Assembly: GCA_965644295.1 (NCBI GenBank) | Contig: CBFFRP010000168.1 | Location: forward strand, 58,640 to 122,639 | Direction of reading: 5' to 3' | Origin: Paraphysomonas bandaiensis | Lineage: Eukaryota; Protista; Chrysophyceae | DNA: 64,000 nt | Part shown: positions 1-64,000 of the stretch, piece after piece | Layout: the number at the start of each line of letters is the position of its first letter | Position numbering within the stretch: the stretch's first letter is position 1 | Position numbers and translations under genes: made by a program | The notes under the pieces: generated by a model | The model's database searches: none | The model's input: only the letters and a program-made list of their open reading frames with translations | What the model was told of the DNA's origin: nothing

Positions 1-1772
1 ACATAACCAATGAAATAGACGATGAAAAACGTATTCAATTAGAGAGTTTAGGAGAAGTAGAGTCTTGTTTTGTCCCACAAGATCAAATGGCAGGTTCAAA
101 CCACTCCAGTGATGCTAAGATACTGTCCCCATTAGCTTTGGCTCGACTTATCACTTATGCTATTGAGTTAAAAGGTCCAACACGTGTTGGTGAGTTAGGA
201 AAGTTTTTACAACTTGCTACTGGCAATGAAAGCATAGTGTTGTTTATTAAGATGCAGCTGAAAGGACTAAAGAATTTGATACAAGGGTTTAGTGGACTCT
301 TCCGCTTAGGAAATGACCACCCTTTCAACCCGACAGTGTATCTAACTGACGCATATACCACCACAGCCAATGCACTGAGGGTTCGTGCGCGGCAAGAGTT
401 GCTACCTTTTTATTCCTATGACAGCAATATATTGCAACCCTCTCCGATAGTTGGTCTGAATCCTGCACACGAAGGAGAGCGCGTCAGTGACCTGAGCGAC
501 ACAAGTGGCACCACGCGCAGCCGGAGTCGGAGCAATAGTACCGATGGGCTAGATGGATCATATAGTAACCCCTCTAGACTTAGTGGCGGGAGTAGAGACG
601 CCTCGTTGGGAACATTCGATACACACACTGACACCGCTTCTCAGCTTCAAGCGTCGGCAGAAGCTCTAGCTCAGAATATAGGTAAGTGTAAGCTATGCAT
701 TTACAAGTATAGTAAATGATATATTACTGCAGTGCTCATCCTTGAAGAAAAGGGCCCACTACCTGTTGGGGAAATCGGAAAGTTTTTGCAACTGTACACG
801 GCATCAGGTACTATAGCTATTGTGCTGACATCTTGATCTCACGTTCTGCATGCAGGTAACGAAATGTCCCATTTTATTAAGACTCAGTTCCGCGGCCTTC
901 GAAAGCTTATAGCAGGATTCAGGAGGCTTTTTACTATGGATCAATCTCATCCATTTAATCCCTGTGTGCATCTGTCTGCGGAGTACATGTCCTACAGTGA
1001 CGTCGAGCGCAGCACAGCGGACCTTTCTCCGCTGTTTGTATTTGAACCTGTTGTTACCATCCCATCCACTACACCAATCTCACCGGACGACAAGTTCTCC
1101 TCTGGTAATGCGAGCGCCATGTTAAAGACAGCACAGAAGAACTGTGCTGGAAAACTGAAGAAAGTCAAGAAGCCATCCCCCGCAGGAAAGTCGAAGGGGG
1201 TACAGGGTAAACATGCCCAAGGACAGTTACAGTGGGTGACCCGACACAATGATGGACATCAGGCATGGCAGGGGCAAAATGGATATGCTCAGTCTTCGGG
1301 AAGGACATCACAGTTTTACCAGTATGGCCAGCAATATCCTACCCCTTCCTCCGGAACGTCTCATAATAGTTATAGCGAAGACTACCCTGATTTACCCTCC
1401 AGCAACCCATACCCATCGGATGGCGCGGAGTCGTCATTTACACCTGGTGGGTCGGCTTCGGGATGGATGGGACATGCTCGTGTGCGTTCTCGGGCATTGG
1501 GATGCGATGCTCCATCTAGCGATGCAAGCTCGATCCCGTCATCCTGGAGTGCTTACAAGGCATCCGTAAAATCCACTGCAGGTGTAGCAGTACCCACTAC
1601 AGATTCATCTAGTAAAGACAACCGCATGGCTAGTATGGAATCCTATGTTGCAGACATGAGGATTCCTGATAATTACTTTGCTGGCAGTCCAGATGATAGC
1701 AAGCAAATGATGTGCATGTCGCCGAACTATATCAAGTATTCACACATTTTGAATATGCTGGATATTGAGTGA
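1..1772 (+). CDS. 5'-truncated spliced gene with two LOTUS/OST-HTH-like winged-helix repeats and a low-complexity C-terminus; exons <1-681, 733-807, 856-1772
   Basis: Frame is open back to the window start. GT-AG introns 682-732 (51 nt) and 808-855 (48 nt) join the ORFs in frame and rebuild a second copy of the repeat: LITYAIELKGPTRVGELGKFLQL...GLKNLI...HPFNPTVYL vs IVLILEEKGPLPVGEIGKFLQL...GLRKLI...HPFNPCVHL. Domain name is by resemblance only. Confidence 0.7.
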
Positions 1773-2904
1773 ATCGTGAAATATTATATTTCGCCGAATG
1801 CGACAACAAATTCAGTCTAGTACATGAGTTGAATTTTCTCACAAAAATTCCCTCTTATTAACCTGACATTTTACGTGCTGAGGTTAATGCTAGCCAGATT
1901 CGAGCTTATGGTTTTTTCTAATCACTCCGATTAATAATCCTTTTTAAAGAGTACACACTTTGGTAGTTATATCAAATAAGCAGTCATATAGAACTAAGAC
2001 TTAAGTTCCACCTAATAGGACGTAGAAGTATGAAGCCTGTAGAAAAGTATAATTAGCTTTTATAGAGTATATATTTTCTTGCTATAGCTTTTTACAGAGG
2101 TCAATGTTAAAGGCGTAGCGGAATGGAAGATAAACGAAAAACAAAATATCATTGATTCCATTGATGTCTTGTGCGTAGTGCGTAGAGGTTATAACGTACC
2201 TACTGAACAGTGTAAGAAGGCTTATATATATTCATAAGTGTCTCTGATCGGTGCTCCTTTTATAGCTTGTAGAAATTAAAATAGTCTTGCTGCTATACAA
2301 TACAAATATTATTCCACAACTAGTATATATTATTGGGTTCATCACAATGAATATTGGTGAGTCGAGACAATTCGCCACTCGGCCCTACCCCCTCCACCTT
2401 CTCAGCTGCTCATATGGAACACACGCCAATTCTGTAGGGGCCACGTCTCAATCAGTTTTGGCCTTTTCAAAATTTATTAGCTACCCATGAGCTCAGAATG
2501 TGCGGGGTATCTCATAATCATGTATGGGCCAGGCAAGTATGCTTCTTGGCACCACAGAAATGAAATACACCGACATTGTAATAAATATGTATTCATTGCT
2601 TAGGTCAATGAAAACAACCACTACACTAGGTCTTGCCCTCTGACAATCTCAACACAACAGCCGTTAATTGCTATCTATAGCAACACCCTGAGCATATACG
2701 TTTTCTGTAAACTCCAGTCAGTGAGCCTAGTACTAATTATTGCTTTTAGTAGCAAGATATTCAGAGTATAGTTTGAGCCATTGAGTCGTAAAGCCATATG
2801 TGAGTAATCGTATTATTGAGACAAACAGACCTACAGTACATTGCAGCAGAAATATACGTATATAAAGTCAATGTATTCAATTCAATAGGATGGAATCTTG
2901 TGGA

Positions 2905-3385
2905 ATGGCCGGCTTGGGTTCACATGAATCAGGGACTGCTGCCTTATGTGAGGTACCTAGTTGCATCAGAGTAAGCGTTGCCGCCTCATTGAGTTGGCCT
3001 CAGCCGATTGCACATCATTGCTTTGTGACGATGAAATACCAAATGCATCCAGATTCTTTCTTCTTCGTTAGTTTCTCTCGTCTGCACTTCCCGTATATAT
3101 CCTCAAATTCTTGTTTCCAAATTTCTTCACGAATCGGCACCAAGTAGTTCTAAAAAAATGAAACAAAAATTTGAGGATATATACGGGAAGCGAAAGTGTA
3201 GATGAGAGAAACCAACGAATAAGAAGGGTATGATGTATTTGGTATTTCATCTTCACAATGCAATGATGTGTAACCACTGACCAACGTTACAAAGGTAGTT
3301 CATTAGAGCGCCCCGGCCGTCCCTCGTCCTCGGTGTGTCATACGGCAGCAGTCCCTGCTGATTCATGTGAACCCAAGACGGCCAT
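2905..3385. repeat. Long imperfect inverted repeat (foldback/MITE-like)
   Basis: ATGGCCGGCTTGGGTTCACATGAATCAGGGACTGCTGCC (2905-) is mirrored at about 3343-3385. About 3008-3120 is mirrored at about 3150-3275 (e.g. TTCCCGTATATATCCTCAAATT / AATTTGAGGATATATACGGGAA). Confidence 0.8.
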
Positions 3386-4336
3386 AGGTAAGAGACTTCA
3401 GCGTCTGAGGGAATCTTGTGAAAGTACTGATTTTGGGATGACAAAGAGTGAGTACGAGATTCAAAGAAAGCGCATAACGGATGAGTACTTCTAGTTGTTA
3501 TATCTACTCGGTATTGGGCTGCCTACTGAAGGTTATTGACTCCATTTCTCTACGAGAGATTGTCGTTTACTGGTTATATCAAGTACAAAGTTCTACGGCC
3601 TTTCGTATCGAGGCAAAACTAACAGGCAATATAAGCGTGTGATCCAGGAGTGATGGCCCCAGACCATCTTGGGAGGAGGCACGTACGTTGGTGCAACATC
3701 TAGTGCTTCATGAGGCTCCGCCATGTTAATGTAGTGCCACTCTGTTTAAAATTATGAACATACAATGAATTTGATAAGCATTATTGTTGCATTTAAGTGA
3801 AAGATATCGACTGTTGGACTGACTTAACAATGAGCGACTATAAGACATGCATAGACGGATTTTTGCACACCTATTTTCAGATATATTTCCTAAAATCCTG
3901 AAATTATTCATTCATTGCAATTTTTTTGTCAAATATTATATATAATAGAAGGATTTTATGAAAAAAGTCTAATATTAAGGATCGGTGGGAAGAATTCATT
4001 TCCCAAATTCCTGATTGTTCACAGAAAAAAAGGATGATTGTGATCACAATGGATTCGCGATTCGCACAAGCACCCCCCCCGCTGTATACAACCACCCCAC
4101 AATATAATGTACCGCACAATATACTATACAATGTACTCGTATAGTATACACTACAACGTACTGCTGTACTCTGACCTCCTGTTCGAGATAAAGAAGAAGT
4201 GAGGTGGATTAAGAACATCGATATGATTGGCACATATCAGAGTACACATATAGGCCTACTCACATACATTAGATGGGACTATATATATGAGTGTATAGTA
4301 TTCTAATACCATACCACACAACCCATATCATTATCT

Positions 4337-6257
4337 ATGACAAATCCTGGACCTAAAGCTGCTGGATGCTTGATTACCCTATCAGATCTACCACGTATCT
4401 ATGCTTCCTTTGTTGTATATGGAGCAATGTGTGGTTATGGGGCATGTATAGGTGTTGTAGGCTCTGCTATACCTCTATTAGCCAATGAATTACATGTTTC
4501 ACGTACTTCATTGGGGGAATTATTCTTCTATCGTGGTGTGGGATATTTTGCAGGTGGATTAGCCTCTGCAGGAGTTCTCAGTAGATACAATAGTAAAGAC
4601 ATACTATCAAAGGAGTTACTTGTATTTCTATCTATAGCTTTATCTGGAATTATCACTGTATTATTAGCTACCACACGAAATTTTAGCTTCATCAAAGCTC
4701 TCTTTATACTGCAAGGTATGACTAGTTGATCTGAGGTATCAGTGCTCGGTATCTTATCATTTGTAGGGTTTGGATTCGGTGGAGTCGATACATTCGGCAC
4801 TATTGCACTGTCTGAGATGTGGGGACAGCGCGTACAGGTATGCGAGATATGGATATCGATTTCTGCCTTTGTGTTCACCTTAGTGTTGAATTTGGATTGT
4901 AGTGCTACATGCTAAATACCGTATATTAAACATGACTGATATCTTTTGGAATATTTATAGCCATGGCTGCAAGCTCGTACAGCTACTTTCGCATTGGGTG
5001 GAATTGCGGGACCTGTTTTGCTGGAGTCGCAAGGCCTCAATCGCACTTTTGCAATGTGCGGTCTTTTATGCATGTCTTCTGCTTTGGGCCTGCTGGGAGG
5101 GTATATGCACTCATGTTGCACTTCTCAGCAGGAATCAGATGCAGAGACAATTCCTGGACTGTTAGTGCCTGTTTTGTCAAAGTTAGAGAGGTTTATTCAG
5201 AGCTTGTCAACTATGGCTCCATCCACATCACATGACCTGCTGTCTTCTGATCTACATCGTATCGAGGAATGTTTGGAAGAGATTGATATTCGTTCCGTTG
5301 GATCCGCTTCAGACATGGAGGGTGCTGTGCACGACATCCTTGAAGAGACCGAGTTTGGCACAACTATGTACTCCTCCTACTCAGAGAATTGGGCGCCTAT
5401 TACCGTGAACAGAACTCTTTCTTTCGCTACAGCTAAAATGACGGATCGTATTCACGAAGCTGTTGAGCACCCCCCAATAGTGCTTCTTCCTACTACTGTC
5501 ACAGCTACGCTGGCGATGCATATGATGCTATTTTTTGGACTCTACTATGCCTTCTCGGGCTGGGTACCAACCTATGTTCTCGTGGAAAATATATCATCTA
5601 TTCCTTCGGATGGGTCTTTCGTTGCGACAGTCTATTTCACATCCATGTCTCTTGGAAGCTTCCTTGCCATCCCAATGGCTGTGGTGCTTTCTACCACTAC
5701 AATGATGAGATATTCTTTGGTCCTACTATGCGCAGGTTGTGTTTGCATTGCCTTCTTCTCGAAATACTACACGATGCTTTGTATCTCTGGAGCTTTGTTG
5801 GGAGGAGCAGTTAGTTCTATGAGTCCTCTAATACTCACGATATCCAACGATTATGGATTTACCCTGTACGGATTTTGAACTATTTGCTTATTGTTGAGAT
5901 CTAACATACGTGTGCTGTAGGGATGCCGTCTCAACATCTGCGATTGTAATGGGAGGTACTGTGGGTGAGTCCTTTGTCCCAGTCATAATCGGGTATTTCA
6001 TGAGTGTCTTCGGAGGATCCGCGATGATTATTAGTTTCGTACTTATATGTGCGAGTATGGTAGCGGATTATGTTTATGTACACTATCGTCTTTCCAGTCT
6101 GTCATCAGATATTCCTGTTGGACATCTGACCTCGTGTACCACAACTCCGAATTCATCCCGTGAGACAGACAAACTAATTCATAAGAGTCCTCGTCATACT
6201 CGGCACAACAGTAGCTGTGCCCGCAGCTGCTACAGTTCGTTGGATTCACGGGAGTAA
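4337..6257 (+). CDS. MFS transporter (MFSD4/fucose-permease-like); exons 4337-4715, 4767-4837, 4961-5865, 5921-6257 (last junctions approximate)
   Basis: Many hydrophobic helices in two halves separated by a long acidic loop. Spliced product reads GFGFGGVDTFG...EMWGQRVQPWLQA...FALGGIAGP and GGTVGESFVPVIIG, typical of this MFS group. GT-AG introns keep frame. Confidence 0.8.
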
Positions 6258-7114
6258 TTTGCCGTCATTACCAAGAGTAGTGCAATTTTAAAGTATAATG
6301 TGTGAGAGAGTGGACCTATTAGCTTGTGTCCACCTGAGTGATTTAATTACGACATTTGTACCTTTTATTTTCACGCTCAATAGTGTTGAACCGCCTGTAT
6401 TCTTCTATCTTATGATTGGGTAGAATGTCATAGTTTTTCCTTACGATATCAGTTAAAATATAATGATCTTATCATACTTCCCGCGCCACTTAAGTGGTGT
6501 TTTATCATTGGTACATGAGAGAGAGTTCTGTTCGTCCGTATTATTTATAAATAATATTTTTGTCTCATGTGCGCTATCATGAGAAGGGAAAACAGTGTAC
6601 AGACACTGATCATTGTTCCCTATCCCTATACAGCATTTATTCTAATCACTTCTAAACACGAACTAATCTTGTAGTTAAGGTGTTGAACTATCAACATAGG
6701 CTGTTTTCATCGTCTTGAATTTTGATTGAATAAATAGCCGTCTAATTTATATGTTATATCATAGAGATCTGAACCGAGGAAGGGGTTGAGGCAGAGCGTA
6801 ATATCGCGAAAGGGTAACTAAAGCAGTGCTAGAAAACAATTACTTTCAATGAGCAGCAATGGGAGCAATATTATGCCACCACTAGTCTCAGAATGATTAA
6901 CGAAGTGTATATATATTCAATATGATATCCACCACATCAACAAACTTAAGTACTCGCTAATATCTTGCAAGAGCACAAAATTACACCTTCAAGAAGTTAT
7001 CGTCACATTGCACATAGTACGGTGACAAAGTGATTTTGTCATAGCAGCCGATACACATTATTTACAATCGACACAGTTATCTCATACTACATCTTACTGT
7101 AATCCAATTCTATG

Positions 7115-8209
7115 CTAAGATGATACTTGATTACTAGGACAATTAAACTCAAACGACTGATACATACTCGGCACAGGCTTTTCTGGCATGTCATTTAGAA
7201 GCGATTGCGCTTCAGTGGGCGGAACGCATGCCAATCTATTTGCCCTGCGCTTCATTTGTCGTTTTCTTCTATTAGAGTATCGGTAAAGGCGATACACGGG
7301 AGGTACCAAAGTTGCCAGCTGGAAAAGAGATGAACCAATCACAAATATTGTAACAGCCCATTCAGCATAAAGACTCGGCAAGAAGTATACACTTCCCACA
7401 ACAAAGAGCAGAGATCCCAGAATGTACAAGACACCGACCAGGGTCTCAACTCGAAAGCTTGATCTTGTGATTCGCCGATCACGGTACAGCCCAAAGCACC
7501 GATAAAGATTATAACCAGGGGCAATCACAAACACAATTGATCCTATTATAAACAATATCACTCCTATTTCATCACTACCCAGTGCCTCCACGATTCTGGG
7601 CAGAAAGTAATATGACCCGATGACGAAAAGAGCGTCTGCAACAATGTATAGGGCTGCGTTAAGAGCGAGGGCTAAATCATTACTTGTAAATGCTCGAGTT
7701 TGAATAGCAGAAAGAATCGCACCAAGGAGAAAAAATACACTTCCCACTATGAACAACACCACACCAAGCCACTCACAGCTGTATGGCAGACACACACTCT
7801 CATATTCTGGATATAGAAGTACCGAACCAATTACAAAACATAATGATCCCATATTGTTACAAAACATATCTAACATTGCTAATATTTTATTGTATTTTAT
7901 TGGATATGTTTTTTTTGCATGTAAGGATTGTACGAGTGGTGGCAGTACGAGATTATCATCTGCTTCATCTTCCTCATCATCATCAATATGAACCTTTGCA
8001 ACTTCATCCCAATCAATGTGTCCTGATGATACAAAACGTACAGCTCTCATAGCTTGTTCAACATCTTGTGGGGTGATAGTGGAGGGAATGGAGGATCCGA
8101 TATTAGCACCTGAATAGATTCTGTTTTGTCGATATGCTTCTCTGTATGCGTTAAATTGATTGAGTTCATCTTCATTAAATGCATCCGTAATTTTATTAGG
8201 ATCTTCCAT
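7115..8209 (-). CDS. Multi-pass membrane protein with YrhK-like repeats
   Basis: 364-aa ORF with repeated G-x-x-(L/C)F-(V/I)-(I/V)-GS-x-x-F helices (GSLCFVIGSVLL, GVVLFIVGSVFF, GVILFIIGSIVF, GSLLFVVGSVYF). Confidence 0.7.
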   Translation of the reverse strand: MEDPNKITDAFNEDELNQFNAYREAYRQNRIYSGANIGSSIPSTITPQDVEQAMRAVRFVSSGHIDWDEVAKVHIDDDEEDEADDNLVLPPLVQSLHAKKTYPIKYNKILAMLDMFCNNMGSLCFVIGSVLLYPEYESVCLPYSCEWLGVVLFIVGSVFFLLGAILSAIQTRAFTSNDLALALNAALYIVADALFVIGSYYFLPRIVEALGSDEIGVILFIIGSIVFVIAPGYNLYRCFGLYRDRRITRSSFRVETLVGVLYILGSLLFVVGSVYFLPSLYAEWAVTIFVIGSSLFQLATLVPPVYRLYRYSNRRKRQMKRRANRLACVPPTEAQSLLNDMPEKPVPSMYQSFEFNCPSNQVSS

Positions 8210-8565
8210 TGGTTATATGAGTGTATGGGGTAAGTGATATGTGTTGTATGGATATATGTATGTGTCGGGGGATAGATATGTATATATATGCATATGTAGA
8301 CAGCTGGTAGTATCATATGATCATATGTATACACAGTGCAGCAGAGGGATGTATCGTATGTGTCTATGTATCACTGGATAGAAACTACGAGTGAGAATGC
8401 AGTGATATACTGCTGTATACTCTGTATATAAATTAACTGGAACTGTATAAAATGTCAAGGACAGTGATGGGAATAATGTACCCCGGTACCGGGTGTCGCA
8501 AACAGTGTACCCGGGTATGGGACCGCTGTACCAGTTTATAACTATGACTAACGTAGGAATTCCTA

Positions 8566-11348
8566 TAGGAAGTAGGGTCCCAACTAATGCCGATTCCTGC
8601 TTGTGCCGATTTTTTTTATAGAAAAGTGCACGATTGGTATGAAGATTAACTGACTTCAGGCAGATCTCTCATACATACATGCACTGAGTCGCACATTGCA
8701 CATAAGGTTGCACATTATACTGCGCACCATTCATATCAGACAATGTCACAACAGTATCAATGTAAGCTCGTGCCCAATACATAACGTAGGGGCTCTGAAT
8801 CCATGCCGTTGTTGGGACCATCGACCAGTCAGCAGCGATATCGCAACAACAAGGGATCTTCCTGACTATGTGCCTCATAGGACAGTAGTGAATCGTGTAC
8901 TTTGATCATTGGGAGACTCGCCTTTGCCTGATAAAGCATCTAGGAAGGATGGAAACATACCAACTATGACCAGAGAGAGGTCTCATGGTTGAAGGTATGA
9001 AACTGGGGTTAAGCTCCTATCTCTACGGTGAATCTACACTCTGAAGGAGCGCAAAATATTTGTTTGCAAGGTAGTTGTTATTTTGTGCTTATCTACTTGT
9101 GTATATGTCTACGATTTATAATATCATGTATATCTAGTTGCCTTGTTGAAGGGTGTCATCTCCACAACTGGAAGAGAAATCATACTGGAAAAGTATGGTG
9201 CTGTATTGTACACACAAATCGATGATAGGGCACAGTTTCGGGATATTCTTCGGTTAGACTTTGGTAGTACCGAAGATGCGTCCTCTTTTCGCTACTTCTG
9301 CAAATGACCCTCCAACTACACCATTGTGGATATGGTCTTCCCTCTTGGTCGTACCCAGAGCCATATTTCCAACAGCGTTGACCGCGATATTATGGCCTCG
9401 ACGTCTGAACTTCTGGACCGATTAGACGTCTGATCTTCATAAGCGCTTCATGTAGGAAGTACTACATGTGCATTCACATTCATGCGGTTGGAAGAGGCCT
9501 ATTGCGGCAAGAGTTCAATTCGCTCCAACTTTATGGTTCCCGGAAAGCTTTGAAATCCAGTGACGCCAGGCTTCTCCAGACATTCGGACTGTTCTGTCGC
9601 TGGTTTCTCACAGGAGCGCCAGGTGGCTGTGGAAGAGCAGCCGGGGATGAAACACATGGTATTATGTGGAGCCGTATGAGGGGGGTTCAGACTTCTGCCT
9701 TCTCATCAAGAGCACCACGGCATATTTCCATGAGAAGGGCTGGATCACCCCCGCCCGCGAATACTAATATTTGTAGTAGTTTATATGTTTATATCATGTA
9801 AACGATGTGTGAACTGCACACCTTTACACCTGCCATATGTGAACAACTACACACCACATTTTTCTCCTATAAGAGTACTCATTATAAATATCTCCTATAC
9901 TCATTATTAATTTCTTTTAATACTTGAATCTTATTTCCACTACTACTTACAAGGGTTGCGAAAAAATTAATTGGTGAGATGCAAACACTACCCAAGAACC
10001 CAATTATTGTCGTTGCAATTAATTGCCTTCTATTCTAGTGCTTGATTTTAACATAGCTTGCACTACTTACTTCTGCTAGCTACCTTCGCCCTCAACAAAG
10101 TCGGAATCGCACCTTTTATTCTGAGTTCTCCGGGAAACTAACGTGAGCCCCATATATAGTAAGCAGATATTGTTCTGCCCACTCATAGCAGAATGTTTGT
10201 GTGATACACGGGACAAAATAGTGTCACTTCTCGTATAAACGTCTTTGGGCCTTGACTATTAAACAGACATCCGGGAATGGGCCCACCTCAAGAGTATCTG
10301 GGGTATTGGACTGCATACTGAAGCCATGCATCCGGGCTATTCATCTTAAGGACAGAGAGGGAAAGTGGCTGCACCATGGTGCTTGTGGTGACGCACAAGC
10401 AGCTTTCGTAGCGCCAAATAGTAGGATATCTTAGTTACGCACTAGTTAATTATATTGCTTGGCTACATTAGTGCTGACTCTTACATGCCTACTGCTAATA
10501 ATCAGACATTCACTACTAGCTACTTTCGCAAAATCTATCTACTGAATTGATCCGAAGTCACCAATCAGCATCATCTGAACACTGGCCAGTGGATAGTCCC
10601 TTTCCAGCGCTTACAGTGCATTCCAACACGCGTTTCGTCGACCAATGTGTCAAATATAGTGATATATATTCTTTTACCATTACTAACATCACCATCACTA
10701 TCTGAAATGTCGGAATTGCTGCCCATATGATTGCATAGGTGTCAACCTCTAGTATTGAGGTAGGTGCATTGCTTTGGATTAATAGGAACGTAATGATGAT
10801 ATCATACAAAATTCATACACAATTATGAGTGCACAGTATCTACAGAGCTACATTCTACAAACAGACAGGCTGTGTAGAGTCATGTGGTGTGTGCATTCCA
10901 GGTGATACACACAGTCATGTGTGCAGCATAGAGTCTTAAATATCGGGCTACACTCAATGTTTTGAGGGAATTAGGTCTCAGATTCGAGTCCAGCACTATT
11001 GAATTAGTACAGAATGCTGTTTGTGTCCTCAGAGTCACATGGTGTGTTGATGTATCGTGTAGAGTGTGTGAAGGACTGTCGTCAGTGCAGTGAGGGGGGT
11101 CATGAAAACCGGCACTAATAGGATCCTAAAAAAAAAGATAACTGAAAAACCCCTTAAGGGCACTCACTTTGGACATGAATAACTCGAGATCCAAATCATG
11201 AATCAAGCTGGTCAATTATAATGCATCTCACACAAAATCATTCCACATCTGATGACGTATTTGCTAACGTCATCGCCACTCTGTGACTGAAACTGTGATT
11301 GACTGAAAACACCTAAAAAACCGGCATTAGTGGGGACCCTACTTCCTA
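8566..11348. mobile_element. Putative degenerate DNA transposon bounded by 27-bp terminal inverted repeats
   Basis: TAGGAAGTAGGGTCCCAACTAATGCCG (8566-8592) vs CGGCATTAGTGGGGACCCTACTTCCTA (11322-11348), 26/27 match. No intact transposase ORF inside. Related motifs at about 11110, 29593 and 42423. Confidence 0.55.
10378..10518 (+). repeat. Dispersed ~140-bp repeat; other copies at about 12335-12500 and 22208-22350
   Basis: All three copies share TTG(C/T)GG(T/C)GACGCACAAGCAG. The copies at 10.4 and 22.2 kb also share CTACATTAG and TCAGACATTCACTA. Confidence 0.7.
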
Positions 11349-11454
11349 CACCATGTCGCTCCAAGCATTCTTACAAACATTTTTTTTGTTTCTGGAACAT
11401 TCTTCTGGAACATACATTAACCATATAATTAAAACAACAAGATGAACACAATAT

Positions 11455-12108
11455 ATGAATATCGGTGCTATTAATACTGACAAAACTAATCGTCACATAA
11501 CTCTTAACTCCTCTACTAAACTAGGTGATGATCTTGCTCAACGATTTAACAACTTATCGTTAGATGTCTTAACTCTATCTGAAGTTTCAAGTTTAAAGTC
11601 TGTCGATCAACTTAAAGATGTCATACGAGATAGAAGTATTGATTACTGTAACTCTTATAAAAAGAGTGACTATATAGTTCAAGCATGGGATAAAGAAACA
11701 TTTCAGTTTGAAGGTTCATATGATGTCTCTAATCATTATATTGGTGTACCACTCACTCATAGAAACACTGAGGAGAAACACCTTCATGTATCTGTACATT
11801 TACCTCACAAACGTGGAAAAATTCAGGCTAGAAACAACTTAAGCCTATATGTTCAAGACAGTATAGTGGAAGGCGGATATGATTGGGTGTTTATTCATGG
11901 AGATTTCAATACAAAACCCAGTGATCTCAAAAACATGTTTCCGGATTCAGTGCTCACCATAGAGGGAGCAACTACCAGGAGAAATGGAGAGGTCGATAAC
12001 ATTGTCCTGTCAGGAGGAGATGGAACAATTTATGATGGAGAAATAATTACATCCGGTCATGAGTATTCTCATCACATCATTAAATCCAAATTTACACTTG
12101 ATACGTAG
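11455..12108 (+). CDS. Stand-alone endonuclease/exonuclease/phosphatase (EEP) superfamily protein
   Basis: Ordered EEP motifs: N-terminal NIGAIN, DVLTLSE, VSVHL, HGDFN, TT...VDNIV and YSHH at the SDH position. Intronless, 217 aa. Confidence 0.75.
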   Translation: MNIGAINTDKTNRHITLNSSTKLGDDLAQRFNNLSLDVLTLSEVSSLKSVDQLKDVIRDRSIDYCNSYKKSDYIVQAWDKETFQFEGSYDVSNHYIGVPLTHRNTEEKHLHVSVHLPHKRGKIQARNNLSLYVQDSIVEGGYDWVFIHGDFNTKPSDLKNMFPDSVLTIEGATTRRNGEVDNIVLSGGDGTIYDGEIITSGHEYSHHIIKSKFTLDT

Positions 12109-12974
12109 ACACGTTTGGTGCTATTACTGTCATATTGAACCATGGATTATAAGGGCAAAAAGTCTGAGTATTGAAATTTGGACAAGGGACGATACTCTTT
12201 ATCCCTAGGTTAAATTGTAGCCTATCCTCATCATATTGAAAACATAATATAATAATATCTAAAATATATAGCTATTAGTAGCTTGCTTGCTGTAAGAGAA
12301 CATAGGTGTTACCTAATTAACAGTGGTCGCACCTTGTTGCTTGCGGCGACGCACAAGCAGATTCTGTAAGGCTAAATAGTAGGATAATAGAATTTTGTGC
12401 TGATTAGTTATGGGTAGAGGTCTAACTAGTATGTCTAGCATTCAACTAGCCACTATATTGGCACGAGTTTTTAACGCCTATTGCTTAATAACAAGACTTT
12501 CAATATATACCTAATTAACATTCTGAAACAAATGGAATAACAATGATGTATTACTTCAAATCAATGGTATATATATACATATGGGAATGGCAATTGTAGT
12601 AGATTAACTCAAAACAATAAAATCCAAAATTTCAAAAACAAATTTTCAGAAGAATCATTCAGAAAAAATAGCAACTGCAAGGTATTGAAATTTGTACAGA
12701 AGTATCATGATGTATACAAAAGCTTTATGTCACACATGGTGTTTTGTTTCTATTGGCAGTTGGCTGCCACTGCCTGAATTTTGGGAACACGATATATGGT
12801 AAACAATCCTGATAAACAGGACGTTACTCTTAAAGTTAATCTGGAAGTATTATTTCAAAGTTCTTATACATCACTATGCTCATCTACATCAGAGGAGTGA
12901 TAAAATGTATCTTAAAGTGTTTGAGTGGATTCATCATTGTGTTGTCCCTAAAATTCTGTACTATAAATAAATCA

Positions 12975-13795
12975 CATACAACAATCAACAACTACTCGTC
13001 AATATCATATAGTTAAGTTAGAATGTAGTTTTGTTGAACCGAATTTGAAGCTGAATATCTATATATATTCCCTGCGCTAGTACTAGCGTTCTGTTGAAAC
13101 CAATTCAGGTCAAAGAGGGCAATAAGGAAGCTACTTTGTCTCGCACTCAAATTTGAAACGAGAGCGAAAAGCCCGAAATTTGAAATTTAGACAAGGGATG
13201 AAACTCCCTATCCTAGGTTAAATTGTAGCTTAAATTGTAATATTAGACTGTATAGCTATTTTTAGCCCGCTCTTAGAAGTAAAAGGTGTTCCCTGATACC
13301 TGATTAATATGAAGAAAACAAATGATACCTCATTGCTTCTAATCAAAGGTATAAGACGTATAAGATAGATTCTTAAACCTAATATTAAAGATATGAGCGT
13401 TCTGTTGAACCCAATTCAGGTCAAAAAGGCATCTTGATACAAAATGGGGATAATATAGCATATTGCTATATTTCTATACTGTGCACTGGCTTAAAAGATA
13501 ACTATCGCAGTGTAATGTTTTATCTGGTCGACCAATCAATATTTTTACGATATGTGATTCCTTAGCCCTAGTCCAGACATTACACAACGTGAATATGAGT
13601 ACACAATATCTTTATCCCCATTTTGTCTCAACAGGGCGCTTTTATTTGATCTGATTTGGGCTCAACAGGGCGCCCATATCAGCACCGGGCTAATATAGAC
13701 ATTCAACTTCAATATTCGGTTCAATAGAAGCTCACTTCTATCCTAAGTATGATAATGACAGTCGTATGTACAGTCGTATGACAATCGTATAGTAC
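12975..13795. repeat. Degenerate inverted-repeat element overlapping the MITE below
   Basis: TTGAACCGAATTTGAAGCTGAATATCTATA (about 13034) is mirrored by TATAGACATTCAACTTCAATATTCGGTTCAA (about 13694). AGCGTTCTGTTGAA.CCAATTCAGGTCAAA at about 13086 and 13396 is mirrored near 13646-13673. Confidence 0.6.
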
Positions 13796-14471
13796 ACAAT
13801 TATAAAGAAACCACAATCATGAGCAAAATACCAAGAGCAGATCATCTAACACTCCAAGTTATATTCCATCCTTCGACTGTTGTCTAAGATCACAAGGATG
13901 TCAGTGCAAGTGATCTGTCTTCATTATGATATCCAGGACTTCGAAACAACTTCAAGAATATTACAGAAGAGTTTCAGTACCATATCTGATGCTATATAGG
14001 TGGTTAGGAGCAGTGGCACCCAGTTCTTTCAGGGTTTGAGCATCGTGCTTCTCATGATATTCTGTGCCTCATATCATACACACATCATTCGATCAGGTGC
14101 ATTTGCAGAGGTAAAGCCTGCTGTATATAAATGTAATGATGATGCTAATTAAGGGAATAAGAAGCCTCTCTTTCACCTTCAACTGTTGTTCACATTCATC
14201 ATCACACTTACAGAATACATATCATTGATTTGAAACTATATGAGTTCTCATTTGTGTTCTTAATGTTAATCAGGGAACATCTCTTTCTTAAAACAGCAAG
14301 CATGTTACAAAGAGCTATACAATCTAATATTAACTTTTCAACGTCATGAGGATAAGCTACATTTTAACCTAGGGATAAGGAGTATCGTCCTTTGTCAAAA
14401 TTTTAAAACTCGGGCTTTTCGCCCTCGTTTCAAAATTTTGAGCGCGGGACGATATAGCCTCCTTATTGCCC
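13117..14471. mobile_element. Non-autonomous TIR element with ~115-bp inverted termini starting GGGC (PIF/Harbinger-like ends); a partial third arm at about 12152-12222
   Basis: GGGCAATAAGGAAGCTA...CCTAGGTTAAATTGTAGCTT (13117-13231) vs AAGCTACATTTTAACCTAGG...TAGCCTCCTTATTGCCC (about 14354-14471). No clear TSD. Confidence 0.65.
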
Positions 14472-14904
14472 GTGGTTAAATATAACTATATGGCAACCAC
14501 TCTACGACAGCTAAACTTCTATGATATTGAAATCTGCTTACATGGAGGACATATGATATATCATCCCTTATCAAAATATTTTCCCTCTTTCTAATATTTT
14601 TGGTCGTCGGATGATTTAAGCTACTTGCGAGGCGTTATTAGATGTAACTATACTTCCTAGTGGTGATAAGAGTGTTCTGTTTGATATCAACAAGTCAAAA
14701 ACACATATTTGTTTGAAACAATATTGGGTTACTTTATAAGCACGACTCCATAGCGACACACCTCAATCACATCGCGCAAGAAATCAATTTATTGCCGAAA
14801 GCGGTATGGAGAATGCTTCATACATTTCATAAGTTACTAAACGTATGCAGTGCCTCATAATTAGTACAAAGGAAAATACATACGGTAGCACGCAGCGCGT
14901 GAAG

Positions 14905-17900
14905 CTAGAGGTGTTCCTCATCTTCATGGACAGGGTTTTTAAATTGCTCAAACTGATAGGGAGACTTAGTCATAATGTTGTCGGTAGTGAAAGAAGACTT
15001 TCTGTCTTTCGAACTGCGGCTTAACCCACTTTCTACAGTTACGAATGGTGTCGACGGCAAACGTGACGACCTTCTGGAAGGGTCAGGATTGTTTCCATCA
15101 TCTCTGGAATTTCTGCGAAGAACATATAGTCCTGCGACGAGGATGGCAACAACAAGGATGGTTAACAATACAAACGTGCCCAACAACAACTCATGATCGG
15201 AAGACGAACCACTGCTTTCAGTGCTAGTACTAGAGGTGTCCGAGCTGGTGTCGCTGTACACATGAGTACATGTACGAGATGAGATATCTCCCGTGTAAAC
15301 CTCGTTATAACACGAGTCATCATTGCCAACATTTAAGTCCGAAAACTGGACGCTATATCCGCCAGTTTCTGTTGGAGAATCATCATTGCTGGGACACGTA
15401 GCATCGGACTGACAGAGAAACTGATATTTATCCGTGCATTGTCTATCTCGCATTTTACCAGTACCATAGAGTATGGCACAGTCAGAACGACCACCAGAAT
15501 TATTGGGTTCCCCTTTATCCCAGTCTGTATATCCCACAGAGAGCCCGTTTTCCCATTCCCAGGTGCCCTCATGATCAATGTCATTGTAACCCAGCCAGAA
15601 TGTACAAGTAGATCGCGGGTTAAACATACGCTCAATGTATTTGTATGTGTCTTCATCAGGTATAGTTGCCAGCCAGCCTCCCCGAGCTTCACATGTTGCT
15701 TTGGCATCCTTCCAGTCATCTTTCGCAGACACAAACCCGTAACACTTGTTATCGTAATACCCACTGCTGAATTCACTCGAACAACAAGAGCCAACATCAC
15801 CATCATCATCTCGAGGGGTTGGTTCGACAGCCTTAGTTTGACACAGGAAATAATTCTTGTCAGAACACTTACGATCCCTCATTTTATTCCCGCAATACAC
15901 AATGGCACAGTCTGAGCTGCCTCCACTAGGTTCATACCGATCCCACAAGGCGTATCCAGTCGAACCGTCGTGATCATATACCCAACTACCTTCGTGAGCA
16001 ATATCATTGTATCCGAGCCAATAGGTCCCCCTAGCTCCAACTCCAAAAGTCTTTGTGATATATTTGTATGTGGATTCGTCAGGAATAGTAGCTAACCATC
16101 CACCTGCTTCCTCACATTCATCTTTAGCGTCATCCCATTTTTCTTTATCACTAGAAATCTTATAGCAGAAACCATCATGATATCCTCCTTCAAAGCCTTC
16201 AGGACAGCTCAATGAAATTTCAGTCTCTTCTGACGCTTCATTGGAGTAAGTTTCACACAAGAAGTCGTACTTGTCAGAACATACGCGGTCACGCATCTTT
16301 CCATTGCTATAAATAATAGCGCAATCCGACTTCCCATAATAATTATTCGGTTCTCCAGAATCCCACATTGTATACCCCGTCGATTCCCCATTTTCCCATA
16401 CCCATTTTTTTTCGTGTGCCATATCGCTGTATCCGATCCAAAAGATACTTGTTTGTTTCGGGTTGAAAGTACTCTCAATGTATTCGTAAGTGTCCTTATC
16501 GTCAATGGTAGCTAACCAACCCCCTCTAGCTTCACACGTGGCCTTGGCGTCACTCCAGTCGTCTTTGGCGGAAATAAACTTGTAACACCTCTCATTGAAA
16601 TACCCACCATCAAAACCAGCAGGGCAGAGAGTCGGGCTCTCTTCCTTTCTCCGCCATGCCACATTACTAATTCCCAGCTTAACATACGGTGGATTTTCGT
16701 CACAGAACGAAGTAAATCGAGGGCGCTTGTTGAATACACTTTCTCCATCAACCCAGACCTCAACAGACCCAACCTTATTTTTATCGCAGTTGAGGTTGAT
16801 TCGAATAACCCAATTAGTCCATACATTCTTTTTCACATCATACACCTCTTGATGTTGACATGTTGGTGCATCCGTAGGTAACTCAGCCCCACACGACTGA
16901 ATATACAACTTAGTACCTTTGTACATTGCCAGAGCAAGGAGTGGGTGAGTGTCATCTACTCTGTCGCCGCGCATGAGTTCCATTAAGTAGGCTAACTCAC
17001 TGATGCCATCATGTTCCCAAGAACCTGGAATTCTCATTCTAAATCCAATCCAGTGAACACCTTCATTGTCTGGAATCACCAAAGAGCGGAGGTGAGATGC
17101 CAGTTTTATCTGGGAGCTATAGCACGTGGGACAGTATGACAAGTCAAAAGAGACGTATCCCTCCTCCTTAGAAGATGCTGGTGTGAGTGAAACAATTCCC
17201 GTTTCCCCATCAATATGTTCCTCCCACTTCGCTAAGCTGTCAAAATCCTCCATAAGTGTTAAGGTTGGGGCAGGTGCATGTGTAGGCGAATAAGTCGGCA
17301 GGGCGGAAGGGTTCAAAGTGGCCGCTGGAGTTGGCGCAAAGGTGCCCATATCTTGAGTCAGGGCATCGGCCAGACCTTGAAGATTAAAGGAATTGTAGTG
17401 GCAAGCAGTATAGTTGAGCAATTCGCGAAGGACATCAATTTTGTCTGCATTAACAGTAGAGCACGTGCTATCACCGGAAAATTCTACAGGCTGAAGTCGA
17501 ACGACTGAAAAGCCCTGGTTCGCTGCACGTACTATCAAAACACATATCAACACCAAGAAAAGAACACTAACCTAGCTGGGATTCTATCCATGACAATGAA
17601 TACTCTAAACTGGCGGGGCGTGATGGATCAGACCAGTAGAGGTCGTCTCCCATAACCGCTCCAGCTGGAAGGTGGTAAACGCCATCCATTATAATGTTCG
17701 GTGCTACCACATCGTCACCTTCAGTGCAATCAATAGGAGTTCCCGCATTGGGAGATGTTTGTCTGTTCCAGTTACATTTGGAACTAATCAGGTCATATGC
17801 TTGATTCTTCATTGCAGTTATAGTGTTGTGATCATAGCGGTTAAATGGTGGTATGAATGATACTGCATATCCAGAAACCACAGATTCAATAATACTCTTT

Positions 17901-19205
17901 GATTGTTTCAAATCATCCTCTTGCCAGGAAAGAGTCTTTCCCTCGAATGATTCGAACTCTAGCGAGTTACTTGCGTAATCGATTAAGGGGTTTCCGGCAA
18001 TACTCTGCAGATATGATACCATCGAGGCACTTTGATCCAAGTAGCTTCCGATAAATCCAATCGTCAGCGGAAGATTGTACGAAATAAACTCATTCACCAC
18101 GGCTTGGAAAACACCTTCACACCACCAGGCTTGAACATTTTCTAGACGAAACGCGACCTTCGGGCGAGTAGGAGTAGGGGAAGGAGTGGGAGACGGGCTA
18201 ACTGATGGATGTTTCGTGGTTGGAGGTATTGATGGTGACGGAGTAGGCACCTGTGAGCTTATTTGCATCGCTCCATCAGTAAAAGTGCGAATGTCCCAAT
18301 GCTGCTGGCCATACATGAGGAGTCGTTGGAGAGCTGCAAGCTTGTGTGTATTTTGCACAGAGCAGTCGGTACTTGTAGCGAATTCCACGGGATGAAGCAT
18401 AACCACTGAGAACCCTTGGCGCTCTATGCAGAAATAAATTAATAACATAGTACTATCACCAGGTGTTATATGAGTACTAACCAATCTGCGCATTGATCCA
18501 TCCAAGCGCACTCGACAAGCTCGGTGGCAGGAGGTAGTCCGTCCAGTAGTCCAATCCCCCAAGTACTGCTCCAGTTGGTAATGAGTAAACGCCATCGACC
18601 ATTATGTTCGGGGCAACTACATCGCTGCCATCGGGACAGTAAACCGGTGTGCCGTAGTATTCAGACCCTTCAGGGTACCATACACACTCACCACTCATTA
18701 TATTCATGCCGACGTTATTCAGGGCATCAAATGTCACATCGTCATATGCATTAAAAGGTGGTATAAATGAATTTGGCGAGATGCCTGTCACGGAGTGGAT
18801 AGTGGAGATAGACTCTTGAAGGTCATATTCCTGCCAGGTCTGTGTTTGGCCAGCAAATGTTTCATGTTTTTGAGAATGACTTGAGAATTCAACAAGAGGG
18901 TTACCCGATAATGATTGAAGGAACGAAACCATAGAGTTGCTTTGGTCAAGATTTTTCCCAATAACCCCTAAATTGATAGGAACATTAGCGGAAAGGAACT
19001 GATGTACCACAGTTTGTGCGATATCTTCACACCACCATGACTGTACGTCTGTTAATAGTCATAACAAAGAGTTAAAACAAATAGATTTCTTATTAAAATC
19101 AAGTATACCATCAAGACGAAACATAACAACTGGCTTGGATGGGGTGGAATAGGCGGATATGGCTATTATCGCCATAGTAATGAGTGCAAGTGAATAATGG
19201 AACAT
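14905..19205 (-). CDS. Type I membrane protein: signal peptide, 2 polysaccharide-deacetylase-like (CE4/DUF2334-type) domains, polysaccharide-lyase-like domain, 3 C-type lectin domains, TM helix and tail; exons 19205-19109, 19048-18482, 18423-17572, 17522-14905
   Basis: In-frame GT-AG introns. Signal peptide MFHYSLALITMAIIAISAYS. Deacetylase motifs FRLDDV, HSQKH, FIPPFN and MLHP. CTL motifs CY, W.DAK..C...GG.LATI, FWIG/YWLG, W..GEPN, DC and FLC, three times. Lyase-like WTNWV...GSVEVWVDG...PYVKLGI. TM helix LLLGTFVLLTILVVAILVAGLYVL followed by RR. Confidence 0.8.
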
Positions 19206-19959
19206 TATAAAGGGAAATCACAATCAATAGAGTCGTGGATTGAGAGGGATGTATGGTTGAATGAGATGAATACAGTAATGGTCAAGGAAATAATAAATAT
19301 AAACCACACTGTATATAATACTATAATAATGTTAACACCAAAATTATGATGACTAACATATGAAACTATACGTATGTTTATCACAACAGCATAATTAGGT
19401 CGAACCTCAACTCTGACTATATGAATGCGTCATTGATTGTGTATCTTGAAACGTCACTGACTTCAAGAAGGGAAATATACTTCGTTTTATTAGATATGAT
19501 GACGTTGATTGTATCGTACACTGATACCAGTAAACTAGTGTTTTTATAGATGAAAATGGGGATATTTTGTGTGAAAAGAGGGGAAAATATAGCACTAACT
19601 TCATGTATTCTTCAATATCATAGTGGTGTGTGTAGCACAAAACCATATGTGTATCTATATCCAAATCTTCCGATATTCGGATACAAAAATCCTTAAACTT
19701 AGAATAAAACCATCAAAATTGTACTTAAAACTAGACATTTTTATGTCCAATGTCATATCGAACACATCGAACTCTATAAAGAATACAAACACATAATAGT
19801 ATGTACATGCCTATATATATGCCTGTATTTGTATACATAAACATACATATACATACATACAGCATATCTCTATAGAAACATACATACATATCTCACTAAA
19901 TATTTAGATATACATCCCATTGCATTACATCCCTCTATACAATACATCTCACGATCAAA

Positions 19960-21833
19960 ATGCCTCAAGATCTAATGCTTCATGTACTTAATCAACACAA
20001 TGCTCCAACAAAAAAGATGGCCTATGGAACAGCTGGATTTAGAGATGAATGGACAGGTTTGCATTCAACATTTATTCGTATGGGAATACTTGCTTCTATA
20101 CGAAGTAGAAGTATAAGTGGAGATTGTGTGGGTATTATGATCACTGCCTCTCATAATACAGAGAAAGATAACGGGATTAAGATTGTGGATACGAATGGTG
20201 GTATGCTCTCACAAGATTGGGAGCCTATAGCTGAAGAGATCGCTAATATATCTGATCCAGAAGATGTATTGGCTTATATAAATAAAATGTGTACTACTTT
20301 AGAATGTACAGATGAATCTATGCCAAGTGTGGTAGTAATTGGACGAGACACGAGGCCACATAGTAGGGAATTATTTGAGTGTGTTCGCGCTGGGGTATCA
20401 GCAGTGGGCGGACAGTACTTTGACCTTGGGGAAGTGACCACCCCGCAACTGCATTTTGTTGTTCATAAGGCTAACGTCAATAAGCAGAAGGGTATTTCTC
20501 TTGATACTTTTGACCCTGTCTCTGCCCTGCAAAATTATTACGACACTTTGCTTCAGGGGTTCCGTAGCCTGCAGCAATCCTCTTCCAATGACCCTCAATG
20601 TCAGGTTGTAATCGATGGCGCATTTGGTGTCGGTGCACTGAGCATTCGTGCATTTATTCAACGCCAAACTGAGTTGTATAGCAATAGCGGTGGCCCTTTG
20701 CTGTCTGTGGATATTCGTAACAATGCATTCGATGGTCCTGTGAATGCCAACTGTGGAGCGGAGACAGTTCAAAAAGGTCAACGTCCCCCTTGTGGTGTAG
20801 AATCATCTGAAGTAAATAAACTGATGTGTTCTTATGATGGGGATGCTGATCGCATTGTGTTTTATACGTTCTTTCCGACAGTCGATAATACTATCAAGTG
20901 GACTCTCTATGATGGAGATAAGATAGCTGCACTAATTGCTACGTTTCTTCAATCCGAACTGCAAGCAGCCGGTCTTCTGAAGCCGTGCCCAGGATCCAGT
21001 AATAAGCGCTCTATGCCATGCACGTTTGGAGTAGTACAGACGGCGTATGCTAATGGAGCCTCTGGCGCATTCCTGAGGTCGAAAGGTATTGATATTACCA
21101 TCACTAAAACTGGAGTAAAGTACCTTCACCACGCCGCCCACAAGTACGATGTCGGAGTATATTTCGAGGCCAATGGGCATGGCACGGTACTATTTTCTGA
21201 GCGTCTGTTGGTCGTCATCGCGTCATATAGAGCCGATGGTAGTGAGAAGAGAAAAGACTTGGCGTTTTCCCGTCTGCAGGTATGGGAGCAGTCGCGTTGT
21301 ATATGTGCACAATAAAATTACATGATGGTTGGACTGTTTAAGTTTTTTCTTTTTGTAGGCTTGCTTGAAAGTAATTAACCAGGCTGTGGGTGATGCTGTG
21401 AGTGATATGCTTCTCTGTATGACAGCACTTCAGGTGTGTATATTCCGTGGCTACATAGTAGGATGGCTTTCTCATTTGTGAACTTTCTTGTGTGTAGATT
21501 CTTGATATCTCTCTCTCTTCTTGGAATGACATGTACAGCGACCTCCCCTCTCGCCAAACCAAAGTGCCCGTCACAAATAAGGACCTTATCACCTGTTCAG
21601 AGGACGAAACCAAGGTGCTACATCCCAGTGCACTACAGCATGAATTGGATTCCGCGATGAGGCCAGTACCCCAGGGGAGATGCTTCGTCCGTCCATCTGG
21701 AACAGAGGACTTCGTACGCGTATACGCTGAGGCCGAGACTCAAGAGGCAGCTGACCAGCTCGCGCTGTCGTGCATACGAGCCATCAATAACCACGTTGGA
21801 ATTGTTGGGGAAATGCCTTTGTCTTTCTGTTAG
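19960..21833 (+). CDS. PGM3: Phosphoacetylglucosamine mutase; exons 19960-21279, 21359-21433, 21498-21833
   Basis: YGTAGFR, ITASHN (catalytic Ser), DGDADR, VQTAYANG, GVYFEANGHGT, INQAVGDA, YSDLPSRQ and FVRPSGTED.VRVYAEA. Confidence 0.95.
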
Positions 21834-22699
21834 AAGCTCGATATGTATATGAAGCTTCCCTAATTTTTGAGAAAACAATATCGTCGTATTGGTCACGTAG
21901 TGAAGTTTTGTGTCAATAAATAACTAGAACTAATATTGTTAAACTCCAAGCCCAGTATGATTAACTTTTCTTACACATAATCGATAAGTGAATTGCAGTA
22001 ATGGATTCTTAACAGCAAATCGTTTTACGAGGCACTTATGCTCATTAGTCACCGCAATATTTAATAATGACTGCCCCATTCCTCAGAGTTTTCATAACAA
22101 TCGATAAGTTACTTTTAGATTAATCAACACTAGCACTTTATTAGGACACGGTTCAGATGCTGCCATGTACTAAGCTGAATCCTAATACAAAAGTGGTTGC
22201 GCCTTCATGATGCTTGCGGTGACGCACAAGCAGCTTTCGTAAGCAACGCTAAAACGTAGGACATCACGGTTATGCACTAGTTTGTTAAATTGTTTTGCTA
22301 CATTAGTTTTGACTCCTACATGCGTATTCCTAATAGTCAGACATTCACTATATACTACATACAATACACAGAGATAGTACATAAACAGTTGTTCTGTTAA
22401 CAGGACTATAGTTATAAATTTAATAATACCCGTTACAAGTATATTTAAAAATTAATATAACAACAGAATATTTTGAAGGGTATTTCGTAAATTATAACAA
22501 CAGCAGTAGTAGAAGATTACCTACAATATACACGACTAATAAAAAGTGTAATAGTGCATTACGTGTATTGTTTTTAATGTAGTTGCTCTATTCGAAGACT
22601 TGTATGAACTTTTCCAGGAACAAGAAATAAATACGTAAGTAACGCCGTAGTATTATGCATTGATTATATCAGATTCTGAAGTTTGTACAAATTAATACA

Positions 22700-24100
22700 C
22701 ATTCTACTATGGAAAAATATTAATATTTGTCATCTTTGATTCCTGTTGTTGCTTTATAATCAAAATATCTTCTTTCAAAATTTCATGACTTTATATTTCC
22801 TCAAATCATCCGGTATAGAGTATAATGTTTCGTCGAAAAGGCTACTCCATCTTCCGGTTTCCCCTGTAGTTTGGGCTTCACCAGGTGAAAATGATTGGTG
22901 TTGTGTGTTATTGTTCACATTCACCGAATTCATTCCATCGTTTATTTCTTTTCCAGAATTATTATTTTTAGAGCGTTTATTATTGGTTACGGTTTCTTCA
23001 ATTTGCACTCGTCATTCACTTGTGTGATAGTTTCATTGATTATAAATTTTTAGGCGTGGTATTTTTAGACGTGAGGTTGTGCCTCACAGGTATGCGATGC
23101 AATTCATGAGGTGAACATGATCTGTCAGTTCATAGTCGCTCAAATCATCCAGTTCAGACCCAGAGGAGAATGTTTTGTCGGATGAGTTACTCCCAATTCC
23201 GGTTTCCACTGTAGTTTGGTCTTCGTCAGATGAAGCAGAAGAGTATTCAGGGATACTCTCAAAATCATTGTCGCTCAAATCATTCAGTACAGATCCAGAG
23301 GAGAAAGTTTGGTCGAAACGGTTATTCCCACTTTCGGTTTCCACTGTAGATTCTATTTCGTCAGATGAACATGATTGGTGTCGAATGCCATTTTCTTGTG
23401 TAAGATTTTCATCATTTTGAGTTCTTGATCTGCTGAGCCTGTTCATCACGGTCATGGGAGGCAATTCTGTAGGTCCAACGCCAGAGCATTGAGCCACAAT
23501 ACGAACCACGATCTTTGGCTGAGGAACTTGTTTATTAGACCCCGTCTTTATTGGCTCCACTCTGAATTGCATAGTGCACTTCCCATTTCTAAGAGGTACT
23601 TGTTTGTCTGGTTTAACCACAGTTCTCTCGGTATCGTTGCATTGAGCACTGCACAGCACGCCTTCGAGCGACGTATCGTTTATCACATTTCCACTCTTAT
23701 CTCTGATACTGACATAGACCATGATGCAATCGTTCTTACGTCTCGGAATGTTGTGGATGTTTTCAACATGTAGTTTTGCCCATATGACGTGATATGTTCT
23801 GTATGACTCACAACTCAGGCGGTCATCGGTGGTCCTCGCATGTATATGAAAACTCCTGCCAATAGTCTTTACTGTAACGGAAAACTCAACATAACCGTCA
23901 GGGGGGATGGTTACACGAACATACACGAACAGTTGGAATATTGTCATTGCTTCCTGAAGTTGTAGAAATGTAGTCACCTCCGTTACCAATATGACCGAAA
24001 AGTGTCATTTGGAATCGATAGTGCAAGTACTCTAATATGAGAGTGATACAATGAAGAGCCTGATGGATCTTCATGGTCCTCGTGAATAGTTTCATCATGC
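22700..24100 (-). pseudogene. Diverged, probably chimeric and frameshifted copy of gene X (copy 1)
   Basis: ORF 23084-23989 matches gene X from VTIPP.GYVEF onward. The C-terminal part continues in a separate ORF (22775-23008). Sequence upstream of about 23930 matches 47500-48045 instead of gene X exons 1-2. Confidence 0.7.
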
Positions 24101-24693
24101 CGCCGTCATATCTATCTGTCTTGGTGCATAGACGCTTTGAGACTACCTCCTGAGCGCTTCCGATCGCTGTTCTCTGTCTTCTTGTCAGTGATATGTAGCA
24201 ATTGGGCCGTTAGTGTGATGATATGATTCCACTCTTCCATGACAGCGTATACCATACCACTATACGTACTATACAGTCACCCCACTACCATACATAACCA
24301 ACGAGACAGCACATATTTCCCAAAATCCTGACATGGTTGTTTTCTATAGCGGAGTCTCGCGATATTTTTGTCTAATATTGACTGATTTCAGGATTTTGGG
24401 AAATACACTCTTCCCACCCATACCTTAATATTAGACTGTTTTTTCCTAAAATCCTGCTATTTACTGCTAGCATTTTTTGTAAGTCAAAATGTCATCAAAA
24501 AGCTGGTTTTTATCGTAAAATCAGTAACATTTGCTCAGTAATCACACTACTGCCTGCTGTACACTACTTAGAAGAGCTCCTCTATGGTTGCATATCAATG
24601 AAGCGACTGCAAGTCTCTCTGAGGAAGAGTTTCAACTCAGATAGGGGATGAAATACGTGGTTGAGAGATTTGTCAATGAAAGCATCGAACTGA

Positions 24694-24933
24694 TTGTCAA
24701 TACGAAGAACACAAGAAGAATTCAACCAAGAAGACCTCATTACTATGAGTCAGTTTGAGGCCAGATGCTATTGGAATGGTATGCGTTATCATTCTGCCCA
24801 AGTTATTCAAGATGCCTTTTGCACGGCTTGTATTCTACATAGTATGCTCTTGGAATATGATGGATTGCGTACCGAATGCGGTAATTCTACTGCTGCTATT
24901 GGGAGAGCCTTAATCATGAATGTACAGATGTAA
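24694..24933 (+). pseudogene. Decayed PIF/Harbinger-type (DDE_Tnp_4-like) transposase C-terminal fragment
   Basis: RYHSAQVIQDAFCTACILHSMLLEYDG resembles the conserved CC(I/V)LHN...DG tail of Harbinger transposases. Upstream sequence is disrupted. Confidence 0.5.
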
Positions 24934-25983
24934 AGGCTGCACGGATGTGGAAGTTACTCCTCCATTGCCACAGCCTTGTGAGGAGAGGGGAGTCCAGACT
25001 ACTGCCTTCTTATCAAAGCGCCTCAGCTTATATCCTTAAGCAGAGCTGCATCACTGACTTGTTAGCCTGCTGGAATAGCAGAGTGATATGAGTATGCAAT
25101 GGAGGATGATGAAGCCGTTGAGGGGGAGGAGCCCTTCGTTCCTCAATACAATAGTGGTGTCAGTGGCTTGCCCAGATGGTCCAGAAGATCAGAATATAGT
25201 TGTGGCGACTATCACCACCCTCAATATTACCTCTAGACTCATCCCAGTAGTATTACCGGAGGATCTTGTCCTGCTCATCTAGAGCTATGTCTTCATAATA
25301 CATAGTACCATGTAGCGAACACGTTGACTAATATCAGCGCAGGGATGGGACGATGTGTATGCCTCAGTTACTTGCGGTCCTACGTCATCAATCAGTGTCC
25401 TCTGAGTACTGGTCAGAGGATACTCCCCTTGAATCCGCATGCATGATATCCCCACAGTATCATTTCATTATATTGTCAATAGCGATATGGTCTTGTTATC
25501 TACTTATGCTTCTGTCATGCCTGTATAATACTGTTAATTTCCGATGTTAACAAATAATTACAGTGTACAGAACAGCAGTACAGTATGATAGATAGCCAGC
25601 AAATAAATGTGATAGAGTTTGCTTTGTTCAGTAATTTCCATTAGTTTATTATTTATTGCTCATTTCTGCAACAAATCTGGATAGTGACAATTTCTTATAT
25701 TAACTATAATAAGCAGAATCATGTGCGGAGCAGCACTGTCATGATAGAGAATGTTGTTTCCATATCTGTGATCTAGAGACCGAGCAAGCGCTAAACTAGA
25801 GACTAGGTGATCATAGATAAACACTAATAGTGTATTATTAGTATTGGTTTTAATGTAGTTTCTCTATTCCAAGACCTGTATGAGTCTTACAGGAACAGGA
25901 AACAAACACGTAAATAACGCCGTATTATTATGTGATTATATCAGATTCTTAAGCTTGTATAAATTAATAACAAATTGCACTAA

Positions 25984-28964
25984 TCATATAAAAATATTAA
26001 TATTCGTCATCTTTGACATCTGTTGTTTCGTTTGTTGTTTTATGATCAAAACGTCTTCTTCTCTTATGACGTCTATGATATCTTCTTTCAAAAGTTGTTG
26101 ACTGTAAGAGTCATAGTTGCTCAAATCATCTGGTATAGAGTAGAATGTTTCGTCCAACAGTGTTTCGTCGAACAGTGTTTCGTCGAAAAGGCTACTCCAT
26201 CTTCCGGTTTCCGCTGTATTTTCATTTTCGTCAGATGAACATGATTGGCATCGAATGTTATTTGTCACATTCACCGAATTCATTCCATCGTTTATTTCTT
26301 TCCCAGAATTATTATATTTAGAGCGTTTATTATTGGTTTTGTTTTCTTTAATTCGCAACACGTCATTTTCTTGTGTGCGATTTTCATCAATTAGTAAAAA
26401 ATCATTCTGCTTGCGCTTGGTATGCCTCACAGGTGTGCGATGCAATTCAGATTCAGAGGAGAATGTTTGGTTGAATGAGTTACTCCCACTTTCGGTTTCC
26501 ACTGAAGTTTGGTCTTCGTCAGATGAAGCAGAAGAGTATTCAGGGGTACTCTCAAAATTATTGTCGCTCAAATCATCCCATTCAATTCCGGAGGACAATG
26601 TTTGGTTGGATGAGTTACTCCCACTTTCGGTTTTTATTGTACTGTCAAAGTCATTGTCGCTCAAATCATCCCATTCAAATCCGGAGGACAATGTTTGGTT
26701 GGATGAGTTACTCCCACTTTCGGTTTCCACTGAAGTTTGGTCTTCGTCAGATGAAGCAGAAGAGTATTCAGGGGTACTCTCAAAATTATTGTCGCTCAAA
26801 TCATCCCATTCAAATCCGGAGGACAATGTTTGGTTGGATGAGTTACTCCCAATTTCGGTTTTTATTGTACTGTCAAAGTCATTGTCGCTAAAATCATCCC
26901 ATTCAAATCCGGAGGACAATGTTTGGTTGGATGAGTTACTCCCACTTTCGGTTTCCACTGAAGTTTGGTCTTCGTCAGATGAAGCAGAAGAGTATTCAGG
27001 GGTACTCTCAAAATTATTGTCGCTCAAATCATCCCATTCAAATCCGGAGGACAATGTTTGGTTGGATGAGTTACTCCCAATTTCGGTTTTTATTGTACTG
27101 TCAAAGTCATTGTCGCTAAAATCATCCCATTCAATTCCGGAGGACAATGTTTGGTTGGATGAGTTACTCCCACTTTCGGTTTTTATTGTACTGTCAAAGT
27201 CATTGTCGCTCAAATCATCCCATTCAAATCCGGAGGACAATGTTTGGTTGGATGAGTTACTCCCACTTTCGGTTTCCACTGAAGTTTGGTCTTCGTCAGA
27301 TGAAGCAGAAGAGTATTCAGGGGTACTCTCAAAATTATTGTCGCTCAAATCATCCCATTCAATTCCGGAGGACAATGTTTGGTTGGATGAGTTACTCCCA
27401 CTTTCGGTTTTTATTGTACTGTCAAAGTCATTGTCGCTCAAATCATCCCATTCAAATCCGGAGGACAATGTTTGGTTGGATGAGTTACTCCCACTTTCGG
27501 TTTCCACTGAAGTTTGGTCTTCGTCAGATGAAGCAGAAGAGTATTCAGGGGTACTCTCAAAATTATTGTCGCTAAAATCATCCCATTCAAATCCGGAGGA
27601 CAATGTTTGGTTGGATGAGTTACTCCCACTTTCGGTTTCCACTGAAGTTTGGTCTTCGTCAGATGAAGCAGAAGAGTATTCAGGGGTACTCTCAAAATTA
27701 TTGTCGCTCAAATCATTCAGTACAGATCCAGAGGAGAATATTTGGTTGGATGAGTTACTCCCACTTTCGGTTTCCACTGAAGTTTGGTCTTCGTCAGATG
27801 AAGCAGAAGAGTATTCAGGGGTACTCTCAAAGTTATTGTCGCTCAAATCATTCAGTGCAGATCCAGAGGAGAATGTTTGGTGGCATGAGTTACTCCCACT
27901 TTCGGTTTCCACTGAAGTTTGGTCTTCGTCAGATGAAGCAGAAGAGTATTCAGGGGTACTCTCAAAATTATTGTCGCTCAAATCATTCAGTACAGATCCA
28001 GAGGAGAATGTTTGGTGGCATGTGTTACTCCCACTTTCGGATTCCACTGTGGATTCTATTTCGTCAGATGAACTTGATTGGTGTCGACTGCCATTTTCTT
28101 GTGTAAGATTTTCATCATTTTGAGTTCTTGATCTGCTGGGCCTGTTCATCACGGTCATGGGAGGCAATTCTGTAGGTCCAACGCCAGAGCATTGAGCCAC
28201 AATACGAACCACAACATTTTTCTGAGGAACTTGTTTATTAGACCCCGTCTTTATTGGCTCCACTCTGAATTGCATAGTGCACTTCCCATTTCTAAGAGGT
28301 ACTTGTTTGTCTGGTTTAACCACAGTTCTCTCGGTATCGTTGCATTGAGCACTGCACAGCACGCCTTCGAGCGACGTATCGTTTATCGCATTTCCACTCC
28401 TATCTATGATACTGACATCGACCGTGATGCAATTTCTCTTGTTTTTTGTATAAAACACGCGCGAAATGTCTGTGATGTTATCAACATGTAGTTTTGCCCG
28501 TATGACGCGATATGTTCTGCATGACTCACAACTCAGGCGGCCATCGATGGTCCTCGCATGTATACGAAAACTCCTGCCAATAGTCTTTACTGTAACCGGA
28601 AACTCAACATAACCTTCAGGGGGAATGGTTACACTTCGTGTCTCTTCCATCTCCTGTATGTATAGTTATATGAGGGAAGATAAGGGTGAGAGAGGTTTGA
28701 TCCGCACCAGTCTACAGTTCGGATCAGATGCGTCCACAATCTCCACTTCCGTGGGAATACTATCCCTGAGGAATATACAATATGAGCATAGTAGCAACAG
28801 CAACAGTGTTATATTGATGAGATGCACCTGCTGCGTAGTAAAATGGAGCCTTCCTCTGTGCTTCTGACGTGAGACAATTCGACACGAATCGCATCGCCCA
28901 TAAACACAAACTCCTCTTCATGTGATTCATAACCAGGTGTTGTTATGTTCAAGCCTTCTGTCAT
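25984..28964 (-). CDS. Gene X copy 2: unknown protein with a beta-rich N-terminal domain and an expanded Ser/acidic repeat region; exons 28964-28828, 28765-28708, 28653-25984
   Basis: Two in-frame GT-AG introns give MTEGLNITTPG...RSRDSIPTEV...CRLEMEETR. The same structure is conserved in copy 3. Confidence 0.75.
26450..28010 (-). repeat. Coding tandem repeat of 135-bp (A, 45 aa) and 93-bp (B, 31 aa) units, order AAAABABBABABA (N to C)
   Basis: A = DLSDNNFESTPEYSSASSDEDQTSVETESGSNSSNQTLSSGFEWD; B = DLSDNDFDSTIKTESGSNSSNQTLSSGIEWD. Confidence 0.9.
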
Positions 28965-31900
28965 TATGGTGGGTATTGATTACTATGAAATGCAGTCGAC
29001 TTATGGAGAGGAGAGTTATACGTGGATTGCACAGACTGCTGCACGCACAGTTCTAGAGTTGCTGCACACGCACTCTCAGAACAAATAAAAGAGCGTATCT
29101 TTCAGAGACATCTGAGCTGAAAACTACGAACCATTTAAAAACTACCATTTTCGATCACTGAATTTTCAAAATTCTGCATTTTTGTGTTTATAGACACAGT
29201 ACTGGATATATATATGTGATAGAATTCCTGGAATTGTGAATTCTTGATTTTCTCTTCATTCTTGCCAATGTGTGATCTAAAATGGGAGTTTTTATACCAT
29301 ATATACTGGATTTCTATATATAAACATACAGTACATGTATATAGAGTACCTACTCACATTGTACACATACATTCCACGACATAGTACCATAGTACTCGTG
29401 CTGTGGTACTCTCAGTGTAGTGCTTACACACATACCTCCTTTACGTACACACATACACATACACATACACACATACACATAACACATACACATACACATA
29501 ACACATACACATAGAGCAGCATCATAGACACATACACAGAGAGCAGCAACACATGCACATAGAGCAGCATACACACCACAGTAAGAAGCGGTGGGGTCCC
29601 TAATGCCGATCTCAGTTTCTATCCACTGCTCTCACTGATTCTTCACAAGGTCATCAGATGATTGTGGAGGAGAGCGGAGTCCAGACTACTGCCTTCTAAT
29701 CACATCGCCTCAGCTTATATCCTTAAGAAGAGCTGCATCACCCCTCCAGCAAGAGTATATGCTGAGGACCACACCCTCGAGCATCACTGACTTGTATGCC
29801 TGCTGGAGTAGCAGAGTGATATGAGTATGCAATGGAGGATGATGAAGCCGTTGAGGGGGAGGAGCCCTTCGTTCCTGGTGGTGTCAGTGGCTTGCCCAGA
29901 TGGTCCAGAAGATCAGAAGTCATATATAGTTATGGCGACTATCACCACTCTCAATATTACCTCTAGACTCATCCCAGTAGTATTGCCACAGGATCTTGTC
30001 CTGCTCATCTAGAGCTATGTCTTCATAATACATAGTACCATGTAGCGAACACGTTGACTAATATCAGCGCAGGGATGGGACGATGTGTATGCCTCAGTTA
30101 CTTGCGGTCCTACGTCATCAATCAGTGTCCTCTGAGTACTGGTCAGAGGATACTCCCCTTGAATCCGCATGCATTATATCCCCACAGTATCAGTTCAATA
30201 TATTGTCAATAGCGATATGGTCTTGTTAACTACATATGCTTCTGTCATGCCTGTAGAGTACTGTTAACATATAATTACAGTGTACAGTAGAGCAGTACTG
30301 TTTATTGTAAACCGGTTACTGTACATTTTACTGTTGACTTTTACGGCTAATAAATGTGAATTGATCGTGTCTGCCTATTGTCACATTGATTATTTACTCA
30401 ACTGTAGTTTGTCTTGTTCAGTAATTTCCATTAGTTTATTATTTATTGTTTATTGCTGCAACAGATCTGGATAGTGACAATTCCTTATATCTTATATTAA
30501 CTAAAATGAAATAAAGTAGCACTGTCATGATAGATAATATTGGTCTATATATATGATCTAGAGACCGAGCAAGCGCTAGACTAGAGGCTAGGCGATGATA
30601 GATAAACACCAATAGTATACTATGAGTACTGCTTTTATTCCAAGACCTATATGAGTTTTTACAAGAACAGGACACAAACATGTAAGTAACGCCGTAGTAT
30701 TATGCAGTGATTATGTGATTATATCAGATTCTTAAGCTTGTATAAATTACTAACACATTGTACTAATCATATTATAAAAACATTAATATTCGTCATCTTT
30801 GATGCCCCATATTGACAGCGTAACTAATTACTGCGTGCGGCCCCCTAGTGGGTGCGGCTGAGTGCTGCTGCGATTGCTCGCCTCTACCTATGTACACATT
30901 GCTTAGTTAAGCACTACCCCACCCGGGGTCTCACTGCATATTCAGCGCTGAATACCATGTGATAATGATGTAGCTAGTTGGGTTCAGTAGGTAGCTAGCA
31001 AATAACGTATGGGACTTAAATCAAATATTAGTTAGGTACCCACCCGACCCCCATCCGAATCTACCTAAGTACGCGCTCAGAATGGGGCATCTGCTGCATT
31101 TACTATACAAGTCCATGCATCACTTAGATATTTAGGTTTCTGTTCACGAATCCACTCCAGTACATGTAAGTGTCCACCCCGAGCAGCTGCCACGATGCAA
31201 GTCCATGCATCCCATTGACATGGAGGGTCCTGTGAACGAAGCCACTTCAGTTCATCTACGTATCCACCCCTAGCAGCAGCGGCGCAAGTGTCTTTACTCC
31301 AAGGACATGGAGGGTCCTGTTTACGAAGCCACTGCAGTACCTGCAAGTGCCCACCCTCTGCAGCAGCAGTGCAAGTCTGTGCATTCCAGGGGCATTCAGG
31401 TTTATGTGAACGAAGCCACTGCAATACCTGCAAGTGTCCACGGACATGGAGGGTCATGTGAACGAAGCCATCTCAGAATAGCCAAGTGTCCACCCATAGC
31501 AGCCTTAACGCAAGTCTCTTTATCAATTAGACATTTAGGTTTCTGTTCACGAATCCAATCCAGAACATCGAATTGTTCATCCCGAGTAGCAGCCACGATG
31601 CAAGTCCATGAATCCCATGGACATGGAGGGTCCTGTGAACGAAGCCACTGCAGTATATTCTAGTGACTACCACTAGCAGCAGCTTCGCAAGTCCGTTCAT
31701 TCCAGGGACATGGAGGGTCCTGTGAACGAAGCCACTGCAGTACCTTCAAGTGACCACCATTAGCAGCAGCTTCGCAAGTCCGTTCATTCCAGGGACATGG
31801 AGGGTGCTGTGAACGAAGCCACTGCAGTACCTGCAAGTGACCACCATTAGCAGCAGCTTCGCAAGTCCGTTCATTCCAGGGACATGGAGGGTCCTGTGAA

Positions 31901-33767
31901 CGAAGCCACTGCAGTACCTGCAAGTGACCACCATTAGCAGCAGCTTCGCAAGTATCTTCATTCCAGGGACATGGAGGGTCCTGTGAACGAAGCCACTGCA
32001 GTACCTGCAAGTGACCACCATTAGCAGCAGCTTTGATGCAAGTCCGTTCATTCCAGGGACATGGAGGGTCCTGTGAACGAAGCCACTGCAATACCTGCAA
32101 GTGACCACCATTAGCAGCAGCTTCGCAAGTCCGTTCATTCCAGGGACATGGAGGGTCCTGGTCACGAAGCCACTGCAATACCTGCAAGTGACCACCTCTA
32201 GCAGCAGCTAGGCAAGTCCGTTCATTCCAGGGACATGGAGGGTCCTGTGAACGAAGCCACTGCAGTACCTTCAAGTGACCACCATTAGCAGCAGCTTCGC
32301 AAGTCCGTTCATTCCAGGGACATGGAGGGTGCTGTGAACGAAGCCACTGCAGTACCTGCAAGTGACCACCATTAGCAGCAGCTTCGCAAGTCCGTTCATT
32401 CCAGGGACATGGAGGGTCCTGTGAACGAAGCCACTGCAGTACCTGCAAGTGACCACCATTAGCAGCAGCTTCGCAAGTATCTTCATTCCAGGGACATGGA
32501 GGGTCCTGTGAACGAAGCCACTGCAGTACCTGCAAGTGACCACCATTAGCAGCAGCTTTGATGCAAGTCCGTTCATTCCAGGGACATGGAGGGTCCTGTG
32601 AACGAAGCCACTGCAATACCTGCAAGTGACCACCATTAGCAGCAGCTTCGCAAGTCCGTTCATTCCAGGGACATGGAGGGTCCTGGTCACGAAGCCACTG
32701 CAATACCTGCAAGTGACCACCATTAGCAGCAGCTTCGCAAGTATCTTCATTCCAGGGACATGGAGGGTCCTGTGAACGAAGCCACTGCAGTACCTGCAAG
32801 TGACCACCATTAGCAGCAGCTTTGATGCAAGTCCGTTCATTCCAGGGACATGGAGGGTCCTGTGAACGAAGCCACTGCAGTACCTGCAAGTGACCACCAT
32901 TAGCAGCAGCTTCGCAAGTATCTTCATTCCAGGGACATGGAGGGTCCTGGTCACGAAGCCACTGCAATACCTGCAAGTGACCACCATTAGCAGCAGCTTC
33001 GCAAGTATCTTCATTCCAGGGACATGGAGGTGTCACGCAGCAGTATACACTGCGTGTATTTGTATATAGAATACTGTGCTGTATATAGTGTGTATATATC
33101 GTATATATCTGGAGCAGTATATGGTATATATATGGTATACATATGCATATAGAGGTTGTCATATACAGGGTATATTCACTGTATTTGGGACTTACCTTTA
33201 TCAGTTTACGACATTCGAGGTTTTCAGTTTAGTAGCTGAGATACGTTTTTCAGTTTCTGACGGCGATTCACATTTGATTTGGACTGAAGTCCAGAACTTC
33301 GAAGTTTTAGTACAAAATACGTGATTTCGTAAATAGTCGAAGTTTTCGTATGTGAATATTGGTTTTAGTACGTGAATATTGTTTTTCGAGTGTGAAGTGT
33401 TGATCGTAGTGTAGTGTTGATCTACGTTGAACGAGATGGGTGTTTGCTCATTCTTGTCACTGACTTTATAATTTACTTTTCTTAAAGAGCACCTACGGTT
33501 TGTTAGTGTTTCTGGCAGTGCGCCCGTCGTTGCGCCCTGGACAGTATCGCAGCCCGCTGGCGGATACTATTTTGGTGGGTTGTAGAGTCTAGACAAGAGA
33601 TCATCTTTTCTTGGTCCATTCAGAGTTGAGTCACGGTTTGTGAGTCATCTGCGGGCACAGAAAAGTTACAGTAATATTACTTAGCTTAGCTTAGCAGTAT
33701 ATTTGTACCAAGTTAATATATATTGAGCCCAAGAGATAAGTGTGTTTAGTTTTCGTGTGATTGAGCC

Positions 33768-34784
33768 ATGGAGCCTCAAGGCTTCCAAGACATGGTCAAC
33801 ATGTTCAGTCAACAATTTCAGCAACTAAGAGACGAGCTTCGGGATGAGATTCAACAGCAAAATCAGCAGCTTCGGGAGGACATGCATCAGCTTAATCAGC
33901 AACAGCTAAGGCAGGAGGAGAATTTCAATGAGTTTCGAGTGGAAATTACTCAACGTCTTACAGCAGTCGAAGAGATAAGATCTCGGAGGACTTCACCAGT
34001 AGCTTCAGTTGTTTCCAAAGAAAAAGTTTCACCTCTTCCTGTAAAGGAAATTTCCCAAATTCCATTTGATGATTCAAAAGTCAAGGAAGTTGTTTGTGTT
34101 GTGAATCAGCCTTCGGATGTTCATATTGAGAGTATCAATTCTGCCAAGGTGGAGCCTTTGTTAATGCAAGATATTGTTGTCTCTGATATTATGGAATTAC
34201 CTGCTGAGGTGGAGAATAGTTTTTCAGTGTTTCCTGATTCTTATGATAAGGATTCAAATTCCCCTCAGAACGTGAACTCAGTCGTGGAATGCCCTGTTAT
34301 GTGTGTCAAGGAACAGTGCATTAGCCCCGTGCATGTTGAGTCAGATGTTGTGATACTTGTTGAGGAGATGATAAGCAATGTTGTCTCAAAGATTGATCAG
34401 GAGCAGCAGATCGATGGACCTGTTGTGCAATTCAATGGTTGTTCTTCTGTACCGGTTGTTTCAGTGAATCAGCTTTCACATGAGGAACCTACTGTCAAGG
34501 ACGATATTGGCTGTGATTCATCTGTTGTCTCAATCGTTCAATTAGCAATGTCAAATGCCATGGTTGCTAGTGGTACATTGATTCCATTAAGTTATTGTGC
34601 AGTGCTAGGACAGATTATGGAAGAGCATGTTGTGTTGTCATTGAGTCAGCTTGAAGTGGTCAGTTTTATTTACTGTAAGATGATGGTTGAGAAACTAAGC
34701 GTGTGTTTTAAAGAACTTGTGTTGTGCGATGAGCATGGTCCTGGACCGCCTATTGCCAAATCGGTGTGTCTTTTTCAATTCTAA
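33768..34784 (+). CDS. G1 ORF1, gag-position protein with N-terminal coiled coil
   Basis: First ORF after the 5' LTR; Q/E-rich heptads; no zinc knuckle visible. Confidence 0.55.
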   Translation: MEPQGFQDMVNMFSQQFQQLRDELRDEIQQQNQQLREDMHQLNQQQLRQEENFNEFRVEITQRLTAVEEIRSRRTSPVASVVSKEKVSPLPVKEISQIPFDDSKVKEVVCVVNQPSDVHIESINSAKVEPLLMQDIVVSDIMELPAEVENSFSVFPDSYDKDSNSPQNVNSVVECPVMCVKEQCISPVHVESDVVILVEEMISNVVSKIDQEQQIDGPVVQFNGCSSVPVVSVNQLSHEEPTVKDDIGCDSSVVSIVQLAMSNAMVASGTLIPLSYCAVLGQIMEEHVVLSLSQLEVVSFIYCKMMVEKLSVCFKELVLCDEHGPGPPIAKSVCLFQF

Positions 34785-36701
34785 GTTCAACCTGTTGGAA
34801 TAATGAAATGTGGTTGTACCAGATGTTGATGTTGTATTACTAATGGAGTTACATTATCATCAGTGTGCCTATTCATTTCATTTCGGTTTGGATGTGAGAT
34901 AGTATTGTATTGTAACGAATGTCTTCATGAGTTTCTTTCTCAGAGGATTCGTTGTGCAATGCTTGCGATGGAGAGATTGTATTGTATTGTAAATATTTTG
35001 TCCGATATTTTGTCAGTTCAAATTCAGTTTGTTGTGATGAGTGTCTACATGGGAGTCAATTCGAACATATGTTGTCAGTGAATACTATGTTCTTAGAATC
35101 AAGTGTGTGTTGAGCAGAGAAGCTAGTCAACAGCAGTTTGTTGTGGAGTGTCTACATGGGGTGCAGTGTTCAAATCATTGAGTGATGTTTCATGGCGTCA
35201 ATGTGAATGTGTTCGATGTGGATGCGAGAGTCAGTTGTGAATTTGTATCATATTTTATGTTCATATATATTAAGATATTGTAGAAGCAAGGCCGATGGAG
35301 TTTTCTTTGTATTCCTGGAATGGAGAGTTCAATGAGCCTGTGTTTCAAATTGTACAGATTCGACATACGTGATATCATTTTACCTATACTATATACCGAT
35401 GATACTTATATATAATACTATATATTGTATAATCGAGAGTGAGCTATTCAATATTAGCGATTGTTTCTTTTCTGGTTCAGTTTGATTTATTTGTTGTTCA
35501 ATAATTTCGATGAGATATATATGATTAATGTTTTCGATTTGAGAGTCCATTACTATTGAGTTGTTCAATTGTTTGAAGTTCAGATTTGTTTTGAGAGTTG
35601 AAGTTTGTGTTTTGCAAAGTGAGGTGTCAAAGTACTAAAGTTGTATTGAGTTAGACTGAGAGTTAAGAGCGAAAATTCTGTCAGTGAGTTCAATAGTATG
35701 TTGGCCAATGATGTACTGTCATACTGTTTAATTTCATTTCAATGATGGTTGCAAGAGGAGTTTCTGAAGTTTGTTGAAAATGTTTCAAACGTGTTACAGA
35801 TTAAATGGGAGTCATCTTGTCAAATTACGTGAATCTTCTCGTGACATTATCGTTTATAAGTTTTCCAAGCTGGATACATTGTTCGATGATATACATAGTT
35901 CATTTTGTGGACAGTGTTGTTGCACATGTGTTTTGTATTGTGCTGCAATTGTATTGAAAGAGTTTGAATGTCTATTGCCAATTGCAATTTTGAATCAAGT
36001 GAGAGCAGATTCTTCTGTGAGGGAGTGTTTTTGATATTCATTGTTCTTCATCAGGAGTTATCTCCGATTACATTGCTTGTCAGTATGGTGGTGATATTGT
36101 GAGGTTCAGAATGTGATGCGAGTGAAAGTGATGTTTTCTTCAAAAGACAAGAGAGATGTTGTTAGTTTTTTCAACGGTTCTTTGCATTTAAACTTGAAGT
36201 GTTGAGTACAAGAAGGTTACTGAGAATATTTTGTTCGGTGGTATCTAAACTTCCAGAGTGCTATTGTGATGGTATTTGAAATGTACCTACAATTTTGAAT
36301 TCCTTGATTCAAAATAAGTTGTTTGAGTTTGATGATATTATATTATATTCTTGGAATGTAAAATTCTTTCGAGGTTGTCACTTCTCAAACAGTTCAGGGT
36401 AATGAGTGAGATCCTGTGTCAGCGATGTGATAGAAAGTCTGTTGTTCGAACTCTAATGTCAGAGAACTATCAGATGCTATGTACTCCTGAGTTGAAAATT
36501 GATTCTATGAGTGTATCAAAACTGGTTGTTATACATTGTTCTGAGTAACTATGTGGGAATCAATGAGTCAAAATTCAACATGGAAGTTCTGCAGTTAACT
36601 TGATGTTTTTTTATAATTTCCAGGTTTCCTTTTCCATGTAAGTGTTCTACAGATTTCCAGTCGACAAAAAAGGCTATCTATGATGTGGGTATTGAGCCTG
36701 T

Positions 36702-38879
36702 GTGTCAATATCTCAACAAGAGAATGTACTTGATTTCTTTCTATGGTTTCTAAAATTTTCAGATCTTGCTTTCAAATGGTCAACTATAGACAAGGAATGT
36801 TTTGGAATATTCTATTCTATCTTTAAGTTGTCGTACTACTTGAGAGGAAAACACTTTACGATTATGACGGATCATGCAAATCTAAAGTGGATGGAAATTT
36901 CAGTGGTTGACCGAATAGTTCGAATGAGAATGTTCATGCAAAACTTTGATATGGATTTGTTACATTTCAAAGGTAAACTAAATCGTTTCGCGGATTGGTT
37001 ATCAAGAATGGGGCAGGAGAGAGCAGCTTCTTGTGTCATGTTGTTAGATCTTTGTCTTGAAGATTCATGTTCAGATATTGAATTGTGTCTAGGAGTGGAG
37101 TATGAGAATTCTAGTCTGTTGTCGGAAGACCAACTTTTTATGTATGATGAGAGTGGTATGTTGTCAGCGGAGGCAGATGATCTTGCTTGTGTTTCAGAAT
37201 TCCCAGAGGAACTAGTCAAAGCCTTGGATGAGTTAGCTAGTCAGAATTTACAGCCAAAGTCTCTAAAAGAAGCTTTTGATCTAGTACACAATGGTAGAAT
37301 GGGTCATCACGGAGCTAAGAGAACATGGTTGAAACTTAGTAAGGTATTTCCGGGTCATACCTTGACAACAGAAATTATCCAAGATTTTATTGATCGATGT
37401 CCTATTTGTCAAAAGTTAGGTTATGATATGAGTACATCGTTGCAAGCACCGATAAGAGCATTAAATCTTGATAATTGCAGACATTTTGTGGGTTTCGATA
37501 CATTGACTGTTACTCCGGTAGATGCTAATGGTTATTGTTGTATTCATGTGGTGAAACAATTACCATCTCGCCTAGTAGGAATATATCCAGCTCGTAATTA
37601 CTCAGCAGAGGGAGTGGCACGTGCTTTGTTCAGTTACTTTGTCACATATGGAATTTCTGAAGTGATGGTATCGGATCCAGGTTCGAATATCACAGCTAGG
37701 GTTGTTCAGTTACTCCTGAAATGGTTTGGAGTCCGCTTTAGAATGTCGTTAATGAATAGACATGAGTCCAACATGGTGGAACGAAGTAATCGGGAATTAT
37801 TGCGTTTTCTTAGTGCATTGGTTCATGACGAAAGATTAGAAAATTGGAGTGACCCAGAATGCTATTTGTTGATACAATTCATTCTCAACGATGAAATTTC
37901 AAGTGAGACGGGTCTTTCACCTTTTGAGTTTACGTTTGGAACAATGGATTCAAAGTATTTTCATATCCCTGACAGTTCTTCAGATGAATTTGCTTCTTCG
38001 ACTTATATTTCCAATTTCAATGATAACCTTAAAGCTATCAGGAAAATTGCGTGTGAAGTTCAGAAGAAAATTCAGAATAAACGTATGTCCAAAACCCCAG
38101 CAGAGAAAATGACTCAATATCAACCAGGCCAGCTTGTTTTGTTTAAACTGGATGTAACAAAACATATGCCGTCCAAATTATATCCTCGATTCAAAGGACC
38201 GTATGAAGTAGTATCCACGTACAAGGCCGATGTTATTTGTACTCATTTAGTAATGCGGTTTGATGTGACGTTACATATGTCTTGGTTGAAGCCATTCTTT
38301 GGTAGCAAGGAGGAGGCTTTTCGCATAGCAATGATTGACTATAGGCAATTTTCTCTTGACAAAGTGGTGGCTTATAGAGGGGACCCCGAAAAAAGAACTA
38401 CTATGGATTTCAGAGTTCTCTTCTCCGATCAATCGTTGTTGTGGATGCCATATTCTACTGATCTTGCGACAAGTGAAGCTTTTCATGAATATATTTTCAG
38501 TGTCCCTGAATTGTTTCCCTTACGTTTTTCTGCAAAGGAAGCAGTGCAACAGAAGACTAAACTCAAGAAGTGTGTTATATCCACTGTGATACCTGGAGAC
38601 GTTGTCTTTGTTAATCTTCGAGCGTGGGGTGCAGACTTCTATGACGCTTTAGAATTACCTAATGCATATGATACTCTCTATGTAGTTCAATGTGTCTATA
38701 AGCGTTGGGCGGGCCGCAAAAAGATCACTATTGATGTGTATTGTTCTCTCTTTAACTCTACTTTTGAATGGTCAGCCTATGATGTCCAGAACTATGGAAC
38801 TACACGAGATTTTAACCCTGACACCATGGTTCTGGTAGACTCCGCCTTCTGTGCCAGATTTCCCAATATCCTCTCTTAA
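36702..38879 (+). CDS. G1 partial pol: RNase H C-terminal half, integrase and chromo-like domain
   Basis: WSTIDKECFGI..., TDHANL and NRFADWLSR (RNase H). HNGRMGHHG...CPIC zinc finger. GFDTL / SDPG / NMVERSN (DDE). GPY motif and LDKVVAYRGDP chromo-like segment. Confidence 0.9.
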   Translation: MSISQQENVLDFFLWFLKFSDLAFKWSTIDKECFGIFYSIFKLSYYLRGKHFTIMTDHANLKWMEISVVDRIVRMRMFMQNFDMDLLHFKGKLNRFADWLSRMGQERAASCVMLLDLCLEDSCSDIELCLGVEYENSSLLSEDQLFMYDESGMLSAEADDLACVSEFPEELVKALDELASQNLQPKSLKEAFDLVHNGRMGHHGAKRTWLKLSKVFPGHTLTTEIIQDFIDRCPICQKLGYDMSTSLQAPIRALNLDNCRHFVGFDTLTVTPVDANGYCCIHVVKQLPSRLVGIYPARNYSAEGVARALFSYFVTYGISEVMVSDPGSNITARVVQLLLKWFGVRFRMSLMNRHESNMVERSNRELLRFLSALVHDERLENWSDPECYLLIQFILNDEISSETGLSPFEFTFGTMDSKYFHIPDSSSDEFASSTYISNFNDNLKAIRKIACEVQKKIQNKRMSKTPAEKMTQYQPGQLVLFKLDVTKHMPSKLYPRFKGPYEVVSTYKADVICTHLVMRFDVTLHMSWLKPFFGSKEEAFRIAMIDYRQFSLDKVVAYRGDPEKRTTMDFRVLFSDQSLLWMPYSTDLATSEAFHEYIFSVPELFPLRFSAKEAVQQKTKLKKCVISTVIPGDVVFVNLRAWGADFYDALELPNAYDTLYVVQCVYKRWAGRKKITIDVYCSLFNSTFEWSAYDVQNYGTTRDFNPDTMVLVDSAFCARFPNILS

Positions 38880-41639
38880 TTTAGAATTTTCCTAATTTCC
38901 GGAATCTCTTATCCGTTGGAAGGAAAAAGAGGGTAGTGTCACGCAGCAGTATACACTGCGTGTATTTGTATATAGAATACTGTGCTGTATATAGTGTGTA
39001 TATATCGTATATATCTGGAGCAGTATATGGTATATATATGGTATACATATGCATATAGAGGTTGTCATATACAGGGTATATTCACTGTATTTGGGACTTA
39101 CCTTTATCAGTTTACGACATTCGAGGTTTTCAGTTTAGTAGCTGAGATACGTTTTTCAGTTTCTGACGGCGATTCACATTTGATTTGGACTGAAGTCCAG
39201 AACTTCGAAGTTTTAGTACAAAATACGTGATTTCGTAAATAGTCGAAGTTTTCGTATGTGAATATTGGTTTTAGTACGTGAATATTGTTTTTCGAGTGTG
39301 AAGTGTTGATCGTAGTGTAGTGTTGATCTACGTTGAACGAGATGGGTGTTTGCTCATTCTTGTCACTGACTTTATAATTTACTTTTCTTAAAGAGCACCT
39401 ACGGTTTGTTAGTGTTTCTGGCAGTGCGCCCGTCGTTGCGCCCTGGACAGTATCGCAGCCCGCTGGCGGATACTATTTTGGTGGGTTGTAGAGTCTAGAC
39501 AAGAGATCATCTTTTCTTGGTCCATTCAGAGTTGAGTCACGGTTTGTGAGTCATCTGCGGGCACAGAAAAGTTACAGAGGGTCCTGTGAACGAAGCCACT
39601 GCAATACCTGCAAGTGACCACCATTAGCAGCAGCTTCGCAAGTCCGTTCATTCCAGGGACATGGAGGGTCCTGGTCACGAAGCCACTGCAATACCTGCAA
39701 GTGACCACCTCTAGCAGCAGCTAGGCAAGTCCGTTCATTCCAGGGACATGGAGGGTCCTGTGAACGAAGCCACTGCAGTACCTTCAAGTGACCACCATTA
39801 GCAGCAGCTTCGCAAGTCCGTTCATTCCAGGGACATGGAGGGTGCTGTGAACGAAGCCACTGCAGTACCTGCAAGTGACCACCATTAGCAGCAGCTTCGC
39901 AAGTCCGTTCATTCCAGGGACATGGAGGATCCTGTGAACGAAGCCACTGCAGTACCTGCAAGTGACCACCATTAGCAGCAGCTTCGCAAGTATCTTCATT
40001 CCAGGGACATGGAGGGTCCTGTGAACGAAGCCACTGCAGTACCTGCAAGTGACCACCATTAGCAGCAGCTTTGATGCAAGTCCGTTCATTCCAGGGACAT
40101 GGAGGGTCCTGTGAACGAAGCCACTGCAATACCTGCAAGTGACCACCATTAGCAGCAGCTTCGCAAGTCCGTTCATTCCAGGGACATGGAGGGTCCTGGT
40201 CACGAAGCCACTGCAATACCTGCAAGTGACCACCTCTAGCAGCAGCTAGGCAAGTCCGTTCATTCCAGGGACATGGAGGGTCCTGTGAACGAAGCCACTG
40301 CAGTACCTTCAAGTGACCACCATTAGCAGCAGCTTCGCAAGTCCGTTCATTCCAGGGACATGGAGGGTCCTGTGAACGAAGCCACTGCAGTACCTGCAAG
40401 TGTCCACCTCTAGCAGCAGCTAGGCAAGTAATTTCATTCCAGGGACATGGAGGGTCCTGGTCACGAAGCCACTGCAATACCTGCAAGTGACCACCTCTAG
40501 CAGCAGCTAGGCAAGTCCGTTCATTCCAGGGACATGGAGGGTCCTGTGAACGAAGCCACTGCAGTACCTTCAAGTGACCACCATTAGCAGCAGCTTCGCA
40601 AGTCCGTTCATTCCAGGGACATGGAGGGTCCTGTGAACGAAGCCACTGCAGTACCTGCAAGTGTCCACCTCTAGCAGCAGCTAGGCAAGTAATTTCATTC
40701 CAGGGACATGGAGGATCCTGGTCACGAAGCCACTGCAGTACCTTCAAGTGTCCACCTCTAGCAGCAGCAGCACAAGTGTCTTCATCCCAGGGACATAGAG
40801 GATCCTGGTCACGAAGCCACTGCAGTACCTGCAAGTGACCACCTCTAGCAGCAGCTAGGCCAGTAATTTCATTCCAGGGACATGGAGGGTCCTGGTCACG
40901 AAGCCACTGCAATACCTGCAAGTGTCCACCTCTAGCAGCAGCAGCACAAGTGTCTTCATCCCAGGGACATGGAGGGTCCTGTGAATGAAGCCACTGCAGT
41001 ACATTCAGGCATCCACCCCTAGCAGCAGCTTCGCAAGTATCTTCATTCCAGGGACATGGAGGGTCCTGTGAACGAAGCCACTGCAATACATCCAAGTGTC
41101 CTTCAATAGCAGCAGCTACGCAAGTCTGACTATTCCATGGGCCAGGAGGTTCCTGTGCATGAAGGCCCACGAGGTGCATCATTTGCTGTAGTCTGCCGTA
41201 TTGTGCACATGTATTCATTAGTTTGATGTGTGGGCAGCCCATAGCCAGAGCCCATGAGACCATTGAGTTGGTCATACAGTAGTGAGATGCATGTGACTCA
41301 AGTCTCTCTCTGCTCTTATCAGTGTAGACGATATCGTGAAATCTCTTACAAGTCATGATCACTGGAAGGACAGCCGTGTGTGGGATCATAGAGATGATGA
41401 TACGAAGAACATCATCGTTAAGAGCAGATAGAGTGATTTCACTCATAGTTTATATGAGGCTGATAGATTGCTAATACACTGCAAAATAATGATACCAGAT
41501 CAGATATACACACATATATATACAGTACAGGAGTACGGAGTACATATATTCTAGATACTAGAGAAGGGGACAGACCATAGAAAAGATCCTCAACCACAAA
41601 GACACATACACCGTCACGTACGTACAGTAGTAAAAATAC

Positions 41640-41780
41640 ATACACACATACCTACATACCTACCTACATACATACATACATACATACATACATACATACA
41701 TACATACATACATACATACATACATACATACATACATACATACATACATACATACATACATACATACATACATACATACA
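41640..41780. repeat. (TACA)n microsatellite upstream of the ankyrin gene
   Basis: Directly visible. Confidence 0.95.
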
Positions 41781-43772
41781 GACATCGTAGTGAGCGTAGC
41801 TTTCAGAGACATCTGAGCTGAAAACTACGAACTATGTAAAAAACTACTATTTCCGATCACTGAATTTTCAGAATTCAGTATTTTTATGTTTTTATGCACA
41901 ATGAGCAAGAAAATTACCAAAATATTGGATATTGGTGTGACAGTATTCCTGGAACTGTGAATTCTAGATTTCTCGTCATGTGTGATATAAAATGGGAGTT
42001 TTTATACACACTGGATTTCTATAAATAAACATATATGTATGGAATACCTACAGCGCAACGCGATGAGGGTCCGCGAAAGAAAATCGCGGTTTATCATGAA
42101 ATCGCGATAAAGGTTTTTAGCATAAAAGTGGCAGTATTGGTATATATAAATCCCTGTTTTTCCTTTAAAAACTCTATTGTTGGAGTTTTTCTGACATTTC
42201 GTAGCAGTTGTGAGTGTCGTGATTACTAGACATCAAGTGCACATATCTTACACTATATACTATCATATGCTCACATAACTGTAGTGTATAAATGCGCACA
42301 CGAAAAAGAAGAGCATCTTCTTTTGCATGACATCTCGCACGCCAGTTGCCGATAGACTCTGATAAATGCGTTCATGAATATTACATAATTAGAGCAGCAT
42401 ACACACCACAGTAAGAAGCGGTGGGGTCCCTAGTGCCGATAGCAGTTACTATCCACTGCTCTCACTGATTCTTCACAAGGTCATGATGATTGTGGAGGAG
42501 AGCGGAGTCCAGACTACTGCCTTCTAATCACATCGCCTCAGCTTATATCCTTAAGAAGAGCTGCATCACCCCTCCAGCAAGAGTATATGCTGAGGACCAC
42601 ACCCTCGAGCATCACTGACTTGTATGCCTGCTGGAGTAGCAGAGTGATATGAGTATGCAATGGAGGATGATGAAGCCGTTGAGGGGGAGGAGCCCTTCGT
42701 TCCTGGTGGTGTCAGTGGCTTGCCCAGATGGTCCAGAAGATCAGAAGTCATATATAGTTATGGCGACTATCACCACTCTCAATATTACCTCTAGACTCAT
42801 CCCAGTAGTATTGCCACAGGATCTTGTCCTGCTCATCTAGAGCTATGTCTTCATAATACATAGTACCATGTAGCTAACACGTTGACTAATATCAGCGCAG
42901 GGATGGGACGATGTGTATGCCTCAGTTACTTGCGGTCCTACGTCATCAATCAGTGTCCTCTGAGTACTGGTCAGAGGATACTCCCCTTGAATCCGCATGC
43001 ATGCTACCCCCGCAATATCATTTCAATATATTGCCAATAGCGATATGGTCTTGTTATCTACATAGGCTTCTGTCATGCCTGTATAATACTGTTAATTTCC
43101 GATGTTAACAAATAATGACAGTGTACAGTACAGTATGATAGATAGCCAGCAAATAAATGTGATAGAGTTTGCTTTGTTCAGTAATTTCCATTAGTTTATT
43201 ATTTATTGCTCATTTCTGCAACAAATCTGGATAGTGACAATTTCTTCTATTAACTAAAATAAGCAGAATCATGTGCGGAGTAGCACTGTCATATAGAGAA
43301 TGTTGTTTCCATATCTGTGATCTAGAGACCGAGCAAGCGCTAAACTAGAGACTAGGTGATCATAGATAAACACTAATAGTGTATTATTAGTATTGGTTTT
43401 AATGTAGTTGCTCTATTCCAAGACCTGTATGAGTCTTACAGGAACAGGAAACAAACACGTAAATAACGCCGTAGTATTATGCAGTGATTATATCATATTC
43501 TTAAGCTTGTATAAATTAATAACAAATTGCACTAATCATATAAAAATATTAATATTCGTCATCTTTGATATCTGTTTTTTTGTTTGTTGTTTTATGACCT
43601 CTTCTTCTCTTCTCAAAATTTCATGTCGTCTATGATATCTTCTTTCAAAAGTTGTTGACTGTAAGAGTCATAGTTGCTCAAATCATCCAGTATAGAGTAG
43701 AATGTTTCGTCGAAAAGTGTTTCGTCGAAAAGGCTACTCCATCTTCCGGTTTCCGCTGTATATTCATTTTTG

Positions 43773-45796
43773 TCAGATGTCATAGTCGCTCAAATCATCC
43801 AGTATAGAGTAGAATGTTTCGTCGAAAAGTGTTTCGTAGAAAAGGCTACTCCATCTTCCGGTTTCCGCTGTATTTTCATTTTCGTCAGATGAACATGATT
43901 GGCATCGAATGTTATTTGTCACATTCACCGAATTCATTCCATCGTTTATTTCTTTCCCAGAATTATTATATTTAGAGCGTTTATTATTGGTTTTGTTTTC
44001 TTTAATTCGCAACACGTCATTTTCTTGTGTGCGATTTTCATCAATTAGTAAAAAATCATTCTGCTTGCGCTTGGTATGCCTCACAGGTGTGCGATGCAAT
44101 TCAAATTCAGAGGAGAATGCTTGGTTGAATGAGTTACTCCCAATTTCGGTTTTCATTGTAGATTCTAATTCGTCAGATGAGGATGAGTTACTCCCACTTT
44201 CGGATTCCACTAAAGTTTGGTCTTCGTCAAATGAAGTAGAAGAGTGTAGACGGATAGTGTTAGAGTTGTAGTCGCCCATATCATTCAGTTCAAATCCAAA
44301 AGCAAATGTTAGGTTGGATGAGATATTCCCATTTCTGGTTTCCACTGTAGTTTGGACTTCAGATGAAGCAGAAGAGTATTCAAGGATACTGTCAAAGTCA
44401 TTGCCGCTAAAACCATCCCGTTCAAATCCAAAGGAGAATGTTTGGTGGGATGTGTTACTCCCACTTTCGGTTTCCACTGAAGTTTGGTCTTCGTCAAATG
44501 AAGTAGAAGAGTGTAGACGGATAGTGTTAGAGTTGTAGTCGCCCATATCATTCAGTTCAAATCCAAAAGCAAATGTTAGGTTGGATGAGATATTCCCATT
44601 TCTGGTTTCCACTGTAGTTTGGACTTCAGATGAAGCAGAAGAGTATTCAAGGATACTGTCAAAGTCATTGCCGCTAAAACCATCCCGTTCAAATCCAAAG
44701 GAGAATGTTTGGTGGGATGTGTTACTCCCACTTTCGGTTTCCACTGAAGTTTGGTCTTCGTCAGATGAAGCAGAAGAGTATTCAGGGATACTCTCATAAT
44801 TATCGTCGCTCAAATCATTCAGTACAGATCCAGAGGAGAATGTTTGGTGGCATGTGTTACTCCCACTTGCGGTTGCCACTGTGGATTCTATTTCGTCAGA
44901 TGAACTTGATTGGTGTCGAATGCCATTTTCTTGTGTAAAATTTTCATCATTTTGAGTTCTTGATCTACTGGGCCTGTTCATCACGGTCATGGGAGGCAAT
45001 TCTGTAGGTCCAACGCCAGAGCATTGAGCCACAATACGAACCACAACATTTTTCTGAGGAACTTGTTTATTAGACCCCGTCTTTATTGGCTCCACTCTGA
45101 ATTGCATAGTGCACTTCCCATTTCTAAGAGGTACTTGTTTGTCTGATTTAACCACAGTTCTCTCGGTATCGTTGCATTGAGCACTGCACAGCACGCCTTC
45201 GAGCGACGTATCATTTATCGCATTTCCACTCTTATCTTTGGTACTGACATCGACCGTGATGCAATTTGTCTCGTTTTTTGTATAAAACACGCGCGAAATG
45301 TCTCTGATGTTATCAACATGTAGTTTTGCCCGTATGACGCGATATGTTCTGCATGACTCACAACTCAGGCGGCCATCGATGGTCCTCGCACGTATACGAA
45401 AACTCCTGCCAATAGTCTTTACTGTAACGGGAAACTCAACATAACCTTCAGGGGGAATGGTTGCACTTCGTGTCTCTTCCATCTCCTGTATGTATAGTTA
45501 TATGAGGGAAGATAAGGGTGAGAGAGGTTTGATCCGCACCAGTCTACAGTTCGGATCAGATGCGTCCACAATCTCCACTTCCGTGGGAATACTATCCCTG
45601 AGGAATATACAGTATGAGCATAGTAGCAACAGCAACAGTGTTATATTGATGAGATGCACCTGCTGCGTAGTAAAATGGAGCCTTCCTCTGTGCTTCTGAC
45701 GTGAGACAATTGGACACGAATCGCATCGCCCATAAACACAAACTCCTCTTCATGTGATTCATAACCAGGTGTTGTTATGTTCAGGCCTGTCGTCAT
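43773..45796 (-). CDS. Gene X copy 3, with a different repeat region (two 267-bp units) and an earlier stop
   Basis: Near-identical to copy 2 outside the repeat region and has the same two introns. A local duplication near 43665-43880 gives a stop at 43773-43775. Confidence 0.7.
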
Positions 45797-47850
45797 GGTG
45801 GGCATTAATTATGCATCGATGTTGTGTATATTTGTAGCACACTCGAAGCACGAGTAGCACAAGTGAGGACATTTAGAAATTCTTGGAAATTGCCGGTCCG
45901 TATCTTTCAGAGACATCTGAGCTGAAAACTACAAACCATCTAAAAACTACCATTTTCGATCACTGAATTTTCAGAATTCAGTATTTTTATGTTTTTTAGG
46001 CACGATGACCAAGATAACTGGATATTGGTGTGACAGTATTCTTAGAATTGTGAATTCGTAGATTTTCTCATCATTCTTGCTATCGTTTTAGTAGAAAGGC
46101 TGGATTTTGGGGAATATATAGTCAATACATGTAAACGAGGTTGTACATGTATGATGGTATGTATTTCATAATACAGTGGTATGTATTTCTATCTGTTGAT
46201 GATATGGTGCGTATCAGCATCCTTTGTATATTTTTGTTCCAAGATGCCTCTAATATTGAGACAACAAATATATGTATTCCAGCTGTAGTTGTACTGTAGT
46301 AATATAGACAATTTATACTTCAACTTATTCCCGAATCCATTACATTATGAAATTATACGCATCAATGAAGGTCTATGTCATCAGTAAAACATTCATCTCA
46401 GCTCTTCCATAGACTTACTTCGACGGAGTTGTGTATATGGATCATAAACAAGGCGAGTTGTTCCTCCCTATGATCTCAGAGACAACAATACAAGATCTAT
46501 AAAGAGGTACACACAGAAAGGCTCAGAGCGCCCTCATTGCCCCCCTTTATGTGTGTGGTATGACACATAGGATGGTAGAATAAGGTGAATACAGAGCTAG
46601 CTTAAGCCACTAGAGCTACCAGTATGGCTATGTATATGTATATATATATGGGGTAGGGAATGTATATGCATGTATATATATATGTATGTGTTCCATTAAC
46701 ATCAGTCTGTATGTACAGGACGATGAATACGACTGAGGTGTCATATTTATAGATTACAAGTATGATATTTCAGCTGTGGATATACTGTGGAGAGGAATTT
46801 ATCGAAGAAGTCATCCACAGAACACACGCAATGTATGTTTCATTGAATTGTATGATGAGTACTCACAGATATCCCGTATCATGAATTCCGACAAGAGTTG
46901 CGTATTAGTTGTGGCATGATGTATGTATTATAATATAGTAACGTATGATACTATGTATTACATACTATACCCTTTATATGTAATAATATATGTGGTATAA
47001 TATATTGCTGGCAAGAAGACACTGGGTGATATGTAATTGATGTAGGATGGCGAAACATTCCAGCCTCTTTCTTGGCAACAAGCTTCGGATATGCTGGGAG
47101 TGGAAGTGTAGTTCGCCTGTTTAGCTGTGTGCGGTGGGAAATCTCTATTACCCCATGTGTTATTAGTTACGTGTTAATATATTGGTTATGTATGATGTGT
47201 GCTTAGCTCCATATAGTAATAATGTACTTTGAACTGCCGAACTATATCATTACTTTTACGTTTTAACTGTCTTTTAGAAAGCAATAAAGGTGACGCACTG
47301 TCATCTAAACTGTTGCATACACTTTCATATGAACCGTGGTATAAAATGTCATCTGAATGATTGTTGCATGCACTCCTTATGAACTCTCATACGACATGCT
47401 GATGAACTGTTGCGTGCACTGTCATCTAAACTGTTGCATAAACCGTCATATAAACTGTCAATAGACTGTAATAGGAACTGCCTCTATTTTACCAGATATT
47501 GCTTACTAAGTTGTAGAAATAATTTCTTCATCCATAATGTAGTCACCTCCGTTACCGAAGTATCATTTGAAATCTCTCCAGTAAGAGGGAGGTACAATGA
47601 AGAGACTACTGGTGGATCTCCATGTATGTCTCATATCCATGATTCAGAGAATAAGTTTATCTTGCCGTTGTAATACCTTACTGTCATCGTGCATAGACTC
47701 TTTGAGACTACCTCCTGAGCGTTTGCGATCGCTGTTTCTGTCTTCTTATCAGTTCTCAGTTATATATCATAATGATATAATGATATGATATGGTTCCACT
47801 CTTCTATGATACTGTAGACCATACCACTATACGTACTATATACTATACAG

Positions 47851-47967
47851 CAGGGCCTGGTAACCGTTAATGGTAATGGCATTAATGGCCTTTAACGGCC
47901 ATTAAACCATTATAATTGCCGGGAACTGGACTTTCATTAATGGGCCATTAATGGTTACCAGGGCCTG
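47851..47967. mobile_element. 117-bp hAT-type MITE
   Basis: TIRs CAGGGCCTGGTAACCGTTAATGG / CCATTAATGGTTACCAGGGCCTG. 8-bp TSD CTATACAG (47843-47850 / 47968-47975). The paralogous site at about 24269-24276 has a single CTATACAG. Confidence 0.9.
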
Positions 47968-48504
47968 CTATACAGAGTACAGAGTACAGAGTATCCCACT
48001 ACCATACATAATCCACGAGACAATACATATTTCCTAAAATCCTGACTTTTACAGCAGATAAATTTATTTGCTTGCTACAATATAATATTTATTATATTGT
48101 TACCTGGCCCCGTATAGTGTACATATAACAAATCATACTACTAATATAGTTCACAAACTTCCGGAATAAGTTTCTCACAATTTAACCTTGGGATAATGAG
48201 GCTACATGAATGAATAATGTTTTCTGAGAAATACAATACAAAACTTGTTGTTCTTATATTATTATTCACTATTACAGATAATTATGATATCAGTATATAT
48301 ATTTCCAGTCAAAAATGACATATGTACTTAATCTATTATGAACACCAAATGCACATTACTTGGGTATCAACGCGTATATTTATCTGAAAATTCCAAGTGA
48401 ACCCAAAATCAAGCAGCAGGTCAGCTGCAATGGTGCTAGTTTTCTACTTTCGTATCACAATCATTGGATGACAACAGTGTGTGTTGATTGTGAAATAACG
48501 GTCT

Positions 48505-49803
48505 TCATATTGAGTTCCGGCGCTCGCCATACGGATCTTCGTCTTCCGCTATATCTGTAGAGTGTACAAAGAGACGAGATTTGCGACTGCGCATCTGACG
48601 CGGCGCCTTCACTGCATTAGAATCCGTTTCAAGATCATCGTCATTTCCACCGACGGAAGCGTCAGGGTACATAACCGAGAAAAAGAATTTGTACCAGTCG
48701 ACTGTACGAGAGATTCCCTCCTCAAAAGTCACCTATACGGAAATGATAAGAACAGATACTCAATTAAGCACACAGTGGGTATATGTTTCCATTTAAGAAT
48801 GTGGGAATTCACACGACACCTACCATGGGGTCGTAGCCCAGAAGCTCTCGGGCCTTAGTAATGTCCGCGCAAGTTCGGTCCACATCCCCTGGCTGGTGAG
48901 GAAGATATTCAATAATGGCCTTTTTGCCTACAGCCTTCTCGACAATGCTGATAAAGTTCGAAAGGAGGAAAGGGCGACCATTTCCTAGATTAATTATTTC
49001 GTATCCAAGAGGACGATCGATGGCACGAACAACACCATCGACAATGTCAGCAATATATGTATAATCTCTAGATGTAGAGCCATCACCATATTGCTGAATA
49101 GGAATTCCTCGGGTGATACGGTCAATGAACTTGAAAGGGGCCATATCAGGACGCCCCCGTGGTCCATACACAGTAAAGAATCGTAATCCAGTGCAGCTGA
49201 TTCCGTACAAGTGATGAAAAGTATACGCCAACAACTCGCAAGCTGTTTTCGAAGCAGCATATGGAGACACTGGTTGAGCAACACGATCATTTTCATTGAG
49301 CATTTCCTTGTCACTTCCACCATATACCGACGAAGAAGAAGCAAAAACGAAATTTTTAATGCCATACACACGTCCAAGATCAAGGAGGCGAGTCGTACCC
49401 TCAATATTAGTACGAACATATATATAAGGATCTTGAATTGAAGGTCGAACACCAGCTCTTGCAGCTAAATGACAGATATGTGTTGGTCTCTCTATATATA
49501 CAATAGTATACATATAAGTATTATATCACACTAATATATGTACATATGCATACCTTTCTCAAATATTTGTGTCATTAAATCCTCTTCAATAATACAATTT
49601 TTATATACAGCTAAACAATTTTCATTGTATGAGCTTTTTATTATTGATATATTATAATTTTTTACACGTGTATCATAATAATCATTCATATCATCTACTA
49701 TGATAACATAGTCGCCACGACGTAATAAGGCTTCAGCTACATGACTTCCTATAAATCCTGCCCCACCAGTTATTAGAACACGTTTTCTATCAGATGGATC
49801 CAT
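48505..49803 (-). CDS. GAE: UDP-glucuronate 4-epimerase-like extended SDR; exons 49803-49554, 49491-48824, 48732-48505
   Basis: TGGAGFIG, HLAARAGVR, ASSSSVYG, SPYAASK, LRFFTVYGPRGRPDMA, RDYTYI.DIV.G and PGDV; in-frame GT-AG introns. Confidence 0.88.
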
Positions 49804-50162
49804 GGTATTTAAGGAGGGTTATGTAGAAACTTGTCCACGACCAGTGAAAGTATCTGTAGAGGTGAGAGAACGAGATTGATGGGCGGTGTGTATGTATATA
49901 TAGAGGTATGTATGAGGGATTACTGAGAATAGAGCAACACACACACTCCACTCAAACATATCCAATAAGATAAGAGTAGATGTTGTTGATTGGATATAGC
50001 GATGTTCATAGTAATACGTACACTTGTATATGAAGAAATTTCTATGATAGTGCTGGTATGTATGTATGTATGTATGTATGTATGTATGTATGTATGTATG
50101 TATGTATGTATGTATGTATGTATGTATGTATGTATGTATGTATGTATGTATGTATGTATGTA

Positions 50163-53100
50163 CGTAGAGCTAAATGATGATTCGGTATAGAAGTCTTCGA
50201 GTGATGGAAATGAAAGTCAACGTGCACATTCGTTTTTGTCACAGTGATTATGTTTTCAGTTATTGTACATGTGTGACTCTGTAGGATACGAGTGAGAGTG
50301 TACAGTAGAACATGATCAGCTGTAGTATTATTGTGTTGTAGGGAGACACCATAATTTTCTATCACTAACGATTTCTGTAGTATTTGCAAAGAGACTTGTC
50401 TTTTGCCTACCTGTAGTGTAGTTTGAACGGAGGACAACGGGCGAACTGGATCCGTGAGTGTTTGATTGATCTGTAGTATCAGTGTTGTATTTTCGATCCA
50501 AGTACGTATTTCTCTACGTGATAGAAAATTATGAAGAAGTCGAGCAACGAGAAGCTCAAGAAGTTTAGGAACAAGGCGTTGGACCAGCGGTCCAGGGGCC
50601 AAGGGGCAGAGGCATTGACCCCAACGGTGCCGATTCTGAAGTATGGGACGAACACCAACCTGGCGGTATTTAAGCAGAAGCTCACAGTGGCCGCCATGAT
50701 GCTATTTGGTGACCTAGCGAGGCTCGTGGAGACCGATGAGTATTATGAACCACCCAAGATAAAGATTGAGGACTACGATCTCGATAATGACCCCCACGGT
50801 CTGAACCTGGAAGAACTTAAGGATGCGAGAAAGACACGCCAAAGGAAGATTGACCAAATGCGTGACAATCGATCAGCTTTCTATGCGTTCATGTATGACA
50901 GACTGAGCAACGAGTCCGTGGACGCGATTAAGCAATTGGAGGAATACGAAGAAATTAACTCCTCCAAGGACCCTCTACTGTTGTGGCTTGCTATCAAGCA
51001 GACTCACAAAACAGCGACGAACTCCAATGTAGGGACCATCATGCGTGCAGAAACGAGAAAGAAGTACCAAGATGTGCGTCAGGGTCCATTTGAGAGTATC
51101 GTGGCCTATAAGGAGCGTTTCGATTTTCTTTTGGAAGCGTACAATGATATGGAGAATCCGAAGATGGAAGAAGAAGATATAGCTATGGACTTCTTCAGGG
51201 GTCTGGACGACACCAGATATGAGGAGTTTAAGACCAGTTTTATGAATGACTTAATGATGGGGACACAGAAGCCACCCAAGCACGTGAACGAGATCTACAC
51301 TAAAGCTTCGAAGTATATCACCCCGAAGAGAGGAGCGAAACCTAACGGTGGTGTTGCGTTTGTGAGCAGGAAGGACACCTCGACTAAACAACAGCGTCGC
51401 ACAGGTGATGCTGATGACAAGACGAAGTCGAATGGGACCGACGAGTCGAAAGGAAGCGTGCGAAAGCATAGAGGCCCTATTGTATGTTGGGGTTGTGGAA
51501 AGACTGGACACAAGCTAAACCAGTGTCAAGAGAACGTCGAACCAGAGGAGAAACAATGCTCAGTGACTATGCAGAATGCTTTCACATCGGGAGGAGAGCG
51601 TTTCGAATGGTACGAAGTTCTACTAGACAATCAGGCGGATGTGTCCGTTGTGCACCCGTGGCTACTGACAGATGTAAGACCTGCCGATCGTAAGTGTAAA
51701 GTAGCTGGCTTGTCTGGTCACGCAGTAGAACTGCCCAATGTGGGAGAGCTGCCACAATTTTTCACATGTAAAACTGCCGACAACCTACGAGTCAGTGTGC
51801 TATGCCAAGCTGATGTCGAAGACCTGTACCCTATTGTGTACGAGCCAGGAGTGTCATACACGGTGTGTCTACCTAATAGAGAGCTAGTGTTCTACAGACG
51901 GAACAAAATGTATATAGCCGATATGAGGGATTGGGTAACACAAGGCAGGGTAAATATTACGACAACAAGAATGAAAGAACAAGAATACACTAAAAGCGAA
52001 GTGGTGAGAGCTCGGAGGGCGCTGGAACTTGTACGGAACGCGGGTTTCGACTCAGAGCAGGGAGCCATGAACTTTGTGAGCGACGGAAATGTAACAGACG
52101 TGCCGTTGACGGCGCAAGACGTGAGGCGAGCTTTCGACATATACGGGAAGCCTTATGAAGCGGTTAGGGGGAAGACCACTAAACGTAAGAGCGGTAGGCA
52201 GTACGTGGACGTGGGAATCAAAGCAGATCAGCCCAAGCCGCAACGTTTGTATACCGATATATTCAGTGTGAGAAAACAACCGTTCCTGATAACACTGTCC
52301 GAGCCACTGGGGTTGACTCTTGTATCTCCGGTAGCTAGTGAGAAGACTGATGATCTAGGTCTAGCTTTTCAGGAGCAAGTATCTCTACTAAGAAGTCATG
52401 GTTTCGCACCAACTGTAGCCTATCTGGATCCGCAGCCTGGTTTCCAACCCCTCAGAGGACAGATTACAGGGGTGGAAGTAGATGTGTGTGGAGCAGGGGA
52501 TCACATGGACAAGGTAGATCACAAGATCCGGAGACTGAAAGAGACTATTAGATCTGTGCAGGCAGGATTACCCTGGTCACTGCCTGATAACATGGTCAGA
52601 GATCTGGTGAAGTACTCAAACAGTCGCCTAAATATCAGAAGGCCGTCTACAGGCACATCCATAGTAGCGCCACGAGTAGCGTTCACAGGGAGGAAGCCTA
52701 ACTACCGAAAGGAACTAGAGCTAGCATTTGGTGACTACGTGGAGTGCTACAACCCAAAGGTGCGAAGCAACGATGCCGAGCAAAGTCGCACTGAGCCGTG
52801 TATTGCATTGTACCCTACTGGAAATGCCAACGGTAGCTGGCTTTTCATGAATGTGAAGACACACAAGCGAGTGAGAAGGACACACTGGGTGAAAATGAAG
52901 ACAACGCAGCTCATAATTGATGCGATAAATCAGATGGCGAAGATGGGTGATACGACTAGGAAGAGTCAGATTCCGAACCCACTCCTACAGTCGATAGAAG
53001 CAGAAGAGCAGCAGAAAGGCGAAGACATGAAGGAGAGTACGCCAGAGGACGTTAAACAGACTCCAGTTGCGGAAACAATAGTGGAAGATGTATCTACTAC

Positions 53101-55260
53101 TGTGGTTGATGTAGAGCATAGCGGAAACCCATTAGGTGATGACGGTGATAATGAAGGTGAAGTGCCAGAACTTGTCGATGAGGAGCTGGATGACGATGTC
53201 CCAACTATAAAGTCCGGCAGCAGCATTACAAGCAGTGACGAGACAGGCGTTGAGAACGACAGGTCGCCGGATGCGAAGTCGAAACCAGTAGAGTACAGGG
53301 CCTTTCACACGAGTGCGATGAAGGGATTGCGTGAGTATGGTCCATCGGCATATAACGCTATCATATCGGAGCTGAAACAACTTTTGCATGACAAGAAGGC
53401 TATGCGTCCAGTACACCGCAAAGACTTATCGGCAACCCAGTTGAAGAGAGCTATTCGATCTCTGATGTTTCTCAAGACTAAGTATGATGGCTTAGGGCGC
53501 TTCGAAAAGATAAAAGCAAGACTGGTAGCTAATGGCGCACAACAAGATAGGAAGGTGTACGTAGACACATCGTCACCGACAGCAGCGATGCAGTCGATTA
53601 TGATGTGCCTGGCGATAGCTGCTAAAGAGGGACGTCACATAGGTATCATGGATATAGGAGGCGCTTACCTGAACGCCGAGATGTCTGGCGAAGAAGTCAT
53701 AATGGAACTAGAGCCAATGTTAACAACGATATTGAAGAAAGTGGCTCCTGAAGTATCACCGTATGTTGATGAGACTGGTAAACTACTAGTGCGGCTGGAC
53801 AAGGCGCTATACGGTTGCATCCAGAGTGCGAAACTCTGGTACGACACGCTTACAGGATATTTGAGAAGTTTGGGATTCGAGCACAACGCGGTCGACCCAT
53901 GTGTAATGAACAAAGTAGCTGGCGGGCGAAAGTGTACAGTGGTGATATTCGTGGATGACATACTGGTCATGTCAAGCCATAAGGGCGACTACCTAGAGTT
54001 GCTTAAGAAACTGAAAGAGAAGTTTGGGGATGTAAAGCACGACGATGGGAAAGATCTGTCATATCTCGGAATGCACATTAGAGCAGAGGGAGATAAGGTG
54101 ACAGTGTCCATGAGATCGTACATCGAGAATTTTCTACGAGAACACGGAGTGACAGGAACTGCTACATCACCTGCTACAGCTACTCTATTTAAGAACACCA
54201 TGGACAAACCCACTAGTAAGAGTGATAGAAGGAAGTTTCACAAGATGGTGGCTCAGTTGCTGTACCTGGCCAAAAGGGTTAGACCAGACATACTGCTTGC
54301 AGTCGCTTACCTTAGCACGAGAGTCAAGAATCCGACGCATGCTGACATGGAGAAGCTTGGCAGGGTGACCCGCTACCTGAACGCGACTAAGGGACAGGAC
54401 TTGTTGCTGTGCATTGGAAAGAATCTTACCGTTACTGGATACGTCGATGCGGCATTTGGGACTCATGAAGATGGAAAGGGTCATTCGGGTCTGGTCGTAA
54501 AGGTGGGGGATGCAACAGTACTCTGCAAATCGTCGAAACAGCGCATTGTGACACGTGACTCGACGGAATCAGAGTTGGTAGGTCTATCAGATATGTTAAT
54601 GATGATTGTGCAATGTGCAGAATTCATAAAGGAACAAGGATACAGTATTGACGCACCTCGAGTGTTGCAAGACAATACCTCGACTCTATCTCTTGTAACG
54701 AAAGGCGGAGGCAAATATCGTACAAAATACCTGCGTGTGAGGCGTGAATTCATCAAGGAAAGGGCAGATGAAGGAAGCATTCAATTGGAGTACTTACCCA
54801 CAAAGATGATGCTGGCTGATGCGTTGACGAAGCCCCTCCAAGGTACTCTGTACAAGTTTATGACATGTGGTATCGTGGGAAACAATACACATGCCACAGG
54901 GGTGCGTAGAGCTAAATGATGATTCGGTATAGAAGTCTTCGAGTGATGGAAATGAAAGTCAACGTGCACATTCGTTTTTGTCACAGTGATTATGTTTTCA
55001 GTTATTGTACATGTGTGACTCTGTAGGATACGAGTGAGAGTGTACAGTAGAACATGATCAGCTGTAGTATTATTGTGTTGTAGGGAGACACCATAATTTT
55101 CTATCACTAACGATTTCTGTAGTATTTGCAAAGAGACTTGTCTTTTGCCTACCTGTAGTGTAGTTTGAACGGAGGACAACGGGCGAACTGGATCCGTGAG
55201 TGTTTGATTGATCTGTAGTATCAGTGTTGTATTTTCGATCCAAGTACGTATTTCTCTACG
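50163..55260 (+). mobile_element. Complete Ty1/Copia LTR retrotransposon (element C1)
   Basis: 356-bp LTRs at 50163-50518 and 54905-55260, apparently identical, with CGTAGAG...CTCTACG termini. 5-bp TSD ATGTA is supported by a 1-nt phase shift of the tetranucleotide tract. Confidence 0.95.
50531..54919 (+). CDS. C1 gag-pol polyprotein (gag-PR-IN-RT-RH), single ORF ending inside the 3' LTR
   Basis: CWGCGKTGHKLNQC knuckle; LLDNQA protease; integrase YTDIF/YLDPQ/VDHKIR; RT KARLVA, DIGGAYL, KALYG, FVDD; RNase H YVDAAF, STESE, QDN, ADALTK. Copia domain order. Confidence 0.95.
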   Translation: MKKSSNEKLKKFRNKALDQRSRGQGAEALTPTVPILKYGTNTNLAVFKQKLTVAAMMLFGDLARLVETDEYYEPPKIKIEDYDLDNDPHGLNLEELKDARKTRQRKIDQMRDNRSAFYAFMYDRLSNESVDAIKQLEEYEEINSSKDPLLLWLAIKQTHKTATNSNVGTIMRAETRKKYQDVRQGPFESIVAYKERFDFLLEAYNDMENPKMEEEDIAMDFFRGLDDTRYEEFKTSFMNDLMMGTQKPPKHVNEIYTKASKYITPKRGAKPNGGVAFVSRKDTSTKQQRRTGDADDKTKSNGTDESKGSVRKHRGPIVCWGCGKTGHKLNQCQENVEPEEKQCSVTMQNAFTSGGERFEWYEVLLDNQADVSVVHPWLLTDVRPADRKCKVAGLSGHAVELPNVGELPQFFTCKTADNLRVSVLCQADVEDLYPIVYEPGVSYTVCLPNRELVFYRRNKMYIADMRDWVTQGRVNITTTRMKEQEYTKSEVVRARRALELVRNAGFDSEQGAMNFVSDGNVTDVPLTAQDVRRAFDIYGKPYEAVRGKTTKRKSGRQYVDVGIKADQPKPQRLYTDIFSVRKQPFLITLSEPLGLTLVSPVASEKTDDLGLAFQEQVSLLRSHGFAPTVAYLDPQPGFQPLRGQITGVEVDVCGAGDHMDKVDHKIRRLKETIRSVQAGLPWSLPDNMVRDLVKYSNSRLNIRRPSTGTSIVAPRVAFTGRKPNYRKELELAFGDYVECYNPKVRSNDAEQSRTEPCIALYPTGNANGSWLFMNVKTHKRVRRTHWVKMKTTQLIIDAINQMAKMGDTTRKSQIPNPLLQSIEAEEQQKGEDMKESTPEDVKQTPVAETIVEDVSTTVVDVEHSGNPLGDDGDNEGEVPELVDEELDDDVPTIKSGSSITSSDETGVENDRSPDAKSKPVEYRAFHTSAMKGLREYGPSAYNAIISELKQLLHDKKAMRPVHRKDLSATQLKRAIRSLMFLKTKYDGLGRFEKIKARLVANGAQQDRKVYVDTSSPTAAMQSIMMCLAIAAKEGRHIGIMDIGGAYLNAEMSGEEVIMELEPMLTTILKKVAPEVSPYVDETGKLLVRLDKALYGCIQSAKLWYDTLTGYLRSLGFEHNAVDPCVMNKVAGGRKCTVVIFVDDILVMSSHKGDYLELLKKLKEKFGDVKHDDGKDLSYLGMHIRAEGDKVTVSMRSYIENFLREHGVTGTATSPATATLFKNTMDKPTSKSDRRKFHKMVAQLLYLAKRVRPDILLAVAYLSTRVKNPTHADMEKLGRVTRYLNATKGQDLLLCIGKNLTVTGYVDAAFGTHEDGKGHSGLVVKVGDATVLCKSSKQRIVTRDSTESELVGLSDMLMMIVQCAEFIKEQGYSIDAPRVLQDNTSTLSLVTKGGGKYRTKYLRVRREFIKERADEGSIQLEYLPTKMMLADALTKPLQGTLYKFMTCGIVGNNTHATGVRRAK

Positions 55261-55414
55261 ATGTATGTATGTATGTATGTATGTATGTATGTATGTATGT
55301 ATGTATGTATGTATGTATGTATGTATGTATGTATGTATGTATGTATGTATGTATGTATGTATGTATGTATGTATGTATGTATGTATGTATGTATGTATGT
55401 ATGTATGTATGTAT

Positions 55415-58400
55415 TGTGGCATGAAACTCCTAGTTTTAGGGCTGGGAGTTTCTTTCCTTCGGGAAACGTGGGGTTTCCCTTCAGGATACGGTAGTCTAGT
55501 GGCTGTAGTTTCATGCCAGACTAGTCATACATGATTCTTATATGCATAATAATCATTATATTCCTAGTCAAGGCCTTTTCTTGTTGTCTCGCGTAGTTCC
55601 ATCACAATATCGATATTTGAACGAATTATGACTAGACGCACGAGAAGTGCTAAGAGAAGTGAGGAAGAGAAGATAGAGGAACGGGTTCAAGAGAAACCCA
55701 TGGCTTCCACCTCGAGGGAGGAGGAGGAAGAGGCAGTAGTCTCTAGTTCGGAGCTTCCAACGCAGAGGGTTGCGGAGGAAGAGTCATTAACTACTCCGAA
55801 TGTGGAGGTAGTGAATGAAGGAAATCAAGGAAATCCAGAGGGGGAGTCTGGATGGGAAGTGGAGACTTGGGCTGCGCTGGGAGAAGCGACAGTCGATGAA
55901 GAGGGTTTGTCACTTCCGCCAAACTCTAGTTCTGAGCGGGAAAGGGTTGACCCGCAGAGTGAGGAGAGAAAGATAAAGATCGCCCGAAAGAGGGAGATTA
56001 GGGAGAAGCTTAGGGAGAATAAGGAATGGGAGGCCTCTAGGGGGGGCAAAGAGTCTCCCAAAGGGAGGGAGGAGAGGAGTTCCTCCGAGGAATTTGAGAG
56101 GTCAGGGAGATCGAGGGAGAGATCTCGTAGTTATTCCGACTCCGGGGGGGAGGAATATGAAGAGCGGGGAAGGTCTCGCAGGCGCTCTTCCTCAAGGAGA
56201 GAGGAGTATTATGAGCGGAGTGGAAGATCGAGAAAGGGACGATCGAGGGATCGAAGTAGTAGATCCTCGGGTAGAAGATCGAAAAGATCTCGTCGCGAAG
56301 AGAGCTCCAGAAGGTTGAGAGCCTCTGAGCTAGAATTGGAAAGTCTGCGGCAAGAGGTGCAGCAGTTAAGGTCGTCGTTGGAGGGGCAGCGTTCGACGGG
56401 AGGGGACAGGTCCGGAGGAGCACCTGCCATACCGCGACAAAGCAGTATAGGGAGGGCAGAGGAAGCTAGCTCGTCCAGTAGTACCCTCCTGGTTACGTCT
56501 AATGACGTTCCTCCATTAGTCGCGCTGACTTATGACGCGGTGGAGGATTATATTGAGAAGTGTCGCCTTTACTTTCACAAGAGTGGTGGGAGAGAGGTAG
56601 ACCGATCGCTAATCTCGGCCAAAATGGCGGCTAAGATAGACTTTATGAGGGGAGACGTTAACGGGAAAGTTGACGACTGGAAGGATCCGAAGGTGTTACC
56701 GTCGGAGGATTTCTATGCGTTCCTTCGTAAGATGGTGAAGGATCAGGGGCATGTGGAGGTAGTGGAACCTTTTCAACATATTCGCGAGTGGGCTCGCGAG
56801 GTTCGCACCTTCCGGAATGTCAAGGATGTTATGGACTGGGGTGCGGACCTCAAGTTGAAATTGGAAAAGGAGGAAGGATCCGGCACATGGGAGGAGAATA
56901 AGGTTTGGATCGAAGATTTCAAACGTTCCCTCCGGATTGATCTTCCGTTCCATGATCAGGCTCGAAGGAACAGATTTCTGACTGAGAAGGTTCAGCCCAT
57001 TTTTGAGAGTTTGTCAGAGGACAAGCGAAATTTGTTGGGTTATTTGACGGCCTTGCACAAAGCCGTTACAGCTATTAGGGATGGCTGGGAGGCTGTGGGG
57101 CCTTTTGACTTATTTGTGGCACGACAGTGGCCCCGAGGATCGATGGGAGGGCGATCCGAGGCAGACCAACGGGATCGGAAGGGGGCCGATCAACGGGAGA
57201 GAAAGCGCACGCATTCACCTGCGAGGAGTTCGCAAGGTGGTTCGTCTAGTGCTGGAAAAGCGACAAAGAGAGCGAAGAGTAGCTCTCAAACGGATGTGTC
57301 GAAAGTGCCAGATTCAGATCGATGCAATGTGTGTGGTCGCCCAAAGGAGTGGCACAAGAGTGCGGAGTGTCCACTTAAGCAAGCTGCGGGGGCGAACTTG
57401 GATCCAAACGTAAAATGGAGAGAGTGTGCAGTAGCTAAGGATATTTTGGCCAAGAGGGGCCAACATACGTTGCCTAGAGAGGGATGGGTCTTAAGGCAAA
57501 GCGGTTCATATGGAAAGGGCTCCAAGGGTGAGTCCCATGATGTGCATTCTGATGTTATGGCTATTATGGCCCTTAAGTCTTTTTCTTCATTGCCGTTCAT
57601 AACGGTTGTTGTATGCAATGAACAGGGAAAGAAAAGGACATGTAAAGCTCTACTGGATACGGGCGCGTCGGCTAACTTCATCAGTAAGAATGTAGCTGAA
57701 TGGTTAGTAGATAGTGGTTCTATTCCTATTCCCGTAAGTAAGAATATCGCTGGGGGTTTTAAATCAGCAAGTGCTTTGTGTGAGAGGGGTGTGTCCCTCA
57801 ATGTAGAGATCTTTACGGAGGTAAAGGAACCTCCAGTGTTGCAAGCTCGCATAGATGCATGGGAGTTAGATCTAAATTTTGAATTGATTTTAGGGGTACA
57901 TACTGTACGTAATTTAGATTTAGTAGTGCAGTGCCCTAGTGCTTTCATGAGCTCAGATAAGGCTCGAAGGGTAGCCGACGTAGTGGGAGACAGTGCATTC
58001 CCTCTTGCGAGAGAGAGAGATGATCAGTCCGGGGGAGCAGTGTCTCCGAGCCTTGGCGTGCACGCGTCTTACCCTTGTGGGGGGGAACGAGCCAGCGTTC
58101 GTCTTCCATTGCGTAAAAATTATAACCTTGAGGTTCGAGGAAAGTTGGCCCCTCTGGAAGTAGGAATCAGTGACAAAGGGGAGGATTGGTCGTACCCAGC
58201 GGAGGAACAGCTGCTTTCGATGGGAGAAGATCTTTCAAATTTCTCAAAAAGGTCGGCATGGGACCGAGAGGATATGAAAGAAATTCGCAACGATCAGTTG
58301 GAATCCATTGACTCTGATTATCTGGACTCGGAAGGTGAGTCTCCTACAATTCCGGAAAAGGTTTATGGGTCACCGGACTTACAAGAAAAGATTCGTGGGG

Positions 58401-61306
58401 TCCTGTTGAAGTATAAAGACATCTTTCGATTAGAAATTCGGAAGGGAAGACCCGCAAAGTTAGAACCGTTTGAGCTCGAAGTCCGGAACCCGGAGGAAAC
58501 GTGGTTTATACCGGCAAATAAATTGCCTCCTAGGAGGTTGGATAGGAGTCGACAGAGGGAACTCCAGCGTTTAGTGGAAAAGTTAGAGCGGTTGGGAGCG
58601 ATACAACCTAGCTCGGCCACACACTATAGTCATCCTTTTGTAGTACCTAAGCCGAATAATAAGTGGCGTTTGGTGTTGGATTATAAGAATCTCAACAAGG
58701 TTACTACCTCTGAAAGCTGGCCAATTCCGAACATTAGGGATATGATTTATCGGATTGGTGAGAAACGTCCTAAGTTCTTTGTAGTGATGGATCTCACGTC
58801 TGGGTATCATCAGGCGCCAGTGGGCGAGAAGTCCCGTGCCTGGGTCGCCTTTATTACTCAAAACGGGGTGTACGAGTGGCTCCGGCTCCCCATGGGTTTG
58901 AAAGGTGCCCCATCCTACTTCCAGCGGCAAATGCAAAGTGTTGTACTAGCGGGTTTAGTCTATAAGATTTGTGAGATATATCTCGATGATTGTATTATAT
59001 TTGCTAGCTCGGAAGAGGAGCTGATTGAAAATTTATCAGCAGTTTTAGAGAGATTTAAGAAGTTTGGCCTTACAGTTAACCCTAAGAAGTGTGTCTTTGG
59101 GGTCTCAGAGGTAGAGGCTGTGGGTCATAAGATCAATGAGTTTGGTCATACCTTTACTAGAGAGCGGATTGATAGTATATTGGCTATCCCGCGTCCTAAT
59201 ACCCAGAAACAGTTGAAACAGTTCATGGGTGTAGCAAATTTTGTAAGAGATTGCGTACGCGAATATGCACTGATTGCGAAACCATTGCATGCAATGTTGG
59301 GGAATTATACTAAGTCGCAGGCTCGACGTAAGGTGTTGCACTGGACAGAGGAGTCCAGTGTTGCCTTTGATGTGCTAAGGGAGCGCATTCATGAGTGTCC
59401 CTTGTTATTTTTTATGGATGATGTTTCCCCCATCTTCCTATATACTGACGCGTCAATAATTGGTATAGGGGCACACTTGGTGCAAGTCGTGGAGGGTCAC
59501 GAGCGCACGATTGGGATGATTAGTAAGGCGTTCGACTCAACGTTAGCTAAGTGGCACACCTGCGAGCAGGAAGGTTTTGCCATCTTTTATGCATTAAATA
59601 AGTGGGAATACTTGTTGAGGGATCGACGTTTTACGGTTCGAACCGATCACGATAATTTACGTCAACTCAAACAGGAGTATGGCCACATAAAACGAGTGCA
59701 GCGCTGGTTTATGTGTTTTCAGTCGTTTGATATCGTGTTCGAACACCTTCCAGGGGAGATGAATGTGGTGGCTGATGCTCTTAGTCGAGTTTGTGGGGTG
59801 GACGCATCCGACGAGGTCGATGACAATCTGTGTTCTTCTCTCGAGCGGTGCCTGGAGGAAGAGTCGCATACTGAGGATCAGCGCATCCCTAATCACTTCT
59901 GGAAGGCAATTAAGGCTTGTCACAATAGTGTAGTAGGCCACCATGGGGTGGAACGTACAATGGGAAAGTTGCGAAGGAGCAACAATAATTGGAAGAACAT
60001 GCGTCAGCATGTTATACGTTTTATTAAGTGTTGTGTGTGTTGTCAAAAGATGTCAACTATTAAGCCGGCAGTGTGGGTTCGGCCTTTTACTCTATCTAAG
60101 TATTCCATGGGTGAGTGTATCTATATGGATTATATCGAGGGTTTGATTCCCGATGAGTATGGGTATACTAGCATTCTGGTGATGATTGATGCCTTTTCAC
60201 GGTGGGCTGAGTTATTTCCTACCAAGGGTATCTCAGCAAAGGACACGGCACGAGCGTTGTTGCATTATTTTGGCCGATTTTCGATGTGTTCGATTTGTAA
60301 GCTCACTTCAGATAAAGGGAGGGCCTTTATGTCCGATATTGTTCGGGAGGTGAGATCTTTGTTAGGGGTGGAGCACTCCTTTACAGTAGAGTATTCAAAG
60401 GAGGAGAATGGTATGGTTGAGAGGGAGAATAAGGAAATTCTCCGTCATCTGAGGAATATTATTTTCGAGAAAGTGGTCTTGAAAAATTGGTCTGATGTGC
60501 TGCCAATGGTGCAGCGGATTTTGAATGCGGCAATCCATGGGTCGACAGGAGTGGCCCCAGCACAATTAGTATATGGAGATGCCATAAACCTAGATGCAGG
60601 CTTTATTTTAGATAGGAAGAATTTGTCTCCAAGGGAGGAGAAGGATCTGTCCGAGTGGGTGGCAGATAGACTCGCAGCTCAGGAGAGGGTGCGAGTGTAT
60701 GCTCGTCAGAATCTGGAGATTCGGGATCAACACCATATCGAGTCCAATATGCCCGAGGGTGTTTCGTCGTACCCGGTGGGGGCATTTGTGCTAGTGGAAC
60801 ACAGGCATAACTCGTTACGGACAGGTCCAACGAGCAAGTTGTTGCCCTATTTGAAAGGGCCTATGGAGGTGGTTGGTGTGGAAGGACCAATTTACACCTT
60901 GAAAAATTTAGTGTCGAGAGGACAGGCACGGTATCATATATCTAAGCTGCGGCCTTTTTGTTTTGATCCGAGGGTGGATGATCCCGTACAAGTGGCGTTA
61001 CGGGATGACGTTGAGGGTACCAAGTTTGTGATGGAGAAGATTACAAACATGAGGGGCGACCCTAAAGGTTCGCGGTGGGATTTGTTCTTTGAAGTATACT
61101 GGTCAAATTACGATGTTCCGACGTGGGAGTCGTGGAAGACAGTACGAGGAACAGATGCGTTATTGAAGTACTTGAAGACGCACTCTAGTTATACAGTACG
61201 AGCCCTATTACCCAGGAGAGGGAAGAAGCGCTCCAGGTCTCCAGACACGGCGGCAGAGGAAGTCATTTCAAGTGAGGATGAGTCGTCGCAACAGTCAGGA
61301 GTTTGA
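55415..61306 (+). mobile_element. Gypsy-type chromodomain retrotransposon (element G2); putative 5' LTR 55415-55606; no 3' LTR found in the window
   Basis: Starts TGTG immediately after the microsatellite. Putative LTR end ...TCACA at 55606. Intact polyprotein follows. The LTR end is inferred because no second copy is present. Confidence 0.8.
55628..61306 (+). CDS. G2 gag-pol polyprotein (RS/acidic gag, PR, RT, RH, IN, chromodomain), single 1892-aa ORF
   Basis: CNVCGRPKEWHKSAEC knuckle; LLDTGA; WRLVLDY, DLTSGYHQ, PMGL, YLDD; TDAS, TDH, ADALSR; HN...GHHG...CVCC, YMD/SDKG/NGMVER; KGPM; EKITNMRGDP...VYW...TWE. Confidence 0.95.
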   Translation: MTRRTRSAKRSEEEKIEERVQEKPMASTSREEEEEAVVSSSELPTQRVAEEESLTTPNVEVVNEGNQGNPEGESGWEVETWAALGEATVDEEGLSLPPNSSSERERVDPQSEERKIKIARKREIREKLRENKEWEASRGGKESPKGREERSSSEEFERSGRSRERSRSYSDSGGEEYEERGRSRRRSSSRREEYYERSGRSRKGRSRDRSSRSSGRRSKRSRREESSRRLRASELELESLRQEVQQLRSSLEGQRSTGGDRSGGAPAIPRQSSIGRAEEASSSSSTLLVTSNDVPPLVALTYDAVEDYIEKCRLYFHKSGGREVDRSLISAKMAAKIDFMRGDVNGKVDDWKDPKVLPSEDFYAFLRKMVKDQGHVEVVEPFQHIREWAREVRTFRNVKDVMDWGADLKLKLEKEEGSGTWEENKVWIEDFKRSLRIDLPFHDQARRNRFLTEKVQPIFESLSEDKRNLLGYLTALHKAVTAIRDGWEAVGPFDLFVARQWPRGSMGGRSEADQRDRKGADQRERKRTHSPARSSQGGSSSAGKATKRAKSSSQTDVSKVPDSDRCNVCGRPKEWHKSAECPLKQAAGANLDPNVKWRECAVAKDILAKRGQHTLPREGWVLRQSGSYGKGSKGESHDVHSDVMAIMALKSFSSLPFITVVVCNEQGKKRTCKALLDTGASANFISKNVAEWLVDSGSIPIPVSKNIAGGFKSASALCERGVSLNVEIFTEVKEPPVLQARIDAWELDLNFELILGVHTVRNLDLVVQCPSAFMSSDKARRVADVVGDSAFPLARERDDQSGGAVSPSLGVHASYPCGGERASVRLPLRKNYNLEVRGKLAPLEVGISDKGEDWSYPAEEQLLSMGEDLSNFSKRSAWDREDMKEIRNDQLESIDSDYLDSEGESPTIPEKVYGSPDLQEKIRGVLLKYKDIFRLEIRKGRPAKLEPFELEVRNPEETWFIPANKLPPRRLDRSRQRELQRLVEKLERLGAIQPSSATHYSHPFVVPKPNNKWRLVLDYKNLNKVTTSESWPIPNIRDMIYRIGEKRPKFFVVMDLTSGYHQAPVGEKSRAWVAFITQNGVYEWLRLPMGLKGAPSYFQRQMQSVVLAGLVYKICEIYLDDCIIFASSEEELIENLSAVLERFKKFGLTVNPKKCVFGVSEVEAVGHKINEFGHTFTRERIDSILAIPRPNTQKQLKQFMGVANFVRDCVREYALIAKPLHAMLGNYTKSQARRKVLHWTEESSVAFDVLRERIHECPLLFFMDDVSPIFLYTDASIIGIGAHLVQVVEGHERTIGMISKAFDSTLAKWHTCEQEGFAIFYALNKWEYLLRDRRFTVRTDHDNLRQLKQEYGHIKRVQRWFMCFQSFDIVFEHLPGEMNVVADALSRVCGVDASDEVDDNLCSSLERCLEEESHTEDQRIPNHFWKAIKACHNSVVGHHGVERTMGKLRRSNNNWKNMRQHVIRFIKCCVCCQKMSTIKPAVWVRPFTLSKYSMGECIYMDYIEGLIPDEYGYTSILVMIDAFSRWAELFPTKGISAKDTARALLHYFGRFSMCSICKLTSDKGRAFMSDIVREVRSLLGVEHSFTVEYSKEENGMVERENKEILRHLRNIIFEKVVLKNWSDVLPMVQRILNAAIHGSTGVAPAQLVYGDAINLDAGFILDRKNLSPREEKDLSEWVADRLAAQERVRVYARQNLEIRDQHHIESNMPEGVSSYPVGAFVLVEHRHNSLRTGPTSKLLPYLKGPMEVVGVEGPIYTLKNLVSRGQARYHISKLRPFCFDPRVDDPVQVALRDDVEGTKFVMEKITNMRGDPKGSRWDLFFEVYWSNYDVPTWESWKTVRGTDALLKYLKTHSSYTVRALLPRRGKKRSRSPDTAAEEVISSEDESSQQSGV

Positions 61307-61642
61307 TCTATGAGTTTTGACGGTTAGAATCCGCTCTGTCCAGGTGATGGACACCTATGAGAAGGTTCTCATACATCACAGTTTAGTTGGAGTGATCAGT
61401 AGGATAGTAGGGGTGATTTTTGTGGGTGTTGTTTTTTTGTTGCTAGAATGTGTCGTTTTTTTTTAGTTCATGTGCCACATTTTTTTCTGTAAAATGTGGA
61501 AGGTACCGTACTCAAGCCCGCACCATAATGGTGTGGAACTATATAAGTGGTGATGATGAGTGACCAGTGGTATGTATGGTGTTGCTGGTGAGTAATAGAT
61601 CCAGGGAGGTGGGTGTTGAAGGAGGAGCTCTCTCATCACAGC

Positions 61643-62617
61643 ATGGTATCATACATACAGAACATAATAACAGCGAGAACATATCATAGTAGCATGGAAT
61701 CAACTACCACGGAATCAACTACCACGGAATCAACTACCACGGAATCAACTACCACAGGGGGCATTAGAAAAGTCGGTGATGGGGAAACCAAAAATCGTAA
61801 CTCCTCTGCGTTAGCTCAGTTTGCGAAGTACTTGGAGATGCGGTTCGACGGGAAGAAGAGGTATAAGGAACTCATAGACAGTGATATAAATGTAGAACTA
61901 TTTCAATGTTTCGGTGGCTTTTTGATCGATCACGCCGTCCATGGAACAACGAAGAAGCCTTTGACCCTAGGTACTGCTTGGCAGTATTTGTCAGACACGA
62001 AGACTGCGCTGACGAAGCGATTTAAAAGAAATGAGTTATTAAGCAGCTCCAATGAGCTGTGGTACAAAGATGTGAGAGCGGCAGTATCAAAGCATATTAT
62101 CAAGCGGTGTATCGCACAAGGAGTGCGTATATCAGAGAAAACAAGTCCAGTGGGGAAAGAACTAATGAAGCGCATAGGTGAATACATTATACATCGGGCA
62201 TCTGATTTCTCCGGTAAGTGGACATACTTCACATATCTATGATTTACTGTATACCCTATGGTAGACAACGTCAACAAACAGAAAAAACTAAATCGAGTAT
62301 TGACTAAAGGACTCGGCCTATTGTACGATGACGAGAAACGTTTTCTTGATGAGCCGAAACCCTGTATGGCAAGTCAGTCTACTTCGTACAGAGAATGGAA
62401 GAGTAATTTAAAATGCATAGCTGAAAAGGTTGAATTGCGTGTTATTGTTGATTTATTTGGTCAGGAAAATTACGACAAGTTTCACCCCAAAAAAAAAGCC
62501 TCTAAGAAATACATAAACAGTATATATGATGCAATGAGTGCACGAAGGGACAGTGATGGTAACATTATTCCAAGGACAAAGAAAAGGAAACTTCAGTCTG
62601 ATGTTAGTAATCTGTAG
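61643..62617 (+). CDS. Spliced ORF resembling the N-terminal (core-binding) part of Crypton-type tyrosine recombinases, with no catalytic domain; exons 61643 (or 61694)-62213 and 62265-62617
   Basis: 51-nt GTAAGT...TAG intron joins the two ORFs in frame. LTLGTAWQYLS..K..L..RF...WY..VR...R....G....K..P resembles such domains. No R-H-x-x-R-Y catalytic set is seen. Resemblance only. Confidence 0.5.
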
Positions 62618-63145
62618 AATGCCAATATATGTATTCATTTATAACCACTCCATCAACTTTTTATAATGTACCCTTATAATTAATGATTCATTAGTAATTG
62701 GAATACATCGTATCATTATTTACAGAGCATACAACAGTATAATCAACCATTACAGCGTTCAGCATTTTATTATTCGACACAGTCTGATGTTAGTAATCTG
62801 TAGAATGCCTATATGTATTCATTTATAACCACTCCATCAACTTTTTATAATGTACCCTTATAATTAATGATTCATTAGTAATTGGAATACATCGTATCAT
62901 TATTTACAGAGCATACAACAGTATAATCAACCATTACAGCGTGCAGCATTTTATTATTCGACACAGTCTGATGTTAGTAATCTGTAGAATGCCTATATGT
63001 ATTCATTTATAACCACTCCATCAACTTTTTATACTGTACCCTTATAATTAATGATTCATTAGTAATTGGAATACATCGTATCATTATTTACAGAGCATAC
63101 AACAGTATAATCAACCATCACAGCGTTCAGCATTTTATTATTCCA
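62594..63145. repeat. Tandem repeat, ~185-bp unit x3
   Basis: CAGTCTGATGTTAGTAATCTGTAGAATGCC at 62594, 62780 and 62964. Confidence 0.95.
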
Positions 63146-63527
63146 CACCGTTCAGAATTCTTATCACATACAGCCATACTGCATACCCTTACACAACATG
63201 ACACATATTCACTGCAAGATGGAACAGGGGCAGCCGGGCGCTTGTGTCGCTTAGGCATCCCTCTTGCACCGGTAAGTATAAACGTCATTGCGCCTACAAC
63301 AGCATAATAAACCATCACAGCCTTCAGCATTTTATTATTCCACACCGTTCAGAATTCTTATCACATACAGCCATACTGCATACCCTTACACAACATGACA
63401 CATATTCACTGCAAGATGGTACAGGGGCAGCCGGGCGCTTGTGTCGCTTAGGCATCCCTCTTGCACCGGTAAGTATAAACGTCATTGCGCCTACAACAGC
63501 ATAATAAACCATGACAACATTCAGCAT
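63126..63527. repeat. Tandem repeat, 197-bp unit x2
   Basis: TTCAGCATTTTATTATTCCACACCGTTCAG at 63126 and 63323; TTCAGCAT again at 63520. Confidence 0.95.
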
Positions 63528-64000
63528 ATCATATACCATCACACAACATAGTGCATGCATGATATACAGCCTTCTATTCCTTCAAATGTACCACTTCTCA
63601 TCTCTCTACATACCTGACACTTTAAATAGGATGATGGGAGCATGATGCTCCCACCTGGAATTCAATCATTGATATCCATATCAAATCACTTCATACCATA
63701 ATATACAGCCCTTCACAGTTCCTCTCCATACAGCCTTATAAACCTCGTCCAGTAACTGCATATCTCATCTCACAGTTTCATGAAATAAGATGGTAGCAAC
63801 ATGTTATCACCTATCATTCAAGCACTCATTAACGTGTATCTGCTGCATATGGCTGCCTCGTCATATTACTATATACATATACTCGATGCATGTGATATGA
63901 TGCACTATGCTATGATGCACTCTGCTGATTGGATCACTCGATGGGCGCACTTGCTGTGCGGCCTTTGTGTAAAAACAAGGGTGCGGGATCCCGCACCTGC

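Follow-up and report, generated by a model that had tools for sequence, protein, structure and literature searches.

A covarying palindrome at the 5' LTR edge of Ty3/gypsy retrotransposons as a candidate primer-binding site

Introduction

How does a Gypsy retrotransposon start its minus strand when a perfect palindrome sits where the primer-binding site should be? Priming of reverse transcription is a defining trait of retroelements for which few solutions are known, and the U5 end is by definition the site of the minus-strand primer. Surveys of priming types give tRNA, half-tRNA and Tf1-type self-priming only (PMC6317226; PMC6934838). The element that raises the question, G1, lies in a 64,000-nt stretch of Paraphysomonas bandaiensis DNA (hereafter the window), which also holds a second Gypsy element, G2, and a Copia element.

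Results

G1 is a young, non-autonomous Gypsy element

G1 occupies positions 33031-39576 on the plus strand, which also carries all other features of G1 and G2 given below. Self-comparison of the window showed that 33030-33671 and 38936-39577 are 100% identical. A GAGG target-site duplication (33027-33030 and 39577-39580) flanks the repeats, the downstream one of which ends ...GTTACA at 39576 before the flank GAGGGTCC. The host site is an 87-bp satellite, and an intact, uninterrupted unit of it reads CATGGAGGGTCC, with a single GAGG. The LTR identity, the duplication and the intact satellite unit together define the G1 LTR as 640 bp of the form TG...CA (TGTCAC...GTTACA), with the 5' copy at 33031-33670 and an identical 3' copy at 38937-39576. 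LTR-LTR identity and the GAGG duplication thus fix the 5' LTR end ...GTTACA at 33670, from which the initial annotation had argued. The satellite array that G1 interrupts (87 bp or 29 codons per unit; 31100-33030 and 39577-41165) contains long minus-strand open frames of 500 and 624 aa. Large dispersed repeats with 81-97% identity lie on either side of the G1 region (25048-30800 and 42390-45800) and include tandem units of 135, 228 and 267 bp, in a nested or segmental repeat structure.

Identical TG...CA LTRs, a target-site duplication and a polypurine tract (GGAAGGAAAAAGAGGG, 38918-38933, 3 nt upstream of the 3' LTR) place G1 in the Ty3/gypsy group (Metaviridae). Its ORF1 (33768-34784, 338 aa) has a coiled-coil-like N-terminus and no Pfam match, and corresponds to a shortened version of the gag-like ORF (564 aa) found in an autonomous relative. 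The next 1.9 kb or so (34785-36701), the expected place of protease and reverse transcriptase (RT), are free of ORFs in all frames, and the ORF that follows (36702-38879) encodes an RNase H tail (PF17917), an integrase zinc-binding domain (PF17921) and the integrase core (PF00665). This gap, with the identical LTRs, indicates that G1 is a young, non-autonomous derivative. An ORF-free stretch has thus replaced protease and RT, yet the integrase is intact; identical copies of this 725-aa integrase ORF are present in ENA metagenome assemblies (group P0122, 13 members).

Contig C186 holds the autonomous relative. It has an RT, and its LTR-leader junction is the same as that of G1, so that the palindrome described below is common to both. 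Its 564-aa gag-like ORF is followed by an in-frame stop and a 1314-aa pol. Gag and pol therefore share one frame with a single stop between them (reverse complement of L146+L061), an arrangement that suggests stop-codon read-through rather than frameshifting as the probable route from gag to pol.

Two diverged G1-type LTR-leader junctions (L009 and L010, C410:60390-63116) face one another on a single contig as an inverted pair about 2 kb apart. Separately, a 200-nt segment found on C169 (L062-L065) and C341 (L030) resembles the last part of the G1 LTR at 76% identity. It was rejected as a G1-type junction, since it is no LTR end and sits within a longer repeat that runs on past the G1 LTR end; on C169 the segment occurs at least four times in 13 kb, beside a 1614-aa Gypsy ORF.

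A perfect palindrome lies at the primer-binding position of G1

The G1 junction reads ...GAAAAGTTAC A(33670) GTAATATTACT(33681) TAGCTTAGC..., and the last LTR base joined to GTAATATTACT, the 11 nt that follow it, gives AGTAATATTACT (33670-33681), a perfect 12-nt palindrome that is its own reverse complement and stands at the position of the minus-strand primer-binding site. Our reading agrees with the initial annotation in every detail of this palindrome. The annotation had also reported that the 5' LTR is followed by no TGG-type tRNA site and that the LTR holds no complement to the palindrome, and both statements stood: no TGG occurs from the LTR end to the ORF1 ATG at 33768, and the longest match to the palindrome in the 767 nt upstream is 6 nt, which is the level of shuffled sequences (mean 6.2, maximum 8). 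On the 3' side the palindrome is adjoined by a pentamer repeat, read from the sequence as (CTTAG)x3 (33680-33695), of which the diverged copies L009 and L010 have two units instead of three. The CTTAG repeat and the U5 end AAGTTA can lengthen the palindromic helix, with the penultimate LTR C staying unpaired.

The junction is well supported as a sequence. Contigs from independent public runs (24 runs, stored as assembled contigs, from several organisms and marine metagenomes) cover 33628-33877 without differences, and the 5' LTR-leader junction has nine further copies in the genome (87-100% identity), all of which read ACAGTAATATTACTTAGC, with the palindrome unvaried. The invariance among these nine copies is consistent with constraint. 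By our own calculation from G1 composition (0.256 per pair), a perfect 12-nt palindrome would arise at one given start base with a probability of about 3e-4; chance is ruled out because the palindrome recurs in relatives.

A second Gypsy element carries a different palindrome at the same place

G2 has the same architecture as G1. Its 5' LTR (TGTGGCATG...CATCACA, 55415-55606) has ends fixed by 3' and solo LTR copies elsewhere in the genome (L037-L039), its own 3' LTR being absent from the window, and the 1892-aa gag-pol ORF (55628-61306) has the order RT, RNase H, integrase (RVT_1 at residues 1006-1169, RNase H at 1239-1367, integrase at 1426-1590). The closest solved relative is the Ty3 RT/RNase H (E 1.4e-62); of this domain order G1 retains the RNase H tail and integrase alone. 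The 11 nt after the G2 LTR are ATATCGATATT, and with the terminal A they form AATATCGATATT (55606-55617), a perfect 12-mer unlike that of G1, which ends 10 nt upstream of the gag-pol ATG. Diverged sister families of G2 (L045, L054-L059), with LTRs ending ...GGGCACA and ...AGCTACA, keep the same 11 nt. A polypurine tract precedes the 3' LTR in G1, the G2 family and relatives alike. Many of the relatives carry a chromodomain (PF00385), the domain that marks the chromovirus branch when it stands at the integrase C-terminus, and for which neither G1 nor G2 has a Pfam match at the thresholds used.

Insertions of the G2 family (55261-55414; L031-L048) are almost only in (ATGT)n/(ACAT)n microsatellites, and all examined copies are flanked by the repeat, which suggests target-site specificity for it. 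The Copia element (50160-55260) adjoins G2 in the same microsatellite. Its LTRs do not have the form TG..CA: they end CGTAGAG...CTCTACG, with a 7-nt terminal inverted repeat. The 16 nt that follow its 5' LTR (50518-50533, GTGATAGAAAATTATG) match 50350-50365 within the LTR exactly in reverse complement. As a sequence pattern this complement is a Tf1-type self-priming signature, and self-priming is therefore predicted to occur in this genome.

The palindrome covaries across two deeply separated Gypsy lineages

Relatives of the G2 pol number in the hundreds (33-57% identity), and almost all of them come from metagenomes of marine or fresh water. With a profile built from 14 of them we collected 80 metagenomic contigs and scanned these for perfect palindromes. 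A perfect palindrome of 10-18 nt was found in 53 of the 80, just 5' of gag or after the LTR, the latter position being read in contigs assembled across the LTR. Almost always the palindrome is preceded by C and has the form A...T, which puts its first base at the A of the terminal CA. About 25 of the 80 contigs have no perfect palindrome; most of these have no leader, and a few have a preceding T or one mismatch.

The G1 lineage is separated from the G2 lineage on the pol tree by a branch of about 2.6 substitutions per site, and has relatives of its own at 39-66% identity. All six of its families with a readable leader have a palindrome, about 65-420 nt upstream of gag: AGTAATATTACT in L179, CAGTAAATTTACTG in L180, CAGTAATATTACTG in L181, AGTATTAATACT in L182, AGTAAATTTACT in L183-185 and AGAAACGTTTCT in L186-188. 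At 41-50% pol identity the lineage includes AGTAATATTACT, CAGTAATATTACTG, (C)AGTAAATTTACT(G), AGTATTAATACT and AGAAACGTTTCT. Over both lineages we counted 32 distinct perfect palindromes of 10-18 nt. Among them are AATA-NNNN-TATT, whose centre takes 10 of the 16 possible self-complementary forms, AGTA..TACT, AGTT..AACT and ACAGTTTCGAAACTGT, and on the pol tree 29 palindrome states need at least 32 changes. Self-complementarity is therefore kept while the sequence changes, the outcome on which the initial annotation had staked its reading.

The list of palindromes was itself gathered by a palindrome scan and is to that extent circular; two further results are free of this circularity. First, the LTR end was fixed in nine elements (G1, G2, L078, L088, L102, L128, L096, L091 and L179) by comparing two LTRs or solo copies, with no reference to the palindrome, and in all nine the terminal A is the first base of the palindrome, or else the palindrome takes in the terminal ACA. 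Second, we compared coding windows with leader windows, each of which spans the 150 nt leading up to the first ATG of the longest ORF and was taken without palindrome pre-selection. A perfect palindrome of at least 12 nt occurred in 23 of the 57 leader windows vs 100 of the 1554 coding windows (odds ratio 9.8, Fisher p = 1.7e-12), an enrichment that is a lower bound, as many leaders exceed 150 nt.

These results bear on whether the palindrome acts at the level of DNA, as the site of a dimeric protein or as a cruciform, or has arisen by chance or through an assembly artefact. Palindromic DNA sites are typical of dimeric proteins. The sequence here varies freely with its symmetry kept, however, unlike a protein site; the leader enrichment argues against chance; and the junction was confirmed in independent runs, the genome assembly and metagenomes from many samples, which argues against an artefact. 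We regard all of these explanations as very improbable.

No complement was found in the LTRs or among host tRNAs

Two known kinds of partner were considered for the site. For a Tf1-type complement we searched the 800 nt upstream of the site in 46 elements (G1, G2 and 44 relatives) and found longest matches of 4-9 nt, as expected from shuffles. With no second complement in the LTRs, Tf1-type priming is unsupported.

For host tRNAs we used 29 distinct sequences for 17 amino acids, a partial set, within which no match to the G1 site appeared and the best complementarity was 6 nt. The best tRNA complementarity of G2 is 8 nt to the conserved T-loop and lies downstream of the palindrome. It was rejected as a primer site, being at chance level, outside the palindrome and absent from the sister families. 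Binding of the site by some other abundant small RNA of the host, such as a tRNA fragment or a tRNA half, is a further conceivable case, as in copia-type elements; half-tRNA priming is known (PMC6317226), and the incompleteness of the tRNA set leaves it some room. The weak G1 complementarity speaks against this, as does the structural consideration that a perfect 10-12-nt palindrome fits no canonical tRNA arm. Moreover, conserved host RNAs cannot provide a match to each of 32 sequences with nothing in common but self-complementarity. Priming by a host small RNA is in our judgement the least probable of the explanations considered, with hardly any chance of being correct.

The conserved pairing favors a two-strand duplex over a hairpin

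Since the site is self-complementary, a second RNA molecule of the same element is the only RNA certain to bear its complement. A palindrome can also fold on itself, and the two cases differ at the centre, where a hairpin would leave four bases as a free loop. The central 4 nt are self-complementary in 55 of 55 sites, with TCGA, TTAA, ATAT, ACGT, AGCT, AATT, TATA, CGCG, CTAG, GTAC and others as centres. That these bases are kept paired favors a two-strand duplex over a hairpin. Predicted energies for the isolated cores are 0 to -3.6 kcal/mol for the hairpin vs -5 to -23 kcal/mol for the dimer, and in a 70-nt context the dimer is predicted to be favored over two monomers by -11 (G1) and -16 (G2) kcal/mol. 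Several all-A/T cores are predicted to be weak (about -6 to -7 kcal/mol), and all-A/T palindromes tend to greater length.

An intramolecular route competes with such a duplex. In such a snap-back, the cut 5' fragment would fold and copy its own U5-R, or an extended hairpin would set the cut with no second RNA involved. Monomer folds do put the palindrome in a hairpin with U5 in the stem; in G1, G2 and some relatives U5 can pair with the leader, the penultimate C being unpaired, and Tf1 priming is largely intramolecular according to literature cited in PMC5445492. Yet a 12-nt palindrome folded with a 4-nt loop would leave that loop free to vary, against the invariant self-complementarity of the centre, and the core hairpin energies are near 0. 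Nor is the flanking helix conserved across relatives: pairs 9-16 from the centre are near random expectation, and among 51 distinct sites only pairs 8 and 9 exceed random, not convincingly. We therefore consider a snap-back improbable.

Dimer priming as a candidate mechanism

Because the U5 end is where the minus-strand primer anneals, we hypothesized that these Ty3/gypsy lineages have given up tRNA primers and use the palindrome as their minus-strand primer-binding site, which acts by pairing two element RNAs. We give this reading about an even chance of being right. We infer that RNAs pair in vivo, that one or both are cut, which enzyme does so, and that the cut end primes; the steps would be as follows. 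Two element RNAs would pair by the 12-nt core, in a duplex predicted at about -5 to -23 kcal/mol. One strand, or both reciprocally, would then be cut at the 3' edge of the duplex or one base inside it, most likely by the element's RNase H, by analogy with Tf1. The freed 3'-OH would be extended into the U5 of the partner, which under this proposal is why the LTR ends exactly where the palindrome starts. If priming is reciprocal, each primer would be shortened to roughly the palindrome as RNase H digests the copied R-U5.

The scheme has two consequences of its own. If both genomes are cut after the palindrome, the resulting body fragments would be left with no site for the second strand transfer, so that a third, uncut RNA or a cut in one strand only would be needed. 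In addition, a primer paired to the terminal A, CA or ACA would require a source for those LTR bases, either a cut 1-3 nt inside the duplex or the retention of ribonucleotides.

In its most specific form, packaged genomes would pair by their palindromic sites, RNase H would nick each of them, and each would prime the other, so that genome dimerisation and priming are one event. Such reciprocal dimer priming might operate in two or more deep lineages of Gypsy elements from aquatic protists, and perhaps in the fungal GalEa elements discussed below. We offer this version tentatively and would not bet on it at even terms.

Palindromes that bring two genomes together are familiar from retroviruses, in the DIS loop of HIV-1 and in the palindrome inside the HIV-2 primer-binding site, where they initiate dimerisation. 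As is proposed for the elements described here, self-complementarity in the 5' leader pairs two genomes, and there are subtype-specific variants; the retroviral palindromes differ, however, in being 6-10 nt long, lying in a loop and being additional to a tRNA site rather than the priming site itself. The palindrome of G1 and its relatives might likewise be a dimerisation or packaging signal, or the apex of a 'conserved hairpin site', that adjoins the LTR by accident while some other primer starts the minus strand. The G1 and G2 palindromes top a longer imperfect hairpin of the U5 end and leader, retroviral palindromes that mediate genome dimerisation are well known (discussed in PMC5445492), and the authors of the GalEa study could fit their site to no priming model. 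Several observations run the other way: the stretch immediately 3' of the LTR, where a primer has to anneal, is the palindrome in every case; the gap between palindrome and ATG in G2 is only 10 nt; no TGG site or common non-palindromic motif follows the palindrome across relatives; and any primer acting in trans would need to contain each of the 32 palindromes. A dimerisation signal with a separate primer is thus unlikely, although a better candidate than the snap-back.

Discussion

The system most similar to the one proposed here is GalEa, a group of Ty1/copia elements of fungi (Donnart et al. 2017, PMC5445492), which have no tRNA site, no complement in the LTR and no fitting model. Their 'Conserved Hairpin Site' is a 9-bp box after the 5' LTR that becomes palindromic once the final LTR A is included, giving 10-nt palindromes in essentially two variants, A+CTGATCAGT and A+CTAATTAGT. 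A further conserved box, placed 12-41 nt downstream, completes a hairpin with a fixed A/A mismatch (PMC5445492). The inclusion of the final LTR A and the lack of both a tRNA site and an LTR complement are as in G1, G2 and their relatives. By contrast, GalEa belongs to the Copia superfamily and to Pezizomycotina, whereas the elements here are Ty3/gypsy elements of aquatic protists, as seen from domain order and the Ty3 RT match, with palindromes of 10-18 nt in 32 variants instead of 10 nt in two main ones. No recurrent counterpart of the second box was seen by eye in the 90 nt downstream of the palindrome in 55 of our elements. The GalEa study was a single-host fungal one, and the covariation evidence, which makes a strong case for the pairing model, comes from the elements described here.

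Searches of the open full-text literature turned up no account of such a palindromic primer site for Gypsy elements. A palindrome at the same place in fungal Copia elements had already been published (PMC5445492). What we describe is a variant in another superfamily than GalEa, with far more sequence variants, and the idea has a partial precedent there.

Mechanistically the closest model is Tf1. According to work cited in PMC5445492 and PMC6317226, its RNase H cuts an RNA duplex to yield an 11-nt self-primer. Together with the Tf1-type complement of the Copia element in this window, this serves as a precedent for the priming proposed here. Elements of the Tf1/sushi type (Tf1, Tf2, Maggy, Skippy and Tcn1; also the Copia element TAR) resemble ours in that they are Ty3/gypsy elements with a site directly after the LTR and, on our proposal, in priming that needs no tRNA; the 11-nt site of Tf1 uses the element's own RNA as primer, released by RNase H. 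The Tf1 site is non-palindromic and is complementary to the opening 11 nt of the transcript, which fall within the LTR, whereas the site here is complementary to itself. Ty3 offers the nearest solved RT/RNase H, the same domain order, TG..CA LTRs and a polypurine tract, but it is primed by initiator tRNA-Met on a bipartite site.

The palindromic candidate primer site is a selected, widespread and clearly covarying trait: it recurs in two Gypsy lineages that are very divergent, in several families within a single genome, and in many samples of marine and fresh water. If dimer priming is correct, it would add a further way of starting reverse transcription in retroelements to tRNA, half-tRNA and Tf1-type 5'-end self-priming. 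The trait also connects these Gypsy elements with fungal Copia elements, whose 'conserved hairpin site' is unexplained. LTR annotation tools that require a tRNA-type site will miss or misclassify such elements. Family-specific palindromes could also govern RNA pairing, and hence which non-autonomous elements parasitise which helpers.

Additional observation

One contig of the same genome, C669 (L147, L148 and L169; about 20-24% GC), is mitochondrial. NCBI lists its rps12 and nad5 solely as proteins of 'Rickettsiales bacterium' MAGs (100% identity), the next nad5 being 76% identical, and the mitochondrion has thus apparently been binned as a bacterium.

Follow-up and report, generated by a model that had tools for sequence, protein, structure and literature searches.

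Structure of the element

The analyzed window, i.e. the whole 64,000-nt stretch of Paraphysomonas bandaiensis DNA, contains a complete LTR retrotransposon located on the forward (+) strand at positions 50163–55260. The following features were identified within this element and at its borders.

50158–50162 (no strand): TSD ATGTA, left copy, situated in a (GTAT)n microsatellite and repeated directly after the 3′ LTR
50163–50518 (+): 5′ LTR, 356 bp, with the termini CGTAGAG...CTCTACG; delimited by flank divergence and TSDs
50350–50365 (+): arm CATAATTTTCTATCAC within the LTR; putative start of the genomic RNA and putative self-primer (the primer itself spanning ~50350/51–50364)
50518–50533 (+): self-complementary putative PBS GTGATAGAAAATTATG, composed of the last LTR base (G), the 12-nt leader and the gag ATG
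50519–50530 (+): 12-nt leader TGATAGAAAATT between the LTR and the ATG, read from the sequence
50531–54919 (+): single gag-pol ORF of 1462 aa, with its ATG at 50531 and its stop codon 15 nt inside the 3′ LTR
51482–51529 (+): CCHC zinc knuckle of Gag, aa 318–333 (E 0.097, under the Pfam threshold)
51971–53029 (+): integrase, aa 481–833, assigned from the predicted fold (Pfam rve silent)
53447–54166 (+): reverse transcriptase of the Copia type (RVT_2), aa 973–1212, followed by RNase H
54895–54904 (+): polypurine-type tract CACAGGGGTG, adjoining the 3′ LTR and kept in relatives
54905–55260 (+): 3′ LTR, 356 bp, identical to the 5′ LTR, with the arm copy at 55092–55107
55261–55265 (no strand): TSD ATGTA, right copy, matching the left one

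The limits of both LTRs (50163–50518 and 54905–55260) are fixed by the TSDs, i.e. ATGTA in the case of the window element, and GGTAG and GCAGT (also 5 bp) in the case of other copies of the family, whose flanks diverge at the same LTR bases in at least 15 copies. Therefore, 50518 is the last base of the LTR, 50519–50530 constitute the leader, and the ATG begins at 50531. The termini of these LTRs are CG...CG, without the usual TG...CA. CG...CG ends were also found in four related elements described below (L031–L033 and L148), and TG...CA ends in more distant members of the clade.

The family, with at least 15 full-length copies (97–100% identical) in the 62.5-Mb assembly, is young, multi-copy and recently active; diverged copies (81–94% identical) are present in the same genome. 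A protein at least 90% identical to that of the window element originates from MMETSP1103 (taxid 36769, Paraphysomonas).

Coding capacity and classification

The reverse transcriptase (RT) of the window element matched RVT_2 with a score of 105.5 bits (cut-off 31.6), and its RT-RH part was colinear with that of a classical Copia polyprotein encoded in the same genome (hhalign probability 100, 28% identity, through the C-terminal part). Within the zinc knuckle, residues C319, C322, H327 and C332 are invariant or nearly so in 30 relatives. The Pfam models rve, gag_pre-integrs and SH3_retrovirus were silent on the polyprotein, in the case of the integrase even at E 10. A PDB sequence profile search with the integrase region returned only a spurious match, and the comparison of this region with classical Copia by hhalign gave a probability of 0.5%.

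With the sequence-based searches silent, the integrase was recognized by fold search only. An AF2 model of aa 481–833, built on an alignment of 20 relatives (pLDDT 85.8), comprises a helical N-terminal domain, an RNase H-fold core and an SH3-like C-terminal domain, and Foldseek matched it to the integrases of MVV, PFV, RSV and HIV (E ~1e-10, probability 1.00). According to this model, aa 481–833 form an integrase encoded upstream of the RT. The integrase fold placed before the RT gives the predicted order gag(CCHC)-PR-INT-RT-RH, i.e. the Copia order. The window element thus carries several traits of Ty1/copia elements (Pseudoviridae), namely an RVT_2 RT, INT upstream of RT and a 5-bp TSD, but lacks two usual ones: a tRNA-iMet or half-tRNA PBS, and TG...CA termini, which are common in this group without being strictly defining.

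Self-complementarity of the LTR and the putative PBS

Sequence GTGATAGAAAATTATG at 50518–50533 is the exact reverse complement (16 nt, 100%) of CATAATTTTCTATCAC at 50350–50365, the two being 152 nt apart. The earlier note, which had reported this 16-nt complementarity, was correct to the base. It had also stated that there is neither a TGG PBS nor room for one before the ATG; this agrees with the absence of TGG at the LTR end and with the length of the leader, whose 12 nt leave no space for a tRNA-type PBS.

According to a rough estimate based on composition, the chance of an exact 16-mer match anywhere in the 356-nt LTR is <1e-6. When the pre-ATG window was shuffled with its composition preserved, the observed length was reached in 0 of 200 shuffles, both for the window element and for most related elements. 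An LTR complement of at least 11 nt was found in the pre-ATG windows of 26 out of 40 related elements and in none of 160 control windows taken from gag (45-nt windows, 40 related elements), in which the maximum was 10 nt.

In silico folding placed the 16-bp helix in both the MFE and the centroid structures, where it closes the whole R-U5 region. The helix is retained by alifold, with three compensated pairs. The stability of the R-U5 fold as a whole is not unusual (z -1.6).

Conservation of the pairing in related elements

Among 15 copies of the family, the arm is polymorphic at 50358 (T or C), as is the PBS base opposite to it (A or G). The resulting combinations are U-A (6 copies), C-G (5), G-U (2) and C-A (2), the last being a mismatch within the helix in 2 of the 15 copies; taken alone, this association is non-significant, and it is confounded by descent.

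The nearest relatives outside the family are three marine metagenome contigs (L031–L033), with ~60% aa identity in pol. Their arm, CATAATTT(T/C)CTCTTAC, faces GTAAGAG(A/G)AAATTATG, so that 14–16 nt are paired, and at three positions both partners differ from those of the window element. One of these contigs (L032) has lost the ATG and kept 14 nt of the pairing. A protein-profile scan of JGI metagenomes provided 80 more loci, to which further contigs were added from assemblies. In this set, at least 37 families or elements (28–60% aa identity) contain exact pairs of 10–17 nt (median 15) in the same geometry, with an arm-to-arm distance of 67–194 nt. The paired sequences themselves are unrelated between families (e.g. 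CACTAATCGATAATTAT/ATAATTATCGATTAGTG and AGATTATATAAGTAAT/ATTACTTATATAATCT). These relatives come from marine and freshwater metagenomes, a diatom transcriptome and protist cultures.

The position of the right arm is also conserved. Wherever a contig holds both LTRs and their flanks, the right arm begins a few bases or less from the LTR end. L035 and L073 agree on such a start, and L148 reproduces the window geometry exactly (CG...CG LTR, TSD TTGGT, pairing from the last LTR base). An LTR-end motif (AAC, TAC or ATC) directly precedes the right arm in 28 of the 37 elements. No convincing pair was found in approximately five of 41 full-length relatives, mostly contigs with little upstream sequence; one further contig (L154) is without the 5′ leader.

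Direct observation covers the pairing, the placement of the right arm against the LTR end and the maintenance of the pairing by compensatory change. The earlier note had proposed a search for compensatory changes across related Copia families, and the outcome is positive: the pairing is kept in 37 elements and three doubly compensated pairs are present in the close relatives. The trait is characteristic of an entire, deeply branching clade of Copia elements in aquatic protists.

The same note had regarded the overlap between the duplex and the start codon as a possible switch. As a conserved feature of the clade this idea was rejected, since the distance from the pairing to the ATG ranges from -3 to more than +200 nt in the relatives and overlap occurs in only about four elements, the pairing of the others ending at least 2 nt upstream of the ATG.

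Copia families with tRNA-type PBSs in the same genome

Six other Copia families were identified in the same genome. They match RVT_2 with 200–235 bits, as well as the Pfam models rve, gag_pre-integrs and SH3_retrovirus, and carry a TGGTAGC-type PBS (TGGTAGCAGA, TGGCAGCGGA, TGGTAGCGAG or TGGTAGCGGT) directly after the LTR. In none of the six does the LTR contain a complementary stretch of at least 8 nt. In the RT-RH tree, a branch with SH-aLRT 100 separates these classical families from the 41 members of the self-complementary group.

The 12-mer AATTTYCTATCA occurs 69 times in the genome: 51 occurrences lie in the LTRs and PBSs of the family and 18 elsewhere. The latter number is at chance level, as judged from the 15 occurrences of a reversed-pattern control. 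None of the 18 outside sites lies in a tRNA gene predicted by ARAGORN or coincides with an RF00005 match. The comparison with host tRNAs suggested in the earlier note thus identified no tRNA gene carrying the 12-mer.

The 5′ end of the RNA

The left edge of the pairing coincides with a pyrimidine-A step in 35 of the 37 elements (approximately 40% would be expected by chance; the steps were classified post hoc, with the data already in view). The A of the step is the first paired base in 16 elements, the second in 10 and the base just before the pairing in nine; in the window element, the edge is a C-A step. Pyrimidine-A is the usual initiator dinucleotide of Pol II. Inspection of the relatives by eye revealed no conserved TATA box ~30 nt upstream of the arms.

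Further indirect evidence comes from a single polyadenylated transcript contig in sense orientation (L151), whose protein falls into the same 90%-identity cluster as a MMETSP protein of Chaetoceros sp. GSL56. At its 3′ end, the arm is followed by 13 nt and poly(A); these 13 nt recur at its 5′ end, preceded there by the final 3 nt of the arm. It follows from these ends that R corresponds approximately to the arm and the 13 nt, with a length of 16–28 nt, and that the RNA starts at most 12 nt from the left edge of the arm. Transcript assemblies commonly lose ~12 nt at the 5′ end, and this RNA may start as much as 12 nt inside the arm.

The RNA data on the window family itself consist of Logan contigs, which cannot show transcription starts. 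Most of them represent multiply spliced antisense RNA, and the presence of this RNA was confirmed by two MMETSP-type contigs (L152 and L153) that are 99% identical to the window element. No ORF longer than 116 aa was found in the spliced antisense RNA. One Logan contig (L150) was rejected as a transcript, being a collapsed circle. As a separate observation, the antisense RNA in L152 and L153 extends past the 5′ LTR and enters a glyoxalase gene.

The transcription start that the earlier note had predicted near 50350 is thus supported indirectly, by the pyrimidine-A edge in 35 of the 37 elements and by the L151 start within the arm; the contigs of the window family, for the reason given, do not bear on it. 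On these grounds, we infer that the arm may constitute the RNA 5′ end in the window family; this is the least secure step of the argument.

Proposed self-priming and alternative explanations

Taken together, these results make it likely that the window element is a recently active Copia-type retrotransposon whose reverse transcription is self-primed in the manner of Tf1. Both the assignment to Copia and the Tf1-like geometry had been put forward in the earlier note, and they are borne out by the RVT_2 RT, the position of INT before RT, the PBS adjoining the LTR and the absence of a tRNA PBS. The proposed process would comprise four steps: (i) the genomic RNA would start at ~50350/50351 in the 5′ LTR; (ii) its first ~15 nt would fold back over R-U5 and pair with 50519–50533, with one more base reaching into U5; (iii) RNase H of the element would nick the RNA just where the paired 5′ segment ends on its 3′ side, near 50364/50365; and (iv) the freed 5′ oligonucleotide would serve as the primer from which minus-strand strong-stop DNA is extended across U5 and the short R. 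Primer extension would then begin at 50518, i.e. at the mapped LTR end. From this arrangement we infer that RNase H makes the cut and that the freed segment acts as primer.

The possibility that the inverted repeat is a chance match is negligible. AT-rich sequence does raise the frequency of such matches, but the shuffling results (0/200), the 10-nt maximum in the control windows and the recurrence of the pairing in 37 families led to its rejection. Binding of a host tRNA or tRNA fragment to the site, as with the half-tRNA-iMet of copia, the LTR match being incidental, also appears highly improbable. Half-tRNA priming is classical in several Copia lineages (PMC6317226), but the site differs completely between families, lacks TGG in the window element, and its 12-mer is absent from the tRNA genes of the genome. 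Since the site of each family matches its own LTR, a host tRNA cannot explain these sites, and this primer was likewise rejected.

Two further explanations accept the pairing as real. The helix could be a leader structure involved in packaging, dimerization or translation control, for which the HIV-1 U5:AUG interaction provides a model, with another RNA priming the minus strand. Such a role would suit a helix that encloses the whole R-U5 region in both predicted structures (MFE and centroid) and, in the window family, includes the ATG, and covariation demonstrates pairing rather than priming. It is nevertheless considered unlikely: the 12 nt between the LTR and the ATG contain no other PBS candidate, the ATG overlap is unconserved, and the right arm always adjoins the LTR end, where primer extension sets the limit of U5 and where the classical Copia families of the same genome have exactly their tRNA PBS. 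Less probable still is that the self-primer acts in trans, with the PBS pairing either with the 5′ end of a second, co-packaged RNA or with the arm copy near the 3′ end. The 3′ LTR does contain such a copy, mixed combinations of arm and PBS alleles occur among the copies of the family, and cis and trans pairing are indistinguishable by sequence; however, poly(A) is added only ~13 nt after the 3′ arm in the single transcript observed (L151), the spacing of the arms (67–194 nt) is conserved in scale, and the Tf1 precedent is intramolecular. Intramolecular self-priming is therefore the preferred reading.

Discussion

To our knowledge, self-primed reverse transcription has been shown experimentally in Tf1 and Tf2 only, and we know of no case beyond these two that does not rest on the inspection of sequences from a single genome. 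The clade-wide signature described here is backed by cross-family compensation, by the contrast with tRNA-primed Copia within one genome and by one transcript that bounds R. Self-priming as a principle was already known, and it had been predicted for Copia; the mechanistic interpretation proposed here is well supported, and the signature reaches beyond a single element to a widespread clade. A broader proposal is more tentative, and we regard it as somewhat less than an even prospect: chrysophytes, diatoms and other aquatic protists may share a deep, global Copia clade in which self-priming is ancestral and universal and is accompanied by a strongly diverged integrase and, within one subclade, by CG...CG LTR ends. 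This priming mode may either have originated independently of Tf1/sushi and TAR or be a relic of ancestral hairpin priming.

If self-priming is confirmed, independence from host tRNAs would have recurred in both superfamilies of LTR elements. Annotation of protist genomes commonly ends with “no PBS”, and the present data make it worthwhile for such pipelines to look for self-complementary PBSs there. Moreover, the family is young, transcribed and present in many copies, and its host is a flagellate that can be cultured, so that the mechanism could be tested in it.

The closest functional parallel is provided by Tf1. The PBS of this element is bound by the 11 nt at the 5′ end of its RNA, and the primer is set free when RNase H cleaves between nt 11 and nt 12 (PMC7175516). 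As in Tf1 and Tf2 of Schizosaccharomyces pombe and in the Tf1/sushi group, the putative PBS of the window element lies directly after the 5′ LTR and has its complement in the element's own LTR; as in Tf1, it shows no tRNA complementarity and the fold-back spans R-U5. The partner segment of Tf1 is situated at or near the RNA 5′ end, a position proposed on indirect grounds for the window arm, and the self-priming of Tf1 was shown experimentally, whereas that of the window element is read from sequence. The pairing is also longer (10–17 nt in the clade and 15–16 nt in the window element, compared to 11 nt in Tf1). Tf1/sushi elements belong to Ty3/gypsy, with the order RT-RH-INT and often a chromodomain, in contrast to the PR-INT-RT-RH order, RVT_2 RT and CG...CG LTR ends of the window element. 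Because of its Copia order and RVT_2 RT, the latter is placed outside the Tf1/sushi group.

Among Copia elements, a lineage lacking a tRNA PBS is known from fungi: GalEa elements contain a Conserved Hairpin Site in place of the PBS, with no complementary segment in the LTR (PMC5445492). The window clade resembles GalEa in having a conserved structured site at the PBS position, but the GalEa structure is a local palindrome, whereas the partner in the window clade lies 67–194 nt upstream, in the LTR. A full-text literature search found no reports of self-priming in Copia elements of stramenopiles or other protists. Divergent Copia-like elements of diatoms (CoDiI and CoDiII), abundant in ocean metagenomes, were described by Maumus et al. 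(2009), who did not discuss primer-binding sites (PMC2806351). Like them, the window element is a divergent stramenopile Copia, and relatives of it are present in a Chaetoceros transcriptome.

The most similar case within Copia is the TAR lineage of plant Ty1/copia elements, for which self-priming was predicted in silico by Neumann et al. (2019), who cite Capy (2005) for self-priming of Houba and Osr-1 (PMC6317226). The idea of self-priming in Copia is thus not new, and the novelty implied in the earlier note is unsupported. The window element agrees with TAR in the criterion applied, i.e. a complement of at least 10 bp in the 5′ LTR to the region 0–5 bp after the LTR. It differs in its host, a stramenopile protist rather than a land plant, and in a polyprotein too divergent for the Pfam models rve, gag_pre-integrs and SH3_retrovirus. 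The silence of these models and the long branch, in a tree of the self-complementary group and the six classical families, argue for the placement of the window clade outside TAR, as a separate deep lineage. Compared to the in silico prediction for TAR, the case presented here adds compensatory change across families and one transcript.

Antisense RNA across the element

Comparison of the Copia element (window 50163-55260) with contigs assembled from RNA runs (Logan contigs) revealed six intervals of 45-132 nt that are absent from the aligned contigs. All are bounded by CT..AC, i.e. GT..AG on the minus strand, and therefore indicate a multiply spliced antisense RNA running through the RNase H/pol region and the LTR.

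Skipped stretches (gaps in RNA-run contigs, CT..AC ends), each a putative antisense intron
53622-53668, minus strand
54266-54310, minus strand
54377-54429, minus strand
54584-54656, minus strand
54731-54797, minus strand
50279-50410 (= 55021-55152), minus strand, within the LTR

Splicing out the intron in the LTR deprives the antisense RNA of the LTR-internal arm (50350-50365) of the self-complementary pair. The depth of the antisense contigs exceeds that of the unspliced middle of the element, and the spliced antisense RNA contains no ORF longer than 116 aa. In two MMETSP-type transcript contigs (L152 and L153), it leaves the 5′ LTR and enters a glyoxalase gene, producing a chimeric transcript.

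LTR boundaries and related elements

The LTRs begin and end with CG...CG (CGTAGAG...CTCTACG; 50163-50169 and 50512-50518) rather than TG...CA, as confirmed by the target-site duplications of several copies; the internal bases adjoining both LTRs are TG (GGGGTG/CG... and ...CG/TGATAG). The same CG...CG ends were identified in three marine metagenome contigs (L031-L033) and in L148 and L146, and TG...CA ends in more distant members of the clade. The CG...CG termini co-occur with a very divergent integrase.

The 3′ LTR contains the last 15 nt of the polyprotein ORF (54905-54919), an overlap shared with several relatives, and the polypurine-type tract CACAGGGGTG of the element is coding. Relative L149 (NCBI GCA_040384245.1, JAWVHA010005924.1) forms a tandem array in which polyprotein genes alternate with single LTRs; it comprises three such genes, spaced by 316 nt, with the self-complementary pair present at every junction.

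Genomic surroundings

The element is inserted into a long (GTAT)n microsatellite (50056-50162 and 55261-55410). Directly after this repeat begins a Gypsy-type element (ORF 55628-61306, order RT-RH-INT), with an imperfect 17-nt hairpin (55412-55428/55507-55523). Elsewhere in the window, a 267-nt unit is tandemly repeated in three copies (44094-44981), two of which are 99% identical, and the unit itself has a sub-period of 132/135 nt.

Classical Copia families of the same genome

Among the classical families (L114-L127), the LTRs of several open with TATT and have ATTT or AATA at their 3′ ends, in contrast to TG...CA. All of these families carry a tRNA-iMet-like PBS (TGGTAGC or TGGCAGC).

Follow-up and report, generated by a model that had tools for sequence, protein, structure and literature searches.

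A Ty3/gypsy element that we call G2 carries a perfect palindrome in place of a tRNA-complementary site, and our analysis confirms that this feature of the primer-site position is genuine, widespread, and under strong selection. The palindrome lies exactly where minus-strand synthesis must start and overlaps the last base of the long terminal repeat (LTR). Comparison of relatives, which rests on sequence data alone, further shows that self-complementarity over the full 12–16 nt is under selection across a large Ty3/gypsy lineage, with the sequence itself free to change. We put at slightly below an even chance the reading that two genomic RNAs pair through the palindrome and that the minus-strand primer, too, comes from it in trans; the priming step is inferred, and trans self-priming is offered here as a testable inference, not as a demonstrated fact.

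The palindrome at the LTR edge of G2

In the 64,000-nt stretch of DNA analysed here (the window), G2 begins on the forward strand with a 192-bp 5' LTR (55415–55606; TGTGG...CATCACA). The palindrome at the primer-binding-site (PBS) position, AATATCGATATT, occupies positions 55606–55617, its first A being the last base of the LTR, and direct reading of these 12 nt confirms that they equal their own reverse complement. The order in the window is ...GTAGTTCCATCACA, then ATATCGATATTTGAACGAATT, then the ATG of the polyprotein, which stands at 55628, 10 nt past the end of AATATCGATATT. The original observation, of a 12-bp palindrome that starts on the A of the terminal CA and ends 10 nt before the ATG, therefore holds exactly.

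The gag-pol polyprotein ORF (55628–61306, forward strand) encodes 1892 aa that include reverse transcriptase (RT), RNase H, an integrase zinc-binding domain, and the integrase core. Because the Pfam matches fall in the order RVT_1 (aa 1006–1169), RT_RNaseH (1239–1367; two RNase H models are matched in the ORF), Integrase_H2C2 (1426–1475), and rve (1495–1590), G2 is a Ty3/gypsy element. There is also a weak aspartyl protease match at aa 670–724. The last 301 aa give no Pfam Chromo match even at E ≤ 1; PF00385 is present in many relatives (44–53% identity). G2 is inserted in an (ATGT)n microsatellite (55261–55414), and the same repeat flanks other copies on both sides, in either orientation. The ORF just upstream (50531–54919) is that of a copia element (RVT_2) that spans 50163–55260 and adjoins G2, and examination of the PBS place in this element revealed no palindrome.

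The window copy of G2 lacks its polypurine tract (PPT) and 3' LTR: the 3' untranslated region (61307–61487, forward strand) ends where the alignment departs from the other copies, at about 61487 and just before the PPT, and a search for a second copy of the LTR within the 64-kb window found none. We therefore turned to the genome from which the window comes (62.5 Mb in 669 contigs), where a search identified two full copies with both LTRs, on contigs C235 and C377. In these copies, a PPT ending in ...GGGGAAGGGGTAG is followed by the LTR (TGTGG...CATCACA) and then by the flank. One 3' LTR reads ...GGGGAAGGGGTAG, then TGTGGCATG...CCATCACA, then GTATGTAT..., and the other ends ...CACA before ATACATAC...; the corresponding 5' flanks end in GTAT and ATAC, giving 4-bp target duplications of GTAT and ATAC. 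The full copies therefore meet the marks of LTR retrotransposons, with direct TG...CA repeats, a short target duplication, and a PPT before the 3' LTR. These LTR pairs and target duplications set the length of the G2 LTR at 192 bp and show that the palindrome begins on its final A. The LTR end at 55606, previously an inference, is thereby fixed, and the possibility that the true end lies elsewhere and is followed by a TGG-type PBS is not borne out: the end stays at 55606, with no TGG after it.

Recurrence and symmetric turnover of the palindrome

Using protein searches of the genome, we located eight gypsy LTR families that carry four different 12-nt perfect palindromes, each starting on the last LTR base. 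The LTR ends were set by both LTRs and their flanks, with their target duplications, in every family except L005, for which they were placed by homology with G2. The last LTR base coincides exactly with the start of such a palindrome in the two gypsy elements of the window, and the same holds for all other gypsy LTR families that could be delimited; by comparison, 12-nt perfect palindromes start at 35 of the 64,000 window positions, a background rate of 5.5e-4 per position. The second gypsy element of the window, G1, is only 27% identical to G2 over RNase H–integrase. Its 5' LTR (33031–33670, forward strand; 640 bp, TGTCAC...GTTACA) is 100% identical to its 3' LTR (38937–39576), the target site duplication is GAGG, and its palindrome, AGTAATATTACT (33670–33681), begins on the final A of the LTR. 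Further G1-like relatives found in the genome (70, 68, 63, 61, 38, and 36% identity) were left out of the palindrome counts.

The four palindromes are distributed over families of very different similarity. AATATCGATATT is common to G2, to a family at 88% identity, where it again stands at the LTR edge, and to a deleted derivative family with a 206-bp LTR. This derivative has most of the G2 LTR as well as its palindrome, which fits co-packaging and trans-mobilisation. AGTAATATTACT is common to G1 and to families at 54–57% identity with LTRs of about 317 bp, and AGTAAATTTACT to two families at about 30% identity with LTRs of 1210 and 1024 bp. L005, whose DNA is 86% identical, has AGTATCGATACT, which differs from AATATCGATATT of G2 at positions 2 and 11, that is, at mirror positions. 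It had been suggested that the palindromes act as family-specific pairing codes. In its strict form this idea is not supported, as three palindromes are each common to families with unrelated LTRs, but a coarser code, at the level of groups of families, remains possible.

The host of the elements can be placed only as an aquatic, probably marine, microbial eukaryote: a search with the phosphoacetylglucosamine mutase of the window gave metagenomic and MMETSP matches at no more than 57% identity, and a marine poly(A) metatranscriptome is among the sequencing runs retrieved. A protein search for more distant relatives of G2 returned 596, all of them metagenomic, and we examined 86 contigs of relatives (38–52% identity over RT-integrase), six chosen by protein identity and 80 by an RT-integrase profile. 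In 59 of the 86, the polyprotein ORF is closely preceded by a perfect palindrome of at least 12 nt, and most of the remaining 27 are too short to include the region. LTR ends in the metagenomic contigs were inferred from PPT...TG and from CA, not from two LTR copies; in wrap-around contigs the palindrome directly follows the single LTR. It starts with an A preceded by C or T in 58/59 cases (after AC in 44/59 and after AT in 9/59). There are 21 distinct metagenomic palindromes of 12, 14, or 16 nt (for example AATATTAATATT, AATAATATTATT, AATAAGCTTATT, AATAACGTTATT, AGTTTTAAAACT, AATACCGCGGTATT, and one 16-mer), which together with the four of this genome, two being found in both, gives a total of 23.

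Mapping the palindromes onto a maximum-likelihood tree of 66 RT-integrase sequences requires at least 34 changes of palindrome sequence, and in 65 of the 66 rows the palindrome stays perfect and has as its first base the A with which the inferred LTR ends. Every close pair that we examined differs at mirror positions (AATAATATTATT vs AATATTAATATT, AGTTTATAAACT vs AGTTATATAACT, and AATATCGATATT vs AGTATCGATACT), and the close metagenomic pairs L099/L133, L075/L076, and L117/L121 differ at mirror positions only. The central four bases are palindromic in all variants (TCGA, ATAT, AATT, TTAA, and others), and the outer bases are relatively conserved, as A[AG]T...A[CT]T. A few relatives deviate, in that the palindrome is moved by 1–2 nt, is only 10 nt long (as in L111, with the 10-mer ATTGATCAAT), or contains wobble pairs. 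The proposal that constant position and symmetry with differing sequence reflect selection on self-complementarity was first made from two elements; with 23 symmetric variants, at least 34 changes, and mirror-position differences, the comparative signal in its favour is now very strong.

Two readings in which the site is recognised by a host molecule or a protein have to be weighed against this pattern. The DNA at the junction between LTR and internal region could be bound by a dimeric protein, encoded by the element or by the host; a 12-bp dyad whose outer bases are relatively conserved would suit such a protein. A half-site model does not require the variable centre always to be palindromic, however, and lengths of 12, 14, and 16 nt in 23 sequences would demand many specificities, so we regard this reading as improbable. 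Alternatively, the primer could be a host small RNA complementary to the site, such as a tRNA fragment or a piece of rRNA or snRNA. AATATCGATATT labels 16 of the 66 tree rows, including elements only 42–49% identical in RT-integrase, and such persistence in very divergent elements, which counts to that extent against trans self-priming, would also be expected if a conserved host partner were involved. The other 22 variants argue otherwise: about 23 different host RNAs would be needed, each with a palindromic end. Moreover, because none of the palindromic sites starts with TGG, pairing with the CCA end of a tRNA is not available to any of them, and the 64-kb window contains no tRNA gene. We find a host small RNA barely credible as the primer.

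Pairing partners and a possible mode of priming

The 12-mer by itself has a predicted fold energy of 0, and its predicted homodimer energies range from -10.8 to -15.5 kcal/mol. Together with the always palindromic centre, the fold energy rules out the palindrome as a hairpin of its own: since the inner four bases are palindromic too, only an intermolecular duplex allows all 12 bases to pair. Candidate partners of other kinds were also sought. The G2 LTR is followed by ATATCGATATTTGAACG, which offers no TGG and hence no tRNA-type site, and the sequence beyond the palindrome is not conserved between families. Within the LTRs of seven families, the longest exact match complementary to the palindrome is at most 6 nt and duplex energies fall within those of shuffled controls, and pairing with the LTR of the type described for Tf1 is rejected on these values. 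No second copy of the palindrome, as a bipartite site would have, occurs elsewhere in five whole elements. Finally, no downstream partner is found within the next 60 nt of 50 elements when these are compared with random windows of the same contigs (mean z +0.13, 1/50 below -2), and a downstream box of the GalEa type is rejected on this comparison.

These results bear most directly on cis pairing, whether with the 5' end of the transcript, on the model of Tf1 self-priming, or with a copy farther downstream, on that of the conserved hairpin site of GalEa. Both arrangements have been described for elements that have no tRNA site (PMC7175516, PMC5445492), and the GalEa site also takes in the final A of the LTR. 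Here, however, the LTR, the downstream region, and the remainder of the element have yielded no partner in the sets just given, and pairing with a different segment would not need a palindrome at all; we consider cis pairing highly improbable. As no partner was found in a tRNA-type site, in the LTR, downstream, in a second copy, or in the palindrome's own fold, the sole remaining partner must, on this elimination from predicted pairings, be the identical palindrome of another molecule. With no cis partner in these searches, the range of mechanisms is reduced to those in which two copies pair with each other.

We also predicted how the palindrome might be displayed, using RNA folds constrained to hold it single-stranded in G2 and in the relatives L005, L011, and L039–L046. 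In G2 a U5:leader stem is predicted on the forward strand at 55577–55647 (arms at about 55577–55604 and 55618–55647), with the palindrome in the apical loop and the gag ATG in the 3' arm. Stems of 20–30 bp with the same apical display are predicted not only for G2 but also for L005, the 88% family, and the deleted derivative family, and their closing pairs vary by family (UCA/UGA, ACU/AGU, and GCUA/UAGU). Across 53 relatives, flanking complementarity amounts to a weak trend (mean z -0.73, 10/53 below -2), and a universal U5:leader stem is rejected on these values. Since flanking complementarity is significant in those 10 relatives only, the stem, itself no more than a prediction, would be a feature of the G2 clade and not of the whole lineage.

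Trans self-priming could proceed from such pairing as follows. Two genomic RNAs would form a 12-bp PBS:PBS duplex, with a predicted energy of -11 to -15.5 kcal/mol, and in the G2 clade the palindrome may be offered in the loop of the U5:leader stem, as in a retroviral dimer initiation site. One strand would be cut where the duplex ends on the 3' side, by analogy with the cutting of an RNA duplex by RNase H in Tf1, and the new 3' end would prime copying of U5-R on the partner RNA. The terminal primer base would pair with the final A of the LTR and stay on the minus strand, which is the proposed reason for the inclusion of that A in the palindrome. The progeny site would be copied in part from the primer and in part from the template, such that a change in one half-site could be mirrored within one cycle; frequent and symmetric turnover is what we would expect of a site that draws on both. 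More tentatively, dimer-templated self-priming from a palindromic PBS, with cutting and re-symmetrising, may represent a third way to start reverse transcription in LTR retroelements, one that many gypsy elements of protists, marine and freshwater alike, would use and to which the GalEa site of fungal copia elements is perhaps convergent.

Several points count against trans self-priming. There are no RNA or cDNA-end data, and transcript start, cleavage, primer, and RNA dimerisation are all inferred; four public sequencing runs, taken from a set of assembled contigs that are mostly DNA, showed no transcript starts, ends, or cleavage sites. Cutting both RNAs of a symmetric duplex would cost the template its primer site, and the model consequently works only if cutting is asymmetric or if the RNAs number more than two. 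Most relatives lack a significant flanking stem, as the low fraction below -2 indicates, and the few sites that are shifted by 1–2 nt or only 10 nt long are likewise not in its favour.

The main rival to trans self-priming is that the palindrome serves only as a dimer linkage site for packaging, with priming by something else that is as yet unrecognised, for instance a protein or a tRNA match that is short or internal. Self-complementarity with free change of sequence is how a dimer initiation site behaves; in mouse mammary tumour virus (MMTV) the contact point is a 6-nt palindrome in an apical loop (PMC4264320), and apical-loop display is predicted in the G2 clade. Dimer linkage alone nevertheless gives no reason for the palindrome to start on the last LTR base in almost every element, and no other conserved candidate primer site follows the palindrome. 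We hold this rival to be unlikely, though it remains a serious one. If priming and dimerisation do share one site, as trans self-priming supposes, then genome pairing, packaging, and the initiation of reverse transcription would be linked, with consequences for the question of which elements are able to mobilise one another or to recombine.

Relation to known primer and dimerisation sites

To our knowledge, the start of DNA synthesis in LTR retroelements that have no tRNA site has been solved for one case only, that of Tf1, and we know of a single earlier report of a palindrome at the LTR edge, in fungal copia elements, where it was left unexplained. In a literature search limited to full text from Creative Commons sources and bioRxiv, palindromic primer sites were not found described for Ty3/gypsy elements. 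The present results extend the same palindrome principle from fungal copia elements to a different superfamily and to many uncultured aquatic eukaryotes. They also have a practical consequence for annotation, in that members of this gypsy lineage will be overlooked or wrongly delimited by any tool that requires a tRNA site.

Retroviral dimer initiation sites, such as pal II of MMTV and the HIV-1 DIS, resemble the palindromes described here in being self-complementary sequences of the 5' leader, in lying in an apical loop (a prediction here, and for the G2 clade), and in that their sequence may change if symmetry is kept (PMC4264320). In MMTV the dimer contact is pal II, whose 6 nt lie in an apical loop, and a palindrome inside the tRNA site is dispensable for dimerisation (PMC4264320). 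The retroviral sites differ in being about 6 nt long and set apart from the PBS, with a tRNA site also present, whereas the palindromes here span 12–16 nt and occupy the PBS position itself, with no tRNA site.

Tf1 and Tf2, of the Tf1/sushi group, start reverse transcription by self-priming, in which the site pairs with the initial 11 nt of its own transcript and RNase H cuts the RNA duplex to make the primer (PMC7175516). Self-priming has also been predicted for the plant Tcn1 clade, and plant surveys list only tRNA, half-tRNA, and Tf1-like self-priming (PMC6317226); Skipper elements have a different and unexplained site, a polypyrimidine stretch (PMC5006619). With Tf1 our elements share membership of Ty3/gypsy and the lack of a tRNA site; they would also share, as inferred here, a primer of about 11–12 nt that is encoded by the element and pairs right after the LTR, a U5 stem flanking the site, predicted for the G2 clade, and, as proposed, a 3' end made by RNase H cutting of an RNA duplex. 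The Tf1 site is not palindromic, in contrast to the sites here, which have no complement in the LTR of the seven families compared and are predicted to pair only with their own copy.

The closest published case is the site of GalEa, a copia lineage of Pezizomycotina described in 2017, which is 10 nt long and of unknown mechanism (PMC5445492). This "conserved hairpin site" is palindromic only when completed by the last A of the 5' LTR (ACTGATCAGT / ACTAATTAGT), and it forms a hairpin in cis with a second, complementary box 12–41 nt downstream (PMC5445492). Common to GalEa and the elements studied here are a short conserved sequence at the PBS position, a final LTR A that completes the palindrome, and the lack of both tRNA complementarity and a complementary U5 segment; the 10-mer of L111 is, moreover, very similar to the GalEa site. 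The two differ in that GalEa has a partner box in cis, whereas none was found for the sites here, and in that GalEa is a copia lineage with a 10-nt site, whereas the palindromes described here measure 12–16 nt and belong to Ty3/gypsy elements of aquatic microbial eukaryotes.

Coding capacity and surroundings of G2 and G1

The polyprotein of the Ty3/gypsy element G2 carries about 1000 aa ahead of its RT domain (55628-58627), and the sole Pfam match in this stretch is a weak aspartyl protease (aa 670-724); neither a gag nor a zinc-knuckle domain was found there by Pfam. The sequence beyond the G2 break-off point (region 61488-63488) holds an ORF with no relation to the element (61613-62242), followed by two tandem-repeat arrays, one with a unit of 184 bp (62626-63177) and one with a unit of 197 bp (63095-63488).

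G1, the second gypsy element (33031-39576), has two identical LTRs and is inserted in a minus-strand gene built of 87-bp tandem repeats (surroundings 31100-33030 and 39577-41450). Between 34.8 and 36.7 kb, its longest ORF does not exceed 87 aa, and RT matches are absent. Its 727-aa open frame also occurs in other G1 copies, whereas that of a copy on C186, a contig of the same genome, reaches 1314 aa. On these grounds G1 resembles a derivative that is non-autonomous.

Further palindromes and inverted repeats

A 17-nt inverted repeat (55412-55428 with 55507-55523; 88% complementary) links the extreme start of the G2 LTR with a segment 80 nt farther inside. We also find extra perfect palindromes of 14-20 nt within the LTR/U5 of metagenomic relatives (L052:4875-4894, L052:4445-4464, L069:520-535, L061:655-668, and L051:7013-7032); several of them lie 36-80 nt upstream of the palindrome at the primer-binding-site position and have sufficient length for hairpin formation.

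Outside any LTR context, the window has three occurrences of another 12-nt palindrome, AATATTAATATT (22716, 25993, and 43545). All three are embedded in one recurring conserved block, about 170 nt long, and adjoin minus-strand ORF ends; at two of the three sites the palindrome falls at, or just beyond, the 3' end of an ORF. The block is probably the common 3' end of a gene family.

Insertion in (TGTA)n microsatellites

Elements of the G2 clade are hosted by (TGTA)n microsatellites (50057-50162 and 55261-55414 in the window; loci L002, L004, and L006-L018). The repeat adjoins nearly all copies examined, in either orientation and on both sides wherever both flanks were seen, with GTAT or ATAC as the target-site duplication. 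Unlike the G2 clade, G1 and a further gypsy family of this genome (54% identity) are not located in microsatellites.

The copia element of the window (50163-55260) has 356-bp LTRs (50163-50518 and 54905-55260) with the termini CGTAGAG...CTCTACG rather than TG...CA, and its LTR lies only 12 nt (TGATAGAAAATT) from the ATG, with neither a palindrome nor a TGG site. It is inserted in the same (TGTA)n repeat as the G2 clade, with the duplication ATGTA. Because the repeat flanks the G2-clade copies and also received this copia element, the data suggest that the (TGTA)n microsatellite is a favoured landing site.
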